The notes beneath the pieces are model-generated. The model was not told the origin of the DNA, did not search any database, and saw only the letters and a program-made list of their open reading frames with translations. 64,000 nucleotides of DNA, from the NCBI GenBank assembly GCA_964291285.2, contig OZ219786.1, positions 576,001 through 640,000 of the forward strand, written 5' to 3'. The position numbers and the translations under genes were made by a program. This DNA is from Alphaproteobacteria bacterium (GTDB lineage: Bacteria; Pseudomonadota; Alphaproteobacteria; Bin95). This document shows, one piece after another, positions 1 to 64,000 of this stretch (position 1 is its first letter; every line of letters starts with the position of its first letter).

Positions 1-634
1 GGCGGCCGTGGCGGTGCCGCTTTCGCTTGCGCTCGGCATTCTGGCGGCGCTCTACCGGGGATCGATCTTCGACCGGGCGGCGAATGTCGGCACGCTCACC
101 TCCATCTCCAGCCCGGAATTCTTCGTCGCCTATATCCTGATCCTCTTCCTGGCGGCGGCGAACCCGATCTTCCCCTCGATCTCGAAGATCCATGCCGATC
201 TGGATTTCTGGGAACGGCTCTACCGCACCGTGCTGCCGGCGCTCACGCTCACCCTCGTCGTCACCGCCCACATGATGCGCATGACGCGCGTCGCGATCAT
301 CAACCTCATGGCCTCGCAATATATCGAGATGGCGCGCCTCAAGGGAGTCCCGCGCTGGCGGGTGATCGTGCGCCATGCGCTGCCCAATGCGCTGGCCCCG
401 ATCATCAATGTCATCGCGCTCAACCTCGCCTACCTGGTTACCGGCGTGGTGGTGGTCGAGGTGGTGTTCGTCTATCCGGGCATCGGGCAGATGTTCGTCG
501 ATGCCGTGAAGCTGCGCGACATGCCGACCGTGCAGGCCTGCTGCCTGGTCTTCGCCGCCGCCTATATCCTGCTCAACCTGCTGGCGGACGTGCTGTCGGT
601 GCTGACCAATCCGCGCCTCCGGCACCCGAAATAG
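1..634 (+). CDS. Peptide/nickel ABC transporter permease (DppB/OppB-like), 5'-truncated by window edge
   Basis: Hydrophobic helices and EAA-loop region 'YIEMARLKGVPRWRVIVRHALPNA'; first gene of an ABC operon. Confidence 0.9.
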   Translation, partial: AAVAVPLSLALGILAALYRGSIFDRAANVGTLTSISSPEFFVAYILILFLAAANPIFPSISKIHADLDFWERLYRTVLPALTLTLVVTAHMMRMTRVAIINLMASQYIEMARLKGVPRWRVIVRHALPNALAPIINVIALNLAYLVTGVVVVEVVFVYPGIGQMFVDAVKLRDMPTVQACCLVFAAAYILLNLLADVLSVLTNPRLRHPK

Positions 635-643
635 GCGGGCGCG

Positions 644-1582
644 ATGGGGTTCCTCACCTATGTCGTCCTGCCGCTGGCGGTCCTGACCGGGCTCGCCTGG
701 ACGGCCCGCGCCGGCTTCCGCGGCATTGCCGGGCCCTTCGGCGCCGTCTTCCGCGCCATGCCGCTGACCGCGGCTTTCGGGCTCACCGTGGTCCTGCTCT
801 ACGTCCTGGCGGCGCTGGCGGCGCCGGTGATTGCGCCCTATGGCGAGTCCCAGGTCTTCGACGAGTTCAACCTCTTCCCCGGCGAGAACCCGGATTTCGT
901 GCTCGGCACCGACCAGCTGGGCCGCGACCTGCTCACGCGCCTGCTATACGGCGGGCGCAACACCATCGGCATCGCCTTCGTGACCACGGCGCTCGCCTTC
1001 CTCATCGGCGCGACCTTCGGCTTCATCGCGGCCGTGCTCGGCGGCTGGCTGGACCAGGTGGTGTCGCGCACGGTGGATGTGCTGATGGCGATTCCGCAGC
1101 TCATCTTCGCGCTGCTGCTGCTCACCATTTTCGGGCAGTCCACGATCAACATGATCCTGGTGATCGCCGTGCTGGACTCGACGCGCGTGTTCCGCCTCGC
1201 GCGCGCGGTCGGCGGCAATATCGTGGTGATGGACTATATCGAGGCGGCGAAGCTGCGCGGCGAAGGGATCGGCTACCTGATCTTCAGGGAAATCCTGCCG
1301 AATGCCGCAGCCCCCCTGCTGGCGGAGTTCGGGCTGCGCTTCTGCTTCGTGTTCCTGCTGATTGCGGCACTGAGTTTCCTCGGCATCGGCATCCAGCCGC
1401 CGCTGGCCGACTGGGGCACGATGGTGCGCGAGCTTTCCATCTATATCGGCTATGCGGAATACGGCGACTGGCAGGCGGCGTCCCTGCCGCTGCTGCCGGC
1501 GGCGGCCATCGCGCTGCTCACGGTCGCGATCAATTTCACCGTGGACTGGATGCTCGACCGCTATTCGGGCCTGAAGGACTGA
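644..1582 (+). CDS. Peptide ABC transporter permease (DppC/OppC-like)
   Basis: 'LGTDQLGRDLLTRLLYGGR' and 'YIEAAKLRGE...EILPN' motifs. Confidence 0.92.
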   Translation: MGFLTYVVLPLAVLTGLAWTARAGFRGIAGPFGAVFRAMPLTAAFGLTVVLLYVLAALAAPVIAPYGESQVFDEFNLFPGENPDFVLGTDQLGRDLLTRLLYGGRNTIGIAFVTTALAFLIGATFGFIAAVLGGWLDQVVSRTVDVLMAIPQLIFALLLLTIFGQSTINMILVIAVLDSTRVFRLARAVGGNIVVMDYIEAAKLRGEGIGYLIFREILPNAAAPLLAEFGLRFCFVFLLIAALSFLGIGIQPPLADWGTMVRELSIYIGYAEYGDWQAASLPLLPAAAIALLTVAINFTVDWMLDRYSGLKD

Positions 1583-1601
1583 GACCGAGGAGACTGGGAC
1601 G

Positions 1602-3260
1602 ATGAGCAGCGGCCGCCCCCTGGTAACGATCCGGGACCTCAAGATCGAAGGCCTGGCGGGCGAGGACTGGCTGCCGATCGTGAACGGCATCGACCTCGAT
1701 CTCGCCCGTGGCGAGGTGCTCGGCCTCATCGGAGAATCGGGCGCCGGAAAATCCACGGTCGGTCTCGCTGCCATGGGCTTCACGCGCGACGGCTGCCGCA
1801 TCGCCGGCGGCTCGATCGAGTTCGACAACATCGACCTGGTCGCGGCATCCGAAGAGACCAGGCGCAGCCTGCTCGGCCGGCGCATCGCCTATGTCGCGCA
1901 GTCGGCGGCGGCGAGTTTCAACCCCGCGCACCGGCTCATCGACCAGCACACCGAAGGGCCGGTGCTGCACGGCGTCTCCTCGCAGCAGGAGAGCCAGGAA
2001 GACGCGATGGCGCTCTACGCCCGGCTCCGGCTGCCGGAGCCGGAAAGCATCGGCTTCCGCTATCCGCACCAGGTCTCCGGCGGGCAGCTGCAGCGCGCCA
2101 TGACCGCAATGGCGATGTCATGCCGCCCGGACCTCATCATCTTCGACGAGCCGACCACGGCGCTCGATGTCACCACGCAGATCGAGGTGCTGGCCGCCAT
2201 CCGCGACATCGTGGAGCAATTCGGCACGGCGGCCATTTACATCACCCACGACCTCGCCGTGGTGGCGCAGATGGCGGACCGGATCAAAGTGCTGCTGAAG
2301 GGCGACGAGGTGGAGGAGAGCGACACGCGCTCCATGCTGTCCGACCCGCAGGAGGACTACACGAAATCGCTCTGGGCGGTCAGGAGCTTTCGGCGGCCGG
2401 AGCAGCCGCCGGCAGGCGGGGGCGCGCAGCCCGTGATCGCCGTGTCCGGCGTGACGGCCGGCTACGGCGCGGCCGCCGATGTGCTGCACGAGGTGTCCTT
2501 CGACATTCACGCGGGACGCACCGTGGCTGTGGTGGGCGAGTCCGGCTCCGGCAAATCGACCGTCGCGCGCTGCATCACCGGCCTGCTGCCGCCGCGCAGC
2601 GGGGAGGTGCGGTTCAACGGCGAGGCCCTGCCCGCCGGCTACCGGGACCGCAGCAAGGACCAGCTCCGCCAAGTCCAGATGATCTACCAGATGGCCGACA
2701 CGGCATTGAACCCGAAGCTTCGCATACGGGACATCATCGGGCGCCCTGTGCAGTTCTACCGGGGGCTCCGGGGCGCCGGATTGCGCCGGCGGGTGGAGGA
2801 GCTGCTGGAGCAGATCGAGATGGAGCCGGACCGCTATATCGACCGCCTGCCATCGGAGCTTTCGGGCGGGCAGAAGCAGCGCGTCGGCATAGCCCGCGCG
2901 CTTGCGGCGGATGCGCAGTTCATCATCTGCGACGAGGTGACCTCCGCACTGGACCAGCTTGTCGCCGAGGGCATCCTGAAACTGCTCGACCGGCTCCAGA
3001 ACGAGCTCGACCTCGCCTACATGTTCATCACCCACGATCTGGCGACGGTGCGCGCCATCGCCGATGAAGTGGTGGTGATGAAGGACGGCCATGTGGTGGA
3101 AGCGGGGCCGAAGACGGAAATGTTCACCCCGCCGCACCACGACTACACCGACCTGCTGCTGAGCTCCGTGCCGGAAATGGACCCGGACTGGCTCGACCGG
3201 CTGCTGGAACAGCGCGGCGTGGACAATATCGGAGAGGCGGCGCGCGTCAGGATCGACTAG
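1602..3260 (+). CDS. Peptide ABC transporter ATP-binding protein with two fused ATPase domains
   Basis: Two Walker A motifs (GESGAGKS, GESGSGKS), two signatures (VSGGQ, LSGGQ), two Walker B motifs. Confidence 0.95.
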   Translation: MSSGRPLVTIRDLKIEGLAGEDWLPIVNGIDLDLARGEVLGLIGESGAGKSTVGLAAMGFTRDGCRIAGGSIEFDNIDLVAASEETRRSLLGRRIAYVAQSAAASFNPAHRLIDQHTEGPVLHGVSSQQESQEDAMALYARLRLPEPESIGFRYPHQVSGGQLQRAMTAMAMSCRPDLIIFDEPTTALDVTTQIEVLAAIRDIVEQFGTAAIYITHDLAVVAQMADRIKVLLKGDEVEESDTRSMLSDPQEDYTKSLWAVRSFRRPEQPPAGGGAQPVIAVSGVTAGYGAAADVLHEVSFDIHAGRTVAVVGESGSGKSTVARCITGLLPPRSGEVRFNGEALPAGYRDRSKDQLRQVQMIYQMADTALNPKLRIRDIIGRPVQFYRGLRGAGLRRRVEELLEQIEMEPDRYIDRLPSELSGGQKQRVGIARALAADAQFIICDEVTSALDQLVAEGILKLLDRLQNELDLAYMFITHDLATVRAIADEVVVMKDGHVVEAGPKTEMFTPPHHDYTDLLLSSVPEMDPDWLDRLLEQRGVDNIGEAARVRID

Positions 3261-3314
3261 AATGCCCGGCAACGGGTTTGCACGACCGACGGAAATATCT
3301 GAGGGAGGATTCCC

Positions 3315-4859
3315 ATGAATCTCAAACTTGACAGACGAACGCTGTTGAAGGCGAGCGCCGCCACGGCGCTGGCGGCAGGCGTGGGACCCGGGGCAGCGTC
3401 GGCCGCCGGTCCGAAAGCGGGCGGCACCCTGCGGCTCGGCCTGTCGGGCGGCAATACCACCGACAGCTGGGACGGGCGCACCCATTCCGACGTGTTCATG
3501 CAGGTTGCGGCCCAGGGCGCCGTATTCGACTGCATTACCGAGGTTGCCGCCGACGGCTCGCTGGTCGGCGAACTGGCCGAGAGCTGGGAATCCTCGGCCG
3601 ACCTCGTGACGTGGACCTTCAACCTGCGCAAGGGGGTTGAGTTCCACAACGGCAAGAGCTTCGGCGCCGACGATGTGATCGAATCGCTGCAACTGCATGT
3701 GGCGGAAGGCGCGAAGTCGCCGGCCAAGCCGCTGGTCGAGCCCATCGTCGAGATGAAGAAGATGAACGACCACCAGATGCAGTTCGTCCTCGACGCCGGC
3801 AATGCTGACTTCCCCTACCTGCTCGCCGACTACCACATCCTGATCCACCCGGCCGGCATGGTGGACGAGAGCATCCGCGACGGCATCGGCACGGGCGCCT
3901 ACCGCAATCTCGGCTTCGATCCGGGCGTGCGCCTGCAGCTTGAGCGCAACCCGAACGCCCACAAGAAGACCTGGTTCGACGAGGTCGAGGCGATCTCGAT
4001 CACCGACCCGGCGGCGCGCGTCAGTGCGCTGATGACCGGCGAGGTGGACGCGATCAGCCGCATCGACGCCAAGTCGGTGCGCCTGCTGGACCGCAATCCC
4101 GGCGTGGAAGTGTCGGAGGTAACCGGAAACCAGCACTACACCTTCCCGATGATTACGACGGCGGCGCCCTTCGACAACAACGATGTGCGCCTCGCGCTCA
4201 AATACCTCTTCGACCGCGAGGACCTGGTCCGCAAGATCCTGCTGGGGCACGGCAAGGTCGGCAACGACCATCCGATCGGGCCCGCCAACCGCTTCTACCA
4301 TGCGGATCTGGAACAGCGGGTTTACGACCCCGACAAGGCCAAATTCCATCTGAAGAAGGCCGGGGTGGACAGCCTGCAGCTCGACCTCTCCGCCTCCGAC
4401 GCCGCCTTCGCCGGTGCGGTGGACGCCTCGCAGCTCTTCCAAGAATCGGCGCGGGCCGGCGGAGTTTCGATCAATGTCATCAAGGAACCGGCGGACGGCT
4501 ACTGGTCCAATGTGTGGATGAAGAAGCCGTTCTGCGCCTGCTTCTGGTCCGGTCGCGCGACCGAGGACATCATGTTCTCGACCGCCTATGCCGCCGGCAA
4601 GCCATGGAATGACAGCTACTGGGAGCATGAGCGCTTCAACAAGCTGCTCGCCGAGGCGCGGACCGAAGTCGACGAGGCCAGGCGCCGGGAGCTCTATTAC
4701 GAGATGCAGGTCATCGTCCGCGACGAGGGCGGCACGGCCGTGCCGATGTATGCCAACTGGATCGACGCCAAGTCCAAGAAGCTGGCCCACGGCGAGCATC
4801 TGGGCAACGTCTGGGCGCTCGATTCGGCACGCATCATCGAGCGCTGGTGGTTCTCCTGA
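3315..4859 (+). CDS. Family 5 ABC substrate-binding protein with Tat signal
   Basis: 'LDRRTLLK' twin-arginine leader; 'LAESWE...WTFNLRKGVEFHNG' SBP5 motif; GGGAGG RBS. Confidence 0.93.
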   Translation: MNLKLDRRTLLKASAATALAAGVGPGAASAAGPKAGGTLRLGLSGGNTTDSWDGRTHSDVFMQVAAQGAVFDCITEVAADGSLVGELAESWESSADLVTWTFNLRKGVEFHNGKSFGADDVIESLQLHVAEGAKSPAKPLVEPIVEMKKMNDHQMQFVLDAGNADFPYLLADYHILIHPAGMVDESIRDGIGTGAYRNLGFDPGVRLQLERNPNAHKKTWFDEVEAISITDPAARVSALMTGEVDAISRIDAKSVRLLDRNPGVEVSEVTGNQHYTFPMITTAAPFDNNDVRLALKYLFDREDLVRKILLGHGKVGNDHPIGPANRFYHADLEQRVYDPDKAKFHLKKAGVDSLQLDLSASDAAFAGAVDASQLFQESARAGGVSINVIKEPADGYWSNVWMKKPFCACFWSGRATEDIMFSTAYAAGKPWNDSYWEHERFNKLLAEARTEVDEARRRELYYEMQVIVRDEGGTAVPMYANWIDAKSKKLAHGEHLGNVWALDSARIIERWWFS

Positions 4860-4888
4860 CCGTGAGGCTGCACGGCAGCCGGTAACGG

Positions 4889-4918
4889 GGGCCGCCGCGC
4901 ACTGCGCGGCGGCCCTTT
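4889..4918 (+). terminator. Intrinsic terminator hairpin after ABC operon
   Basis: GGGCCGCCGCGCA-C-TGCGCGGCGGCCC followed by TTT, between convergent genes. Confidence 0.65.
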
Positions 4919-4929
4919 CCTTCGGTCCG

Positions 4930-5397
4930 TTACTCCAGCGGGGCGTCGACGCAGTCGAGCGCCCAGATGTCGTAGACCGGGTGCTCCAGCGCCGACATGG
5001 CGGGGCTCGACGCGAACATCCAGCCCTGGAAGAGGCGGACCGGCGGGGCGTCCCGGCGGCGTTCGACGATGGTGAGGAAAACCGCGCTTTCCGGCGGTTC
5101 CTCGGGCGGGCGCTTCCGGCAGGCCCAGACGCTGACCTCCAGCGTGCCGAAGCGTTCCGTGCGCTCCAGCGGAATCGTCAGGGTGGAAATCCGCGCGGTG
5201 ACCTTGTCGAGCCCCTGGAGCACCGCCATCCCCATCTCGCGATAGGTGAAGGTCCCCCCGTCTGTCGCCGCTGCTGCCCCGGCGGCGAACAGCAACGGAA
5301 GCGCCAGGGCCCCGCTCAGGCAGGAGCGCCACGAACCGGAAATCCTGCGGCCGGAAACGGCCGGCCTCGCGCGCCGGGCCTCAGCCCTTCTCGTCAT
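4930..5397 (-). CDS. DUF2155 domain protein
   Basis: 'LQGLDKVTARIS...FQGWMFASSPAMSALEHPVYDIW'; usual neighbour of mlaD; start uncertain. Confidence 0.88.
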   Translation of the reverse strand: MTRRAEARRARPAVSGRRISGSWRSCLSGALALPLLFAAGAAAATDGGTFTYREMGMAVLQGLDKVTARISTLTIPLERTERFGTLEVSVWACRKRPPEEPPESAVFLTIVERRRDAPPVRLFQGWMFASSPAMSALEHPVYDIWALDCVDAPLE

Positions 5398-5836
5398 CGG
5401 CGCCGCCGAAGATGAAGCGGCCGATCAGGTCCTCGATGCTGACCGAGGACTGCGCGAAGCGGAAGCTGCCGCCGGGCGGGATGGTGTCGTCCTCGGCGCC
5501 CGGCGTCACCTGTGCATACTTGCCGCCGAGCAGGCTTTCGCTCGCGATCTTGACGGAGCTGTCGGTCGGCAGCCTGACGGACGGGTCGATGGAAAAGGTG
5601 ACCAGCGCGGCGAAGGTCTCAAGGTCGAGATGCTGGCCCGAAACGGTGCCGATCCTGATGCCGCTCATCCGCACATCGTCGCCGACGGCGAGCCCGCCGA
5701 TATTGTCGAACTCGGCCGTGACCTCATAGCCGCCGCCGCGGCCGAGATCGGCGGTCGAATAGGCGAAGAACACGAAGGCCGCCGCGGCCAGCAGCACCGC
5801 CGCTCCGGTTATCGTCTCCAGCAGGCTGCGCCGCAT
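5381..5836 (-). CDS. mlaD: Outer-membrane lipid asymmetry protein MlaD (MCE domain)
   Basis: N-terminal TM helix then 'AEFDNIGGLAVGDDVRMSGIRIG...ESLLGGKY'; start moved to ATG at 5836 (MRRSLLE). Confidence 0.9.
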   Translation of the reverse strand: MRRSLLETITGAAVLLAAAAFVFFAYSTADLGRGGGYEVTAEFDNIGGLAVGDDVRMSGIRIGTVSGQHLDLETFAALVTFSIDPSVRLPTDSSVKIASESLLGGKYAQVTPGAEDDTIPPGGSFRFAQSSVSIEDLIGRFIFGGADDEKG

Positions 5837-5838
5837 CG

Positions 5839-6192
5839 CTAGGGCGTCCAGGCCTCGTAGTCGCCCGTCGCCGACGCCCGGCGCCCGCCGGCGAAATCGT
5901 GTCCGGGGGGGCGGTAGGCCTCCGGCGTGCCCGTCAGGTTCGGCTCGTGCGGCCGCTGCCAGGGATAGCGCGGCCGGTCCGCGGCCGGCGGCTCGTCGGC
6001 CATGCGGTGCAGCCAGGCGTGCCATTCCGGCGGCACGCGCGAGGCCTCGACCCGCCCGTCATAGACGACCCAGCGCCGCTCGCGCCCGTGCAGGCGGCCC
6101 CGGCGGCTGCGGTAATAGCGGTTGCCCTGCTCGTCCTCGCCGACGAACTCGCCCTGCATCCAGGTGTAAAGCCGCGTTCCGATGGAAGTCAC
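5839..6192 (-). CDS. NADH:ubiquinone oxidoreductase subunit NDUFA12-like protein
   Basis: '[11 protein letters not shown]...RRWVVY...[13 protein letters not shown]...PNLTGT...DYEAWTP'. Confidence 0.92.
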
Positions 6193-6296
6193 AAGCCGGG
6201 TCCCTCCAGAACTCGGACCCTTATCGCACTACCCGGTTGGCCGGGTCAATGTCCGGAGAAAACAGGCCGTTTCGATTGGTGCACCACGAACTAACG

Positions 6297-6343
6297 ATAC
6301 CGCCAATAGTGTTTTTCTCAAGTTTGGCTACAAAATCTTGCGG
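6297..6343 (+). promoter_or_regulatory. Tandem NrdR boxes
   Basis: ATACCGCCAATAGTGT (6297-6312) and CTACAAAATCTTGCGG (6328-6343) resemble acaCwAtATaTwGtgt; starts are 31 bp apart; upstream of nrdJ. Confidence 0.65.
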
Positions 6344-6400
6344 TTTTCGGTTAGGCTGGTCGTCTGTTTGCGGCTTAACCGATTCGAGGGGAGCGTCGCG

Positions 6401-9400
6401 TTGCGTTTCCAGCGTCACCACACCGGCGGATGCGCCTCAGCCTATGACGGCGTTGCGTTCGTTCGCAGAAACAGCGAAATCCGTAACCCCGACGGCACTC
6501 CCGTTTTCATTGCCGACGACATCATGGCGCCGCAGGAATGGTCGCAGGTGGCCGTCGATGTGCTCGCCCAGAAATATTTCAGGAAGGCCGGCGTCCCGGA
6601 CCGGACCGAACCGGTTGCCGAGGAAGGCGTGCCGGAGTGGCTCCGACGCCGCCGACCGACCGAAGGCGCGACGCTCGGCGGGGAGCGCGACGCGCGCCAG
6701 GTCTTCCACCGGCTCGCCGGCGCCTGGACCTACTGGGGCTGGAAGGGCGGCTATTTCTCCGCCGAGGAGGACGCGCGCGCCTATTACGACGAAATGCGCG
6801 CCATGCTGGCCCGGCAGATGGCGGCGCCGAACTCGCCGCAATGGTTCAACACCGGCCTCAACTGGGCCTACGGCATAGACGGGCCGGCGCAGGGCCACTA
6901 TTTCGTCGATCCCGCCACGGGCGAATGCCGCGCGTCGGAGTCGGCCTATGAGCGCCCGCAGCCCCATGCCTGCTTCATCCAGTCCGTGACCGACGACCTC
7001 GTCAACGAAGGCGGCATCATGGACCTCTGGCAGCGCGAGGCGCGGCTGTTCAAATACGGCTCCGGCACCGGCACCAACTTCTCCAGGCTGCGCGGCGAAG
7101 GCGAGCCGCTCTCCGGCGGCGGGCGGTCCTCCGGGCTGATGAGCTTCCTGAAGATCGGCGACCGGGCGGCGGGCGCCATCAAGTCCGGCGGCACCACGAG
7201 GCGGGCCGCCAAGATGGTCACGCTCGACATCGACCACCCGGACATCGAGGACTATATCGACTGGAAGGTAGTGGAGGAGCAGAAGGTCGCAGCCCTGGTG
7301 GCCGGCTCGAAGGCCTGCGAGAAGCATCTGGGCCGCGTCATCACCGCCTGCATGCCGGACGGCGAGATCGGCGAGGCGGACGAGGCGGACCGCTTCGACC
7401 CGAAGCGCAACAGGGCGCTGCGCAAGGCGGTGGCGGGCGCGCGCGAGGCCGCGATCCCGGAAAGCTATATCCAGCGCGTGATCCAGTTCGCCCGCCAGGG
7501 GTTCACGGCCATCGACTTCCGCATCTACGACACCGACTGGGACAGCGAGGCCTACCGGACCGTCGCCGGCCAGAATTCCAACAACTCCGTGCGCCTGACC
7601 GACGAGTTCCTCCGGACCGTCGAGACCGGCGGCGACTGGGCGCTCACGCGGCGCACGGACGGCGCGGTTGCGAAGACCGTTTCCGCGCGGGCCCTCATGG
7701 ACAAGGTGGCCCATGCCGCCTGGGCCTCGGCGGACCCCGGCGTCCAGTTCGACACGACCGTCAACGACTGGCACACCTGCCCGGCGGAAGGACGGATCGA
7801 AGCCTCGAACCCGTGCTCGGAATACATGTTCCTGGACGACACGGCCTGCAACCTGGCATCGATCAACCTGATGGCGTTCCGGCAGGAAGACGGCGAATTC
7901 GACATCGAGGGCTTCCGGCACACCGTTCGGCTGTGGACGGTCGCGCTCGAAATCTCGGAATCGATGGCGCAGTTCCCTTCGCGGCGCATCGCCGACCGCT
8001 CCTACCGCTACCGCCCGCTGGGCTTGGGCTTCGCCAATGTCGGCGGGCTGCTGATGGCATCCGGCATCGCATATGACAGCGGCGAGGGCCGCGCGGCGGC
8101 CGGGGCCATTACCGCGCTGATGACCGGCACGGCCTACGCCACATCGGCGGAAATCGCGAGCGAGCTCGGGCCCTTCGACGGCTACGCCGCGAATGCCGGA
8201 TCCATGCTGCGGGTCATCCGCAACCACCGCCGCGCGGCGCATGGCTGCACGGAGGGCTATGAGGGGCTGAACACGAAGCCGCAGCCGCTAGATGCCAAGG
8301 CGTGCCCCTTCGACGGCCTCGCCGGGGCCGCCGGCGCCGCCTGGGACGACGCGCTCGCCTCCGGCGAAAGGCACGGCTACCGCAATGCCCAGGCCACGGT
8401 CATCGCGCCCACCGGCACGATCGGCCTGGTGATGGACTGCGACACCACCGGCATCGAGCCGGATTTCGCGCTGGTGAAGTTCAAGAAGCTCGCGGGCGGC
8501 GGCTATTTCAAGATCATCAACAGCCTGGTGCCGGCGGCGCTCGCCGCGCTCGGCTACGACTCCGCGCGGATCGAGGCCATTGAACGCCATGCGGTCGGCC
8601 GGGGCACGCTGAAGGACTCGCCCGCCATCGGCCATGACGAGCTGGCCGCGAAGGGCTTCACGCCGGAGATGATCGATGCGCTGGAGGCCGCGCTGCCGGG
8701 CGCCTTCGACATCCGCTTCGTCTTCAACCGCTGGACGCTCGGCGAGGAGGCCTGCCGCGAGGCGCTGGGCCTGACGGACGAGCAGCTGGAGAGCGGCGAC
8801 CTGCTGGACGCGCTTGGCTTCTCGAAAGAGGAGATCGAGGCCGCCAACCTCCATTGCGGCGGCGCGATGACCGTCGAGGGCGCACCGGACCTCCGCGAAG
8901 AGCATCTGGCGGTGTTCGACTGCGCCAATCCCTGCGGCCGGAACGGCGTCCGCCACCTCTCGACCGAGAGCCACATCCGGATGCTGGGCGCGGTGCAGCC
9001 TTTCATCTCAGGCGCGATCTCCAAGACCGTGAACATGGCGAACGGCGCGACCGTGCAGGACTGCATCGAGGCCTACCGGCTCTCCTGGAGCCTCGGCCTC
9101 AAGGCAAACGCGCTCTACCGCGACGGATCCAAACTCTCGCAGCCGCTGGCGGCGACGGCGCTCGGCGGAGACCTTGCCGAGGAGGTCGCGGAGGAGCCGG
9201 CCGCGGCCCGCGCAGCCGTGCTGGCGGAGCGCATCGTCGAGCGCCGCCTGATCGAGCGCAAGCGCCTGCCGGACCGCCGCAAGGGCTACACGCAGAAGGC
9301 CACGGTCGGGAACCACAAGGTCTATCTGCGCACCGGCGAATATGACGACGGCAAGCTCGGCGAGATCTTCATCGACATGCACAAGGAGGGCGCGGCCTTC

Positions 9401-9982
9401 CGCAGCCTGATGAACAATTTCGCCATCGGCATCTCCATCGGCCTGCAATACGGCGTGCCGCTGGAGGAATATGTCGAGGCCTTCACCTTCACGCGCTTCG
9501 AGCCTTCGGGCCTTGTGGAGGGCAATGACGCGATCAAGATGTCCACCTCGATCCTGGACTATCTCTTCCGCGAGCTAGCGATCTCCTATCTCGGGCGCGG
9601 CGACCTCAGCCACGTCATGCCGGACGATGTCCGGCCGGACAGCCTGGGCGGCGGCGAGAACGAGGCGGCGCTGGCGGAACGCGAGATGGGCCAGCCGATC
9701 CCGACGGCGGCCAGCCGCGGCTTCGTGCGCGACAACCTCTATGTGCTCTCAGGCGGCCGCACCGAAACCGTGTCTCTCGCACAGGAGGCCGTGGAGGCGT
9801 CGTTCGTCGAAGCGCCCATGCCGGCGGCGGTGGCAGGCGGCTCACACGACGCGGCGGTCCGCCATGCGCGGATGCTCGGCTACGAGGGCGACGCCTGCGG
9901 CAGCTGCGGCAATTTCACCATGGTCCGCAACGGCACCTGCATGAAGTGCATGACCTGCGGCCATACGGACGGATGCAGCTGA
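6401..9982 (+). CDS. nrdJ: Vitamin B12-dependent (class II) ribonucleotide reductase
   Basis: '[10 protein letters not shown]', 'PQPHACFI', 'ASNPCSEY', 'IAPTGTI', C-terminal CxxC...CxxC; TTG start at 6401 after GAGGGGAG. Confidence 0.95.
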
Positions 9983-9999
9983 GCGGACGGGAGGCGCGG

Positions 10000-10283
10000 C
10001 TACCGCTTCGAGAACACCGGCTTGCTGCTTGTCGACGAAGGCCTTTGCGGCTTCGAGAGGGTCTTCGGTCAGGCCGGAGCGGGAATGTTGCTGGCTTCCA
10101 TGTCGAGCGTCTCGGAGAGCGAGGCGGTGACGGCGCCGTTCAGGGTCTGCTTCATGTAGGCGAGCGTGATGCGCGGGCCGGCGGCGAGGCTTTCCGCCAG
10201 GCTCGCCGTCTCCGCCTCCAGCGCCTCTTCCGCGCCCAAGCACGCAGCCGTCATGTAGAGCTCCTTTGCCTTTGCCGGGCCGC
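10000..10283 (-). pseudogene. Enoyl-CoA hydratase/isomerase C-terminal remnant
   Basis: 'GPAKAKELYMTA...AEEAL/EAETASLAESLAAGPRITLAYMKQTLN', then 'GLTEDPLEAAKAFVDK' and 'KPVFSKR*' in shifted frames; no 5' half. Confidence 0.7.
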
Positions 10284-10437
10284 TTTTGCAGGGGTGACCG
10301 ATGAGGTGCGGAGTCCGACGTAGCTGAGCCGGCGAGTGCGCCGGTTATGGACCGGAACTCAATATACGAATCCGGAAGCCGGCCGGTGCTGCAGCAAATC
10401 GTTCCTGAAATTTATGTAATAATTCTCTATTCGTGGC

Positions 10438-10464
10438 TTGCATTTTCAGAAATTGTGATATGAT
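10438..10464 (+). promoter_or_regulatory. Putative sigma70 (extended -10) promoter of element copy 1
   Basis: TTGCAT-N15-TATGAT with TG two bases upstream of -10, in an AT-rich patch; conserved in copy 2 as TTGCAT-N15-TATAAT; spacer is short. Confidence 0.55.
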
Positions 10465-10470
10465 GGGTTC

Positions 10471-10718
10471 GAGGTAAGCGGCATCCGGAGCCGCTTCCCG
10501 CCCGCGCCGGCCCGGTGCGGAACGACCCCGATTCAGCCGACAGGCGAAGTGCGTCCTGCGCCTGCCCCGCGCACGCGCAATCAGGCGCGCGAACCGCGCC
10601 GGCGCCGACACCCGCCCGCGCCGGCACAGGCGCCCGCGCAGGATACGCGCGAATAGGGGTCGCTCCGATGCCGGGACGGTATGGCCATCGAACCGAAGCG
10701 GAATGTAAGGAGCCGTGC
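10471..10718 (+). ncRNA. Candidate structured leader RNA, copy 1
   Basis: Best-conserved block between the copies; nested complementarity (10518-10534 with 10651-10667; 10480-10491 with 10662-10672). Confidence 0.4.
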
Positions 10719-10874
10719 ATGACCTTTCCCGACCCGACCGTCGCCCTCACTACCCGCCGGGAAGCCTTCTGCCGCCACTACACAGCCTCGACCGGCTCCA
10801 GAGGACCGGCTTCTTCAACCCGCCCGGAGACACGGAGTTCGCCCCCGACCATGACAAAACATGACATTCCATGA
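10719..10874 (+). pseudogene. Deleted terminase-small-subunit-like ORF
   Basis: AAGGAG RBS; MTFPDPTVALTTRREAFCRHYTAS; about 97 nt missing relative to copy 2. Confidence 0.6.
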
Positions 10875-11016
10875 CACATCGGATGGGGGCGCTTTCCGAA
10901 GCACAGCCGTCACCCCGGCCCTGAGCCGGGGGCCAGCCCTGACTCTCGCGGCAGCCTCGGCGGTTCCACCCTCTTTCCACCGGCCGCGGCATCATCGCGA
11001 GCCATGGATGGACCCC

Positions 11017-11253
11017 GATGGTGTGGACGCCTCCTTCCGCCGGCATCGCAATGTGCCAGGGCAGCGGTGTCGAAACAGTGCTACGGGAAGGAGGCATCCA
11101 ACAAAGGAGGTTAGCCTCATCGGGACCGGCCTGTCGAAGAACAGCTTTCAGATGCACGGCGCGTATGCGAACGGTTCGGCGGCGTTCCGTCGCAAGCTGA
11201 CGCGGGGGAAGGTTCTGGCGTTTCTGTCGTCTCAGCCTCGTTGTACGATGGCG
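11017..11253 (+). mobile_element. IS110 family (IS1111-like) left end and transposase N-terminal relic
   Basis: ATGGTGTGGACGCC...CGGCATCGCAATGTGCCA end sequence; 'KEVSLIGTGLSKNSFQMHGA...FRRKLTRGKVLAFLSSQPRCTMA' matches the GIDLAK N-terminus, with start codon and first catalytic Asp lost. Confidence 0.8.
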
Positions 11254-11274
11254 GGCCCTCCAACGACCGTCCGT

Positions 11275-11925
11275 TCATCCGGAACGGCTCGCGCCCCGGA
11301 ACAGCGGATGGCCGAGGGCGGCTTCCAGATCGGCCAGCGCCTGCGCCTCGGTCTCGACCTTGATGGTCGCCATGCCCATGGCGCGGGCCGGCTTGAGATT
11401 GATGCCGAGATCGTCGAGGAAGACGCAGGCCGCCGGCTCCACGCCAAGGCGCTCGCAGGCGAGGCGGTAGAAGGCCGGCTCCGGCTTGCGAACCCCCACC
11501 TCGCGCGACTCGACCACCGCGTCGAACAGCGCCATCGCGTCTGCGATCTCGCGGGCCCCGGGGCCGTCCTCGCCCGGCGCGCGCATATTGTTGGTGAGGC
11601 AGGCGGTCCGGTAGCGGGCCGCGACCGCGCGCAGCGCCGCCACCATGCGCGGCCGCACCGGGCCCTGGATGAGGTCGAGGATTTCGCCGGCGTCCAGCCT
11701 GTAGCCGAGCGCCGCCGCCTCGGCCTCGAAGCGCCGGCGGAATTCGGCCCGGTCGATGTCGCTGCGTTCGAACAGCGCCCAGGCATTGCTGTCCGGGTTG
11801 CGGCTGTTGATACGCCGGACCGCGCCTTCAGGCAGGCCGTTGGCGCGCTCGTAGCGGGCGAAGGCGTCGAAGGGGCTTTCCGTCAGCACGCCGCCGAAAT
11901 CCCAGAGCACCGCCTCGACCGTCAC
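11275..11925 (-). CDS. HAD-IA family hydrolase
   Basis: 'AVLWDFGGVL', 'LTNN', 'RKPEP', 'FLDDLGINL'; GTG start overlaps upstream stop. Confidence 0.9.
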   Translation of the reverse strand: MTVEAVLWDFGGVLTESPFDAFARYERANGLPEGAVRRINSRNPDSNAWALFERSDIDRAEFRRRFEAEAAALGYRLDAGEILDLIQGPVRPRMVAALRAVAARYRTACLTNNMRAPGEDGPGAREIADAMALFDAVVESREVGVRKPEPAFYRLACERLGVEPAACVFLDDLGINLKPARAMGMATIKVETEAQALADLEAALGHPLFRGASRSG

Positions 11926-13031
11926 AACGCGCCTCCCTGGCAGCGGGCCGGGCTCAAAGCGGACTCTTCGAGGCCGAGGTCCCGGATTTCCTGCGGCAGA
12001 CCTTTGCCCGCCGCCAGCGCCGCCACCGTCATCCCCATCGCCGGCGCGGTCTGGATGCCGTAGCCGCCTTGACCCGCGCACCAGAAGAAGCCGGGAACAT
12101 CGGCATCGAAACCCGCCACCAGCGTCTTGTCGGCGACGAAGCTGCGCAAGCCCGCCCAGCGCCGCTCGATGCGGCGAATTTGGAAGACCGTCGCGCGCTC
12201 GATCCGGTCCACCGCCATCGCCACGTCGATCTCCTCCGGCTGCGCATCGCAGGGTGGCGAAGGCGTCTCGTCGGCGAGCGAACCCAGCACGCGGCCCGAT
12301 TCCGGCTTGAAGTAGAATTGCTCATCGACATCGACCGCCATCGGCCACGCGCCGGTTTCCGCCTCGAAGGTGAAGGCGGTGCGCCGCTTGGGCACGAGGC
12401 CGATGGGGGCCGCGCCGGCCAGCGCCGCCACCTCGTCGGCCCAGGCGCCGGCGGCGTTCACCACGATGCGCGCCTCGACCTCTTCCCCGCCCCGGAGCGC
12501 CACCCGCCAGCCGGCCGGTGTTTGCACAAGCGCTTCCACCTCCGCATTGCGCCGGAGCGGCACGCCGCTGAGGAAGCCCCGGTGCAGGGCGTGAATGTCG
12601 ATGTCCGAAGCCTCCGGCTCGAAGACGCCCCCGGCCACGTAGCCTGGCCGGAGCGCGGGTATCAGCCGGCAGACCTCGCCGCTGTCCAGCATCCGGATCT
12701 CCGGGACGAACCGCCGGCCGTCGCGGAAGGCGCCTTCCAGCGAGTCCGACTGGTCGGCGCGCCCGAACAGCACCAGGCCGCGGGGCGTCAGCAGCGGCAC
12801 GTCCGAGAACCCCTCGGGGGGCTTGTCGAAGAACGGCTCCGAGGCGACCGTCAACGCCCGGATCGCAGCATTGCCGTAGGCCTGCGTGTAGAGCGCCGCC
12901 GACCGGCCGGTGGTGTGGTAGCCCGGCTGGTCCTCGCGCTCCAGCAGCAGCACGTCGAAACGCCGGGCGAGGAAATGCGCGGCGGACGCCCCGGCCATGC
13001 CGGCGCCGATGACGACGATGTCAGGCATCAT
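11922..13031 (-). CDS. FAD-dependent oxidoreductase (DadA/D-amino acid oxidase family)
   Basis: 'IVVIGAGMAG', 'HTTGRSAA', 'VVNAAGAWAD', 'GQGGYGIQTAPA'. Confidence 0.92.
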   Translation of the reverse strand: MMPDIVVIGAGMAGASAAHFLARRFDVLLLEREDQPGYHTTGRSAALYTQAYGNAAIRALTVASEPFFDKPPEGFSDVPLLTPRGLVLFGRADQSDSLEGAFRDGRRFVPEIRMLDSGEVCRLIPALRPGYVAGGVFEPEASDIDIHALHRGFLSGVPLRRNAEVEALVQTPAGWRVALRGGEEVEARIVVNAAGAWADEVAALAGAAPIGLVPKRRTAFTFEAETGAWPMAVDVDEQFYFKPESGRVLGSLADETPSPPCDAQPEEIDVAMAVDRIERATVFQIRRIERRWAGLRSFVADKTLVAGFDADVPGFFWCAGQGGYGIQTAPAMGMTVAALAAGKGLPQEIRDLGLEESALSPARCQGGAL

Positions 13032-13650
13032 CTTCCTTTCCGGGCGCGTCGAGGCGCATGGCAACGCGCGGCACCCAGTTTCGGGGCAGGCCCTCCAGGG
13101 GCCCGCGAACGACCCGGAAGCCGGCCCGGCGGAACAGCGGCTCGGTGCCGAAAAATGCGTTGTCGGCGCCGGTGCGCGCCTCGCCGGCGCGGGGATAGGC
13201 CTCGACCGCCGGCGCGCCGCACTCGAAGGCGTATGCCGCCGCCGCCCGAATCAGGGCCACGGCGACGCCGCGCCCGCGGGCCGTCTTCCGCACGGTGACG
13301 CAGGGTATCGCCCAGACCGGGACCGCATCGACCGCCGGCGTCGCCCTGGAGGCGCAGACCCGGGCGAACGCCGGGCGCGGCGCGACGGCCGCCCACCCGA
13401 CCGCCTCCTCCCCTTCGAAGGCGACCAGCCCCGGCGCCGGGGCGGCCCGCGCAAGTCCGGTCATGGCGGCGCGGCGGCGCGGGCCCAGGGGCCCCGTGCC
13501 CGGCAAAGCCTCGAATTCCTTTGCCGACAGCCTCGGATACATGCACCAGCAGGTCCTGCCCCAGCTCCCCCGGAGGACGCTTCCGAGCGCATTCATCAGC
13601 GCCGGCTCCAGCGGACGGAAAGTCAGCGGCGGGCGGTCATCCTGCGGCAT
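13021..13650 (-). CDS. GNAT family N-acetyltransferase
   Basis: 'CWCMY', 'VRKTARGRGVAVALI', 'VEAYP', 'LFRRAGF'; start at MPQDD. Confidence 0.85.
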   Translation of the reverse strand: MPQDDRPPLTFRPLEPALMNALGSVLRGSWGRTCWCMYPRLSAKEFEALPGTGPLGPRRRAAMTGLARAAPAPGLVAFEGEEAVGWAAVAPRPAFARVCASRATPAVDAVPVWAIPCVTVRKTARGRGVAVALIRAAAAYAFECGAPAVEAYPRAGEARTGADNAFFGTEPLFRRAGFRVVRGPLEGLPRNWVPRVAMRLDAPGKEDDA

Positions 13651-13653
13651 TGA

Positions 13654-14799
<1,146 letters not shown>

Positions 14800-14812
14800 G
14801 GGAGCCACCTTT

Positions 14813-15679
14813 TTGCAGGAACAACGCGCAGGGCCGGAGGTCAAGGCCGAAACGCCGGTCCAGGCGACCCTGCGCCGGGCCGTGTTCGCCCTTCTCGTTA
14901 CCGTGTCCCTGGTCGCGCTGGTCGTCGGCAAGGCGGAAGTCTATGTCTTCGACTGGGTCAAGAGCGGTGTGGGAGATCTACTGGCGCCCGTTCTGCAGAC
15001 CGTGACCCTGCCAGTGCGGGCCGCTCGCGATATCGGCAGCAATCTCGGCCGGGTGGCGGCATTGACCGAAGAAAATGCCCGGCTCCGGGACGAGAATGCG
15101 CGCCTGCGCCAATGGCAGGCGCTCGCGCTGCGGTTGGATGGACAGAACCGCGAATTGCGCCGCCTGCTGCGTTTCGATCCGGGCGAGGAGGTTCACACGG
15201 TTGCTGCGCGGGTGATCGCCGACACAGGCGGCCTCTACGCCCGCAGCATGCTGATGGACGCCGGCAGCCGCCAGGGCGTTCGCGCGGACCAGGCGGTGAT
15301 CTCCGGCGAGGGACTGGTCGGACGGGTGGTGTCGGCAGGCGCGCGCAGTGCGCGGGTGCTGCTGATTACCGACCGGCGCTCGCATATTCCGGTGCTGGCG
15401 GGTCCGGACCGTGTTCATGCCATCCTTGTCGGCAATAACGGCGCCCGGCTCAATTTGCGTTTCCTGCCGCGGAATGCAGCTCTGGCAGCCGGAGATGTGA
15501 TCGTCACGTCCGGTCGCGGCGGGGTATTTCCTCCCGGCCTTCCCGTTGGCGATGTCAGCGCCGCCGCGCGCTCCGGCGGCGGCGTGGAAGTTGTGCCGCA
15601 TGTGGACTGGACGCGGCTGGAGTTCGTTCGGGTCATCGACCGGAGCGCGCCGGACGTCGCCGCGCTTGCCGAGGAATAG
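14813..15679 (+). CDS. mreC: Rod shape-determining protein MreC
   Basis: TM helix + coiled coil, 'GLVGRV', 'VTSGRGGVFPPGLPVG'; TTG start after GGGGAG is inferred. Confidence 0.92.
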   Translation: MQEQRAGPEVKAETPVQATLRRAVFALLVTVSLVALVVGKAEVYVFDWVKSGVGDLLAPVLQTVTLPVRAARDIGSNLGRVAALTEENARLRDENARLRQWQALALRLDGQNRELRRLLRFDPGEEVHTVAARVIADTGGLYARSMLMDAGSRQGVRADQAVISGEGLVGRVVSAGARSARVLLITDRRSHIPVLAGPDRVHAILVGNNGARLNLRFLPRNAALAAGDVIVTSGRGGVFPPGLPVGDVSAAARSGGGVEVVPHVDWTRLEFVRVIDRSAPDVAALAEE

Positions 15680-16177
15680 ATGCTGACGCATCTTGACCGG
15701 GCAGCGCGCGCCGCGGTTCCCGCAGCAAGCATTGTCGTGCTGCTGCTCATCTCGCTTGTGCCCTGGATCGGCGACCGCGCCGCGCCGGCCCTCGCCCTTG
15801 CGGCAGTGCACTACTGGGCCGGAAGGCGCCCGGACCTTGTGCCGGCGCCCTTCGTCTTTGCTGTCGGCCTTACGCATGACAGCGTCGCAGACGCGCCGTT
15901 CGGACTCATGGCGCTCGTCTATCTGTTCGTGCTTGGGGCTGCGCGCAGCCAGCGCTTTCTGGTCGTCGGCCAACCCTTCGTCGCCGGTTGGGCAGTATTC
16001 ACCGTCGTGGCGTGCGCGGCCAGTGCGATCGCGTGGATCGGCGCTTCCCTCTATTACGGCGCGGCGCTCTCGGTCGGCGCGCCCGCGGCCGTGCTCCTGC
16101 TCACCGTGCTCACCTTCCCTGCTGTCGCGGGGGCGCTGGCCGTTCTGGATTTCGCGGCGTTGAAGCGAAGCGCCTGA
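15680..16177 (+). CDS. mreD: Rod shape-determining protein MreD
   Basis: Hydrophobic, 'HYWAGRRPDL', position between mreC and mrdA. Confidence 0.85.
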   Translation: MLTHLDRAARAAVPAASIVVLLLISLVPWIGDRAAPALALAAVHYWAGRRPDLVPAPFVFAVGLTHDSVADAPFGLMALVYLFVLGAARSQRFLVVGQPFVAGWAVFTVVACAASAIAWIGASLYYGAALSVGAPAAVLLLTVLTFPAVAGALAVLDFAALKRSA

Positions 16178-17988
16178 TGACGGGCGTTCGCAGCAGGACC
16201 CAATTGATCCGCCGCCGCGCCCTGCTCGTCGGCGGCGTCCAGGTCGGCCTGATCGGGTTGCTGGCAGGCCGCCTGGTGCAACTGCAGGTGCTGGAAGGCG
16301 ACCGCTATTCGCGTCGCGCCGAGGACAATCGCACCGCCGAACGCCCGCTGGCTCCGGAGCGCGGCGAGATTCTGGACCGACGGGGCCGGCCGCTGGCCCG
16401 CAACCGGGAGACCTACCGCTTGCTGCTGGTCCCGGAAAAGGCGGGCCCGATCGATGTCGCGCTCGATGAAATCGGGCGCCTCGCGGCACTCGGCCCGACG
16501 GCGCGCGAGCGGGTTCGAAGAACAGTGCAAAAGCAGCCGGGCTTCGAGCCGGTCGTCGTCCTCGACGACATGTCATGGGAGGAAATGGCCCGTCTTTCGC
16601 TGGCAATTGCAGAACGCGAGGGCATTTTCACGAATGCCGCGCAGCGCCGGATCTATCCGCTCGGACCGGCGGCTGCCCACGCCATCGGCTATGTCGGCCG
16701 CGTGTCGCAGAAGGACCTGGAGCGGTCCGACGACGCCTCGCTGCTGCGTATGCCCGATTTCCGTATCGGGAAAACGGGCATCGAGCGCACCCAGGATGAA
16801 ACATTGCGGGGCGCGGCCGGTACACGCCTGATGGAGATTACCTCCACCGGCCGCCAGCGGCGGGAGTTGGGGCGGCAGGAAGGCCTGTCCGGCGAAACGC
16901 TTCGCCTCACGCTCGACGCCAAGCTCCAGCGATTTGCAGCCGGACTGTTCGGGGAGGAGACCGGCGCGGCCGTGTTGATGGATGTGCGGAGCGGCGGCCT
17001 GCTGGCCACCGTGTCGGCGCCCAGTTTCGACCCCGGCGCATTCCACGACGGAATCGCAGACCGGCAGGAGTGGCTGTCTCTCGCCGGCGACCCCCTGCAT
17101 CCGCTCAGCAATCGCGCCGTTTCCGGCCAGTATGCACCGGGATCGACCTTCAAGATTGTCGTCGCGCTGGCGGCGCTCGAAGCGGGGGTGGTGTCGGCGG
17201 AACAGTCCTTCTTCTGCAACGGCGTCCACGAGCTTGGCACCGGGCGGTTCCACTGCTGGCGCCGTGGCGGGCACGGGCATGTCGATCTGTTCAAAGCGCT
17301 CCAGCAGTCCTGCGACATCTACTTTTACGAGATCGCGCAGCGGACGGGCATCGACCGGATCGCGGCAATGGCGAGAAAGCTCGGTTTCGGGGCGGCGACC
17401 GGGATTGAACTTCCCGGAGAGCATAGCGGGCTCATTCCCACCAAGGCGTGGAAGCACGAGGCGCGCAACGAATCCTGGCAGGTCGGAGAGACGCTGCTCG
17501 CCGGAATCGGCCAAGGCTATGTGCTCGCCACGCCGATGCAGTTGGCGACCATGACCGCCCGGCTCGCCAATGGGGCCTATGCAGTCCTCCCCAGGCTGAT
17601 CGGCGGCGAGAACGCCCCCGAGCTCAAGATCGACAGGCGATTTCTGAGGGTTGTGCGCAAGGGTCTGGCCGCCGTCACCGGCTCGCGGCGGGGCACCGCC
17701 TGGAATGCCCGGATCGAGGAAGACGGGTTCGAGATGGCGGGCAAGACCGGCACCTCACAGGTCAGGCGCATCTCCAGGCTCGAGCGCCGGCTCGGCGTTC
17801 GCAAGAACGAGGACCTGCCGCGGGAACAGCGCGACCATGCGCTCTTCGTCGGCTACGCACCTGCCGACAAGCCGCGCTACGCTGCCGCCGTCGTCGTCGA
17901 GCATGGCGGCAGCGGGTCCAAGGCGGCCGCGCCCATTGCGCGCGACCTGCTGCTGGCCGCCCAGAAGGCGGAGACCGTCGCATCATGA
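16177..17988 (+). CDS. mrdA: Penicillin-binding protein 2
   Basis: SxxK (STFK), SxD (SCD), KTG; 'RGEILDRRG' dimerisation domain. Confidence 0.95.
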   Translation: MTGVRSRTQLIRRRALLVGGVQVGLIGLLAGRLVQLQVLEGDRYSRRAEDNRTAERPLAPERGEILDRRGRPLARNRETYRLLLVPEKAGPIDVALDEIGRLAALGPTARERVRRTVQKQPGFEPVVVLDDMSWEEMARLSLAIAEREGIFTNAAQRRIYPLGPAAAHAIGYVGRVSQKDLERSDDASLLRMPDFRIGKTGIERTQDETLRGAAGTRLMEITSTGRQRRELGRQEGLSGETLRLTLDAKLQRFAAGLFGEETGAAVLMDVRSGGLLATVSAPSFDPGAFHDGIADRQEWLSLAGDPLHPLSNRAVSGQYAPGSTFKIVVALAALEAGVVSAEQSFFCNGVHELGTGRFHCWRRGGHGHVDLFKALQQSCDIYFYEIAQRTGIDRIAAMARKLGFGAATGIELPGEHSGLIPTKAWKHEARNESWQVGETLLAGIGQGYVLATPMQLATMTARLANGAYAVLPRLIGGENAPELKIDRRFLRVVRKGLAAVTGSRRGTAWNARIEEDGFEMAGKTGTSQVRRISRLERRLGVRKNEDLPREQRDHALFVGYAPADKPRYAAAVVVEHGGSGSKAAAPIARDLLLAAQKAETVAS

Positions 17989-19160
17989 AGGCTTGGGAGG
18001 TGCGCCAGCCGGGCCTTGGAGTCGGCGGACTGCTGCTCCGGATAGACTGGGTGCTGGTCATTCTTCTGGCGCTCACGACCGCAGTCGGGTTCGCCATGCT
18101 CTATTCGGCCGCCGGGGGGAATATCCGGCCCTGGGCCGGCCCGCATGCCCTGCGTTTCGGCGCCGGCATGGTGGTCATGATGGCCATTGCGCTGATCGAC
18201 ATCCGCTTCTGGCTGCGTTGCGCCTATCCGATCTATGCCGCCTCCCTCCTGCTCGTCATCGGGGTGGAATTTCTGGGGGAGGTCGGCATGGGGGCCCAGC
18301 GCTGGCTGAAGCTCGGCCCGCTGTCGGTCCAGCCGTCCGAATTCATGAAGATCGCGTTGGTGCTGGCGCTCGCCCGCCACTTCCATGCCCTCGACGACAG
18401 GGAGGCGAACAACTGGCCCTGGCTGCTGCTGGCGTTGGCGCTGATTGCGGTCCCGGCCCTGTTGGTCGCGCGGCAACCGGATCTCGGGACGGCGGCCATG
18501 ATCGGGGCCGGCGGCATGGCCCTGCTTTTTCTGGGCGGCATCTCCTGGCGGCTGTTCGCGCTTTTCGGCATCGCGGCAGGGGCGCTGGTGCCGGCGGTCT
18601 GGTACGGGCTGAAAGACTATCAGCGCGACAGGGTGCTCACCTTCCTCGATCCCGGGCGCGACCTTACCGGCGCCGGCTACCACGGCTACCAGTCGAAAAT
18701 CGGCATCGGTTCGGGCGGCGAGTTCGGAAAGGGCTATCTGGAGGGCACGCAAAGCCATCTGGGCTTCCTGCCGGAAAGCCACACGGACTTCATTTTCGCC
18801 GTCATTTCCGAGGAATTCGGCCTTGCCGGCGGCCTCTTCGTCCTCGCGCTCTATCTGTCCGTCATGGGCTACGGTTTCGCCATCGGCTTCATGGCGCGGA
18901 ACGATTTCGCCCGGCTGCTCGCTTTCGGCGTCACCTTCACCTTCTTCCTGTTCGTGTTCGCCAATGTCGCCATGGTCGCCGGCCTGATCCCGGTGGTCGG
19001 CGTGCCGCTGCCGTTCATCTCCTACGGCGGCACGGCGATGCTGACGCTCCAGATCGGCTTCGGCCTCGTGCTCTCGGCCAAGGTTTACCGGGATGTCGAA
19101 ATGGCGGAGGAAGCCTCCGGCCGGCCGGCGGGGCCGGGGTCGATCGCCGCGATGCGCTGA
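17985..19160 (+). CDS. rodA: Rod shape-determining protein RodA
   Basis: 'GAQRW', 'QPSEFMK', 'QPDLGTA', 'FLPESHTDFIF', 'PLPFISYGG'. Confidence 0.95.
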   Translation: MKAWEVRQPGLGVGGLLLRIDWVLVILLALTTAVGFAMLYSAAGGNIRPWAGPHALRFGAGMVVMMAIALIDIRFWLRCAYPIYAASLLLVIGVEFLGEVGMGAQRWLKLGPLSVQPSEFMKIALVLALARHFHALDDREANNWPWLLLALALIAVPALLVARQPDLGTAAMIGAGGMALLFLGGISWRLFALFGIAAGALVPAVWYGLKDYQRDRVLTFLDPGRDLTGAGYHGYQSKIGIGSGGEFGKGYLEGTQSHLGFLPESHTDFIFAVISEEFGLAGGLFVLALYLSVMGYGFAIGFMARNDFARLLAFGVTFTFFLFVFANVAMVAGLIPVVGVPLPFISYGGTAMLTLQIGFGLVLSAKVYRDVEMAEEASGRPAGPGSIAAMR

Positions 19161-19621
19161 ACCATCTTCGGGCCTTCCACCCGGCCGTGCTCATAGGCCA
19201 GCACGACAAGGCGGCCGCCGACCGCCTGGAGCAGTTCGCCCGGCTGCAGAAGGAAGTCCGGATTGCGGGGACGCCCGAAGGCCTCCTGACCTCGGGCGAA
19301 TGTCTCGTAAAGCAGCAGGCCGCCCGGCGCGACGAGTGAAATCGCGGCGGCGAGCGTCGGGCGGTGCAGGTAGTTGACCACCACCACCGCCCCGAACCGC
19401 CGATCGGCGAAAGGCCAGGGGCTGCCGTCCTCGAGGTCCCACGCAAAGCCGCCCGGCAGCCGGGAGATATCCCTGTCCACCGCAAGCACCGGGTGGCCGC
19501 GGGCGGCGAAGAACCGCGTATGGCGGCCTTCGCCGGCGGCCAGGTCGAGCACGGGCGCGGCAGGCGGCACGAGATGGGCGAAACGCGCGATCCAGGCCGA
19601 GGCTGGCATCGGTCCCTTCAT
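19085..19621 (-). CDS. Class I SAM-dependent methyltransferase
   Basis: 'VLDLAAGEGRH', 'VVVVNYLHRP', 'LAPGG'-like 'VAPGGLLLYETF'. Confidence 0.85.
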   Translation of the reverse strand: MKGPMPASAWIARFAHLVPPAAPVLDLAAGEGRHTRFFAARGHPVLAVDRDISRLPGGFAWDLEDGSPWPFADRRFGAVVVVNYLHRPTLAAAISLVAPGGLLLYETFARGQEAFGRPRNPDFLLQPGELLQAVGGRLVVLAYEHGRVEGPKMVQRIAAIDPGPAGRPEASSAISTSR

Positions 19622-19638
19622 GGCACTATATGTAGCGC

Positions 19639-20061
19639 ATGATCGTTTACCGGCTCACCTGCAAGAACGAGCACGAGTTCGAGGTCTGGTTCCGCGACAG
19701 CGCCGCCTGCGACGCGCAGATCGCGGAGGGCAAGGTGATATGCCCGCATTGCGGAGACAGTTCGGCGCGCAAGAGCCTGATGACGCCCAATGTCGCGCCC
19801 AAGGGAACGGACAGCGCCGCCGACAAACTCTCGGCGCGCCGGGCCGTCATGATGCGGGAGCTCCGGGAACTGCGCCGCAAGGTCGAGGAAAACTGCGACT
19901 ATGTCGGTCCCCGCTTTGCGGAGGAAGCGCGCCGCATTCATTACGGCGAGGCCGACAGCCATGCCATCTACGGCGAAACGACGCCCGAGGAGGCCCGGGC
20001 GCTGACCGACGAAGGCATCGAGTTCGGGCGCATCCCCTGGGCGCCCAGGCTGGACAGCTAG
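19639..20061 (+). CDS. DUF1178 family protein
   Basis: 'MIVYRLTC..HEFEVWF...CPHCG...YVGPRFAEEARRIHYGE'. Confidence 0.9.
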   Translation: MIVYRLTCKNEHEFEVWFRDSAACDAQIAEGKVICPHCGDSSARKSLMTPNVAPKGTDSAADKLSARRAVMMRELRELRRKVEENCDYVGPRFAEEARRIHYGEADSHAIYGETTPEEARALTDEGIEFGRIPWAPRLDS

Positions 20062-20082
20062 GGCGGGCGGCCCGCCTTTTCT

Positions 20083-21420
20083 TCAGCGTCCCCCGACCGT
20101 CATGGCCTCAACCCGCAGGGTCGGCGCGTTCGCCGTGCCGCGGAATACCAGATCGTCGGCGGCGTCGAGGCCGAGCAGCATGTCGCGCAACTCCCCGGCT
20201 ATCGTGATCTCGCTCACCGGCTCGGCGAGCTTTCCGCCCCGAATCGCGAAACCCGCCGCGCCCTGGCTGTAGCGTCCGGCGACGAGATCGACGCCGTGCC
20301 CCATGAGCGCGGTCACGAACAGGCCGTTCTCGATCTCGCCGATCAGCTCTTCCGGCGAGAGGCGGCCCGGCTCGAGGTAGAGATTGGACGATGAGGGGCC
20401 GGGCGCGGACCCGGCGCTGCGGGAAGCGTGGCCGGTCGGCGGAAGGCCCAGCTGGCGGGCGGAGCGCAGGTCCAACAGCCATGAGCGGAGCACGCCGCCC
20501 TCGACCAGCGCACGGCGCCTGCAGGGCAGACCTTCGCCGTCGAACGGGCGCGAGCCGAGTCCCCGCCCGCGCCCCGGATCGTCGATCAGGTTCATGCCGT
20601 CCTTCAGCACCGCCTCGCCCATGGCGTCCTTGAGGAAGCTCGTGCCGCGCGCAACGGCGGCGCCGTTGATGGCGCCGGCAAGCGCGCCGACCAGCCCTCC
20701 GGCCAGGCGCTGCTCGAAGACCACCGGCATCACGGTCGTGTCGGGCTTGACGGGCCCCAGCCGCTTCACCGCGCGCTCGCCCGCGCTCCGGCCCACCGCC
20801 GCCGGCTCCGCAAGGTCCGACGCGTGGACGGCGCGGGACCAGTCATATCCGCTCTCCATCGCCGTGCCCTCGCCCGCCAGAACGGACACGGACAGCCCGC
20901 ATCCCGACCTCCGGTAGCCGCCCGCGAACCCGTTGCTGGAGACGAGCGCGACATGGGCCTCGCTGCGGCTGGCCCCGGCGCCCTCGGAATTGGTGACGCC
21001 CGCGACGTCGAGCGCCGCCGCCTCGGCTTCCAGGGCCTTTCCGACAAGGTCTTCCGAAGCCGGCCGGGCGTCGTCATAGAGGTCGAGTTCCGGCCATTCC
21101 TCCGCAAGGAGCGCCGGCTCCGCCAGCCCGGCATGGGGATCTTCAGGCGCGGCCCGCGCCATGGCGACCGCCCGCTCGACCAGCGCGGACGCCGTTTCCG
21201 CCTGCCGGTCGGCGGTCGCGACAATCGCCTGGCGGCGCCCGACCAGCACCCGCAGCCCGGTCTTGCGCAGCTCGGAGCGCTCCATATGCTCGATCTTGCC
21301 GAGCCGCACCGCCGCATCCAGCGAGCGGCTGTCGATATCGACGGCATCGGCCTCGTCGGCGCCCCGGGCGCGGGCTTCGCGCACAAGGTCGCCCAGGAAG
21401 TTCAGGACATCGTTTGCCAT
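20083..21420 (-). CDS. pmbA: TldD/PmbA family protein (PmbA/TldE)
   Basis: 'SRPFDGEG', 'YSQGAAGF', 'PVSEITIAG', 'PTLRVEAMTVGG'. Confidence 0.9.
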   Translation of the reverse strand: MANDVLNFLGDLVREARARGADEADAVDIDSRSLDAAVRLGKIEHMERSELRKTGLRVLVGRRQAIVATADRQAETASALVERAVAMARAAPEDPHAGLAEPALLAEEWPELDLYDDARPASEDLVGKALEAEAAALDVAGVTNSEGAGASRSEAHVALVSSNGFAGGYRRSGCGLSVSVLAGEGTAMESGYDWSRAVHASDLAEPAAVGRSAGERAVKRLGPVKPDTTVMPVVFEQRLAGGLVGALAGAINGAAVARGTSFLKDAMGEAVLKDGMNLIDDPGRGRGLGSRPFDGEGLPCRRRALVEGGVLRSWLLDLRSARQLGLPPTGHASRSAGSAPGPSSSNLYLEPGRLSPEELIGEIENGLFVTALMGHGVDLVAGRYSQGAAGFAIRGGKLAEPVSEITIAGELRDMLLGLDAADDLVFRGTANAPTLRVEAMTVGGR

Positions 21421-21507
21421 GGCGGTCCGAACATAGCCCACGGTGCGGCTCCCGTCTCGCCGCCGACATGTCCCGCACGGCGCGGGCGCGGCATATCGCA
21501 ACGCAAC

Positions 21508-21539
21508 AAAAAAGGGCCGCCCCCTTTCGGGAGCGGCCC
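21508..21539 (-). terminator. Intrinsic terminator of phasin gene
   Basis: GGGCCGC...GCGGCCC stem followed by a T-run on the minus strand. Confidence 0.8.
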
Positions 21540-21564
21540 GGCGCGAAGGGGAGGAACTACGCGC

Positions 21565-22020
21565 CTATGATTTCGCGGGCGCGGCCTTCTCCGCGGGCTT
21601 CGCCGGCGGGACGACCATCGCGGCCGTCTCGTCCATGGCCTCGCGAACGCGCTTGTCGATCAGGCCGAACACCTCGCGGCCGGTTTTGGCCGACATGTCC
21701 GCAAGTTCGCCGGCGCCCGCAACCGCCGATTCCCAGGCGCCTCTGGCGAATGCCGCGCTGCGCTCCGCCTTGTCCTCGAAGCTCGCATCGCCGAAGAACA
21801 GGTTCATGTTGGCGGCGGAGGCCTCGACCGCCTCGCGCGCCAGCTCGCCCTGCCGGCGCATGAAGGCGCCTGCGCCCTCGAACGCCGTCTGGCCGGCGGC
21901 AGTCATGGCCTCGACATTCTTGCGGTGCAGCGCCATGGCGCCCTCGGCGTCGAAGGCCGGGATCCTGAAATCGGCCATGAACCGGGCCGGATCGAAGTCG
22001 GCGAAAGGCATCTTGTACAT
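21565..22020 (-). CDS. Phasin family protein
   Basis: 'LHRKNVEAMTAAGQTAFEG...RRQGE...AFARGAWE...ELADM' amphipathic pattern; PhaR-like boxes upstream. Confidence 0.8.
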   Translation of the reverse strand: MYKMPFADFDPARFMADFRIPAFDAEGAMALHRKNVEAMTAAGQTAFEGAGAFMRRQGELAREAVEASAANMNLFFGDASFEDKAERSAAFARGAWESAVAGAGELADMSAKTGREVFGLIDKRVREAMDETAAMVVPPAKPAEKAAPAKS

Positions 22021-22083
22021 CGGTCTCGTGGTCTCCGTTCCAGTCTCGCGAGCCGCCTGCCGTAGAGGCGTGCGACTGTTGTC

Positions 22084-22144
22084 TCGCAACGCAATATGAT
22101 TATGCTGCGATGCAGCGTCAAGTCTTTTTTTGTGCGCCGCACAA
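22084..22144 (-). promoter_or_regulatory. Phasin sigma70 promoter with PhaR-like operators
   Basis: TTGACG-N17-CATATT (22121-22093); palindromes GCTGCGATGCAGC and TTGTGCGCCGCACAA. Confidence 0.65.
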
Positions 22145-22149
22145 ATTTT

Positions 22150-22707
22150 TTAGCAGCGCCGCCCTTCCAGCATGGGCGCCCAGCGCTTCAGGGCCTTGTC
22201 GAGGCTGGCCATGGTGCGGCCGAGATCCTCGCTGTCGTCCTGCAGCCAGACCCGCATGACGGACAGGTGGATGCCGGCCAGCAGCTTTACCCTCAGGAGA
22301 TCGAAGGGCCTCCGCGCCGGCGCGCCGGCGGCTTCCAGCATCCAGGCCATGGACCGGGCGAGCGCCGGCGCCAGCGGCGCGCCGGACAACGGGTCGCGCC
22401 GAAGATCGCGCCAGTACGCTTCGATAACCGCCCGATGCGGCTTGAGCGCGTCATAACGGCGCATCAACAGGTCGAAGAGCCGGTCGCGGAACGATTCGTC
22501 CTCGGCCCCGGCATCGGTTTCCGACAACACCGCCGCGTCGATGCGCGCGACCGCCGCTCTCATGACCGCACCCTTCGACGGGAAGTGGCGATAGACGTCC
22601 GCGAGCCCGCATCCGGCATGCGCGGCAATATCGGAGAGCGTCGCGTGGCGCCAGCCGCGTTCGGCGGCCACCGCGAGCGCCGCGTCGAGAATGGTATCGG
22701 CATCCAT
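22150..22707 (-). CDS. TetR/AcrR family transcriptional regulator
   Basis: 'ILDAALAVAAERGW...LSDIAAHAG...VYRHFPSK'. Confidence 0.9.
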   Translation of the reverse strand: MDADTILDAALAVAAERGWRHATLSDIAAHAGCGLADVYRHFPSKGAVMRAAVARIDAAVLSETDAGAEDESFRDRLFDLLMRRYDALKPHRAVIEAYWRDLRRDPLSGAPLAPALARSMAWMLEAAGAPARRPFDLLRVKLLAGIHLSVMRVWLQDDSEDLGRTMASLDKALKRWAPMLEGRRC

Positions 22708-22768
22708 GACATATCCTCCTTCAGGCCCCAATATGGGGCGCAGCAGCGGCCAAGGGGAGGGCGGGGCC

Positions 22769-23164
22769 ATGAGTTTTCATATCCGTCATCTGGACCATGT
22801 CGTGCTCCGGGTCCGCGACATGGACGCGGCAATAGCCTTCTACACCGGCGTGCTCGGCTGCCGGGAGGAGCGGCGGCTGGAGGAAATCGGCCTCGTGCAA
22901 CTGCGCGCCGGCGCCAGCCTGATCGACCTCGTGCCGGGCGAGCCGGACGCCTCCGGCGCCAATATGGACCACTTCGCGGTCCGTATTGCGCCCTTCGAGG
23001 AAGCAAGCCTCCGCGCCTGGCTGGCGGAGCACGGCATCGAGACGGAAGCGGCGCTCCCGCGCTACGGCGCCGAAGGCACCGGCCCGTCGATCTATATCCG
23101 CGACCCGGACGGCAACACCGTCGAGCTGAAGGGGCCGCCCACGGGCCTGGGCACTGCTGCATAG
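22769..23164 (+). CDS. VOC (glyoxalase) family protein
   Basis: 'LDHVVLRVRDM...FYTGVLG', 'YIRDPDGNTVELK'. Confidence 0.9.
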   Translation: MSFHIRHLDHVVLRVRDMDAAIAFYTGVLGCREERRLEEIGLVQLRAGASLIDLVPGEPDASGANMDHFAVRIAPFEEASLRAWLAEHGIETEAALPRYGAEGTGPSIYIRDPDGNTVELKGPPTGLGTAA

Positions 23165-23215
23165 GGCCCCTGCCCCTGTCTCGACCCGGCCCCGCCGCGC
23201 TCCGCGCCCCGCCTG

Positions 23216-23336
23216 CCCCCGCGAAGGCGGGGGTCGCCCCGGCCCTGAGCCCATCCATGGCCCGCCATGCTGCCGCGGCCGGTGGAAAGAGGGTGGAACC
23301 GCCGAGGCTGCCGCGAGAGTCAGGGCCGGGGTGACG
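23216..23336. repeat. REP-like hairpins
   Basis: CCCCCGC-GAAG-GCGGGGG (23216-23233) and inverted pair GTCGCCCCGGCCCTGA ... TCAGGGCCGGGGTGAC. Confidence 0.65.
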
Positions 23337-23969
23337 GCTGTGCTTCGGAAAGCGCCCCCTTCCGATGTGTCATGGAATGTCATGGAATGTCATGTTTTGC
23401 ATGGTCGGGGGCGAACTCCGTGTCTCCGGGCCCGTCCGGCCGCCGGGGCGCATTGAAGGGTCCGGCCCTCTGGAGCCAGTCGAGGCTGTCCCGGCGGCGC
23501 TGCTCGATGTTCTCCACGATCCAGGGCCGCTCCAGGAGCGCGCACCCTGTCTGCCTTGCGGCGTGTGCGGCATTGCCGGAGGCGGTGTAGTGGCAGCAGA
23601 AGGCCTCCTGGCGGGTGGAGAGGGCGACGGTCGGGTCGAGAAAGGGCATGGCGGCTCCTTCATTCCGTTTCGGTTCGACGGCCATGCCGCCCTGGCATCG
23701 GAGCGACCCTTATTCGCGCGTATCCTGCGCGGGCGCCTGTGCCGGCGCGGGCGGGTGTCGGCGCCGGCGCGGTTCGCGCGCCTGATTGCCCGCGCGCGAG
23801 GCAGGCGCAGGACGCACCTCACCTGTCGGCTGAATCGGGGTCGTTCCGCACCGGGCCGGCGCGGGCGGGAAGCGGCTCCGGATGCCTCTTCCCTCGCACC
23901 CATTATACCACTATTTTCTCAGATGCAAGCCCTGAACAGAGAAATATTGCTTAATTTTTAGGAACAATT
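23232..23969 (-). repeat. Dispersed element, copy 2 (more complete)
   Basis: Reverse complement of 10397-11016 with extra internal sequence; promoter TTGCAT (23928-23923) / TATAAT (23907-23902). Confidence 0.92.
23380..23649 (-). CDS. Terminase small subunit-like HTH protein (89 aa, probably internally deleted)
   Basis: AAGGAG RBS; 'LSTRQEAFCCHYTASGNAAHAARQTGCALLERPWIVENI' resembles TerS N-terminus LTxKQxxFCxxY...NAxxAAxxAGY...LLxxPxI. Confidence 0.6.
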   Translation of the reverse strand: MPFLDPTVALSTRQEAFCCHYTASGNAAHAARQTGCALLERPWIVENIEQRRRDSLDWLQRAGPFNAPRRPDGPGDTEFAPDHAKHDIP

Positions 23970-24043
23970 CACTATACACGCCGGTTGGACCCAAGCTTCC
24001 CTGCCCGGGGGCCGAGGCGATGGAGGGGGTATCCGGCGTCCGG

Positions 24044-25759
24044 TCACCGCCCCATGGCCCGGCCGGACCGGCGCGGGTCGGCACCGCCGCAGATCAGGCC
24101 GGTCTCGAGATTCGCGCTGATCGCGCAGACGCCGGCAACCAGATCGGAACGGACGCCGTGCCATTCCACATCGTGGCCCCGCCGGGCGAGATCGGCGCCA
24201 ACCTCGGGCGCGATCCCCTCCTCGACGACCAGGCGCCCCGGCTTCGCTTCGTGCGGCTCGAAGGAGTTCGGGTGGCTGTGCGTTGAAAAGCGCGGCGCCT
24301 CGACCGCCGGCTGAATGTCCATGCCGAAGACCAGATGGTTCAACAGCACCTGCAGCATGCCTTGCGGCTGCGCGTCGCCGCCGGGTGCGCCGAACGGTAT
24401 GGCCAGACGGCCCGGCGCCAGCGCGAGAGCCGGGTTCGGCGTCAGGCGCGGCCGCTTGCCGGGCGCAACGGCCGAGGCGTGCCCGGCTACGGCGAAGGAC
24501 TGCGAACCCCGCGATGACGGGCAGAAGCCGAGGCCGGGAATGGCCGGCCCGTCGAAGGAGACGTCGCTCGGCGTGGCCGAAAAGACATTGCCGGCGCTGT
24601 CCACCGCGCAGGCATAGGAGGTGTCGGCCGCGGCAATCGAGGCCGACCGGTCGACGGGAGGAATGAAGCAGAGCCCTCCATATCCCTCGATGTCGCCGGG
24701 CGGCGGCATGCCGGGCCAGGCGCGGGCCGCGTCGATGTCCATCCGGCGCTCGGCGGCATAGTCCTCCGAGAGCAGACGGTCCATGGGCACGTCGATGACG
24801 TCCGGGTCGCCGAAGAACTTCTCGCGGTCGGCGAAGACCAGCTTGATCGCCTCGGCCAGCGTGTGGATGTAGCCGGCCGAGTTGTGCCCGAGGCCGGCGA
24901 GGTCGAACCCTTCCAGAATCCGCAACATCTGCAGCAGGGTCGGTCCCTGGCACCATGGACGGCAGCTATAGACCTGCACATCCCGGAACCCGATGCTGAC
25001 CGGCGCTTCCACGGGCGTGCGGTAGCCGGCAAGGTCGGCAGCGGAGAGCAGGCCGCCGTTCTCTTCGTGATAGGCGGTGATTTTTTTCGCTATGTCACCG
25101 ACATAGAAGGCGTCGCGGGCCGCCCGGAGCCCATCCCGGCGCCCGCCGGAGGCGGCCCCTTCCTCGTCCGCCACGTATTGCAGCGTGGCGGCGAGATCGG
25201 TCTGCACGAGCAGGTCGCCCACCGCCGGCGGCTCGCCGTCCCTCAGCCAGATCGCCGCGTTGCCCGGCCACATCCGGTAGCGGTCCCGGTAGCGTTCGAT
25301 GAATGCCGCCATCACCGGATGGACGGTGAACCCCTCGCGGGCATACCGGATGGCGGGCGCGGCGACTTCGGCAAAGGACATCGTGCCGAACGTCGCCAGC
25401 GCGGTGATCCAGGCATCGGGCGCGGCCGGCACCACGGTTCGCAGAAGCCCGATGGGAATGCCTCCGCCATGGCGGTCGCGAAACAGCTCGAGGCTCGCCG
25501 CCCGCGGCCAGTATCCGAGACCGGCGATGCTGAACACCTCACCGCGCTCGGCGGAATAGACGAGCATCGGGGCCACGCCGGAGAACTGGACCTGGTCGCT
25601 GTGGACCACGCCGAGCGCAATCCCCGCCGCGACGCCGGCATCGACTGCATTGCCGCCGGCCTCCAGCATGGCCGCGCCCGCCTCGGTCGCCAGATAGTGG
25701 CCCGCGACGCACATATGGCGCCGCGCCGTGACCATGGGCTGTTGCGGCAGGACCGGCAT
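24044..25759 (-). CDS. Gamma-glutamyltransferase family protein
   Basis: 'GGNAVDA', nucleophile Thr in 'DTSYACAVDSAGN', 'PGKRPRLT', 'GAPGGDAQPQ', 'GADPRR'. Confidence 0.92.
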   Translation of the reverse strand: MPVLPQQPMVTARRHMCVAGHYLATEAGAAMLEAGGNAVDAGVAAGIALGVVHSDQVQFSGVAPMLVYSAERGEVFSIAGLGYWPRAASLELFRDRHGGGIPIGLLRTVVPAAPDAWITALATFGTMSFAEVAAPAIRYAREGFTVHPVMAAFIERYRDRYRMWPGNAAIWLRDGEPPAVGDLLVQTDLAATLQYVADEEGAASGGRRDGLRAARDAFYVGDIAKKITAYHEENGGLLSAADLAGYRTPVEAPVSIGFRDVQVYSCRPWCQGPTLLQMLRILEGFDLAGLGHNSAGYIHTLAEAIKLVFADREKFFGDPDVIDVPMDRLLSEDYAAERRMDIDAARAWPGMPPPGDIEGYGGLCFIPPVDRSASIAAADTSYACAVDSAGNVFSATPSDVSFDGPAIPGLGFCPSSRGSQSFAVAGHASAVAPGKRPRLTPNPALALAPGRLAIPFGAPGGDAQPQGMLQVLLNHLVFGMDIQPAVEAPRFSTHSHPNSFEPHEAKPGRLVVEEGIAPEVGADLARRGHDVEWHGVRSDLVAGVCAISANLETGLICGGADPRRSGRAMGR

Positions 25760-25848
25760 GGCAGTCACTCCCTCGCTGGAATTGCCGGCGCATATCGAAG
25801 CGGGAACCCGGCGACTCGCGACAGGGCGCGCGCGCCGGAGCCGGGAGA

Positions 25849-25924
25849 TGGTGCCGCAGGAGAGACTTGAACTCCCGACCCGCGCATTACGAATGCGCTG
25901 CTCTACCGGCTGAGCTACTGCGGC
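25849..25924 (-). tRNA. tRNA-Thr(CGT)
   Basis: GCCGCAGTAGCTCAGCCGGTAGAGCAGCGCATTCGTAATGCGCGGGTCGGGAGTTCAAGTCTCTCCTGCGGCACCA; 76-nt cloverleaf with encoded CCA. Confidence 0.96.
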
Positions 25925-25970
25925 ACGGGCGCGCAAGATAGGCAACGCGCCGGGGGCTGGCAAGGCGCTC

Positions 25971-27323
25971 TCAGGGCTCCAGCTTGCGGCGCAGCGCCTC
26001 GACTTCCTCTTCCAGCGCCTTGTCGTCTTCCATCAGCTTTTCGATCTTGCGCACGCCGTAGAGCACCGTCGAATGGTCCCGCCCGAACTTGCGGCCGATG
26101 TCCGGCAGCGAGAGCGAGGTGAGCTGCTTGGCGAGATACATCGCCACCTGGCGCGGCCGCGCGACGGCCCGGGCGCGCCGCGGCGAGTCCATCTCCGCGG
26201 GACGGACATTGTACCGGTCGCAGACGAGCTTCTTGATCGCCTCGACGGTCGGCGTGCGGTCGTTGACCGGCAGCAGGTCCACCAGCACCTTCTCCGCGCG
26301 GTCCACCGATATCTCCCCGCCGAACTGCCGGTAATGCGACTCCAGCCGGTTCATGGCGCCCTGCAGCACGCGCATGTTGGAGGTGATCCGCTCGGCCAGG
26401 AAGACCAGCACCTCCTGCGGGGCCGGCAGCGTCGTTTCGAACGCCTTGCGCTCGAGGAAGGCGAGGCGCAGCGGATAGTCCGTCTCAAGCGGCAGGATCG
26501 GCGCCGACACGCCGGTGCTCAGCCGCGAGCGAATCCGCTCGTCGATCCCCTCCAGGCCGACAGGCGAGGCGTTCCCCGAGATCACCATCAGGCGGCTCCG
26601 GCTCGCGAAGGCGTTGATCGTGTGCAGCAACTCGTCCTGGGTGCCCGAATTGCGGCTCAGAAGATGCACATCGTCGATCATCAGCACATCGAAGGACCGG
26701 ACCCTGCTCTTGAACGCCGCGACGCTCTTGGCATTCACCGCGTCGATGTAGTGCTGGCGGAAATCGTCCGAACTGAAATAGACGACCGGGCGGTCCGGAC
26801 GGTCCCGGCGCAGCCTGAGCGCAAGCGCCTGCATCAGATGGGTCTTGCCGAGGCCGACGCCGCCGAACAGGTAGAGCGGACCGGACGGGCGCACATTGCC
26901 GTCCGCGACGCCGAGGCAGAGGCCGTGAGCAAGCGCGTTCGACTCGCCGGTGATGAAGTTCTCGAAGGTGAGGAAGGACTGGAACGGCGTGGCGAAGTCG
27001 TCGAGGCTGCCATTGCCGGCCGGCGCCGGGCGCTGCGCCGGCGGGGCGGGTGCGCCCTGCAGCAGCGGCTTCACCACGAAGCCGATTTCGGACAGGGCCG
27101 GGTCCGCCTCGAACCAGAGCATGCGGATGCGCTCGCCATAGCTGCCCTGGACCCGGTCGCGCATGAAGCGCGTCGGAAGCTGGATCGCGATGCCCTGCGC
27201 CCCCTTGTCCACCAGGGTCATCGGCTTCAGCCAGCTTTTGAAGATTCCGTCCCCGAATTCGGCCTGGAGCTGGCCGCGGATCCGCATCCATTCGACCTGG
27301 CGGTCGGGTTTCGCGCCCGCCAT
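25971..27323 (-). CDS. dnaA: Chromosomal replication initiator DnaA
   Basis: 'GGVGLGKTHL', 'LMIDDV', 'RPRQVAMYL...SLPDIGRKFGRDHSTV'; rpsT neighbour. Confidence 0.93.
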   Translation of the reverse strand: MAGAKPDRQVEWMRIRGQLQAEFGDGIFKSWLKPMTLVDKGAQGIAIQLPTRFMRDRVQGSYGERIRMLWFEADPALSEIGFVVKPLLQGAPAPPAQRPAPAGNGSLDDFATPFQSFLTFENFITGESNALAHGLCLGVADGNVRPSGPLYLFGGVGLGKTHLMQALALRLRRDRPDRPVVYFSSDDFRQHYIDAVNAKSVAAFKSRVRSFDVLMIDDVHLLSRNSGTQDELLHTINAFASRSRLMVISGNASPVGLEGIDERIRSRLSTGVSAPILPLETDYPLRLAFLERKAFETTLPAPQEVLVFLAERITSNMRVLQGAMNRLESHYRQFGGEISVDRAEKVLVDLLPVNDRTPTVEAIKKLVCDRYNVRPAEMDSPRRARAVARPRQVAMYLAKQLTSLSLPDIGRKFGRDHSTVLYGVRKIEKLMEDDKALEEEVEALRRKLEP

Positions 27324-27328
27324 GCCGG

Positions 27329-27739
27329 TTACTCCTGCTTCCAGGGCAGGCCGGCAGCTTTCCAGCCCCAGGCCCAGCCGCGATGGCCTTCACCGTCCCG
27401 GTCGCCTTCGAACCCTTCCGAGACGTTGTAGCAGGGGCCGAGGCCGCGTGCCGTTGCCGCCGTCGCCGCGTGGGCCGAGCGGACGCCGGACCGGCAGATG
27501 AACAACAGCGGCCCGCCCCGCGCGGCCGCCGCCACCTCATCCACGAAATTCGGGTTTATCCCCATTCCCGGCCAGACCTGCCAGGACACCAGCGACGTTT
27601 CGCGCCCGAGCGGCGCCAGATCCGGCAAGCCGACAAACTGCCATTCCGGCAAGGTGCGGACGTCCACGAGGATGGCGTCCCCGGTCGACTCCAGCATGTC
27701 CCAGGCTTCTCGCGGCGACACGTCCCCCGCATAGGTCAT
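27329..27739 (-). CDS. Rhodanese-like domain protein
   Basis: 'LVDVRTLPEW', 'FICRSGVRS', 'YNVSEGFEG', 'GWKAAGLPW'. Confidence 0.9.
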   Translation of the reverse strand: MTYAGDVSPREAWDMLESTGDAILVDVRTLPEWQFVGLPDLAPLGRETSLVSWQVWPGMGINPNFVDEVAAAARGGPLLFICRSGVRSAHAATAATARGLGPCYNVSEGFEGDRDGEGHRGWAWGWKAAGLPWKQE

Positions 27740-27973
27740 CGGCGCTGCTCCTCCTCCCGACGCCCCGCCGAACAACCGGCCGACCGGACCCTTGGGGCGG
27801 CAGGAGGCGGCCGCTCCCGACAACCGCTCCCGTGCGCCCCGGTCCGGCCGGAAGGCCGACTTGGTGGGACGGAAAAAAGGCTACCCGCCTCCAGCCCCGC
27901 CGCAAGAGGGCCAAGCAGCGAACCCCGCCCCCGGACTCCCTAAGGCGTTAGCGAGGCGTAACAATTTTGCCAT

Positions 27974-28002
27974 AAAAAAAATCCGCCGCTCGGAAGCGGC
28001 GG
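27974..28002 (-). terminator. Intrinsic terminator of rpsT
   Basis: CCGCCGCT-TCCG-AGCGGCGG followed by a T8 run on the minus strand. Confidence 0.75.
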
Positions 28003-28028
28003 CGCAAGGTCTCTGTACAGGTCGTATG

Positions 28029-28295
28029 CTAGGCGTGCATGTCTTTGATTTTCTTGGATAAACGCGAAAGCTTCCGCTGCATGGTATTGCGATGAAATTT
28101 TCCCTTCTGAGCGCCCCGCGCCATCTCCGGTTCGGCATTCCTGAGTGCGGCGCGCGCGCCTTCCCTGTCGCCGCCCTCTATGGCGGCCTCGACCTTCTTT
28201 ATGAAGGTCCGCACGCGGCTGGCGCGGGCGCGGTTGCGGTCGGCGCGGCGCAGGTTCTGGCGAACGCGCTTCCTAGCTTGATTCGAATGGGCCAT
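28029..28295 (-). CDS. rpsT: 30S ribosomal protein S20
   Basis: 'MAHSNQARKRVRQNLRR...SRVRTFIKKV...KGKFHRNTMQRKLSRL'. Confidence 0.95.
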   Translation of the reverse strand: MAHSNQARKRVRQNLRRADRNRARASRVRTFIKKVEAAIEGGDREGARAALRNAEPEMARGAQKGKFHRNTMQRKLSRLSKKIKDMHA

Positions 28296-28360
28296 GGTGT
28301 CGTCGGGTTTCCGTTCCGGTCGAGTTTGCGCCGGCTTATAGGACCGCCGTCCGGTCCCCG

Positions 28361-29473
28361 TCAAGCGGGCTCCGGCGCGCCGAGGCGGCCCGCTGTCCAT
28401 CTGTGGAAAGCGTGGCTCGGCCCGTCCATGACCGGCGAGAAGCAGCCGCCGTCGAAAGCGGGCGACCGGCGCCCCTGCTGCATCCGCTCGACGACACCCA
28501 CATCCTCCCCGAACACGTCTTCCCAGCGGGCGCGAAGCCGGTCCCGCGCCCCGGCATAGGCGGGCGCCCCGGCCGCCTCCTCCAGGCACCAGAGCCGCGC
28601 ATCCTCCGCCGTCAGGTCCGGGGCGAGCGGGTCGAGGCGCATGGCGAAGAAATGGTCCATATGCACGCCCAGCAGCAGGTTGGGATAGAGGGCTACATAT
28701 TCGGCGACCGGGCGGTCGTCGGCTGCGGGCAGTTCGCCACGGGCCGCATAGCAATGCGACCCCTGGCCGGAGAAGGACGCCTCGACAATGGGATAGTGGT
28801 CGGCGAGCGGGGAAATGCGGTTCAGCTCCGGGTGGATCCAGGGCAGGTGGTAGGCCTCGCAATAGTTCTCGACCGCAAGCTTCCAGTTGGCGTCCAGCCG
28901 GAGGCGGATCGGCTCTATGTCCGCCGGCCGGTAGCGCGCCAGCGGGAAATGCCGCCACCGGGCCAGCAACGGCGCGAGGCAGTCCTCCAGCGCGGGCGCG
29001 GCGCCGGACAGGTCCGCGAACACCATGTCGAGCCACACGGCGGCGCGCACCGGCACCAGCCCGCGTTCGCTCTTGCAGAAGCCCGGCGCCTCATGGCGGC
29101 CGACGCCGCCGATATGCGGCGTGGCGCGCAACCGGCCCTCCAGGTCGTAGGTCCAGCTGTGATAGGGGCAGCGCACGGCCGTCCTGCCGCGTTGCGGCTC
29201 GTCCACAAGGCGGACGCCGCGGTGGCGGCAGACATTGTGGAAGCAGCGGATTTCGCCCTCCCCGGTCCGCACCAGCAGCAGCGCCACGCCCATCGCATCC
29301 ACCGGCATGAGATCGCCGGGCGCGGCGAGATCGCTCGCAAAGGCGATACAGAACCAGCCCCGGCCGAAGATGCGCCGGCGCTCCTCATCCAGGGCCGAGG
29401 CTTCGGTGTAGCAGCGCCCGGGCAGGCCGCGCGCTGTCTCGATGGGCCTCAGGACGCTTGCCAGGTCGTTCAT
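28361..29473 (-). CDS. Rieske non-heme iron oxygenase alpha subunit (choline monooxygenase-like)
   Basis: CRHRG...CPYHSW Rieske motif; 'NWKLAVENYCEAYHLPWIHP'. Confidence 0.92.
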   Translation of the reverse strand: MNDLASVLRPIETARGLPGRCYTEASALDEERRRIFGRGWFCIAFASDLAAPGDLMPVDAMGVALLLVRTGEGEIRCFHNVCRHRGVRLVDEPQRGRTAVRCPYHSWTYDLEGRLRATPHIGGVGRHEAPGFCKSERGLVPVRAAVWLDMVFADLSGAAPALEDCLAPLLARWRHFPLARYRPADIEPIRLRLDANWKLAVENYCEAYHLPWIHPELNRISPLADHYPIVEASFSGQGSHCYAARGELPAADDRPVAEYVALYPNLLLGVHMDHFFAMRLDPLAPDLTAEDARLWCLEEAAGAPAYAGARDRLRARWEDVFGEDVGVVERMQQGRRSPAFDGGCFSPVMDGPSHAFHRWTAGRLGAPEPA

Positions 29474-29591
29474 CTCGGGGCCGCTCCGCCGGATTCGGGC
29501 AGGCTCGAGTCTGCCGCGTCCGGAGGGAAGTCCTGCGCCCGGATGCGACGTCGAAGGGGCGGGAATGCGACGGGACAGCCCCGGTCACCGC

Positions 29592-29975
29592 TCAGATGTC
29601 GCCCTCCGCTCCGGCGAGGACCACGACATAGCCGTCCGGGTCGCGCAGCCAGCATTCGCGGTGGCGGGCATTGGGGTTCACATGCGGCTGCTCGAGAATG
29701 TCGGCGCCGAGCGCGTGTGCCCGCGCGACCGCGGCGTCGAACGCATCCGTCCGGAACCAGAGCAGCACGCCGTTGCCGTGTGGCTTCGACGCCGGGTCGC
29801 CCATATGGGGATGGTCATGCGCATCCCAGCGGTGAAGCTGGAGGACGAGCCGGCCGCCGGAAAGCAGCCGTTCGTAATCCGGCCCGCCATGCCCGCTTTC
29901 GCATCCGAGCAGCTGTCGGTACCAGAGGCTGCTCGCCTCCACGTCCGCCACGGCGATCAGAGGCTGCGGTTCCAT
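29592..29975 (-). CDS. VOC family protein
   Basis: 'LIAVADVEASSLWY', 'WLRDPDGYVV'. Confidence 0.85.
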   Translation of the reverse strand: MEPQPLIAVADVEASSLWYRQLLGCESGHGGPDYERLLSGGRLVLQLHRWDAHDHPHMGDPASKPHGNGVLLWFRTDAFDAAVARAHALGADILEQPHVNPNARHRECWLRDPDGYVVVLAGAEGDI

Positions 29976-30017
29976 GCGCCCTCCTTGCACGGGAACCGGC
30001 GGGTCCCGTCGCTTCCC

Positions 30018-31610
30018 TCAATCGCCCGTCAGGATCATCTCCGCGGCCTTCTCGCCGATCATGATGGAGGGGGCGTTGGTGTTGCCGGAGGTGAGGGTGG
30101 GCATGATCGAGGCGTCGGCAACGCGCAGGCCCTCCATGCCGTGGACGCGGAGCCGGTCGTCCACCACGGCCATCGGGTCGGAGCCCATCTTGCAGGTGCC
30201 GACCGGGTGGTAGGTGGTCTCGGCGTTCTCCATCACCCAGGCGATCAGCTCACCGTCGCTCTCCAGCTTCTCTCCGGGCGCGATTTCCTCGCCGACGATG
30301 CCTTCCAGCGCCGGCGCGCCCATCAGTTGGCGGGTCATGCGCATGCCGCCGAGCGTGATCTCCCGGTCGATCTCGGCGGAGAGGAAGTTGAAACGGATCT
30401 CCGGCGGGGCGGCCGGGTCGGCCGAGGCCGCATGGATGCTGCCCGTGCTCTCCGAGCGCAGCGGATGGGTGATGGCCGTTATCCCCGACTCCTTCGCCAG
30501 CTTGAAATTCGGCGTGGCGAGGAAGGGAATGAACGAGATCATGGCGTCCGGGCTCGCCAGCCCCGGCCGGGTGCGGATATAGGCGCGGACCGGCGAGGCC
30601 GGCAGGCTCAGCAGGCCCGATTGAGCGCCCGCGAATTTCAGCGCCTGCCAGACGAGCCCGAGGCCGCGGGCCTTGTCATTGTAGGTCAGGCCCTTCGCCG
30701 GGATGGGCCATTTCATGCGCGGCGCGTAATGGTCGCGCAGGTTCTCGCCGACGCCCGCGAGCTCGTGGACGACGGGAATGCCGAGCGCCTTCAGCCGCTC
30801 CGGCTGGCCGATGCCGGAGACTTCCAGCAATTGCGGCGAGGCGACGGCGCCCGCGCTTACCACGACCTCGGCGTCGGCATGGGCCTCATGCACCTCGCCG
30901 CCGCGCCGGTAGCGCACGCCGGTGCAGCGCCGGCCTTCGAAGAGCAGCGCCTCCGTCGGCGCATTGGCGCGGATGTCGAGGTTGGGCCGCGAGCGCACCG
31001 GGTCGAGGTAGCAATGCGCCGTGCTCATGCGCCGCCCGCCGGAGATTGACGCCTGCGTCATGCCGATGCCGTCCTGCGAGGCGCCGTTATAGTCGGCATT
31101 CCAGGCGAGGCCGATCTCCTGCCCCGCGCCGATGATCGCGTCGTAGAGCGGGCCGCTCTCGTCGAGGTCAGAGACCCTGAGCGGGCCGTCGCGGCCCCGG
31201 TATTCGTCCTCGCCGCCGGCATAGCTTTCCATCTTGCGGAACAGCGGCAGCACGTCGCGGTAGGACCAGCCGCGGTTGCCGAGTTGCGCCCAGCCGTCGA
31301 AATCCTCCGCCTGGCCGCGCACGAACACCATGCCGTTGATGGCCGACGAGCCGCCGAGCAGCCGCCCGCGCGGCACGGGGATGCGCCGCCCGCCGGTGCT
31401 CTCCTCGGGCTCGGAGGAATAGAGCCAGTTGGCGGCGGGGTTGTCGATCAGCCGCGCGAAGCCGACGGGGATGCGCGACCAGGGATGGCTCGGCCGGCCC
31501 GCCTCCAGCAGCAGCACGCGCTTCGCCGGGTCCGCCGAGAGCCGGTTCGCCAGCGCCGACCCCGCAGACCCCGCCCCCACGACGATATAGTCGAAACGCT
31601 CTTCCGCCAT
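30018..31610 (-). CDS. GMC family oxidoreductase (choline dehydrogenase-like)
   Basis: 'DYIVVGAGSAG', 'LGGSSAINGM', 'YHPVGTCKMG', 'GNTNAP'. Confidence 0.94.
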   Translation of the reverse strand: MAEERFDYIVVGAGSAGSALANRLSADPAKRVLLLEAGRPSHPWSRIPVGFARLIDNPAANWLYSSEPEESTGGRRIPVPRGRLLGGSSAINGMVFVRGQAEDFDGWAQLGNRGWSYRDVLPLFRKMESYAGGEDEYRGRDGPLRVSDLDESGPLYDAIIGAGQEIGLAWNADYNGASQDGIGMTQASISGGRRMSTAHCYLDPVRSRPNLDIRANAPTEALLFEGRRCTGVRYRRGGEVHEAHADAEVVVSAGAVASPQLLEVSGIGQPERLKALGIPVVHELAGVGENLRDHYAPRMKWPIPAKGLTYNDKARGLGLVWQALKFAGAQSGLLSLPASPVRAYIRTRPGLASPDAMISFIPFLATPNFKLAKESGITAITHPLRSESTGSIHAASADPAAPPEIRFNFLSAEIDREITLGGMRMTRQLMGAPALEGIVGEEIAPGEKLESDGELIAWVMENAETTYHPVGTCKMGSDPMAVVDDRLRVHGMEGLRVADASIMPTLTSGNTNAPSIMIGEKAAEMILTGD

Positions 31611-31690
31611 GCCGATTTCCTCCCCCGTTACCCGTCTGTCCTCCGATTGTTGCCCCGGAGGCGGCCCGGGGTCCAGCCCTGCCGCCCCGT

Positions 31691-32512
31691 CTAACCGCCG
31701 CGGTCGCGGTGCCGGGCGAGGAACGCGAGCAGGGCTGCGTTGAAGGCCTCGGGCCGTTCGATGTTGGTCAGATGGCCGGCGCCCTCGATCTCCACGAACT
31801 CCGAGCCGGCGATGCGTTCGTGCAGCGCCTTTCCGATGGCGGGCGGGGTGAGGCTGTCATGCTCGCCGTAGATGAGGAGCGTCGGGACCCGGATGCGGTC
31901 GATTTCGGCGGAGCGGTCGAAGGTGAGCGAGGCCTCGATGGTCTTCAGGTAGGACTCCTTGTGGAGCGCGGCGATGCTCTCCCACAGCTTCCGGCGCGCG
32001 GCTGCGTCGGCGCCGGGCGCGACCAGGCTCTCCACCAGAGCGTCCGCGATGTCGCGCGGCTCCTTGCCCGCCAGGAGCGGCTCCTGGCGCAGGCGGATGA
32101 ACTCGGCGCGCTTCTCCGGCGGCATGGACTCCTGGAAATCCGCCCGCGTATCGCAGAGCACCAGGGTGGCGACCCGGTCCGGGAAGCGGGCATGGAAGTC
32201 CTGCGCGATCCGTCCGCCCATGGAGAGCCCGACCAGATGCGCCCGCTCGGCCCCGAAACGGTCGAGCACCCGGAGCGCGTCCTTCGCGAAATCGCCGAAA
32301 TCGAGCGGGCCGTCATAGTCGTCGGAATCGCCATAGCCGCGCGCGTCCCAGGCGACGGCGTGGAAGCCGCCGCCGAGCGCCTCGAGCTGCCCGGTCCAGT
32401 TCTTCCGGTTGCCGCCGATGCCGTGCAGGAAGAACACGAGCGGGCCGGACCCCGCCCGGTCCACGGCAAGCCGCGGCGTCCCTTCGATTAAGACCGTCTC
32501 GATGTCCGTCAT
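31691..32512 (-). CDS. Alpha/beta fold hydrolase
   Basis: 'FLHGIGG', 'GLSMGG' nucleophile elbow, 'GEHD', 'GAGHL'. Confidence 0.92.
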   Translation of the reverse strand: MTDIETVLIEGTPRLAVDRAGSGPLVFFLHGIGGNRKNWTGQLEALGGGFHAVAWDARGYGDSDDYDGPLDFGDFAKDALRVLDRFGAERAHLVGLSMGGRIAQDFHARFPDRVATLVLCDTRADFQESMPPEKRAEFIRLRQEPLLAGKEPRDIADALVESLVAPGADAAARRKLWESIAALHKESYLKTIEASLTFDRSAEIDRIRVPTLLIYGEHDSLTPPAIGKALHERIAGSEFVEIEGAGHLTNIERPEAFNAALLAFLARHRDRGG

Positions 32513-32525
32513 TCGCGCCCGCCCG

Positions 32526-33953
32526 TCAGATGGAGAAGCCGCCGAGCTTGGTTTCCAGATATTCGGCGATGCCCTCATGGCCGCCCTCGCGGCCGAGGCC
32601 GCTTTCCTTCGAGCCGCCGAAGGGGGCGGCGGCGGCGGTCGGGTTGATGTCGTTGATGCCGACAATGCCGAACTTCAGGCCCTCGAACATGCGGAAGCCC
32701 TTGGCCATGTCGCGCGTATAGACATAGGAGGCGAGGCCGTAATGGGTGTCGTTGGCCATGGCGAGCGCCTCGTCCTCGTCCCGGAAGGCGATGATCGGCG
32801 CGACCGGCCCGAAGGTCTCCTCGCGGTAGATCTGCATGTCGGGCGCAACCCCGGAGAGCACGGTCGGCGCATAGAAGGTGCCCTTCGCGAGCGCGCCGTC
32901 GGTCATCCGGTGGCCGCCGCAGAGCACCTCCGCCCCGAGGCCGGCCGCGTCCGCCACCTGGCGCTCGACCTTCTCGACGGCCGCCTCATCGACGAGCGGG
33001 CCGATCTGCACGCCGTCCTCCAGCCCGTTGCCGGCGCGCATCCGCCCGACGCGCGAGACGAACTCCTCCGTGAAAGCATCGACGGCATTTTCGTGCACGA
33101 AGATGCGGTTGGGGCAGATGCAGGCCTGGCCCGTGTTCAGGAACTTGACCAGGGCCGCCCCCTTGGCGGCGTGGACGGGGTCGGTGTCCTCCAGCACCAG
33201 AAAGGGCGCATGGCCGCCCAGCTCAAGCGAGACGCGCTTCATCTGCGGGGCGGCGCGCGCGGCGATCATCTTGCCGACCTCGGTCGAGCCGGTGAAGGTG
33301 ATCTTCCGCACCCTCGGGTCGGTCAGGAACACATCGCCGACGGGGGCCGGGTCCTCGGCGGTCACGAGGTTGACCACGCCCGCCGGCACGCCCGCCGCCT
33401 CCAGACACTCGAACACCTTGACCGCGGAGAGCGGCGTCGCCTCGGCCGGCTTCAGCACGATGGTGCAGCCGGCGGCGATGGCCGGCGCCACCTTCCGCGT
33501 CACCATCGAGACCGGATAGTTCCAGGGCGTGACCGCCGCCACGACGCCGACCGGCTGGCGCATCACCATGAAGCGCTGGTCGCCGCGCGGGGCGGGGATG
33601 GTCTCGCCATAGACGCGCTTGGCCTCTTCGGCGTACCAGAGCAGGAAGTCCGCGCCGTAGCGCACCTCGTTGCGGGCCGCGCGCAGCGGCTTGCCCTGTT
33701 CGAGCGTCATGGTGCGGGCAAGGTCCTCCGCCCGCTCGGTCATGATCTCCCAGGCGCGGTAGAGGATGCGCGAGCGCTCATAGGCGGTCTGCCCCGCCCA
33801 GCCGGGAAAGGCGCGCTCGGCCGCCTCGATGGCGCGGGCCGCATCCGCGCCGCCGCCATCCGGCACCTCGCCGATGACATCGCCGTTTGCCGGGTTCGTT
33901 ACCCGGAAGCGTCCGCCGCCGGCCGCCTCGCACCAGACTCCGTCGATGAACAT
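32526..33953 (-). CDS. gabD: NAD(P)-dependent succinate-semialdehyde dehydrogenase family protein
   Basis: 'TPWNYP', 'FTGSTEVG', 'LELGG', 'GQACIC', 'EETFGP', 'PFGGSKESGLGREG'. Confidence 0.85.
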   Translation of the reverse strand: MFIDGVWCEAAGGGRFRVTNPANGDVIGEVPDGGGADAARAIEAAERAFPGWAGQTAYERSRILYRAWEIMTERAEDLARTMTLEQGKPLRAARNEVRYGADFLLWYAEEAKRVYGETIPAPRGDQRFMVMRQPVGVVAAVTPWNYPVSMVTRKVAPAIAAGCTIVLKPAEATPLSAVKVFECLEAAGVPAGVVNLVTAEDPAPVGDVFLTDPRVRKITFTGSTEVGKMIAARAAPQMKRVSLELGGHAPFLVLEDTDPVHAAKGAALVKFLNTGQACICPNRIFVHENAVDAFTEEFVSRVGRMRAGNGLEDGVQIGPLVDEAAVEKVERQVADAAGLGAEVLCGGHRMTDGALAKGTFYAPTVLSGVAPDMQIYREETFGPVAPIIAFRDEDEALAMANDTHYGLASYVYTRDMAKGFRMFEGLKFGIVGINDINPTAAAAPFGGSKESGLGREGGHEGIAEYLETKLGGFSI

Positions 33954-34097
33954 GGCTCCGCACCCCTCTCCGTTTCCTCGGCCGCCCGCCCCTTACCCCG
34001 CCAGCGCCGCGGGCTCAAGGTTTCCGGCGCCGCCGCTTGCGCCGGGCCGTTTCCCGCAACACCATGGAGGAAGAGGACCGAAAAGGGGATGCGGCCC

Positions 34098-34967
34098 ATG
34101 AAATTCGCACTGCGCTATTGCAACACCGGACGCTACACCGACCCGGCGGAGGCGGTGGCCCTGCTCCAAGCCGGCGAGGCGGCGGGGTTCGAGTCCGCCT
34201 GGACCATCGAGCACACCGTGGTGCCGAAGGGCTACCGGTCCTCCTATCCCTATGCGGCCGGTGGCCGGATGCCCGGCGACGAGGCGGAGTTCGTCATGCC
34301 GGACCCGCTGATCTGGATGTCCTGGGTCGCGGCGCGCACGGAGCGCATCCGCCTCGGGACCGCGATCCTGATCCTGCCGCAGCACAATCCGGTCGTCACT
34401 GCCAAGCAGGTGGCGACGCTGGATGCCATGTCGGGCGGGCGGATCGAGCTCGGCATCGGCGTGGGCTGGCTGCGCGAGGAGTTCGATGCGCTGGGCGTGC
34501 CGTTCGAGGACCGGGGCGCGCGCACGGACGACTATGTGCATGCCATGCGCGAACTCTGGCGCTCGCCGGCGCCGACTTACAGGGGCCGCTTCGTCTCCTT
34601 CGAGAACGCCTATATGCAACCGAAACCGCGAAACGGCACGGTCCCGATCACGGTCGGCGGCCATTCGAAGGCCGCGGCCCGGCGGGCCGGCCGGCTGGGC
34701 GACGGCTTCTTCCCGGCGCGCGGCGCGCCCGAGGACCTGTTCGACCTGGTGCGCGCGACGGCCCGCGAACACGGGCGCGACCCGGACGCGATCACGCTCA
34801 CCTGCTCGATCCCCGACGACCTGAACGAACTGCCGCGCCTGGCCGCCATGGGCGTCGGGCGCGTCACCGTGCCAGTGACGGGCGTCGCCGGCCTCGCCAT
34901 GCGCGTGGACGGGCCCGAAGACCTGATGGCGTGGAAGGAGACCATCGAGCGCTACGCCGACCTCTGA
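34098..34967 (+). CDS. LLM-class (putatively F420-dependent) oxidoreductase
   Basis: 'GFESAWTIEH', 'TERIRLGTAILILPQHNP', 'LDAMSGGRIELGIGVGW'. Confidence 0.88.
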   Translation: MKFALRYCNTGRYTDPAEAVALLQAGEAAGFESAWTIEHTVVPKGYRSSYPYAAGGRMPGDEAEFVMPDPLIWMSWVAARTERIRLGTAILILPQHNPVVTAKQVATLDAMSGGRIELGIGVGWLREEFDALGVPFEDRGARTDDYVHAMRELWRSPAPTYRGRFVSFENAYMQPKPRNGTVPITVGGHSKAAARRAGRLGDGFFPARGAPEDLFDLVRATAREHGRDPDAITLTCSIPDDLNELPRLAAMGVGRVTVPVTGVAGLAMRVDGPEDLMAWKETIERYADL

Positions 34968-34985
34968 GCGGGGCGACGGCGCGGG

Positions 34986-35720
34986 TCAGGCCCGGACGGC
35001 GGCGATCAGATATTCGACATTACCTTCCGGGCCGCGCAGCGGGCTTTCCTCCAGGCCCAGCACGAACCAGCCTTCGAGGCTTTCCAGCCAGACGCGTACC
35101 GCCTCGCAGACCTCCCGGCGCACGCCCGGGTCGCGCACGACGCCGCCCTTGCCGACGCGCGCCCGTCCGGCCTCGAATTGCGGCTTGATGAGCGCCACCA
35201 GATGGGCACCCGGCCGGGTGAGCGCAAGCGGCGCGGGCAATACGGTCCTGAGCGGGATGAAGGAGGCGTCGCAGACGACGAGATCGACGGGGTCCGGGAC
35301 TTCGGCCGCCGTCAGGTGGCGCGCATTGGTGCGCTCCAGCACGCATACGCGGGGATCGTTGCGCAGCTTCCAGGCCAGCTGCCCGCGCCCGACATCGACG
35401 GCCCACACGCGGGCCGCGCCGTTCGCCAGCAGCACATCCGTGAAGCCGCCCGTGGAGGCACCGACATCCAGGCATGTCCGACCCCGGACGGAAATGCTGA
35501 ACGCCTCGAGGCCGTGCGCGAGCTTCAGCCCGCCGCGCGAGACCCAGGGATGCGCCCGCCCGCGCACCTCCAGCGGCGTGTCCGCGCCGATGGCATGGCC
35601 GGCCTTGTCGAGCCGTTGCGTGCCGGAATAGACCTTGCCCGCGAGGATGAGCGCCTGCGCCTGCGTCCGGTTTTCTGAGAGGCCGCGCGCGACCAGGACC
35701 CGGTCGAGGCGGTCCTTCAC
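34986..35720 (-). CDS. tlyA: TlyA family rRNA methyltransferase
   Basis: S4 domain, 'VSRGGLKL', '[12 protein letters not shown]', 'LIKPQFE', 'GNVEY'. Confidence 0.94.
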
Positions 35721-37636
35721 CCCACTGCCGCGACCGGCTTAGGGCCGAAGGCGGCGAACACCGTCCGGAAAATGGCGTCCGTGTCCAGCCCCGCCTGGGC
35801 CACCTGCGCTTCCGGCTTGTCATGGTCGATGAAGATGTCCGGCATGACCAGGGAGCGGATCTTCAGACCGCCGTCCAGAAGGCCCCGGGCCGCCAGGAAC
35901 TGGAGCACGAAGGCCCCGAAGCCGCCGACCGAGCCTTCCTCCACCGTGATCAGGAGCTCGTGGTTCTCCGCCAGCTGGCGCACCAGGTCCTCGTCCAGCG
36001 GCTTGGCGAAGCGCGCATCGGCAACCGTGGTCGAAATCCCCTCCGTCTCCAGCCGTTCCGCCGCCGCCAGCGCATCGTGGAGCCGCGCGCCGTAGGAGAG
36101 GATGGCCGCCCTCGACCCTTCGCGCATGATCCGGCCCCTGCCGATTTCCAACGCCTCGCCGCGTTCAGGCAGGGGCACCCCGACGCCCTCGCCGCGCGCA
36201 TAGCGCAGCGCCGAGGGTCCGCCGTCGATGCCCACGGCCGTCGCGACCATGTGCACGAGGTCGGCTTCATCGGCGGCCGCCATCAGCACGAAATTGGGCA
36301 GGCAGCCCAGATAGGCGATGTCGAAGGCGCCGCAATGGGTCGCGCCGTCTGCGCCGACATAGCCGGCCCGGTCGATGGCGAAGCGCACCGGCAGCGACTG
36401 GATCGCGACATCGTGGACGACCTGGTCGTAGCCGCGCTGGAGGAAGGTGGAATAGATCGCCGCGAACGGCTTCATGCCCTCGCAGGCCAGCCCGGCGGCG
36501 AAGGTCACTGCATGCTGCTCGGCGATGCCCACATCGAAGGCGCGGTCCGGGAAGCGCGCGCCGAACGCATCCACGCCCGTGCCCGACGGCATGGCCGCGG
36601 TAATGGCGCAGACCGTCGGGTCGCGTTCGGCCTCGGCGATCAGGCTCTTCGCGAAAATCGAGGTGTAGGAAGGCGCGGCGGGTTTCGATTTCGCCTGGAC
36701 GCCGGTATCGAGGTCGAACTTGGAAACGCCGTGATACTTGTCGCCGGAGACCTCCGCCGGCTCGTAGCCCTTGCCCTTCTGCGTGACCGCATGGATCAGC
36801 ACCGGCCCCCGACCGTCCGTGTCGCGGACATTGCGCAGGATGGGCAGCAGATGGTCGAGATTGTGGCCGTCTATCGGGCCCACATAGTAGAAGCCCATCT
36901 CCTCGAACAGCGTACCGCCGGTGACGAGGCCGCGCGCATATTCCTCCGCCCGGAGCGCGGCGATCTCGAACGGCTTCGGGAAGCGGCGCGCCACTTCCTT
37001 CGCAACCTGCCTCAGAGAGCGGTAGGAACGCGAGGAGATCAGCCGCGCGAGATAGTTGCTCATCGCCCCGACATTGGGCGCGATCGACATGTCGTTGTCG
37101 TTCAGAACGACGACGAGCGGCAGTTCCATCGCGCCGGCATTGTTCATCGCCTCATAGGCCATGCCGGCCGTCATGGCGCCGTCTCCGATCACGGCGATGC
37201 ACCGCTTGCTCTGGCCGCGAAGCTGGGCCCCCGCCGCCATGCCGAGCGCCGCCGAGATCGAGGTCGAGCTGTGCGCGGCGCCGAAGGGGTCGTAAGGGCT
37301 CTCGACGCGGCGGGTGAAGCCCGAGAGGCCGCCGCCCTGGCGCAGCGTGCGCATGCCGGACCGGCGCCCGGTGAGAATCTTGTGCGGATAGGCCTGGTGG
37401 CTGACATCCCAGATCAGGCGGTCGTGAGGGGTTTCGAACACCGCATGCAGCGCCACGGTGAGCTCGATCACGCCCAGGCTGGCCCCCAGGTGGCCGCCGG
37501 TCTGCGAGACCGTATCGACCGTCTCGAAGCGCAGCTCGGCGGCGAGTTGCTTCAACTCGTTGTCGGACAGTTCACGGAGGTCCGCAGGAGAGTCGATGCG
37601 GTCCAGTAGGGGCGTCGTTCGGTTCGACAGGTACAT
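35717..37636 (-). CDS. dxs: 1-deoxy-D-xylulose-5-phosphate synthase
   Basis: 'GGHLGASLG', '[12 protein letters not shown]', 'GDGAMTAG', '[10 protein letters not shown]', 'DRAG'. Confidence 0.97.
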
Positions 37637-37646
37637 CGGACACCTC

Positions 37647-38534
37647 TCAACTACTGCGTTGGACGGCAAACCGGGCAGCGTCCCGCAAGGGATCGGCGCG
37701 GGTTCCGAAACAATCGAGATGCGCGGCCGCCTGCTCGCTCAGCATGGCCGCCCGCGCCCGCGCCGACTCGATGCCCAGAAGCGAAACGACCGTTGCCTTG
37801 CCTTGCGCCGCATCCTTGCGCAGCCGCTTCCCGGCTTCCTCTTCCGAGCCGTCGGCGTCGATCAGGTCGTCAGCGATCTGGAAGGCGAAACCGAGGTCCT
37901 GGGCATAGGCGGTGAGAGCACGCTCCGCATCGGCCGCCGCCCCGCCCAGCAAGGCGCCCGCGCGGCAGCAGAAGGCGATCAGCGCGCCGGTCTTCATGCG
38001 CTCCAGACGGGCGATTTCGCCATATTCGAACTCGGTGCGCTCGGCGAGCATGTCGAGCATCTGGCCGCCGCACATGCCCTCGGCGCCGGCGGCGCGCGCC
38101 AGCCCGCCAACCAGTCTCAGGCGAACGGTCGGACTCGGATGCGTTTCGGCATCGGCCAGCACTTCGAAGGCCAGTGTCAGCAGGGCGTCGCCCGCCAGAA
38201 TGGCGGTCGCTTCGTCCCAGGCGGCGTGGACCGTCGGCCGGCCGCGCCGGACGTCGTCATCGTCCATCGCCGGCAGGTCGTCATGGACCAGCGAATAGCA
38301 ATGCACCAGTTCGACGGCGGCGCCGCAGCGCAGCGCAAAGCGTTCCTCCACGCCGAACAGGTCCGCAGAGGCGACGACCAGAAACGGCCTGAGCCGCTTG
38401 CCGGGGCCGAGCGCGGCATAGCGCATGGCGTCGAACAGCCGCCTCTCCGCGCGCCCCGTCTCGGGCAGCAGGCCGGCCAGAATCCGGTCAACCTTGGCGC
38501 GGACCCGTCCGAGACGGTCGGGAAAGCCCGTCAC
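37647..38534 (-). CDS. ispA: Farnesyl diphosphate synthase
   Basis: 'GKRLRP', '[18 protein letters not shown]', 'FQIADD'. Confidence 0.94.
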
Positions 38535-38785
38535 CCGCCGGCTTCCGGGTCGAGCGGCTCAGCTGCGGGAACGCCATTGCGGTCGAGCGCGATCTTTTCG
38601 ACCTTCTCCTGCGCCAGACGCAGCTTGTCCTCGCAGTGACGCTTGAGTGCGGCGCCGCGCTCATAGGCGGCGATAGCGTCTTCCAGCGGCGTGCGGCCCT
38701 GCTCCAGCCGCTGGACGATCTGCTCGAGTTCCGCCATGGCGTCCTCGAAGCTCATCGCCGAAATTTCGGTCGTTTCGGCCGTCAA
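38531..38785 (-). CDS. xseB: Exodeoxyribonuclease VII small subunit
   Basis: 'SFEDAMAELEQIVQRLEQG..PLEDAIAAYERG'; TTG start after GGAGG. Confidence 0.93.
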   Translation of the reverse strand: MTAETTEISAMSFEDAMAELEQIVQRLEQGRTPLEDAIAAYERGAALKRHCEDKLRLAQEKVEKIALDRNGVPAAEPLDPEAGG

Positions 38786-38957
38786 AAGCCAACCTCCGCG
38801 CCAAGCCAGCAAGCGGATTCATCATACTACGCCTGCGGTGCATGTTCAAACCGGAGGGACTGAAATCCACCCCGTAAGCGCCGGACAGGGCCGCGGATAA
38901 TAACCGGGCGCCCAACAAATCAGCTTCCCGCAACCGGGCGATTTTCCGCAGTATCGG

Positions 38958-39947
38958 TCAGGTTGCGGTTTCGCCCGTGGCGAGCACGATCTTGCCGGCG
39001 ACCTTGCGTGAGAGAAGGCGGCGGAGCGCGTCGGCCGCCCGTTCGAGAGGCCAGGTCTCGGCGATGCGCGGCTTGAGCGCGCCCGCCTCGTAAAGCTTGA
39101 AGAGGTCCGCGAAGCTCCGTTGCAGCCGTTCCGGCTCGCGTTCCCGGTGGGAGCTCCAATAGACGCCGATGGCGGCGGCATTCTTGACCAGCAGCAGATT
39201 GGCCGGCGCCTGCGGAATGCGCCCGGCCGCGAAGCCGACCACCAGAAGCCTGCCGCCCCAGGCGATCGAGCGCATGGAAGCGTCGAAGACGTCGCCCCCC
39301 ACGGGATCGTAGATCACGTCCGCGCCGCGTCCCTCCGTGATGTCCCTGACGCGCGCCCGGATATCCTCGCTCCTGTAATCGATGCCGTGGTCCGCGCCGT
39401 GTCCGAGGGCGACGGCCAGCTTCTCTGGCCCGCCGGCGGTGGCGATGACGGTCGCGCCCATCGCCTTGCCGATCTCGACCGCGGTTAGCCCGACGCCGCC
39501 GGCCGCGCCGTGCACGAGCAGCGTTTCGCCGGCCTTCAGGTTGCCCCGATGGTCGAGGCCGATATGGCTCGTGCCGTAAGTCACGGGGAAGCCCGCGGCC
39601 GTGACGAAATCCATGCTCTCCGGCAGGCGGTAAACGTGCACGGCCGGAACGCAGACCTGTTCGCGGTACGCGCCGTAATCCATCACCGCCATCACGCGCT
39701 CGCCGATCTCGAAGCCTTTGACGTCCGGCCCGAGCGCATCGATATGGCCGGCGCATTCGAAACCCGGACTGAAGGGGAAGGCCGGGCGCGTCTGATACTG
39801 GCCGGCAGCCACCAGCGAGTCGGCGAAATTCACGCCGACGGCCGCCGCCCGCACCCGCACCTCGCCGGGGCCCGGCGCCTCCGGTTCGATGTCCTCGACG
39901 GTGAAGGCGTCGATCCCGTCGAAGGACCGGCAGAGGACCGCGCGCAT
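38958..39947 (-). CDS. NADPH:quinone oxidoreductase family (MDR) protein
   Basis: 'GVNFAD', 'PFSPGFE', 'LVHGAAGGVG', 'DPVGG'. Confidence 0.92.
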   Translation of the reverse strand: MRAVLCRSFDGIDAFTVEDIEPEAPGPGEVRVRAAAVGVNFADSLVAAGQYQTRPAFPFSPGFECAGHIDALGPDVKGFEIGERVMAVMDYGAYREQVCVPAVHVYRLPESMDFVTAAGFPVTYGTSHIGLDHRGNLKAGETLLVHGAAGGVGLTAVEIGKAMGATVIATAGGPEKLAVALGHGADHGIDYRSEDIRARVRDITEGRGADVIYDPVGGDVFDASMRSIAWGGRLLVVGFAAGRIPQAPANLLLVKNAAAIGVYWSSHREREPERLQRSFADLFKLYEAGALKPRIAETWPLERAADALRRLLSRKVAGKIVLATGETAT

Positions 39948-40645
39948 CAGCGCAGCACCCGGCCCAGCATCGCCTCGGAGCGCCCGTTTGCAAGCTCCTT
40001 CATAGCAGTCACTTCGGTCACCGCGCCTTCACGCGCGAAGGCGTGGTCCGTGTCGGGATAGGTGTAGATTTCGGCAGCCGCGTGGCCGGCCAACGCCGCC
40101 GCCGTCGCATCGCGCACCGGGGCCGGGGTCCAGGGGTCCGCCTCGCCGATATGCAGCATCACGGGTCGCGTTATCTGCGCCGCTTCGTCCAGATAGTCCT
40201 CAATGCCGACGCCGTAATAAGAGATGTCGCAATCTGCCTCGCCGCGCGCGGCATGCAGGAAGGCGAGCAGCCCGCCCAGGCAATAGCCCTGGGTCGCGAC
40301 CTTGCCGCTGCATTCGGGCATGTCCCGGAGCCGCGCGACGGCCGCCGCCGTGTCCGAGACCGCGAGATCGACATTGAAATCCGAGCGCGTCGCCAGTGCC
40401 CGGTCCCGGTGGCCGGGGGTCTCCGGGTCGAGCTCGAATTCCGGGTCGATGCGCCAGTAGAGCTTCGGGCAGACAGCCAGGAAGCCCTTGCCGGCCCAGT
40501 AGTCGGCAATCGCGCGCATGAAGCGGTTGACGCCGAACACCTCGTTCAGCAGCAGCAGGCCGGGCGCGGGCCCGCCGGCGTCGGGATAGGCGGCATAAGC
40601 GCCGAAGGTCTCGCCGGCGCGCGTGGTGATCGTAAGCTCGGACAT
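39947..40645 (-). CDS. Dienelactone hydrolase family protein
   Basis: 'EVFGVN', 'GYCLGG', 'GEADP', 'HAFAR'. Confidence 0.9.
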   Translation of the reverse strand: MSELTITTRAGETFGAYAAYPDAGGPAPGLLLLNEVFGVNRFMRAIADYWAGKGFLAVCPKLYWRIDPEFELDPETPGHRDRALATRSDFNVDLAVSDTAAAVARLRDMPECSGKVATQGYCLGGLLAFLHAARGEADCDISYYGVGIEDYLDEAAQITRPVMLHIGEADPWTPAPVRDATAAALAGHAAAEIYTYPDTDHAFAREGAVTEVTAMKELANGRSEAMLGRVLR

Positions 40646-40766
40646 GGGATCAAGCGTCTCGTTTCGGGGAGTGGCGCGCATTGTAGCAGGCGGTTCCGGC
40701 AAGGCGGACATGCCGTGCGTTTTGCGTGACAATGGGCGGGCTGGAGAAACAGGGGGAGCCGAACGC

Positions 40767-41600
40767 ATGGCCGAGCTGGAAGGGAAGACCGCCGTCATCA
40801 CGGGAGGCGCGAGCGGCATCGGCGAGGCGACGGCGCGGCTGTTCACCGCCGAGGGTGCGCGCGTCGTGATCGCCGACATGCAGCGCGAGCGGGGCGAGGC
40901 GCTGGCGGCGGAACTCGGCGAGGCGGCGCTGTTCGCCCCCTGCGAGGTCCGCGACGAGACGGAGGTGAAGGCGGCCGTCGATCTGGCGCTCGACCGCTGG
41001 GGGCGGCTCGACTGCATGTTCAACAATGCGGGCTTCGGCGGCGCGCTCGGGCCGCTTGAGGCGATTCCGGCGGAGGAGTTCGACCTGTCCTTCGACGTGC
41101 TGGTGCGCGGCGTGTTCCTCGGCATGAAGCATGCCATCCCGGCGATGAAGGCGCAGGGCTCGGGCAGTATCGTCAACACCGGCAGCATCGCCGGCATCAC
41201 CGCCGGGCGCGGGCCGCAGGTCTATTCCGCGGCCAAGGCGGCCGTGGTGCATCTCTCCAGGGTCTCGGCGATGGAACTCGGCGAGCACTTGGTCCGGGTG
41301 AATTGCGTCTGCCCCGGCTATATCGCGACGCCGCTTTCGGCCAACACCGTCGGCAAGCCGGACAGCCTGATCGAGGAACGGCTCGACGACTACGCCTTGC
41401 AGCAGCCGATCCCGCGCGTCGGACGGCCGCGCGACATCGCCGAGACCGTGCTGTTTCTCGCGAGCGACCGGTCGAGCTTCGTCACCGGCCAGGCGATCAC
41501 CGTGGACGGCGGCGCGGCCACGGGCGTTCTCTGGCGCGACCAGAAACCCTTCTACAGGCAATACCGCCCCATCCGCGTCTATCACCCCGACCGCCGTTAG
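40767..41600 (+). CDS. SDR family oxidoreductase
   Basis: 'TGGASGIG', 'NNAG', 'YSAAK'. Confidence 0.93.
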   Translation: MAELEGKTAVITGGASGIGEATARLFTAEGARVVIADMQRERGEALAAELGEAALFAPCEVRDETEVKAAVDLALDRWGRLDCMFNNAGFGGALGPLEAIPAEEFDLSFDVLVRGVFLGMKHAIPAMKAQGSGSIVNTGSIAGITAGRGPQVYSAAKAAVVHLSRVSAMELGEHLVRVNCVCPGYIATPLSANTVGKPDSLIEERLDDYALQQPIPRVGRPRDIAETVLFLASDRSSFVTGQAITVDGGAATGVLWRDQKPFYRQYRPIRVYHPDRR

Positions 41601-43614
41601 CCCGACTTCCGCAACTCGGCTTGAGAATCGACTGATTTGACGGTTTTCCGGCGCGAGAAGTGTCGGATTTCGGTGCAGTACCTCTCGGGACCGGCTTGTA
41701 GTGCCGACCTACCCCCTTGATCGGGCTGGCGAAGATCCGGACGCTGCGCTGATGTTCGTGCGCTGCAAGAGACGCTTCAAGGACGGCAAGGAGCACCGCT
41801 ACTGGAGCGTTGTGGAGAACGTCCGGGTCCACGGCGGTCGGGTTGTTCAGCGTCAGGTGCTCTATCTCGGGGAGATCAACGACAGCCAGCGAGCGGCGTG
41901 GTGCCGCTCGATCGAGGTGGTGGAGGGCAAGTCGCGATCACGGCAGATGGCGCTGTTTCCCGAGGACCGGGAGGCGCCGGCGCTGACTTGCGAAGTGGTG
42001 AAGATCGACCTCTCGCAGGTGGCGCTTCACGACCCGCGCCAGTGGGGGGCGTGCTGGCTGGCGCTGTCCTTGTGGGACCGCCTGGACCTGGACCGCTTCT
42101 GGGAAGAGCGGCTGCCGGCGAGCCGGCAAGGCACGCGGTGGCTGGACATCCTGAAGATCCAGGTCTGCTACCGGCTGATCGACCCGGGCAGCGAGTGGCG
42201 CCTTCACCGTCACTGGTATGAGCACAGCGCGCTTCGCGATCTTCTGGGTGGCGAGCGGGCGATCGCCGACGACACACTCTATCGCTGTCTCGACAAGCTG
42301 CTGGCGCACAAGCAGGGCTTCTTCTCGTTTCTGCGCGACCGCTGGGCGACGCTGTTCGAGGCGCGCTTCGACGTGCTGCTCTACGACCTGACCTCGACCT
42401 ACTTCGAGAGCGATCCGCCGTTCGATGACAAGCGCCGCTTCGGCTACAGCCGGGACAAGCGGCCCGACTGCGTGCAGGTGGTGATCGCCCTGATCGTTAC
42501 GCCGCAGGGCTTTCCGCTGGCCTATGAGGTGATGCCGGGCAACACCTCCGACGACACCACGCTGGCGGCGTTCCTCAAGAAGATCGAGGATCAGTATGGC
42601 CGCTCCGAGCGGGTGTGGATCATGGACCGCGGCATCCCCACCGAGGAGACGCTGGCCGCGATGCGCGAGGGCGAGGCGCCGGTGCGCTACCTGGTGGGCA
42701 CGCCCAAGGGCCGGCTGACGCGGCTCGAGAAGGTGTTCCTGGGCCTGCCCTGGCAGGAGGTGCGCCAGTCCGTGACTGTCAAGCTTCTGGTCGAGGATGG
42801 CGAGCTCTACGTCCTGGTGCGCAGCGAGGGGCGGCAGGTGAAGGAACGCGGCATGCGCCGGCGCCGGCTGAAGAGGCTGTGGCGTCGATTGGCCGAGTTG
42901 CAAGGGCAGTCGAACAGCCGGGATCAGTTGTTGCTCAAGCTCGGCGCCGCCAGGAAGGAGGCCGGCCGGGCCTGGAGCCTGGTCGACATCACCGTGCCCG
43001 GGACCGACAGCGAACTCGCCGCCAACGGCTTCTCATTCCGCCTGCAGCGCGACCGGCTGCGCCAGGTCCGCCGCCGCGAGGGCCGTTACCTGCTGCGATC
43101 CAACATGGTCGCCGAAGACCCCGCCACGCTGTGGCATCTGTACATGCAGCTCGTCGAGATCGAGCAGGCGTTCAAGGAACTCAAGCACGACCTCGCGATC
43201 CGCCCCATCTTCCATCAGCGCCAAGAGCGCATCGAGGCGCATATCTTCGTCTCGTTCATCGCCTACTGCCTGCTGGTGACCCTGAAGAACCTCGCCCGGC
43301 CGCGCGCCCCGGGCCTCACCCCACGCGCCATCCTTGAGGCCTTCGCCACCATCCAGATGGTGGACGTCCATCTGCCAACCACCGACGGCCGGCACCTCGT
43401 CCTGCCGCGCCACACCCGGCCGAACAAGGAGCACGAGCTACTGCTGCAACAGCTCGGCATGACCTGGCCGCAGCAACCCGCACCCCGGATCTCCGCCTGA
43501 CGGCACACGGCGCCGCCTCTCCGTTCGCCGCCTTGTAGTGCCGACCCTCGGGGAGACGATCAAGGCTATTCAATGAGTTAGCATCCTCATGACCCCCGAG
43601 TTGCGGAAGTCGGG
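41601..43614 (+). mobile_element. IS1634-family insertion sequence, complete
   Basis: Perfect 19-bp inverted repeats CCCGACTTCCGCAACTCGG (41601-41619) / CCGAGTTGCGGAAGTCGGG (43596-43614); TTAG duplicated at 41597-41600 and 43615-43618. Confidence 0.92.
41752..43500 (+). CDS. IS1634 family DDE transposase
   Basis: 'LLYDLTSTYFE', 'FGYSRDKRPD', 'MDRG', 'IEQAFKELK', 'IRPIFH...RIEAH'. Confidence 0.92.
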   Translation: MFVRCKRRFKDGKEHRYWSVVENVRVHGGRVVQRQVLYLGEINDSQRAAWCRSIEVVEGKSRSRQMALFPEDREAPALTCEVVKIDLSQVALHDPRQWGACWLALSLWDRLDLDRFWEERLPASRQGTRWLDILKIQVCYRLIDPGSEWRLHRHWYEHSALRDLLGGERAIADDTLYRCLDKLLAHKQGFFSFLRDRWATLFEARFDVLLYDLTSTYFESDPPFDDKRRFGYSRDKRPDCVQVVIALIVTPQGFPLAYEVMPGNTSDDTTLAAFLKKIEDQYGRSERVWIMDRGIPTEETLAAMREGEAPVRYLVGTPKGRLTRLEKVFLGLPWQEVRQSVTVKLLVEDGELYVLVRSEGRQVKERGMRRRRLKRLWRRLAELQGQSNSRDQLLLKLGAARKEAGRAWSLVDITVPGTDSELAANGFSFRLQRDRLRQVRRREGRYLLRSNMVAEDPATLWHLYMQLVEIEQAFKELKHDLAIRPIFHQRQERIEAHIFVSFIAYCLLVTLKNLARPRAPGLTPRAILEAFATIQMVDVHLPTTDGRHLVLPRHTRPNKEHELLLQQLGMTWPQQPAPRISA

Positions 43615-43623
43615 TTAGGGCCG

Positions 43624-44565
43624 TTGCCGCTCTTCGAGACCCACATCGTCGTGGACTGGTCGGCGCGCTCGAAGCCGAGTCCCGCCCGGCCGAGCCGCGA
43701 TTCCATCTGGTGGGCGGCGGTCCGCGAGGGGCACCCAGTGGAGCCGCAATATGAGCGGACCCGCCATGACGCGGTCGAGAGCCTTGCCGCCTTCGTCGCC
43801 GGGGAACTGGATGCCGGGCGCCGCGTTCTGGCCGGCTTCGATTTCCCGTTCGGCTATCCGGCGGGTGTTGCCGAACATGTGACGGGCCGGGCCTCCGCTT
43901 CCGCAGTCTGGAACTGGCTTGCAGACCGGATTGAGGACAAGCCGGACAATGCCAACAACCGCTATGAAGTCGCCGGAGAGATGAACCGATACTGGCCCGG
44001 CGTCGGGCCGTTCTGGGGCCGCCCGGCAGGATGGGAATATCCGGGAATCCCGACACGGCAGAAGGACCGCACCTGCCGGGACGGGCACCCGCAGGAACGC
44101 CGTATCGCCGACCTCCGGGCATCGGAAGCGAAGACCGTTTGGCAATTGGCTTATGCGGGCTCCGTCGGTTCGCAGGTGCTGGTGGGCCTGCCTGCCTTGA
44201 AACGGCTGCTCTCGGACTCGCGCATCGACGGCCGCGGCGGAGTCTGGCCGTTTCAGACCGGGTTGAAACCGCCGGATACCCAAGAGAAACCCCTCGTTCT
44301 CGCCGAAATCTACCCGTCTCTTCTCAGGAAAGAGATCGCCAGGCGCCGACGCGATGGTGAAGTCCTTGACCGCGCCCAGGTCCGCGTCAACGCAGCGGCA
44401 TTTGCGCGGCTGGACAGGCGGGGCGGCCTTGCCCCACTGTTCGACGGGGCGTGCGACCTTAACCCGGACGAACGCCATCTGATCGAAAAGGAAGAGGCTT
44501 GGATACTCGGCCTCGGTCACGAGGACGGGATTCGGGACGCTGCGAGAATGGATTGCGATGCCTAG
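43624..44565 (+). CDS. Conserved hypothetical protein, predicted RNase H-like (DUF429-like) fold
   Basis: 'IVVDWSA', 'GFDFPFGYP', 'VWPF', 'LAEIYPS'; codon usage looks coding; overlaps next gene. Confidence 0.65.
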   Translation: MPLFETHIVVDWSARSKPSPARPSRDSIWWAAVREGHPVEPQYERTRHDAVESLAAFVAGELDAGRRVLAGFDFPFGYPAGVAEHVTGRASASAVWNWLADRIEDKPDNANNRYEVAGEMNRYWPGVGPFWGRPAGWEYPGIPTRQKDRTCRDGHPQERRIADLRASEAKTVWQLAYAGSVGSQVLVGLPALKRLLSDSRIDGRGGVWPFQTGLKPPDTQEKPLVLAEIYPSLLRKEIARRRRDGEVLDRAQVRVNAAAFARLDRRGGLAPLFDGACDLNPDERHLIEKEEAWILGLGHEDGIRDAARMDCDA

Positions 44566-46636
44566 CGATCATGTTGCCTGCCGCATCGGCGTCGATGTCG
44601 GCGGGACCTTTACCGATGTCGTCATCGACCATGCCGGCGTGCAAACCTCGGCCAAGGTGCCGACGACGCCCGATACGCCCGAAACCGGCGTCATGGACGG
44701 CATCGGGGCGGCGCTGGAGCGCGCCGGCGTCGCGGCGCAAGCGGTCGATCTCGTCATTCACGGCACCACGCTCGCCACCAATGCGCTGATCGAGCGCAAG
44801 GGCGCGCGGACCGCGCTGCTGACCACCGGAGGCTTCCGCGACTCCATCGAGATGGCCTACGAGCACCGGTTCGAGCAATACGACCTCTACATGGAGCGCC
44901 CGGAGCCGCTGGTGCCGCGCGAGCTCCGCCTCGGCGTGCCGGAGCGGCTGGCGGCCGACGGCTCGACGCTAATGCCGCTCGACGAGGCGGCGGTCGCCGC
45001 CCATTCCGCGTTCTTCCGCGAGGAAGGGGTCGAGGCGGTCGCCGTCGGTTTCCTGCATTCCTATGTCGATGACTCGCATGAACGCCGCGCGGCCGCGATC
45101 CTGCGCCGGGAGCTGCCGGAGGCCACCGTCTGCCTGTCCTCGGAAGTGTCGCCCGAGATCCGCGAATATGACCGCCTGTCCACCACGGTCGCCAACGCCT
45201 ATGTCCGCCCGTTGATCGCGGGCTATGTCGGCCGTCTGGAGGCCGCGCTCCGGGAACGCGGGCTCGCCTGCCCGCTGCTGCTCACCATGTCGAGCGGCGC
45301 GGTGACGACGGTGGAGACGGCGCAGCGCTTTCCGATCCGGCTGGTCGAGTCCGGTCCGGCCGGCGGCGCGGTGCTCGCCCGCAATGTCGCCGCCGGGCAC
45401 GGCCTCGACAAGGCGCTCTCCTTCGACATGGGCGGCACCACGGCGAAGATCTGCCTGATCGACGATTACCGCCCGCAACTGTCCCGCAATTTCGAGGTGG
45501 CGCGGCAATACCGGTTCCTGAAGGGCAGCGGCCTGCCGCTGCGCATCCCCGCCATCGAGATGGTGGAGATCGGCGCAGGCGGCGGTTCCATTGCGCGCAC
45601 CGATACGTTGCGCCGGATCGCTGTCGGGCCGGACAGCGCCGGTGCCGATCCCGGACCCGCCAGCTACGGCCGCGGCGGCGGCGCGCCTACGGTGACGGAT
45701 GCCGACCTGATGCTCGGGCGCATCGACCCCGCCCGGTTCGCCGGCGGCACGATGGTGCTGGACGCCGATGCCGCGCGCGAGGCTGTTGAGCGCGATGTCG
45801 GAGGACCGCTGGGCATGACGGGCGAGGTCGCGGCGGCCGGGGTCAGCGAAATCGTCGATGAGACCATGGCCAATGCCGCGCGCGTCCATGCGATCGAGAG
45901 CGGCAAACCGCTCGCGGGGCGGGCGCTCATCGCCTTCGGCGGCGCGGCCCCGCTCCATGCCGCGCGCCTCGCGACCAAGCTCGGCATCGACACGGTGGTC
46001 GTGCCGCCGGGAGCCGGGGTAGGCTCCGCAATCGGCTTCCTGTCGGCGCCCATCGCCTATGAAGTGGTGCGCTCGCGTTTCGTCGCGCTCGATAATTTCG
46101 CTCCGGCAATCGTCGATGCGCTGTTCGACGAGATGCGCGCCGAGGCGGAGGCCGTGGTGCGGCTGGGCGCGCCCGACGCCGTGCTGGAGGAGACCCGGAC
46201 CGGATACATGCGCTACCGCGGGCAGGGGCACGAGATCGCGGTGGAGCTGCCGGAAAGCGCCGACGCGGAGGACTATCGCGAGCGCTTCGACGAAGCCTAC
46301 AGGCGCCTCTACGGCCGCACGATTCCGGCGCTGGAGGTGGAGGCGATGTCCTGGAGCCTGGCGCTCGGCGCCGCCGACCGGCTGCCGGCGCGCCTGCCGC
46401 TGGCGCCGCCGAGGGCGGCCGGCGCGCCTGCCGGCAAGCGGACGCTTTACGATACGGAGTCGGGCGGACCGATGGAGGCGGCGGTGCATGCGCGCGCCGA
46501 CCTCGCGCCGGGTGTCCGGCTTGCAGGCCCGGCGGTCGTGGTAGAGGATGAGACCGCCACCGTGGCGCCCGAAGGCTTCGACCTCACCGTCGCCGCCTCC
46601 GGCGCCCTGGTGCTGACGCGGAGGGGGGCAGCATGA
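44558..46636 (+). CDS. Hydantoinase/oxoprolinase subunit A
   Basis: 'GVDVGGTFTD', 'HGTTLATNA', 'ESGPAGG', 'DMGGTT', 'SAGADPGP'. Confidence 0.94.
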   Translation: MPSDHVACRIGVDVGGTFTDVVIDHAGVQTSAKVPTTPDTPETGVMDGIGAALERAGVAAQAVDLVIHGTTLATNALIERKGARTALLTTGGFRDSIEMAYEHRFEQYDLYMERPEPLVPRELRLGVPERLAADGSTLMPLDEAAVAAHSAFFREEGVEAVAVGFLHSYVDDSHERRAAAILRRELPEATVCLSSEVSPEIREYDRLSTTVANAYVRPLIAGYVGRLEAALRERGLACPLLLTMSSGAVTTVETAQRFPIRLVESGPAGGAVLARNVAAGHGLDKALSFDMGGTTAKICLIDDYRPQLSRNFEVARQYRFLKGSGLPLRIPAIEMVEIGAGGGSIARTDTLRRIAVGPDSAGADPGPASYGRGGGAPTVTDADLMLGRIDPARFAGGTMVLDADAAREAVERDVGGPLGMTGEVAAAGVSEIVDETMANAARVHAIESGKPLAGRALIAFGGAAPLHAARLATKLGIDTVVVPPGAGVGSAIGFLSAPIAYEVVRSRFVALDNFAPAIVDALFDEMRAEAEAVVRLGAPDAVLEETRTGYMRYRGQGHEIAVELPESADAEDYRERFDEAYRRLYGRTIPALEVEAMSWSLALGAADRLPARLPLAPPRAAGAPAGKRTLYDTESGGPMEAAVHARADLAPGVRLAGPAVVVEDETATVAPEGFDLTVAASGALVLTRRGAA

Positions 46637-48321
46637 CCGCTACATTCGATGCGGTGCGCCATCAGGTGATGTGGAACCGGCTGCTTTCGGTGGTCGAGGA
46701 GCAGGCGCAGACGCTGGTGCGCACGGCGTTCTCGACCTCGGCGCGCGAGGCCGGCGACATTTCGGCAGGGGTCTTCGACCTCACCGGGCGGATGCTCGCC
46801 CAGGCGGTCACGGGCACGCCCGGCCATGTCAATTCGATGGCGCTTTCGGTCGGCCATTTCGTCGAGAAATTTCCGCCGGAGACCATGCGCGAGGGCGATG
46901 TCTTCATCACCAACGACCCGTGGAAGGGCACCGGCCACCTGAACGACTTCACCGTCGTCTCCCCGACCTTCCGCGACGGGCGGATCGTGGCGCTGTTCGC
47001 CTCCACCAGCCATGTCGTCGATGTCGGCGGCCTCGGCCAGGGCCCCGACGCGCGGCAGGTCTATCAGGAGGGCCTGTTCGTGCCGCTCATGCCGTTCGCC
47101 GAGGAGGGGCGGGTGAACGAGTGGTTCCTCGAGATGGTGCGCGCCAATGTGCGCGAGCCGCGCATGGTGATCGGCGACCTCTACGCGCTCGCCGCCTGCA
47201 ACGACACCGGCAGCGAACGGCTGCTGGCCATGATGGACGAATACGGCCTCGAAGACCTTTCCGCGCTGGCGGACTTCATCGTCGACAGCAGCCGGCAGGC
47301 GATGGCCGATGCGATAGGCGCCCTGCCGCAGGGAAGCTGGGCCCACTCCATGACCATCGACGGCTTCGACCGCGAGGTCGAGTTGGTCGCCCGGCTGACG
47401 GTCGGCGACGGCGTCATCGACGTCGATTTCGACGGAACCTCCGGGCTCTCCGATTTCGGCATCAACTGCCCGCTCTGCTACACCATCGCCTATACGAGCT
47501 TCGGCGTGAAATGCATCGTTGCGCCGGAACTGCCGAACAATGCGGGCGCGCTCGACGCCATCCGCGTGACGGCGCCCGAGAACTGCATCCTGAACCCGCC
47601 GCATCCCTGCGCCGTCTATGCGCGCTCCAATATCGGCCACATGCTGCCGGACGTGGCGTTCGGCTGCCTGTACCAGGCGATTCCGGACCGGGTACCGGCG
47701 GAGGGCTGCTCGGCGCTCTGGACGCTCAGGCTCGGCGCGGGGCAGGGGATCACCGCGTGCGCGGGTTCCCAGTCCACGCCGTTCCAGATCATGAGCTTCC
47801 ATTCGGGCGGCGCAGGCGCCCGGCCAGGGCTCGACGGCCTCTCTGCGACGCCCTTCCCCTCTGGCGTGCGCAATGTGCCCGTCGAGGCGACCGAGGCGAT
47901 CACGCCGCTGGTGTTCTGGAAGAAGGAACTGCGCCCCGACAGCGGCGGTGCCGGGCAGACGCGTGGCGGCCTTGGCCAGACCATCGAGGTCGAGAACCGG
48001 GAAGGCGCGCCTTTCGGCATCTACGCCACGTTCGAGCGCACCGTGCATGCGGCGCGCGGCCGGGGCGGCGGCGGGCCCGGTGCGCTCGGGCGCCTCAGCC
48101 TCGGTTCCGGAAGGAAACTCCGCAACAAGGGCTTCCAGGTCGTTCCGGAAGGCGAGAGGCTGGTGGTGGAGATGCCGGGCGGCGGCGGGCTGGGAGACCC
48201 CGCGGCGCGCGATCCCGCGGCTGTCGGGAAGGACGTGCGGCGCGGACTGGTCAGCCCGGAAGCGGCCGCGCGCGACTACGGCTTCGATCCGGATTCCAGC
48301 CGCACCTCGCCGAGCCGCTGA
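46633..48321 (+). CDS. Hydantoinase B/oxoprolinase subunit
   Basis: 'TNDPWKGTGHLND', 'HVVDVGG', 'DSGGAGQTRGG', 'PGGGGLGDP'. Confidence 0.94.
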   Translation: MTATFDAVRHQVMWNRLLSVVEEQAQTLVRTAFSTSAREAGDISAGVFDLTGRMLAQAVTGTPGHVNSMALSVGHFVEKFPPETMREGDVFITNDPWKGTGHLNDFTVVSPTFRDGRIVALFASTSHVVDVGGLGQGPDARQVYQEGLFVPLMPFAEEGRVNEWFLEMVRANVREPRMVIGDLYALAACNDTGSERLLAMMDEYGLEDLSALADFIVDSSRQAMADAIGALPQGSWAHSMTIDGFDREVELVARLTVGDGVIDVDFDGTSGLSDFGINCPLCYTIAYTSFGVKCIVAPELPNNAGALDAIRVTAPENCILNPPHPCAVYARSNIGHMLPDVAFGCLYQAIPDRVPAEGCSALWTLRLGAGQGITACAGSQSTPFQIMSFHSGGAGARPGLDGLSATPFPSGVRNVPVEATEAITPLVFWKKELRPDSGGAGQTRGGLGQTIEVENREGAPFGIYATFERTVHAARGRGGGGPGALGRLSLGSGRKLRNKGFQVVPEGERLVVEMPGGGGLGDPAARDPAAVGKDVRRGLVSPEAAARDYGFDPDSSRTSPSR

Positions 48322-48554
48322 CCGGAGCGCCGGTCGAAGGTCCAGAACAGCACCGCGCCGTCCTGCTCCAGCCGGATGACGAGGTCGTCGCCGGCCACGC
48401 GCCAGTCCCTGACCTCAGCGCCCTGCGGCACTTGCCAGCGGACCTCGCCCGCCGCCACGGGCGCCAGAGACCGGTTGACGATCGTCACCAGGACGACCGC
48501 CACGCCGGCGACGATCAACACGCCCATGCCTATGACCAGGGCCTTCAGACCCAT
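48276..48554 (-). CDS. Small membrane-anchored hypothetical protein divergent from rluA
   Basis: 'MGLKALVIGMGVLIVAGVAVVLVTIV' TM helix; GGAG upstream. Confidence 0.7.
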   Translation of the reverse strand: MGLKALVIGMGVLIVAGVAVVLVTIVNRSLAPVAAGEVRWQVPQGAEVRDWRVAGDDLVIRLEQDGAVLFWTFDRRSGQRLGEVRLESGSKP

Positions 48555-48632
48555 AGACTGCTCTCCGCCGCTCGTCCCGGCCGCGGATTTGCCATAGTTG
48601 TGCGCACAAGTCATCGCCATGGAGTGGGTTCT

Positions 48633-49559
48633 GTGACAACGGGGGAGGAAAGCACGGTCTTCGAGGCCGTCGCGCCGCCGGAAGCCGACGGCGAGCGACT
48701 CGACCGCATGCTGGCCCGCGCAATCCCCGAACTCTCGCGTTCGCGCATCCAGGCGCTGATGGCGGAGGGGCGGGTGACGCCGTCGGCGCGCAAGGCGGTC
48801 GCGGGGCAACGCTACCGCGTCAGCGTTCCGCCAGCCCGGCCCGCCGAGCCCGCGGCCGAGCCGATTCCGCTGGCGGTGGTCCATGAGGACGCGCATCTGA
48901 TCGTCGTGGACAAGCCGGCGGGCATGGTGGCGCATCCCGCCCCCGGCCATGACAGCGGCACCCTGGTGAACGCGCTGCTGGACCATTGTGGCCCGGAGCT
49001 GACGGGCGTGGGCGGCGTTGCCCGGCCGGGTATCGTCCACCGGCTGGACAAGGACACCTCCGGCCTCATCGTGGCCGCCAAGACCGAAGCGGCCCATGCC
49101 GGGCTCCGCCGGCTTTTCGAGGCGCATGACATCGACCGGGGCTACCTCGCGCTGGCGCAGGGCCTGCCGTCGCCCGCCCGGGGGCGGATCGAGGCGCCCG
49201 TCGGCCGGGATCCCCGCCATCGCAAGCGCATGGTGGTAGTCGAGCGGGGGCGCCCGGCCGTCACCCGCTACCGGGTCGAGAAGGCGTACGGTACGCGGGC
49301 ATCGCTCGTGGCCTGCCGGCTGGAGACGGGCCGCACCCACCAGGTCCGGGTCCATATGGCCCATATCGGCCATGCGCTGCTCGGCGACCCGCTCTATGGC
49401 GGGCGGCGGCGGGGATTGCCGGCCTTTCCCCGCCAGGCGCTGCACGCCGCGCGGCTCGGCTTCCGCCATCCGGCGACGGGGGAGAACATGCTGTTCGAAA
49501 GTCCGCCTCCGGCAGACTTTCATGAACTCGCGGTAATGTTGGAAGACTTGAATTTATAG
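48633..49559 (+). CDS. RluA/RluD family pseudouridine synthase
   Basis: S4 'RLD', 'VDKPAGMVAHP', 'HRLDKDTSG', 'TGRTHQVRVH', 'QALHA'. Confidence 0.94.
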   Translation: MTTGEESTVFEAVAPPEADGERLDRMLARAIPELSRSRIQALMAEGRVTPSARKAVAGQRYRVSVPPARPAEPAAEPIPLAVVHEDAHLIVVDKPAGMVAHPAPGHDSGTLVNALLDHCGPELTGVGGVARPGIVHRLDKDTSGLIVAAKTEAAHAGLRRLFEAHDIDRGYLALAQGLPSPARGRIEAPVGRDPRHRKRMVVVERGRPAVTRYRVEKAYGTRASLVACRLETGRTHQVRVHMAHIGHALLGDPLYGGRRRGLPAFPRQALHAARLGFRHPATGENMLFESPPPADFHELAVMLEDLNL

Positions 49560-49575
49560 GCTGTTCTTCCTATAT
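49547..49575 (+). promoter_or_regulatory. RpoH-type promoter upstream of rpoH
   Basis: CTTGAA-N16-CCTATAT, matching the alphaproteobacterial sigma32 consensus. Confidence 0.7.
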
Positions 49576-49602
49576 TCAGGGTGTGTCGAGAGGGTTCGGA
49601 CT

Positions 49603-50541
49603 ATGGCCGAAAACATCGTTGCCAGCCGCAATATCCCCGCGCTTAACGGCGAGAGCAATCTCTCCCGCTACCTGCATGAAATCCGCCAGTTCCCGATGCT
49701 GGAGCAGGAAGAGGAGTACATGCTGGCGAAGCGCTGGGTCGAGCATCAGGACGTGGATGCGGCGCACCGCCTGGTGACCAGCCATCTGCGTCTGGTCGCG
49801 CGTATCGCCATGGGCTATCGCGGCTACGGGCTTCCGGTCAGCGAACTGATCTCCGAAGGCAATGTGGGCATGATGCAGGCGGTCAAGCGCTTCGACCCGG
49901 AAAAGGGGTTCCGCCTTGCGACCTACGCAATGTGGTGGATCAGGGCCTCGATCCAGGAATACATCCTGCACTCCTGGTCGCTGGTGAAGATAGGCACGAC
50001 CGCGGCGCAGAAGAAGCTGTTCTTCAACCTGCGCCGCATGAAGCACAAGATCCAGGCTATCGAGGACGGCGACCTGTCGCCCGAGCATGTCACCAAGATC
50101 GCCGACGAGCTCAGGGTGTCCGAGGACGAGGTCGTGCAGATGAACCGCCGCCTCGCCGCGCCGGACCGTTCGCTGAACGCGCCGATGCGCATTGAGGGCG
50201 AGGGCGAGTGGCAGGACTGGCTGGCCGACGAAAGCGAGAGCCAGGAGACGCTTTACGGCGAACGCGAAGAGTTGGAGCGCCGCCGGAGCATGCTCGCTGG
50301 CGCGATGGAAGCGCTGAACGAGCGCGAGCGGCGCATCCTGCACGAACGCCGCCTGCGCGAGGACCCTGCCACGCTCGAGGACCTCAGCCGCGAATTCGGC
50401 GTGAGCCGCGAACGCATCCGCCAGATCGAGGTGCGCGCCTTCGAGAAGCTCCAGCGCGCCGTCCGCGACGCGGTGGTGCAGGACCGGCTGCAGACGGAGC
50501 GGGCGATCAGCGAAGGCGCGGGCGCCGCCGCCGGAGCGTAG
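49603..50541 (+). CDS. rpoH: RNA polymerase sigma factor RpoH
   Basis: RpoH box 'QKKLFFNLR'; 'SHLRLV', 'VSRERIRQIE'. Confidence 0.97.
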   Translation: MAENIVASRNIPALNGESNLSRYLHEIRQFPMLEQEEEYMLAKRWVEHQDVDAAHRLVTSHLRLVARIAMGYRGYGLPVSELISEGNVGMMQAVKRFDPEKGFRLATYAMWWIRASIQEYILHSWSLVKIGTTAAQKKLFFNLRRMKHKIQAIEDGDLSPEHVTKIADELRVSEDEVVQMNRRLAAPDRSLNAPMRIEGEGEWQDWLADESESQETLYGEREELERRRSMLAGAMEALNERERRILHERRLREDPATLEDLSREFGVSRERIRQIEVRAFEKLQRAVRDAVVQDRLQTERAISEGAGAAAGA

Positions 50542-50555
50542 TAGCCGCCTCTGCC

Positions 50556-51194
50556 CTACCCGGCCCGCGAGAACTCTCCGGTAGCCGGGTCCATCATCCA
50601 CAGGGTCCCGTCGGCGATGTCGAACCAGGCGCCGTGCAGGCTGAGGCCGCCGCGGCTTTCCAGACCCGACACCCAGGGAAACGTCCTCAGATTCGCCACC
50701 GACTGGCGGATCGAGGCCCGTTCGAGCGCGGTCTGCCGTTCCGCATCGCTCAGGTCCCCGCGGCCCGCCATCGTCTTGGCGGCAGGACCGAGCAGGTTCA
50801 TCCACCTGCCGATGAAGCCGTCCGGGGAAAGCGGCTCCTCCGGCGGGTGGAGCGCCGCGCGGATGCCGCCGCAGCGACTGTGGCCGAGCACGACGATATG
50901 CCGGACCTTCAGGCCCTGCACCGCGAATTCGAGCGCGGCCGAAGTCGAATGGCAGAAATTGTCCGCCTCGCAGGGCGGCACGAGATTGGCGACAGTGCGG
51001 ACGGTGAAGATCTCGCCCGGCGCGGCATTGAAGATCGTCTCCGGCGCCGCCCGCGAGTCGCAGCAGGCGATGACCATGACCTCCGGCGCCTGCCCCTGCT
51101 CGGCAAGCCGGCGGTAGCGGTCCTGCTCCCTGGCGTAGCGGTCGCCCCTGAAGGACCGGTAACCATGGAGAAGCAGTTCCGGGAACCCGGTCAT
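50556..51194 (-). CDS. Beta-class carbonic anhydrase
   Basis: 'ACCDSR', 'VANLVPP', 'GHSRCGG', 'HGAWFDI'. Confidence 0.93.
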   Translation of the reverse strand: MTGFPELLLHGYRSFRGDRYAREQDRYRRLAEQGQAPEVMVIACCDSRAAPETIFNAAPGEIFTVRTVANLVPPCEADNFCHSTSAALEFAVQGLKVRHIVVLGHSRCGGIRAALHPPEEPLSPDGFIGRWMNLLGPAAKTMAGRGDLSDAERQTALERASIRQSVANLRTFPWVSGLESRGGLSLHGAWFDIADGTLWMMDPATGEFSRAG

Positions 51195-51247
51195 GGAGAA
51201 GGACCTCCCTGGGCGCCGGTTCCTTCGCCGGGCTTCGCCCGGCTCGG

Positions 51248-51275
51248 CTTGAAGCGGGTGCAGGGCGCTCCATAT
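51248..51275 (+). promoter_or_regulatory. RpoH-type promoter upstream of DJ-1/PfpI gene
   Basis: CTTGAA-N16-CCATAT. Confidence 0.55.
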
Positions 51276-51317
51276 CGCCTGCGAGCGATACTGACAACCG
51301 ATGGACCCGAAACCGTC

Positions 51318-52004
51318 ATGCCATTCCAGACCGGCCTTCTCCTCTTCCCCAACCTCACCCAGCTCGACATGACGGGCCCTTACGAGGTCTTCACCAAGTT
51401 TCCGGACACGCAAATCCATCTCCTCTGGAAAACCCTCGAGCCGGTGACGGCCGCCGGCGGCATGCGGCTGCTGCCGAGCACGACATTCGCCGACTGCCCG
51501 CAGCTCGACCTCGTCTGCGTGCCGGGCGGCGCAGGCATGAACCCGCTGCTCAACGACGAGGAAGTGCTGGATTTCCTGCGCCGCCAGGCCTCGGGCGCGC
51601 GCTACATCACCTCCGTCTGCACGGGCTCGCTGGTGCTGGGCGCGGCGGGTCTGCTCCGCGGCAGGCGGGCCACGACGCACTGGATGTCGCTGCCGATGCT
51701 GGCCGCCTTCGGTTGCGAGCCGGTGGCCGAGCGCGTGGTCGTGGACGGCAATGTGATCACTGGCGGCGGCGTCACCGCCGGCATCGACTTCGCCCTGACC
51801 GTGGCGGGAGAACTGCTGGGCGCGGAAGCTGCGGAGCGGATCCAGCTCGGCATGGAATACGACCCGCACCCGCCCTTCGACGCCGGCAGCCCGGAACGGG
51901 CCGGACCGTCCGTCGTCGAAGCCGTGTGCGAAGCGGCCGCGGCGCGGCAGACCGAACGCGAAGTGGAAATCGAGCGCGCGACGGCCCGGCTCGCCTCCGG
52001 CTAG
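51318..52004 (+). CDS. DJ-1/PfpI family protein (isonitrile hydratase-like)
   Basis: 'LDMTGPYEV', 'VPGG', 'SVCTG', 'ATTHW', 'GGVTAGID', 'EYDPHPPF'. Confidence 0.9.
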   Translation: MPFQTGLLLFPNLTQLDMTGPYEVFTKFPDTQIHLLWKTLEPVTAAGGMRLLPSTTFADCPQLDLVCVPGGAGMNPLLNDEEVLDFLRRQASGARYITSVCTGSLVLGAAGLLRGRRATTHWMSLPMLAAFGCEPVAERVVVDGNVITGGGVTAGIDFALTVAGELLGAEAAERIQLGMEYDPHPPFDAGSPERAGPSVVEAVCEAAAARQTEREVEIERATARLASG

Positions 52005-52876
52005 TCGCGTATCCAGCCCGGCCCCCAGAGATTGAGCGTGCGTTCTTCCGCCGGCCAGTGGCGGGGCGCCATTTCGCGCGGCATGTGTTCGATCTCGGCC
52101 GAGAGCTCGACCGGGTCGCCGTGCGGGTCCCGGATCATGAAGAACAGGTTGTTGCCGGGGCCGTGGCGGCCGGGGCCCCACCAGATCTTCGCGCCGCTGT
52201 TGGAGAGATGGTCCGCCCAGTCGCGGATATCCGTCCAGCCGCCGGTCTCGTAGGCGTGGTGGTCGGCCTTGGTCTCCGAGGCGGCGAAGACGGCGAAGCT
52301 GTGGTGTTCCTCGTCCGAGCGGTAGAAGGCGACCTGGCGCGATGAAGGGTCGTCCATGTCCGAGAGCACATAGTCGGAAGGGGCGAAGCCCAGCACATCC
52401 TCGTACCAGCGCATCATCGGGCCGAGGTTCCGGCTCGCCACAACGACATGCTGCAGGCGGGCGGTGAAGCTGCGGCCCGGCACACCGTTTACCGTGCGGA
52501 TCGCCGGAAGGTCGGCCCGCGGGAGGCCGAACACCGAGAGCCAGCCATCCGGATCGCGCACCGCCACCGCATCCGGATCGAACACTTCGGACGGCGACGG
52601 CTCCATGTTGATCCCCTGCGCCGCGATGAACGCGCGCACGGCATCCAGCTGCGACCGGTCCCGGAGCCGGAAGCCGTGATAGGGACGGGTGCCGGGCTCG
52701 CCCCGGCCGATCACGAGGCGCCGGCCGGGCCCCTGCAGCAGCCGGCCGCCATCCGGCAGGTCGAAGCTGTCGAAGCCGAGAAGACCGGCATAGAAATCCG
52801 CGAGCCGGTCCGGGGCATCGCTGTCGAGGCGCAGATGGTCCAGCGGCGCGGGCCAGATCGGCGATTCTGTCGGCAT
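52001..52876 (-). CDS. VOC family protein, extradiol dioxygenase-like
   Basis: Two VOC domains; 'LQHVV', 'EEHHSF', 'DHHAYE', 'WGPGRHGPGNN', 'DPHGDPVE'. Confidence 0.85.
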   Translation of the reverse strand: MPTESPIWPAPLDHLRLDSDAPDRLADFYAGLLGFDSFDLPDGGRLLQGPGRRLVIGRGEPGTRPYHGFRLRDRSQLDAVRAFIAAQGINMEPSPSEVFDPDAVAVRDPDGWLSVFGLPRADLPAIRTVNGVPGRSFTARLQHVVVASRNLGPMMRWYEDVLGFAPSDYVLSDMDDPSSRQVAFYRSDEEHHSFAVFAASETKADHHAYETGGWTDIRDWADHLSNSGAKIWWGPGRHGPGNNLFFMIRDPHGDPVELSAEIEHMPREMAPRHWPAEERTLNLWGPGWIRD

Positions 52877-52961
52877 CGGGTCGCCTCGCTTTCTTGCCTT
52901 CGGGTCCGGGGAGGAGGAAGATAGCATCGGAAAACCTGAGGGTTCGGGAGGATAGGCGAAA

Positions 52962-53945
52962 ATGGACGCAGCAGCTATTCCGATCATCGATATCGACCCC
53001 GTTCTGGGAGGCGAAGCCGGCGCGGCGGAGAAGGCGGCGGCCGAACTGTCCCATGCCTGCCGCAATGTCGGCTTCTACTATCTCAGCGGGCATGGCGTGC
53101 CGCGCGCGCTCGTCGATGGGGTGTTCGGGGAAGCACGGCGGTTCCACGCACAGCCGTTGGAAGCCAAGCTGGGGCTCAGGGCCGGGGCCGACAATGTGGG
53201 CTACATGCCCTATGGAGGCAGCGTCTCCAGGGCGTCGCGCATCTATCACGGCGACCGGCCGAACCAGAACGAGGCCTTCTTCCTGAAGCGGGACCTTCCG
53301 CCCGACCATCCGGACGTGCTGGCCGGCAAGCGCTTCCGCCCGCTGAACCGCTGGCCCGAAGAGGCGGCGCTGCCGGGCTTCCGCGCGAACGTGCTCGCTT
53401 ATGCCGAGGCGATGGAGCAGGTGGCGATGGCGTTGATGCCGCTCTATGCCCGGGCGCTGGACCTCGCGCCGGACTTTTTCGACGAGGCCTTCGACGATCC
53501 GCAGTTCACGCTGAGGCTCACCCGTTACGCTGCGCATGAGCGTTTCGAGGAGGACGAGTTCAGCCTGGCGCCGCATACCGACAGTTCGTTCATGACGCTG
53601 CTCGCGACAACCGACGTGCCCGGCCTTTCGATCCGGCTTCCCTCGGGCGAATGGGTCGAGGCGCCGTCGGAGCCGGACTGCTTCATCGTCAATATCGGCG
53701 ATATGGGCCACCGCTGGACCAACGGCCATTTCCTCTCCACACCGCACCGGGTCCTCAACCGGTCGGGCCGGGAGCGCTACGCCATCCCGTTCTTCTTCGA
53801 TTGCAACATCGATTACGAGATGGTCTGCCTGCCGACCTGCTGCGGCCCCGACGACCCTCCAAAATTCCCGCCGACCACCTATATGGACTACATGCTCTGG
53901 TTCACCGGCGTGAACTACGCCCACGCGCGGGAAAACGCCGCCTGA
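52962..53945 (+). CDS. 2OG-Fe(II) oxygenase, isopenicillin N synthase family
   Basis: 'IPIIDI', 'HTD...H' triad, 'VNIGD', 'RYAIPFF'. Confidence 0.92.
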   Translation: MDAAAIPIIDIDPVLGGEAGAAEKAAAELSHACRNVGFYYLSGHGVPRALVDGVFGEARRFHAQPLEAKLGLRAGADNVGYMPYGGSVSRASRIYHGDRPNQNEAFFLKRDLPPDHPDVLAGKRFRPLNRWPEEAALPGFRANVLAYAEAMEQVAMALMPLYARALDLAPDFFDEAFDDPQFTLRLTRYAAHERFEEDEFSLAPHTDSSFMTLLATTDVPGLSIRLPSGEWVEAPSEPDCFIVNIGDMGHRWTNGHFLSTPHRVLNRSGRERYAIPFFFDCNIDYEMVCLPTCCGPDDPPKFPPTTYMDYMLWFTGVNYAHARENAA

Positions 53946-53984
53946 GCCGCCAGCCCGACAACCGGAGTACAACGGTCCCACGCC

Positions 53985-55427
53985 ATGCGCCTTGCTCTCG
54001 CCTTCCTCCTGTTTGCATCCATCGCGGTCGCAGCGCCCCCGCTCAGCGCCCACGGCACGCCGGAGAGCTTCGCCGAACTCGCCGAAAAGGCGTTGCCGGC
54101 CGTCGTCAATATCTCGACCCGGCAGACCGTGGAGCAGCGGCAAGTGCCGGACCTGCCGCAATTCCCGCCCGGTTCGCCCTTCGAGGAGTTCTTCAAGAAG
54201 TTCTTCGGCGACCGTGACGACCGCGAGGGCCGGCCGCCGCGCAGGGCGACGTCGCTCGGCTCAGGCTTCGTCATCGATCCCTCCGGCATCATCGTCACCA
54301 ACAACCATGTCATCGAGGAAGCGGACGAAATCCATATCCGTCTTCACGACGACAGGGAGTTCAAGGCGGAAGTCGTGGGCCGCGACCCCGAGACCGACCT
54401 GGCGGTGCTCAAGGTCGAAGCGGACGGCCCGCTGCCCCATTTGGAATTCGGAAACTCGGACAAGACCCGGGTCGGCGACTGGGTCATCGCCATCGGCAAT
54501 CCCTTCGGCTTCAGCAGCACGGTGACGGCCGGCATCGTCTCGGCGCGCAAGCGCGATATTCGCGCCGGGCCCTATGACGACTTCATCCAGACCGATGCGG
54601 CGATCAACAAGGGCAATTCCGGCGGCCCGATGCTGAACCTCGACGGCGAGGTGATCGGCGTGAACACCGCGATAACGTCGCCGTCCGGCGGCAGCGTGGG
54701 CATCGGCTTCGCCGTGCCGGCCTCGCTTGCCGCGCCCGTCATCGACCAGCTCCGCCGCTTCCGCGAGACCCGGCGCGGCTGGCTCGGCGTCCGCATCCAG
54801 AACGTCACCGACGAAATCGCCGCAACATTCGAGGGCTTCGGCGAAGCGCGCGGCGCGCTGGTCGCCGCCGTCATGCCGGATAGCCCCGCCGACACGGGCG
54901 GCATCCGGGCGGGTGACATCGTGTTGTCCTTCGACGGCAAGCAGGTGCCGAAAATGCGCGCCCTGCCGCGTATCGTGTCCGATGCGGAAGTGGGCGCGAC
55001 AGCGCCGGTGGAGGTATGGCGAAACGGCAGGATCGAGCGCCTGGAAGTCGTCGTGGGACGCCTGGAGGAGAACGACCAGGCCAGCGCGGAGGGAGGATCG
55101 AAGGAATACCCGATCGAGTTGCTGGGCCTTGTGGTCGCGCCGCCGAACGACGAACTTCGCAAGGAATACGAACTGGACGAGGAGACCCTGGAGCGGGGCG
55201 GCGTGGTCATTGTCGGGGTAGCGCCGGGCAGCGATGCGGAAGAAAAGGGCCTCGAAGCCGGAGACCTCATCCTCGAAGCCGACCACAGTCCGGTGCAGAA
55301 CGCGAAGGAACTGGAGGAGCGCGTCGCCGCCGTGCGCGAGGCGGGGCGCAATTCCGTCCTGCTGCTGCTGAACCGCGGCGGCGACGACCGGTTCGTGGCC
55401 CTGCTGCTGAAGACGGAAGCGGAGTAG
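53985..55427 (+). CDS. DegP/DegQ family serine endoprotease
   Basis: Signal peptide, 'TNNHV', 'DLAVL', 'GNSGGP', two PDZ domains. Confidence 0.95.
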   Translation: MRLALAFLLFASIAVAAPPLSAHGTPESFAELAEKALPAVVNISTRQTVEQRQVPDLPQFPPGSPFEEFFKKFFGDRDDREGRPPRRATSLGSGFVIDPSGIIVTNNHVIEEADEIHIRLHDDREFKAEVVGRDPETDLAVLKVEADGPLPHLEFGNSDKTRVGDWVIAIGNPFGFSSTVTAGIVSARKRDIRAGPYDDFIQTDAAINKGNSGGPMLNLDGEVIGVNTAITSPSGGSVGIGFAVPASLAAPVIDQLRRFRETRRGWLGVRIQNVTDEIAATFEGFGEARGALVAAVMPDSPADTGGIRAGDIVLSFDGKQVPKMRALPRIVSDAEVGATAPVEVWRNGRIERLEVVVGRLEENDQASAEGGSKEYPIELLGLVVAPPNDELRKEYELDEETLERGGVVIVGVAPGSDAEEKGLEAGDLILEADHSPVQNAKELEERVAAVREAGRNSVLLLLNRGGDDRFVALLLKTEAE

Positions 55428-55432
55428 CGGTC

Positions 55433-56584
55433 TTGACCGAACAGACTGCCGGTCCGGTCCAGGTCGCGCGCATCCGGATCGAGGTCTTCCGCGCCCCGAT
55501 GCCGAGCCCCGTGGTGGTCTCGTTCGGCTCCATCGCCGAGCGGGCCGTCGCGATGGTTGCGCTTGAGGACGGCGATGGCGCCGTCGGCCGGGGCGACATC
55601 TGGGGCAATTTTCCCTCGATCACAATGGAATACCGCGCACGCCTCGCGGGCCGGCTGCTGCCGGACCTGCTTCTGCGCCGGACCGTGGATGACATTCCGG
55701 CGCACTATGCCGGGATGATGCAGCAGTTGCGCGTGCTGGCGATCCAGTCGGGAGAATACGGGCCCGTTGCCGCAATCGTTGCAGCAGCGGACCAGGCGCT
55801 CTGGGACCTTGCGGCCAGGCGCCGGGGCGTGTCCCTGCGCCGCCTGCTCGACCCCGGCGCGCGGGATCGCATCGCCGCCTATGCCAGCGGCCTCAACCCC
55901 GATGACGGGCCCGAAATGGCGGGACGGGCGCGGCAGGCGGGCCACCGCAATTTCAAGCTCAAGGTCGGGTTCGGCGAGAAGACCGACCGGAGCAATGTCG
56001 AGGCGATCCGCCGGGATATGGACGGTGGCGAGCGGCTGTTCGTGGACGCCAACCAGAGATGGGACCCGGAAACGGCCGAGAAGGCCGCCGGCTGGCTGGC
56101 GGATGCCGGCGTCGGCTGGCTGGAGGAACCGATACGGGCCGATTCGCCGGACGAGCACTGGCAGCGGCTGCGCACCGCCATGCGTCTGCCGCTCGCGGGC
56201 GGCGAGAACCTGCCCGACCACGGCCTGATCGACCGGGCGCTCGGCTGGCTGGACATCATGCAGCCGGATGTCGGCAAGTGGGGCGGCGTCTCCGACAATA
56301 CCGCCATTGCGAGGCGCGCGCTGGCCCGGGGGCGGACCTACTGCCCGCACTGGCTGGCCGGCGGGCTGGGGCTGCTCCACTCGGCCAATATCCTGGCGGC
56401 GGTCGGCGGCGACGGGCTTCTGGAGATGGACGTCAACCCCAACCCGCTCCGCGACGCCGTGATCGGGGACGCGCTCAAGGTCGAGGACGGTCATGTGCGC
56501 CTGCCGGACGGGCCGGGCCTCGGCGTCGAGATCGATCTGGAGGCGATGGCCGGCTGGCGGATTGCCTCGGAAGAGTTCGCCTGA
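55433..56584 (+). CDS. Mandelate racemase/muconate lactonizing enzyme family protein
   Basis: 'DQALWDL', 'KLKVG', 'DANQ', 'WLEEP', 'GEN', 'QPDVGKWGG'; start uncertain. Confidence 0.9.
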   Translation: MTEQTAGPVQVARIRIEVFRAPMPSPVVVSFGSIAERAVAMVALEDGDGAVGRGDIWGNFPSITMEYRARLAGRLLPDLLLRRTVDDIPAHYAGMMQQLRVLAIQSGEYGPVAAIVAAADQALWDLAARRRGVSLRRLLDPGARDRIAAYASGLNPDDGPEMAGRARQAGHRNFKLKVGFGEKTDRSNVEAIRRDMDGGERLFVDANQRWDPETAEKAAGWLADAGVGWLEEPIRADSPDEHWQRLRTAMRLPLAGGENLPDHGLIDRALGWLDIMQPDVGKWGGVSDNTAIARRALARGRTYCPHWLAGGLGLLHSANILAAVGGDGLLEMDVNPNPLRDAVIGDALKVEDGHVRLPDGPGLGVEIDLEAMAGWRIASEEFA

Positions 56585-56596
56585 CGCTGTTGCGGC

Positions 56597-57568
56597 TTAC
56601 GCTCCTTCCGTCAACTCCGGCACGACCCATAGCGGGTCGGAGCCGCGCGCGACGCGCTGGACATTGTCGAAGGCGTTGCGCACCCGCGCGGTATTGCTCT
56701 CGAAGGTCGGGCCGGCGAGATGTGCGGTGAGTGTGACATTCTCCATGTTGAAGAGCGGGTTGTCGGCCGGCGGCGGCTCCTCGTCGAACACGTCGAGCCC
56801 TGCCGCGGCGATGGTCCCGTCAGCCAGCGCCGCGCATAGCGCCGCCTCGTCCACCACCGGCCCGCGCGAGGTGTTGACGAGGATCGCGGAGGGCTTCATC
56901 AGCGCGATTTCCCCGGCGCCGATCAGATGGCGGGTCGATGCGTTCAGCGGCACATGCAGCGAGACGATATCGGCTTCCCGAAGCAGCTCCCGCAACAGGC
57001 GGAAGCGGACATTGAGAGCATCCTCCCGGTCCTCCGGCAGCCGCTCGATGTCGTAGTAGATCACCTCCATGCCGAAGGCGAGCGCAAGCCGCGCGGTCTT
57101 CTTGCCGATGGTGCCGAGGCCGACGATGCCGAGCGTGCGCCCGCGCATCTCGTGCAGGCGCGGCGTGCTGTTGCCGCGCCAGTTGCCGGCCGCCACCGTC
57201 CGGTGCTGGCGGATGAGTTGGCGCGAGACCGCCAATGCCAGCAGGATCGCATGCTCCGAGACGGCGGTGGAGTTGGCGCCGCCATTGTTGCAGAGCGGTA
57301 CGCCGGCGCGCCGGGCCGAGTCGAGGTCGGCCTGGTCGTAGCCGGCGCTCAGAAGCTGGATCAGCTTCAGGTTCGGGCCGGCCTCGAACAGCGCGTCTTC
57401 CACGAGCCCGTCCACGAAGCCCACCAGATATTCGGCGTCCCGCATCGCGTCGAGATATTCGGCGCTCTTCGCCGGCACGATGGAAAGCTCGAAGCCCGAA
57501 GGCGCCATGTCCCGCGCGACATCGGCGGCATCGGGAAAATTGGTGACGAATACGATCCTGGGCTGCAT
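56597..57568 (-). CDS. D-2-hydroxyacid dehydrogenase
   Basis: 'GIVGLGTIG', 'SLHVPL', 'VNTSRG', 'LDVFDEEP'. Confidence 0.92.
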   Translation of the reverse strand: MQPRIVFVTNFPDAADVARDMAPSGFELSIVPAKSAEYLDAMRDAEYLVGFVDGLVEDALFEAGPNLKLIQLLSAGYDQADLDSARRAGVPLCNNGGANSTAVSEHAILLALAVSRQLIRQHRTVAAGNWRGNSTPRLHEMRGRTLGIVGLGTIGKKTARLALAFGMEVIYYDIERLPEDREDALNVRFRLLRELLREADIVSLHVPLNASTRHLIGAGEIALMKPSAILVNTSRGPVVDEAALCAALADGTIAAAGLDVFDEEPPPADNPLFNMENVTLTAHLAGPTFESNTARVRNAFDNVQRVARGSDPLWVVPELTEGA

Positions 57569-57695
57569 GGACTCGGTCCGTTCCTGCGGGTCTTGGGGAC
57601 GGCCGCCGCTCCGGGCTGCCGAAGGGTTCAGGGCGAAAAACGGTAGCGGCGGCAGCATGGCCTGTCCATCCGCCGCCCTCCCGGCGCGTGTGCCG

Positions 57696-59393
57696 TTATG
57701 CGTGCTGCTTCGCCTCGAACGCGGCGACTTCGCTCATGAACGGCGCGGCGACATCGGCATTGATCTTGCAGTCCAGGAAGACCGGGCCTTCCGGCGCCGC
57801 CAGCAAGGGGCCGAGCGCCTCCAGGTCATCGGGCGTGCGCACCGTATGGGCGTCGTAGCCGAACGCCTCGGCGACGGGTGCGAAATCGACATCCGGAAAG
57901 ACCGATTTGGCGACCGGAAGCTGGCGCAGCCTCAAATGGTGCAGTTCCGCGCCATAGGCGCAGTCGTTCATCAGCACGATAACCAGCGGCAGGTCCTCGC
58001 GCACGACGGTTTCCAGCTCGCCCATGGTCATCAGGAAGCCGCCGTCGCCCACCACGAACACCGTCGGAATGTCGGGACGCGCCCGGGCGAAGCCGAGCGC
58101 CGCGCCGAACCCGAGCCCGATGGAGGCGAAATCGTTGGTCATCTTGAAATGCGCGGGGTCCGGGACGGACAGGTAAGGCACGACGCCCAGGAAATTGCCC
58201 GCGTCGTAAACGACATTCCGGGCCTCCGGCAGCATACGGTCCAGCATGGCGGCAAGCGAGCGCGGATCGATCGTGCGCGCCGTGTTGGCCGGCTGGAAAT
58301 CCCCCGCGATGGAGAAGCCGTCGAGGGCGGCCATGCTCCCGGCGCTGTGCTGGGGCTTGTCGGCGACGGCCTTTTCCGCCGTCGCTTCGAGAAGCTGTTC
58401 GGCCGCCAGCTTCGCGTCGCCGACCACGGCCACATCGGCCGTGGTCCAGCGGCCGATGCTGGCCCGCGAGGCGTCGATCTGGATCAGCGGCGCATCGGGC
58501 AGCGATTCGCCGAAGCTCATGGTGAGGATGTTCAGCCCTGCGCCGACCGCGAGCACGCAATCGGCCTCGGCCGCCATGCGCCGCGCCGCGGAATGCGAGA
58601 ACGAGCCGATGATGCCGAGGTTCAGCGGATGGCCCCGGAACATGTCCTTGCCCCGGGCGGTCGTGGAGAGCATCGCGCCCGTCCTTTCCGCCAGGCTGGC
58701 CAGCGCCTCGCGCGCACCCGACTTCCAGGCGCCGTGGCCCGCAAGGATGAGCGGCCTCTTCGCCCGGTCCAGCAGGGATGCCGCCGCCCGGATGGCATGC
58801 TCGCGCGCCGGTTCGGCCCGGCGCGCGGGAACCGGCCCGGCGTCCACCGCCTCCGGCGCCGCTTCGTCCGGATCGACTGCGATCTCCCTATGCTGCACAT
58901 CGACCGGCAGGAGCAGCGCAACCGCCTGCCCGGTCCGTGCAAGGGCGGCCGCATCCGCCAGCGTGGCGCGGGCCGTCGCGGCGCCGGTCGGCACGAACGC
59001 GCGGACCCCGGCGGCCTTCAGCACGCCGGCCCCGTCCAGTCCCTTGTAGTCGGGCCCGAGCGCGTTCACCGGCCCGGTCGGCAGCGCCGCCTCGCCGTAG
59101 ATGATGAGAACGGGATTGCCGGTCCGCGCGGCGAAGGACGCGGCCTGCAGCCCGTTGGCAAGCGCCGGCCCCCGCCCGACCAGGGCCACGCCGAGGCGCC
59201 CGGTCGCGGCCGCATAACCGTCCGCCATGCCGATGGCGACATTCTCGTGCCGTGCGCCGAGAAGCGCGATTCCCATTGCGTCCAAGGTCACGGCGAACGC
59301 CGCCGTGTCGTCGCTCATCAGCCCGAACACCGTGTCGACGCCCATCGCCTTGATGTCTTCGGCCAACGCCTGATAGATCGGAACGCTCCGCAT
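57696..59393 (-). CDS. Thiamine pyrophosphate-binding protein (acetolactate synthase-like)
   Basis: 'ARHENVAIGMADGYA', 'GDGGF...MND' TPP motif. Confidence 0.92.
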   Translation of the reverse strand: MRSVPIYQALAEDIKAMGVDTVFGLMSDDTAAFAVTLDAMGIALLGARHENVAIGMADGYAAATGRLGVALVGRGPALANGLQAASFAARTGNPVLIIYGEAALPTGPVNALGPDYKGLDGAGVLKAAGVRAFVPTGAATARATLADAAALARTGQAVALLLPVDVQHREIAVDPDEAAPEAVDAGPVPARRAEPAREHAIRAAASLLDRAKRPLILAGHGAWKSGAREALASLAERTGAMLSTTARGKDMFRGHPLNLGIIGSFSHSAARRMAAEADCVLAVGAGLNILTMSFGESLPDAPLIQIDASRASIGRWTTADVAVVGDAKLAAEQLLEATAEKAVADKPQHSAGSMAALDGFSIAGDFQPANTARTIDPRSLAAMLDRMLPEARNVVYDAGNFLGVVPYLSVPDPAHFKMTNDFASIGLGFGAALGFARARPDIPTVFVVGDGGFLMTMGELETVVREDLPLVIVLMNDCAYGAELHHLRLRQLPVAKSVFPDVDFAPVAEAFGYDAHTVRTPDDLEALGPLLAAPEGPVFLDCKINADVAAPFMSEVAAFEAKQHA

Positions 59394-59490
59394 CCCCGCC
59401 TCTCCCGCACCGGTTCGCCGGCCATCATACCCGATATCGGCAAGCCCGCTGCGGGGGACGCTCCGGCCTCCGCCGCCGGGCGGCCCGGCC

Positions 59491-60189
59491 CTACATGTCC
59501 GCGGCCTCCGCGCCGCTCATCAGCCGGGAGAAGCGCACCGGCAGCATCTCCGCGGTCTGCAGCCGTCCGCCCGCCTCCCTGGTGACCAGCAGCAGGCGCT
59601 GGTCGTCCTCCAGCCCCGCCGGAATGACCATCCGCCCGTCCGGCTTCAGCTGTTGCAGCAGCGCCGGCGGGATGAGATCGGGCGCGGCGGTGACGATGAT
59701 GCGGTCGAAGGGCCCGTGCTCCGGCCAGCCCAGGCTGCCGTCCCCGATGCGGAAGCTCACATTGGCATAGCCCTGCCCGGCGAGCCGGCGGCGGCCGTCC
59801 CGTGCCAGTTCTCCGATCACCTCGACAGTGAACACCTCCGCCGCGAGTTCCGCCAGCAGCGCGGTCTGGTAGCCGAGCCCCGTGCCGATTTCCAGCACCC
59901 TGTGATCCCGGCCGATCCCGAGCAGGTCGGTCATCAGGGCGACGATGAAGGGCTGCGAGATGGTCTTGCCGCTGCCGATGGGAAGCGGCCGGTCGAGATA
60001 GGCATAGGGCGCCATCTCGACCGGCACGAAGGCATGGCGGGGGACCCGCCCGATAGCCTCCAGAACCGGGCCGGAGATCGCGGCCCGGCCGGTCCTGTCT
60101 GCAACGCGGTCGGCATGGCGCTCAATCTGCTCGACCATCGCGCGGCGCAGAACCGCAAACGCGTCTTCCCTGCCTTCCGCCTCCGTCAT
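59491..60189 (-). CDS. pcm: Protein-L-isoaspartate O-methyltransferase
   Basis: 'TISQPFIVA', 'VLEIGTGLGYQ', 'PFDRIIVTAA', 'QLKPDGRMV'. Confidence 0.92.
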   Translation of the reverse strand: MTEAEGREDAFAVLRRAMVEQIERHADRVADRTGRAAISGPVLEAIGRVPRHAFVPVEMAPYAYLDRPLPIGSGKTISQPFIVALMTDLLGIGRDHRVLEIGTGLGYQTALLAELAAEVFTVEVIGELARDGRRRLAGQGYANVSFRIGDGSLGWPEHGPFDRIIVTAAPDLIPPALLQQLKPDGRMVIPAGLEDDQRLLLVTREAGGRLQTAEMLPVRFSRLMSGAEAADM

Positions 60190-60391
60190 GGTCAGCCGCC
60201 CGGCCTCCATCCCGCCGGAGCGCCTTTGCGCGGGCGCGCGCCGGCCCGGCCGAACGCTGCCACAACCGGCGCATCCGCGATAGAGCCTCAAGCCATCGCC
60301 CGTGGCGCCGATCGGTGTCGATGCAGGATACCGGGCGGCACGGGGTGCACGGGCCTTACAGCACGATCCTTCCGGGCAGTCTCACCCGACC

Positions 60392-61113
60392 CTAATTCAA
60401 TGTCTGGAAGAGCCGCCGCAGCAGCATCATGCGCGGAACCAGCGAGGAGACGTAGAGATGCTCCTCCAGCGTGTGCGCGCCGGCCCCGTCGACGCCCAGC
60501 CCGTCCAGCGTCGGTGCGATCGGCGCGGTGAAATTGCCGTCGCTGCCGCCGCCGGTGAAGGTCTCGCCCAGCTCGAAGCCGATCTCGGAGGCCAGCCCGC
60601 GGGCGTGCTCGTAGAGCGAGGCGATGGCGTTCGATTTCCGGTAAGGGGGCCGGTTCATTCCCCCGCTGACGGTCAGTTCGACCGCGGGGTTGTAGGGCCT
60701 GATCCCCTGCACCTTCGCCACCGCGGCCACGCCGTCCTCGGGCCGGGTCATGCGGATATCCAGCTCCGCCGTGCAATATTCCGGCACGACATTGACGCCC
60801 GTGCCGCCGGAGAGCAGCCCGACATTGACGGTCACGCCGGTTTCGTAGTCCGTCATCGCCTCCAGATCGACGATCTGCCGGGCCATCTCCAGCACCGCGC
60901 TTTCGCCGTCCCGGTGCGACACGCCGGAATGCGCCGGCTTTCCACGCGCCACGATCTTCATCCGCGCCGCCCCCTTCCGGCCGGTCACGCAGCATCCGCC
61001 GTCGCGCGCCGGCTCCGTCACCAGCACGTATTTCGCCTGCTCCGCCGCCGCCACGATATGGGATTGCGAAGTGGGAGAGCCGACCTCCTCCTCCGACACC
61101 ACCAGGCCGCACC
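60392..61113 (-). pseudogene. M20 peptidase (carboxypeptidase G2-like), 3' part only; 5' part replaced by integrase element
   Basis: 'SEEEVGS', 'GRKG', 'GKPAHSG', 'GGGSDGN', 'LDGLG...GAHTLEE'; N-terminal HxD/DMKGG region absent. Confidence 0.8.
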
Positions 61114-61217
61114 TAGCGGTGCTAAGGCATTGATACAGCGTTTTTTCCTCGTGCGACAGCGGGTCGGGGGTGCAACTGCAATCTCCCCCGCCTGCAACCG
61201 GATGCAGGAGGAAATCC

Positions 61218-62336
61218 ATGCCCAATGTCCGCCTCAGCGCGAGCCGGATCGAGGCTCTCAGGCCCCGCAAATCCCCATACGACGTGCGCGACAGCGACCT
61301 GAAGGGCTTCGGCGTCCGCGTCCTGCCCACGGGCGCCAAGCGTTTCTTCATCCACAGCCAGCACGAGGGGCGCCGGGTCTGGAAGACGGTGGGCGACGCC
61401 GGCGGCATCGGCCTCGACGAGGCCCGCCGGCAGGCGGCGGAACTGCTTGCCGCGCTCCGCCGCGACGAAATACCCGCCCTGCCGGAAGACAGGGTCTTCG
61501 GGGCCGTGGCAGAGGAGGTGTTTTCTCGCTACGGGCGTCACTGGAAGCCCGGAACCATGAAGGTCAACCGGAACTATCTGCGCAACCAGATTCTTCCCCG
61601 GTTCGGCGGGATGAACATAGCCGACATCACGAAAGCCGATGTGCAGCGCTGGTTCGCGTCCCTTTGCGCGACGCCCGTCGCTGCCGACCGGTCCATGCCG
61701 ATCCTCTCCGTTATCATGCGCCAGGCCGAGCTTTACGGCTACCGCCCGGAGGGCAGCAATCCCTGCACCGGCATCCGGCGCTACCGGCGCGAGGGTCGGG
61801 AGCGGTTTCTTTCCGCGACCGAGCTTCGCCGCCTCGCGCGCGTGCTCGAAGATCATGAAGACCGGCATTCGCGCAGCGTCGCGTTCATCCGCCTGCTGCT
61901 ACTGACCGGCTGCCGCAAGACCGAAATACTGACGCTGCAATGGCCCGACTTCCGGGAGGGCCGCCTGTTCCTGCGCGACGGCAAGGCCGGTCCCCGGACG
62001 GTCTGGCTGTGCTCGCCCGCGCGCGACATCCTCGACGGGCTTGCGCGCGAGGGCAGGTGGGTCTTCCCCTCCACGCAGCGGCAGGGGCCGGTCTCGATAA
62101 CGATCTTCGAGACCTTCTGGCGGCGGGTCCGGGAGAAGGCGGAGATTGCCGATGTTCGCCTGCACGACCTCCGTCATACATATGCCAGCATCGCCATCAT
62201 GGGAGGCGAAACCGTCACGACGACGGCACGCCTGCTCGGGCACAACGACGCGCAGACGACACTGAAATACGTCCATCTCCGCGACCGTTCGGTCCGGGAG
62301 GCCACTGACGCTCTCGCCGGCATTCTCGGGGAGTGA
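61218..62336 (+). CDS. Tyrosine recombinase/integrase 1 with N-terminal arm-binding-type domain
   Basis: AGGAGG RBS; 'GFGVRVLPTGAKRF'; catalytic GCRKTE, K, HDLRH, LGH, Y. Confidence 0.93.
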   Translation: MPNVRLSASRIEALRPRKSPYDVRDSDLKGFGVRVLPTGAKRFFIHSQHEGRRVWKTVGDAGGIGLDEARRQAAELLAALRRDEIPALPEDRVFGAVAEEVFSRYGRHWKPGTMKVNRNYLRNQILPRFGGMNIADITKADVQRWFASLCATPVAADRSMPILSVIMRQAELYGYRPEGSNPCTGIRRYRREGRERFLSATELRRLARVLEDHEDRHSRSVAFIRLLLLTGCRKTEILTLQWPDFREGRLFLRDGKAGPRTVWLCSPARDILDGLAREGRWVFPSTQRQGPVSITIFETFWRRVREKAEIADVRLHDLRHTYASIAIMGGETVTTTARLLGHNDAQTTLKYVHLRDRSVREATDALAGILGE

Positions 62337-62339
62337 GCC

Positions 62340-63563
62340 ATGCCGACACGCAAGAGGCTCACCGACGCCGGCATCGCGAAGCTCAGGCCGCAGGCGCGCG
62401 AATACACGGTATGGGATACCCGGGTGGCCGGGCTCGGGGTCCGGGTCCGGCCTTCCGGCAGCCGGACCATCATCTACCACCGCAAGACGGCCGACGGCGT
62501 TCGGAAGAAGTCCTTCGGCCCGGCGGCGCTGCGAACGGTCGCGGACGTGCGCCATGCCTGTCTCGCGGAAGCGTCCGGGGTGTCCGGCGCGGAGGACAGC
62601 TCCCGCGAGGCGGTGCCGCTGTTGCGGGATTTTGTCGTCGGCCCCTGGAAGGCGGCCTGCTTCGACCGCTGCAAGCCCACGACGCAGAGGGGGTTCAGGA
62701 GCGATCTGAAGCGCCAGCTGCTTCCGGCCTTCGGCGCTCGGCGCCTCGACCGGATCACGCGCGCCATGGTGCTCCGCTGGTTCGAGGACTACAGCAGGAC
62801 AGCGCCCGGCAACGCCAACAAGGCGCTGAAACTGCTGCGGCAGATCCTCAACCATGCCATCGCCTGCGGCCATATCAGCGCCAACCCGGCGAGAGGCATC
62901 CGACACAATCCCGGCCGGAAGATGACGCGGTTCCTGTCCCGTGAGGAAATCGCCCGCCTTCACCGCGTCCTCAACCGGTACACCGAAGGCTCCGCATCCG
63001 AGGCCCAGCAGGCCGACGTCATCCGCCTGCTGCTGCTCACCGGCTGCCGCAAGAGCGAGATCGTGTATCTCCGCCGGAAGGAAGTCAGGGACGACCGGAT
63101 CGAACTCGCGGATACCAAGACCGGGCCGAGAACGGTCCTGCTCAATGCCCCAGCCAGAGAGATCGTCGCGCGACGCATGGCGGAGGGGACCGGCCCCTGG
63201 CTGTTCGCCTCCACAAGATACCCATCCCGTTCCCGATGCCCCAAGCTCTTGCTCTGGTACCGGGTGCGACGCGAGGCCGGCATCGAGGACGTGCGCCTCC
63301 ACGACCTTCGCCACACGGTCGCCAGCCAGGCGGCGATGAACGGCGTGCCCCTGCCAGTCGTCGCCCGCATGCTTGGACACAGCAACGTACGAATGACGAT
63401 GCTTTACGCCCATGTCGGAGACCGCGAGATCGAGGCTGCGGCAGAGCGGGTCGGACAGACCATCGCAGCGATAATCGGCATCGAAGAACCGGAAGCGACG
63501 GCTCCTCCTTCACAAAGGCAAGAGACCATGCCCGAGAGGCCGTCACCGATGCGTGGGGTGTGA
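62340..63563 (+). CDS. Tyrosine recombinase/integrase 2 with N-terminal arm-binding-type domain
   Basis: 'GLGVRVRPSGSRT'; GCRKSE, DTKTG, HDLRH, LGH, Y. Confidence 0.93.
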   Translation: MPTRKRLTDAGIAKLRPQAREYTVWDTRVAGLGVRVRPSGSRTIIYHRKTADGVRKKSFGPAALRTVADVRHACLAEASGVSGAEDSSREAVPLLRDFVVGPWKAACFDRCKPTTQRGFRSDLKRQLLPAFGARRLDRITRAMVLRWFEDYSRTAPGNANKALKLLRQILNHAIACGHISANPARGIRHNPGRKMTRFLSREEIARLHRVLNRYTEGSASEAQQADVIRLLLLTGCRKSEIVYLRRKEVRDDRIELADTKTGPRTVLLNAPAREIVARRMAEGTGPWLFASTRYPSRSRCPKLLLWYRVRREAGIEDVRLHDLRHTVASQAAMNGVPLPVVARMLGHSNVRMTMLYAHVGDREIEAAAERVGQTIAAIIGIEEPEATAPPSQRQETMPERPSPMRGV

Positions 63564-64000
63564 GGAAACCGCGCCGAATAGTGTCCTGAACGGGCTTCGT
63601 GACCGCTCAATCCATCGGGCGACGAACGCCGTTGTGTAACCGGCGTTTAGCCCGAGCGGCGCTTCAGGGGCGGCGACCTCCGCGCACTTGCGGAGGCAGT
63701 CCTCGAACCGCTGCGCGGCTTCCGGGTGATACCAAGCAGGCCATGGCTGCACTTGCGGAGCCCTCTCACTATTGTGCCCGTTCAACGACGATGCGCGACC
63801 ACCCACCGCTGCCTGGATCCGCCATGTTCGTCTATACCAAATCCACTTTGGCGAGTTCCGAGCGTGCGAAGGGCGCGCTGAAGAGTTCGACGCGCTGGTT
63901 GCGGAGGCCAGAGCCTTCCAGGATTCACTGCGCCCGGGCGCCGGCGACTGAGCCGGTCCGGCATCCGGAAGCGCAGCATCGCGGGTCTTCCACCGCAAAC

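Follow-up and report, generated by a model that had tools for sequence, protein, structure and literature searches.

The locus examined here raises the question of what two colinear, promoter-bearing units standing among housekeeping genes represent, and whether they belong to any described type of mobile element. The window, a 64,000-nucleotide stretch of an alphaproteobacterial genome, had been read beforehand from its letters alone. That original prediction described two copies of a module with a promoter, a leader, a small ORF, short direct repeats and a REP-like palindrome, and proposed that they belong to a family spread through the genome, which would be a non-autonomous mobile element or else a module of an RNA and an HTH protein. 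We find that both copies are degenerate, worn-down members of a repeat family of about 100 copies.

Anatomy of the two copies in the window

Copies A (10397-10877, plus strand) and B (23969-23367, minus strand) align colinearly from AAT(C/T)GTTCC onward, as had been claimed. By blastn, B matches A at 89% identity over 393 nt (E 1e-145) and at 78% over 258 nt, a similarity that excludes chance. The AT-rich promoter, GC-rich leader, AAGGAG, ORF ending in KHDIP* and CATGACA repeats described earlier can be read directly in both copies, and the features are as follows.

10397-10470, plus strand: AT-rich promoter module of copy A (direct reading), with a predicted transcript start near 10471
10438-10443, plus strand: TTGCAT of copy A (direct reading)
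10456-10464, plus strand: extended -10 element of copy A, TGATATGAT (direct reading)
10471-10718, plus strand: GC-rich leader RNA of copy A, about 250 nt (nhmmer, covariance-model matches, alignments, pair counts), which includes the conserved core ...GCAATCAGGCGCGCGAACCGCGCCGGCGC...GATACGCGCG...
10707-10712, plus strand: ribosome-binding site AAGGAG of copy A (direct reading)
10719-10874, plus strand: ORF of copy A, 51 aa, MTFPDPTVALTTRREAFCRHYTAS...KHDIP*, a decayed terminase-small-subunit-like remnant
10850-10877, plus strand: three phased CATGACAnnn decamers of copy A (starts 10850, 10860 and 10870), which include the stop codon and give the unit its sharp 3' end
10878-11016, plus strand: REP-like block adjoining copy A, an independent dispersed repeat outside the unit
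23896-23969, minus strand: AT-rich promoter module of copy B (direct reading), with a predicted transcript start near 23895
23928-23923, minus strand: TTGCAT of copy B (direct reading)
23910-23902, minus strand: extended -10 element of copy B, TGGTATAAT (direct reading)
23650-23895, minus strand: structured leader RNA of copy B, about 245 nt (fold z-score -2.9, nhmmer, covariance model)
23660-23655, minus strand: ribosome-binding site AAGGAG of copy B (direct reading)
23380-23649, minus strand: short-form ORF of copy B, 89 aa, MPFLDPTVALSTRQEAFCCHYTAS...KHDIP*, a terminase-type HTH with a short tail
23367-23403, minus strand: one degenerate and three intact CATGACAnnn decamers of copy B (intact ones at 23394-23367), the 3' end of the unit
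23232-23366, minus strand: REP-like block adjoining copy B, of the same independent family as 10878-11016

Both copies are internally deleted. Set against B, copy A is missing two stretches of the ORF, one of 97 nt and one of 18 nt, and has 18 nt inserted in the downstream block. Its ORF retains 24 residues from the start of the HTH, after which a deletion and a change of frame lead to the KHDIP* end. The HTH of copy B has a 9-residue gap in the recognition-helix region, and its short-form relatives are 89-99 aa long. The covariance model of the leader matches copy B at G000:C2:599682-599840 (the genome under study, contig C2), which is 23682-23840 of the window.

The unit ends directly after the last CATGACA(C), at 10877 in A and at 23367 in B, and its 5' edge is fuzzy, with weak similarity running about 25 nt further upstream. 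The ends proposed earlier, at 11016 and 23232, do not stand, and the start is less sharp than first described. The REP-like palindrome that had been counted as a part of the unit is a separate repeat, with its own blastn matches at more than 20 loci; it also occurs alone and follows only four of the 75 paired units described below. The surroundings are housekeeping genes, as first described: a class II ribonucleotide reductase upstream of copy A, and a gamma-glutamyltranspeptidase and a glyoxalase-fold gene beside copy B.

A dispersed repeat family and its full-length members

The leader model has 111 nhmmer matches in the 6.1-Mb genome, which resolve into 102 loci spread over all five contigs, and the family is thus genome-wide, as predicted. 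CATGACA clusters lie downstream of a leader on the same strand in 103 of 121 cases, with heptamers phased at 10 bp and often laid out as two, a spacer, and three more. The 75 paired units range from 318 to 1427 bp; by a crude gene call, none of them (0/75) is spanned by an ORF, and their orientation relative to downstream genes is unbiased (43/75). The full-length master copy that the original prediction had anticipated exists in ten units of about 1.33 kb, each with an ORF of 329 aa. Sister units share this leader and the CATGACA decamers at the 3' end, with an unrelated ORF of 218 aa or one of about 41 aa between them. Decay is widespread, with 27 of the 75 units lacking a recognisable ORF, 21 present as deleted forms and several frameshifted. 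Units break assemblies as repeats do. A genuine IS110-family element was found inserted in a leader, as a separate entity.

Thirteen of 16 genus mates carry the family and three, by nhmmer and covariance-model comparison, have no copy; none of 20 genomes from two sister genera has it. The same family was seen in independent runs. Across nine full copies, identity is 95-96% in the ORF and 90% in the leader but falls to 60% in the promoter and to 37% in the flanks. Some copies occupy orthologous sites across species, and at one such site, compared between G000 and G007, the flanks are 94% identical and the ORF 79%. This excess of ORF over flank divergence, together with homogenisation within a genome, is the pattern of a repeat and not of conserved single genes. 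Protein relatives in other genera (44-60% identity) have (C/G)ATGAC(A/G) decamers at the end of the ORF and no leader; since these relatives keep the decamers, protein and repeats travel together.

The 329-aa protein matches Terminase_2 (PF03592) over residues 11-70, with 42.6 bits (E 1.2e-10) against a curated cut-off of 26.1 bits, and it matches PHROG 51 at 4.4e-12. Twelve matches to PF03592 in the genome exceed the cut-off, and all of them are units of this family. The Pfam comparison suggested for the ORF thus succeeds with full-length copies; the ORF of copy B stays below the cut-off (15.3 bits, E 0.033), and that of copy A is absent from the 12. Terminase_2 is the only Pfam match of the 329-aa ORF, for which an NCBIfam search returned nothing; the 218-aa ORF has no Pfam match, and none of the three ORF types shows a visible catalytic domain. 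A profile search of the PDB found the small-terminase DNA-binding domains 4zc3, 2cmp and 3zqq/3zqp at E-values from 4e-6 to 2e-5. The AlphaFold model is confident at residues 10-107, with long helices predicted at 52-107, and Foldseek superposes it on 4zc3 with a target-normalised TM-score of 0.82, an rmsd of 0.8 Å and a probability of 1.00 (whole-model E 0.1). Judged by sequence and predicted fold, the N-terminus is a small-terminase DNA-binding domain of the SPP1/SF6 G1P type. Phage small terminases align with the protein up to about residue 129. For the C-terminal 200 or so residues, a conserved acidic tail that ends in a lysine/arginine patch, no phage counterpart was found, and none of 25 phage records covers at least 80% of the protein. 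Values of dN/dS of 0.19 in the N-terminal domain and 0.33-0.40 in the tail show that the protein is under purifying selection.

Promoter, leader RNA and tests of mobility

A scan for canonical promoters in copies A and B found none, because the spacer between -35 and -10 is 15 nt. Measured from the leader core, the motif TGnTAnnnT stands at one constant distance in 47 of 74 loci, as against 9.8 in shuffles, and the predicted promoter is of the extended -10 type. In a MAFFT alignment of related copies, on which all structure counts for the leader are based, 83% of cells pair, compared with 30-48% when partners are slid, and covariation scores 0.124, where shuffles score 0.094 and none of 500 reaches the observed value. 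Five of the ten pairs of helix 1 are changed in both partners, and in the core helices every change is from C to U opposite G, which is specific to the RNA strand. Two of five whole-structure measures lie within the shuffles: the observed number of pairs with both sides changed was reached by 359 of 500 shuffles, and that of further pair types by 187 of them. Rfam release 15, applied at gathering thresholds to the whole window, returned only a tRNA, and an E-value search with copy B gave three chance-level matches, all far under gathering scores. In contigs from an RNA library, the depth ratio was equal to that of DNA, which gives no support for transcription.

The absence of a transposase and of long terminal inverted repeats, noted at the first reading, held for the unit: neither was found, and in a full copy and in copy B no arms pair the 5' end with the 3' end. 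The Y1 transposase of RAYT type (PF01797) has no match in the genome, in a search that was positive in 6 of 14 control genomes; a Y2 transposase search was silent in the genome and equally silent in controls. Comparison of three orthologous sites with the closest genomes showed them either occupied or rearranged, and when the whole genome was searched for paralogous empty sites, none of the 75 units had a clean case, so that the check for empty sites proposed earlier yielded none in relatives or among paralogues. With empty sites, target duplications and terminal inverted repeats all looked for and not found, mobility is not demonstrated. What had been proposed as either a mobile element or an RNA-plus-HTH-protein module is supported as such, with the mobile part resting on dispersal.

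The single match to a large-terminase nuclease in the genome, at G000:C2:89785-91362, has no unit adjoining it, the nearest being about 12.6 kb away. It belongs to a cluster of large-terminase, capsid, protease and portal genes at G000:C2:85.3-91.4 kb, beside which no small terminase is recognisable. PF03354 and PF03237 (Terminase_1, Terminase_6N) have no match in the genome. This large terminase is present in three of 16 genus mates, compared with 13 of 16 for the repeat family, and the two are thus not co-distributed. The unit itself has a single ORF between leader and heptamer array, with no integrase or replication module.

Interpretation and comparison with known systems

We favour, at a probability of roughly one half, an undescribed family of modular intergenic repeats that is selfish and recombining, and whose terminase-like protein binds the heptamer array. 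The family has about 100 loci per genome and is confined to one genus of uncultured Alphaproteobacteria. Its units have the layout of a complete small transcription unit, with promoter, leader, ribosome-binding site, one small ORF and CATGACA array, the array taking in the stop codon and marking the 3' end. The 329-aa protein would bind the heptamers, phased at 10 bp, with which its own gene ends and likewise, in trans, those of some 120 arrays throughout the genome, much as a small terminase binds pac repeats. The units may persist as selfish DNA by duplication followed by homogenising recombination or gene conversion between copies, and the short ones, both window copies included, would be non-autonomous relics that retain promoter, RNA and array. 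Against this reading count the missing hallmarks of mobility, the copies at orthologous sites (which suit long-lived host genes too), ORFs with no visible catalytic domain, the silent scan for canonical promoters, the RNA-library depth and the two structure measures that lie within the shuffles; purifying selection and retained promoter features suit a host role no less than a selfish one.

The copies might instead be a host-domesticated multigene family, about 100 paralogous small transcription units that are not mobile and serve the cell, each pairing a structured regulatory RNA or 5' UTR with a small DNA-binding or acidic protein, for instance in regulation or nucleoid organisation, with the short units as small-RNA genes. 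Purifying selection on the ORFs, covariation in the leader RNA, promoter features kept despite drift of the promoter to 60% identity, copies kept at orthologous sites in different species, the intergenic position of all units (0/75 spanned) and the failure to find hallmarks of mobility all agree with such a role. The many decayed units (27 of 75 ORF-less, 21 deleted, several frameshifted) speak against it, as do three genus mates that have no copy, units that break assemblies like repeats, an orientation toward downstream genes that is unbiased (43/75), and the contrast between copies at orthologous sites, which differ more than the flanks around them, and copies of one genome, which are homogenised. 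We regard domestication as unlikely.

Dispersed packaging-initiation modules are improbable, in our judgement. Here a small-terminase-like recogniser and a pac-like array would provide about 100 launch sites for chromosomal transduction, with headful packaging started by a helper phage, a satellite or a gene-transfer-agent-like particle. The SPP1 and P1 pac sites contain repeats bound by small terminases, and the 10-bp-phased heptamers, often two, spacer, three, appear pac-like by analogy; the G1P-type domain, the co-conservation of protein and repeats across genera and the lone structural cluster with no recognisable small terminase beside it point the same way. Yet large terminase and family differ in distribution (3/16 against 13/16), Terminase_1 and Terminase_6N are unmatched in the genome, the nearest unit is some 12.6 kb off the large terminase gene, and the C-terminal 200 aa have no phage counterpart (0/25 records covering at least 80%). 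Multiplication within genomes, the structured leader and the sister units with unrelated ORFs would be left unexplained. Anti-phage decoys, in which host mimics of a small terminase and decoy pac arrays misdirect or titrate the packaging machinery of incoming phages, would account for a terminase-type domain that has lost its phage context, but about 100 copies with mostly decayed ORFs are unlike known defence systems, which makes decoys very improbable. The original prediction would have fallen if the copies were a duplication or mis-assembly confined to this locus, or if the unit matched a known IS, MITE or prophage fragment; such an origin was compatible with the initial view of two copies only. 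With 102 loci over five contigs, the same family in 13 other genomes and in independent runs, and no match to Rfam, a transposase or inverted repeats, it was rejected by blastn, nhmmer and genus-mate matches and has next to no probability left.

A bolder form of the selfish-repeat reading, in which protein, array and leader RNA drive copying or conversion of the unit with no known transposase chemistry, would make the family a new class of self-propagating DNA with a terminase-derived DNA binder as its sole protein. We consider this a speculative and rather unlikely extension; if it is true, the roughly 100 arrays may double as dispersed pac-like entry points for the packaging of host DNA.

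The original prediction held the architecture to be unlike described elements, and the absence of an Rfam match, a transposase family and terminal inverted repeats agrees with that; in the portions of the literature open to full-text search, no such element was found. Pac sites consist of short phased direct repeats beside or inside the small-terminase gene. The unit resembles the SPP1/SF6 G1P system (PF03592; 4zc3, 2cmp, 3zqq) in its HTH domain (40% identity over 50 residues, rmsd 0.8-1.4 Å), in the long helices that the model places after the domain, as in the oligomerisation region, and, by analogy, in its short phased direct repeats in or near the gene. It differs in having no adjacent large terminase or phage module, in a gene that is present at least ten times per genome and has its own promoter and 250-nt structured leader, and in the conserved acidic tail (about 200 aa), which is missing from the phage proteins found. 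Phage satellites of the SaPI/PICI type have their own small terminase and pac site, and the unit is like them in its small-terminase homologue and presumed recognition site away from any phage; it is unlike them in its size of 1.3 kb, its one ORF with no integrase or replication functions, and its roughly 100 copies as against one island.

Some mobile elements have a structured non-coding RNA at one end, such as the bridge RNA of IS110 and the omega RNA of IS200/IS605 and IscB elements. In the unit, too, a short repeat has a promoter and some 200 nt of structured RNA 5' of a single ORF, but this ORF is not DEDD, TnpB or IscB, and the RNA has no Rfam match. Modular intergenic repeats, some with promoters, include Correia elements (CREE) of Neisseria, RIME of rhizobia and BIME/REP of enterobacteria. 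From REP/REPIN with RAYT the units differ in length (318-1427 bp) and in a genome that PF01797 does not match. Like CREE, RIME and BIME, the units are dispersed (about 100), strictly intergenic, mosaic with many deletion variants and potentially transcribed; unlike them, they are 0.3-1.4 kb long, with no inverted-repeat ends and no Y1/RAYT gene in the genome; their master copies code for protein, and their large RNA shows covariation. The unit fits no described mobile element, and its gene derives from a phage DNA-packaging protein.

The two window copies and the family they belong to

The two copies of the unit in the window (copy A and copy B) are colinear by alignment, as the original prediction held.

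10397-10877, + strand: copy A
23969-23367, - strand: copy B
10878-11016 and 23232-23366: REP-like block beside each copy

By blastn, copies B and A share 89% identity over 393 nt (E 1e-145) and 78% over 258 nt more. A class II ribonucleotide reductase gene stands upstream of copy A, and copy B is flanked by a gamma-glutamyltranspeptidase gene and a glyoxalase-fold gene. Direct reading of the sequence recovers the predicted series of modules in both: an AT-rich stretch, TTGCAT, a 15-nt spacer and an extended -10 (TGATATGAT in copy A, TGGTATAAT in copy B) in the 5' part; a GC-rich leader of ~245-250 nt; AAGGAG; an ORF that starts M(T/P)F(P/L)DPTVAL and ends KHDIP*; and three CATGACAnnn decamers, with the stop codon provided by the second. 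Neither window ORF is intact. Most of the ORF is gone from copy A; that of copy B belongs to a short form of 89-99 aa, lacks nine HTH residues and has a Terminase_2 match (E 0.033) below cut-off. The REP-like palindrome (…GGGGGCGCTTTCCGAAGCACAGCCGTCACCCCGGCC…) had been counted as part of the element; its block is instead a dispersed repeat independent of the unit, parts of it recurring at over 20 further loci of the genome. A resemblance of window positions 11116-11286 to the N-terminus of an IS110 transposase was unsupported by Pfam. A search of the whole window against Rfam found one tRNA and no further family.

The genome (G000; five contigs, 6,125,366 bp, 68% G+C) yields 111 matches to a promoter-plus-leader profile, which collapse to 102 separate loci spread over all five contigs (7-19 per Mb), and the predicted genome-wide family is thereby confirmed. 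CATGACA occurs 901 times, against ~316 expected by base composition, in 121 clusters; arrays exist in 3-repeat and 2 + spacer + 3 forms. A same-strand leader lies upstream of 103 of these clusters, mostly at a distance of 60-900 nt, and leader and array are therefore the ends of one unit. The 75 units that could be paired leader to array are 318-1427 bp long; none is spanned by an ORF in a crude GC3-based gene call, and 43 have a gene downstream that runs in the same direction as the unit, not a marked bias. At one place (C3:1311900-1314864) a leader and a CATGACA array stand 2.6 kb apart, with a putative DNA methyltransferase-HNH-like ORF (400 aa) and a putative transposase-like ORF (339 aa) between them.

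Searched with a full unit, 13 of 16 genus mates give matches, and three of 24 more distant genomes give only traces at E ~1e-3; megablast against a plasmid collection gave no match. A covariance model of the leader core has 35 to at least 79 matches per genome in the same 13 genomes and none in 20 genomes of two sister genera. The 102 loci and the 13 genus mates exclude a pair of local copies or a mis-assembly, and an already described element is likewise excluded. The full-length master copy that had been foreseen is represented by ten units of ~1.33 kb, each encoding a protein of 329 aa; one copy of this gene is at C2:1364044-1365033.

Terminase-like protein, sister ORFs and leader

The 329-aa protein matches Pfam Terminase_2 over residues 11-70 (E 1.2e-10; 42.6 bits, cut-off 26.1). 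The genome has 12 Terminase_2 matches, every one of them a unit of this kind. A match is also given by PHROG 51 ('terminase small subunit') and none by NCBIfam. A profile built from 55 members of the family matches, at E 4e-6, experimentally solved structures of the DNA-binding domain of SF6/SPP1-like G1P small terminases. The AlphaFold model (mean pLDDT 64.5; 80-94 for residues 10-100) predicts an HTH of three helices, long helices spanning 52-107, a disordered linker and, with moderate confidence, more helices; in Foldseek the HTH superposes on 4zc3 and 2cmp with a target-normalised TM-score of 0.82 and 40% identity. Judged by its profile matches, the full-length protein is a Terminase_2 member at the domain level. 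Alignment to phage small terminases is confined to residues ~7-129, and none of 25 phage records covers at least 80% of the protein. Across the 55 sequences, invariant or near-invariant residues continue as far as protein position 269, into the tail, for which the best ESM Atlas scores (0.81-0.83) are at chance level. By the Nei-Gojobori method, dN/dS comes to 0.19 over residues 1-125 and to 0.33-0.40 over the tail, a pattern that holds among nine own-genome copies and against 11 copies from other genomes. The conserved tail and low dN/dS show the 329-aa gene to be real and constrained.

Other ORFs are also found between the usual leader and the 3' decamers. One, near-intact in four units and deleted in 13, encodes a 218-aa acidic protein starting MTATDPRP, which has 155 relatives in the protein collection and a confident model (pLDDT 82). 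It belongs to no Pfam family, a fold search of the model gave no match (nothing below E 2), its best ESM Atlas scores (0.81-0.83) equal chance, and BLASTP finds no similarity to the 329-aa protein, to which it is unrelated. A second sister ORF of ~41 aa, starting MPK(T/M)Q, occupies 13 units, and 27 units have no recognisable ORF. Every ORF type ends xHD(K/I)(T/S/P)* because the ORF runs into the decamers. Integron-like cassette exchange was rejected, since leader subfamilies track ORF type, with ~75% identity between types.

The leader belongs to no Rfam family by gathering-threshold or E-value search. From 62 leader copies less than 92% identical to one another, 59 were aligned with both window copies, and a consensus fold was placed on the resulting 61 rows, an alignment that is not structure-aware. 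Pairing holds in 83% of cells; with the 3' partners shifted by 1-3 columns it holds in 30-48%. The covariation score is 0.124, against 0.094 for shuffles (none of 500 reaching 0.124) and 0.033-0.061 for the shifted controls. Both sides have changed in five of the ten pairs of the first hairpin (for example, GC in 35 copies versus AU in 14). The sole variation in the invariant-looking core helices is C-to-U opposite G, so that pairing is kept in RNA of this strand only. Two of five whole-structure measures do not exceed shuffles, and on this comparative evidence an RNA structure in the leader is moderately supported. RNAalifold on the raw 61-sequence alignment gave 12 pairs only; the covariance model built for the leader (R1) consequently has 12 pairs and works mostly as a sequence model.

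A canonical promoter scan of copies A and B found nothing, because the spacer is 15 nt. TGnTAnnnT stands 115-131 nt upstream of the leader core in 45 of 74 loci and anywhere in the searched 95-nt window in 47 (shuffles: mean 9.8, maximum 17). Scans of both copies found no intrinsic terminator. Summed depth over the two units, relative to neighbouring bins, is ~15-22x in a public RNA library (X20) and ~26-37x in three DNA runs (X1, X2 and X4), figures that come from assembled contigs and are uninformative on expression, starts or ends. Runs labelled as sponge metagenomes hold close relatives, pieces in X4 being ~86-98% identical to the window.

Among 80 related loci taken from public MAG records, the leader precedes the ORF in 59, seven come without upstream sequence, and 14 are leaderless. 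These 14, from other lineages at 44-61% protein identity, have a similar TTGCAT promoter, a GTTC-N7-GAAC inverted repeat, a short 5' UTR and (C/G)ATGAC(A/G) decamers at the ORF end, and several are multicopy in their own genome. Because leaderless relatives keep the decamers, protein and heptamer array are the old, co-conserved pair; the long leader is, on this distribution, an addition specific to the genus. In distant relatives (loci L079-L094) GTTC-N7-GAAC lies over the -10 region, ~60-100 nt upstream of the terminase-like ORF, and a TGTTC motif is conserved also in promoter modules of this genus; the motif may be an operator.

Turnover of units and insertion sequences within them

Nine full copies, compared pairwise, have a mean identity of 95-96% over the ORF, 90% over the leader and 88% over the final 30 nt; the mean drops to 60% for the promoter module and 37% for flanking DNA. 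Promoter variants are shuffled relative to ORFs. At a site that G000 has in common with G007 and G014, flanking identity is 94-95%; within the unit, identity is 74-75% for the promoter, 83-84% for the leader and, for G007, 79% for the ORF. Since own-genome copies are alike and the unit at a shared site has diverged beyond its flanks, copies within a genome are homogenised or replaced at a higher rate than the surrounding DNA diverges, which points to ongoing gene conversion or re-insertion of copies.

The copy B site carries the unit in another genome, G006, and synteny is lost in the others. At locus L001 the unit is present in G007 and G014, with a different inverted-repeat element in G006; at the L004 site G006 carries 0.8 kb of unrelated coding sequence, and its L005 site is occupied. 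In the closest relative (G006:C140; L172, ~2620-3140), a different element of ~0.5 kb stands where G000 has a full unit, its terminal inverted repeats of ~38 nt containing GTCATG and TTGTTCC. Orthologous sites and a within-genome search gave no target duplications or clean empty sites, paralogous empty sites numbering zero clean cases. The units were predicted to lack a transposase and long terminal inverted repeats, and neither was found in them by Pfam, NCBIfam and inverted-repeat searches. G000 has no Y1 HUH transposase; a Y2 search was silent, as was its control. The idea that GTTC at the 5' edge is a rolling-circle target was rejected, as the second subfamily has TTGTTC inside the promoter module and no Y2 transposase was found.

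Insertion sequences interrupt several G000 leaders. An IS110-family element (343-aa transposase with DEDD_Tnp_IS110 and Transposase_20 domains) lies at the same leader position in four units, with leader profile positions 96-155 on both sides. Four leaders, all at profile position 262, are broken by a second IS, whose transposase (599 aa) is of the DDE_Tnp_1 type.

C1:640031-641416, antisense to leader: IS110-family insertion
C1:858805-860176, antisense to leader: IS110-family insertion
C2:876658-878093, antisense to leader: IS110-family insertion
C3:1276382-1277812, antisense to leader: IS110-family insertion
C1:257679; C3:195926; C3:941053; C4:199594: DDE_Tnp_1 IS insertions, one locus with a tandem partial copy

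This placement suggests that the IS110-family element targets the repeat site-specifically. An IS3-family element (HTH_Tnp_1 and rve ORFs; C2:1256602 onward, locus L197) has GGAGTGGGCC in its left inverted repeat. GGAGTGGGCC begins exactly 7 nt past the last CATGACA in 11 of 75 units (L197 and 10 others), a fixed offset from the array, and 16 of its 42 genome-wide occurrences are at most 45 nt from a CATGACA. Being the site where at least three IS families preferentially insert, the unit bears on the rearrangement of such genomes.

Interpretation of the units

We give a probability of about 0.5 to the reading that the units are selfish, recombining repeat DNA whose terminase-derived protein is a sequence-specific binder of phased heptamers. 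Heptamer binding would follow from the pac-recognition role of the domain, the 10-bp repeat phasing and the co-conservation of protein and repeat across genera. Short units, both window copies included, would be relics still offering promoter, RNA and array. Spread and homogenisation would proceed through recombination between copies, the best-supported part of the proposal.

The original prediction had offered a non-autonomous mobile element or an RNA-plus-HTH-protein module. The HTH protein, the covarying leader and the dispersal stand; the marks of mobility (terminal inverted repeats, target duplication, empty site) were not found, and a transposase-free, terminase-derived element that propagates itself is improbable. 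We hold a domesticated host gene or small-RNA family, with the constrained gene and the structured leader to be set beside the many units that have no ORF, to be unlikely, though somewhat less so. That the units are dispersed pac-type packaging starters for helper phages, as the terminase domain might invite, is more doubtful still. PF03354 and PF03237 have no match in G000. A compact head-only phage-like cluster does lie between housekeeping genes (C2:85.3-91.4 kb, 85300-91400; L174 6833-12866), with a large terminase, HK97-type capsid, S78 prohead protease and portal and no recognisable small terminase or tail genes beside it. This only large-terminase cluster and the unit differ in their distribution (large terminase in 3 of 16 genus mates, unit in 13), so a link to a packaging machine was rejected and the predicted lack of phage context upheld. 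A role as anti-phage decoys we regard as very improbable.

If the reading as selfish, recombining repeats is true, a DNA-recognition domain of phages has been taken up into a chromosomal repeat of high copy number with its own promoter and a large conserved RNA, an architecture without counterpart in the catalogues testable here (IS, MITE, REP, satellite and Rfam). Full-text searching of the literature brought up no description of such an element. The leaders of the family, roughly 800 or more in 13 genomes, provide a new covarying RNA motif in many hundreds of natural variants. The family shapes genome structure, and breaks assemblies, in an abundant group of uncultured symbionts. Compared with phage packaging modules, IS, MITE, REP/RAYT, satellites and Rfam families, the unit as a whole fails the defining test of each; it is a kind of dispersed modular intergenic repeat.
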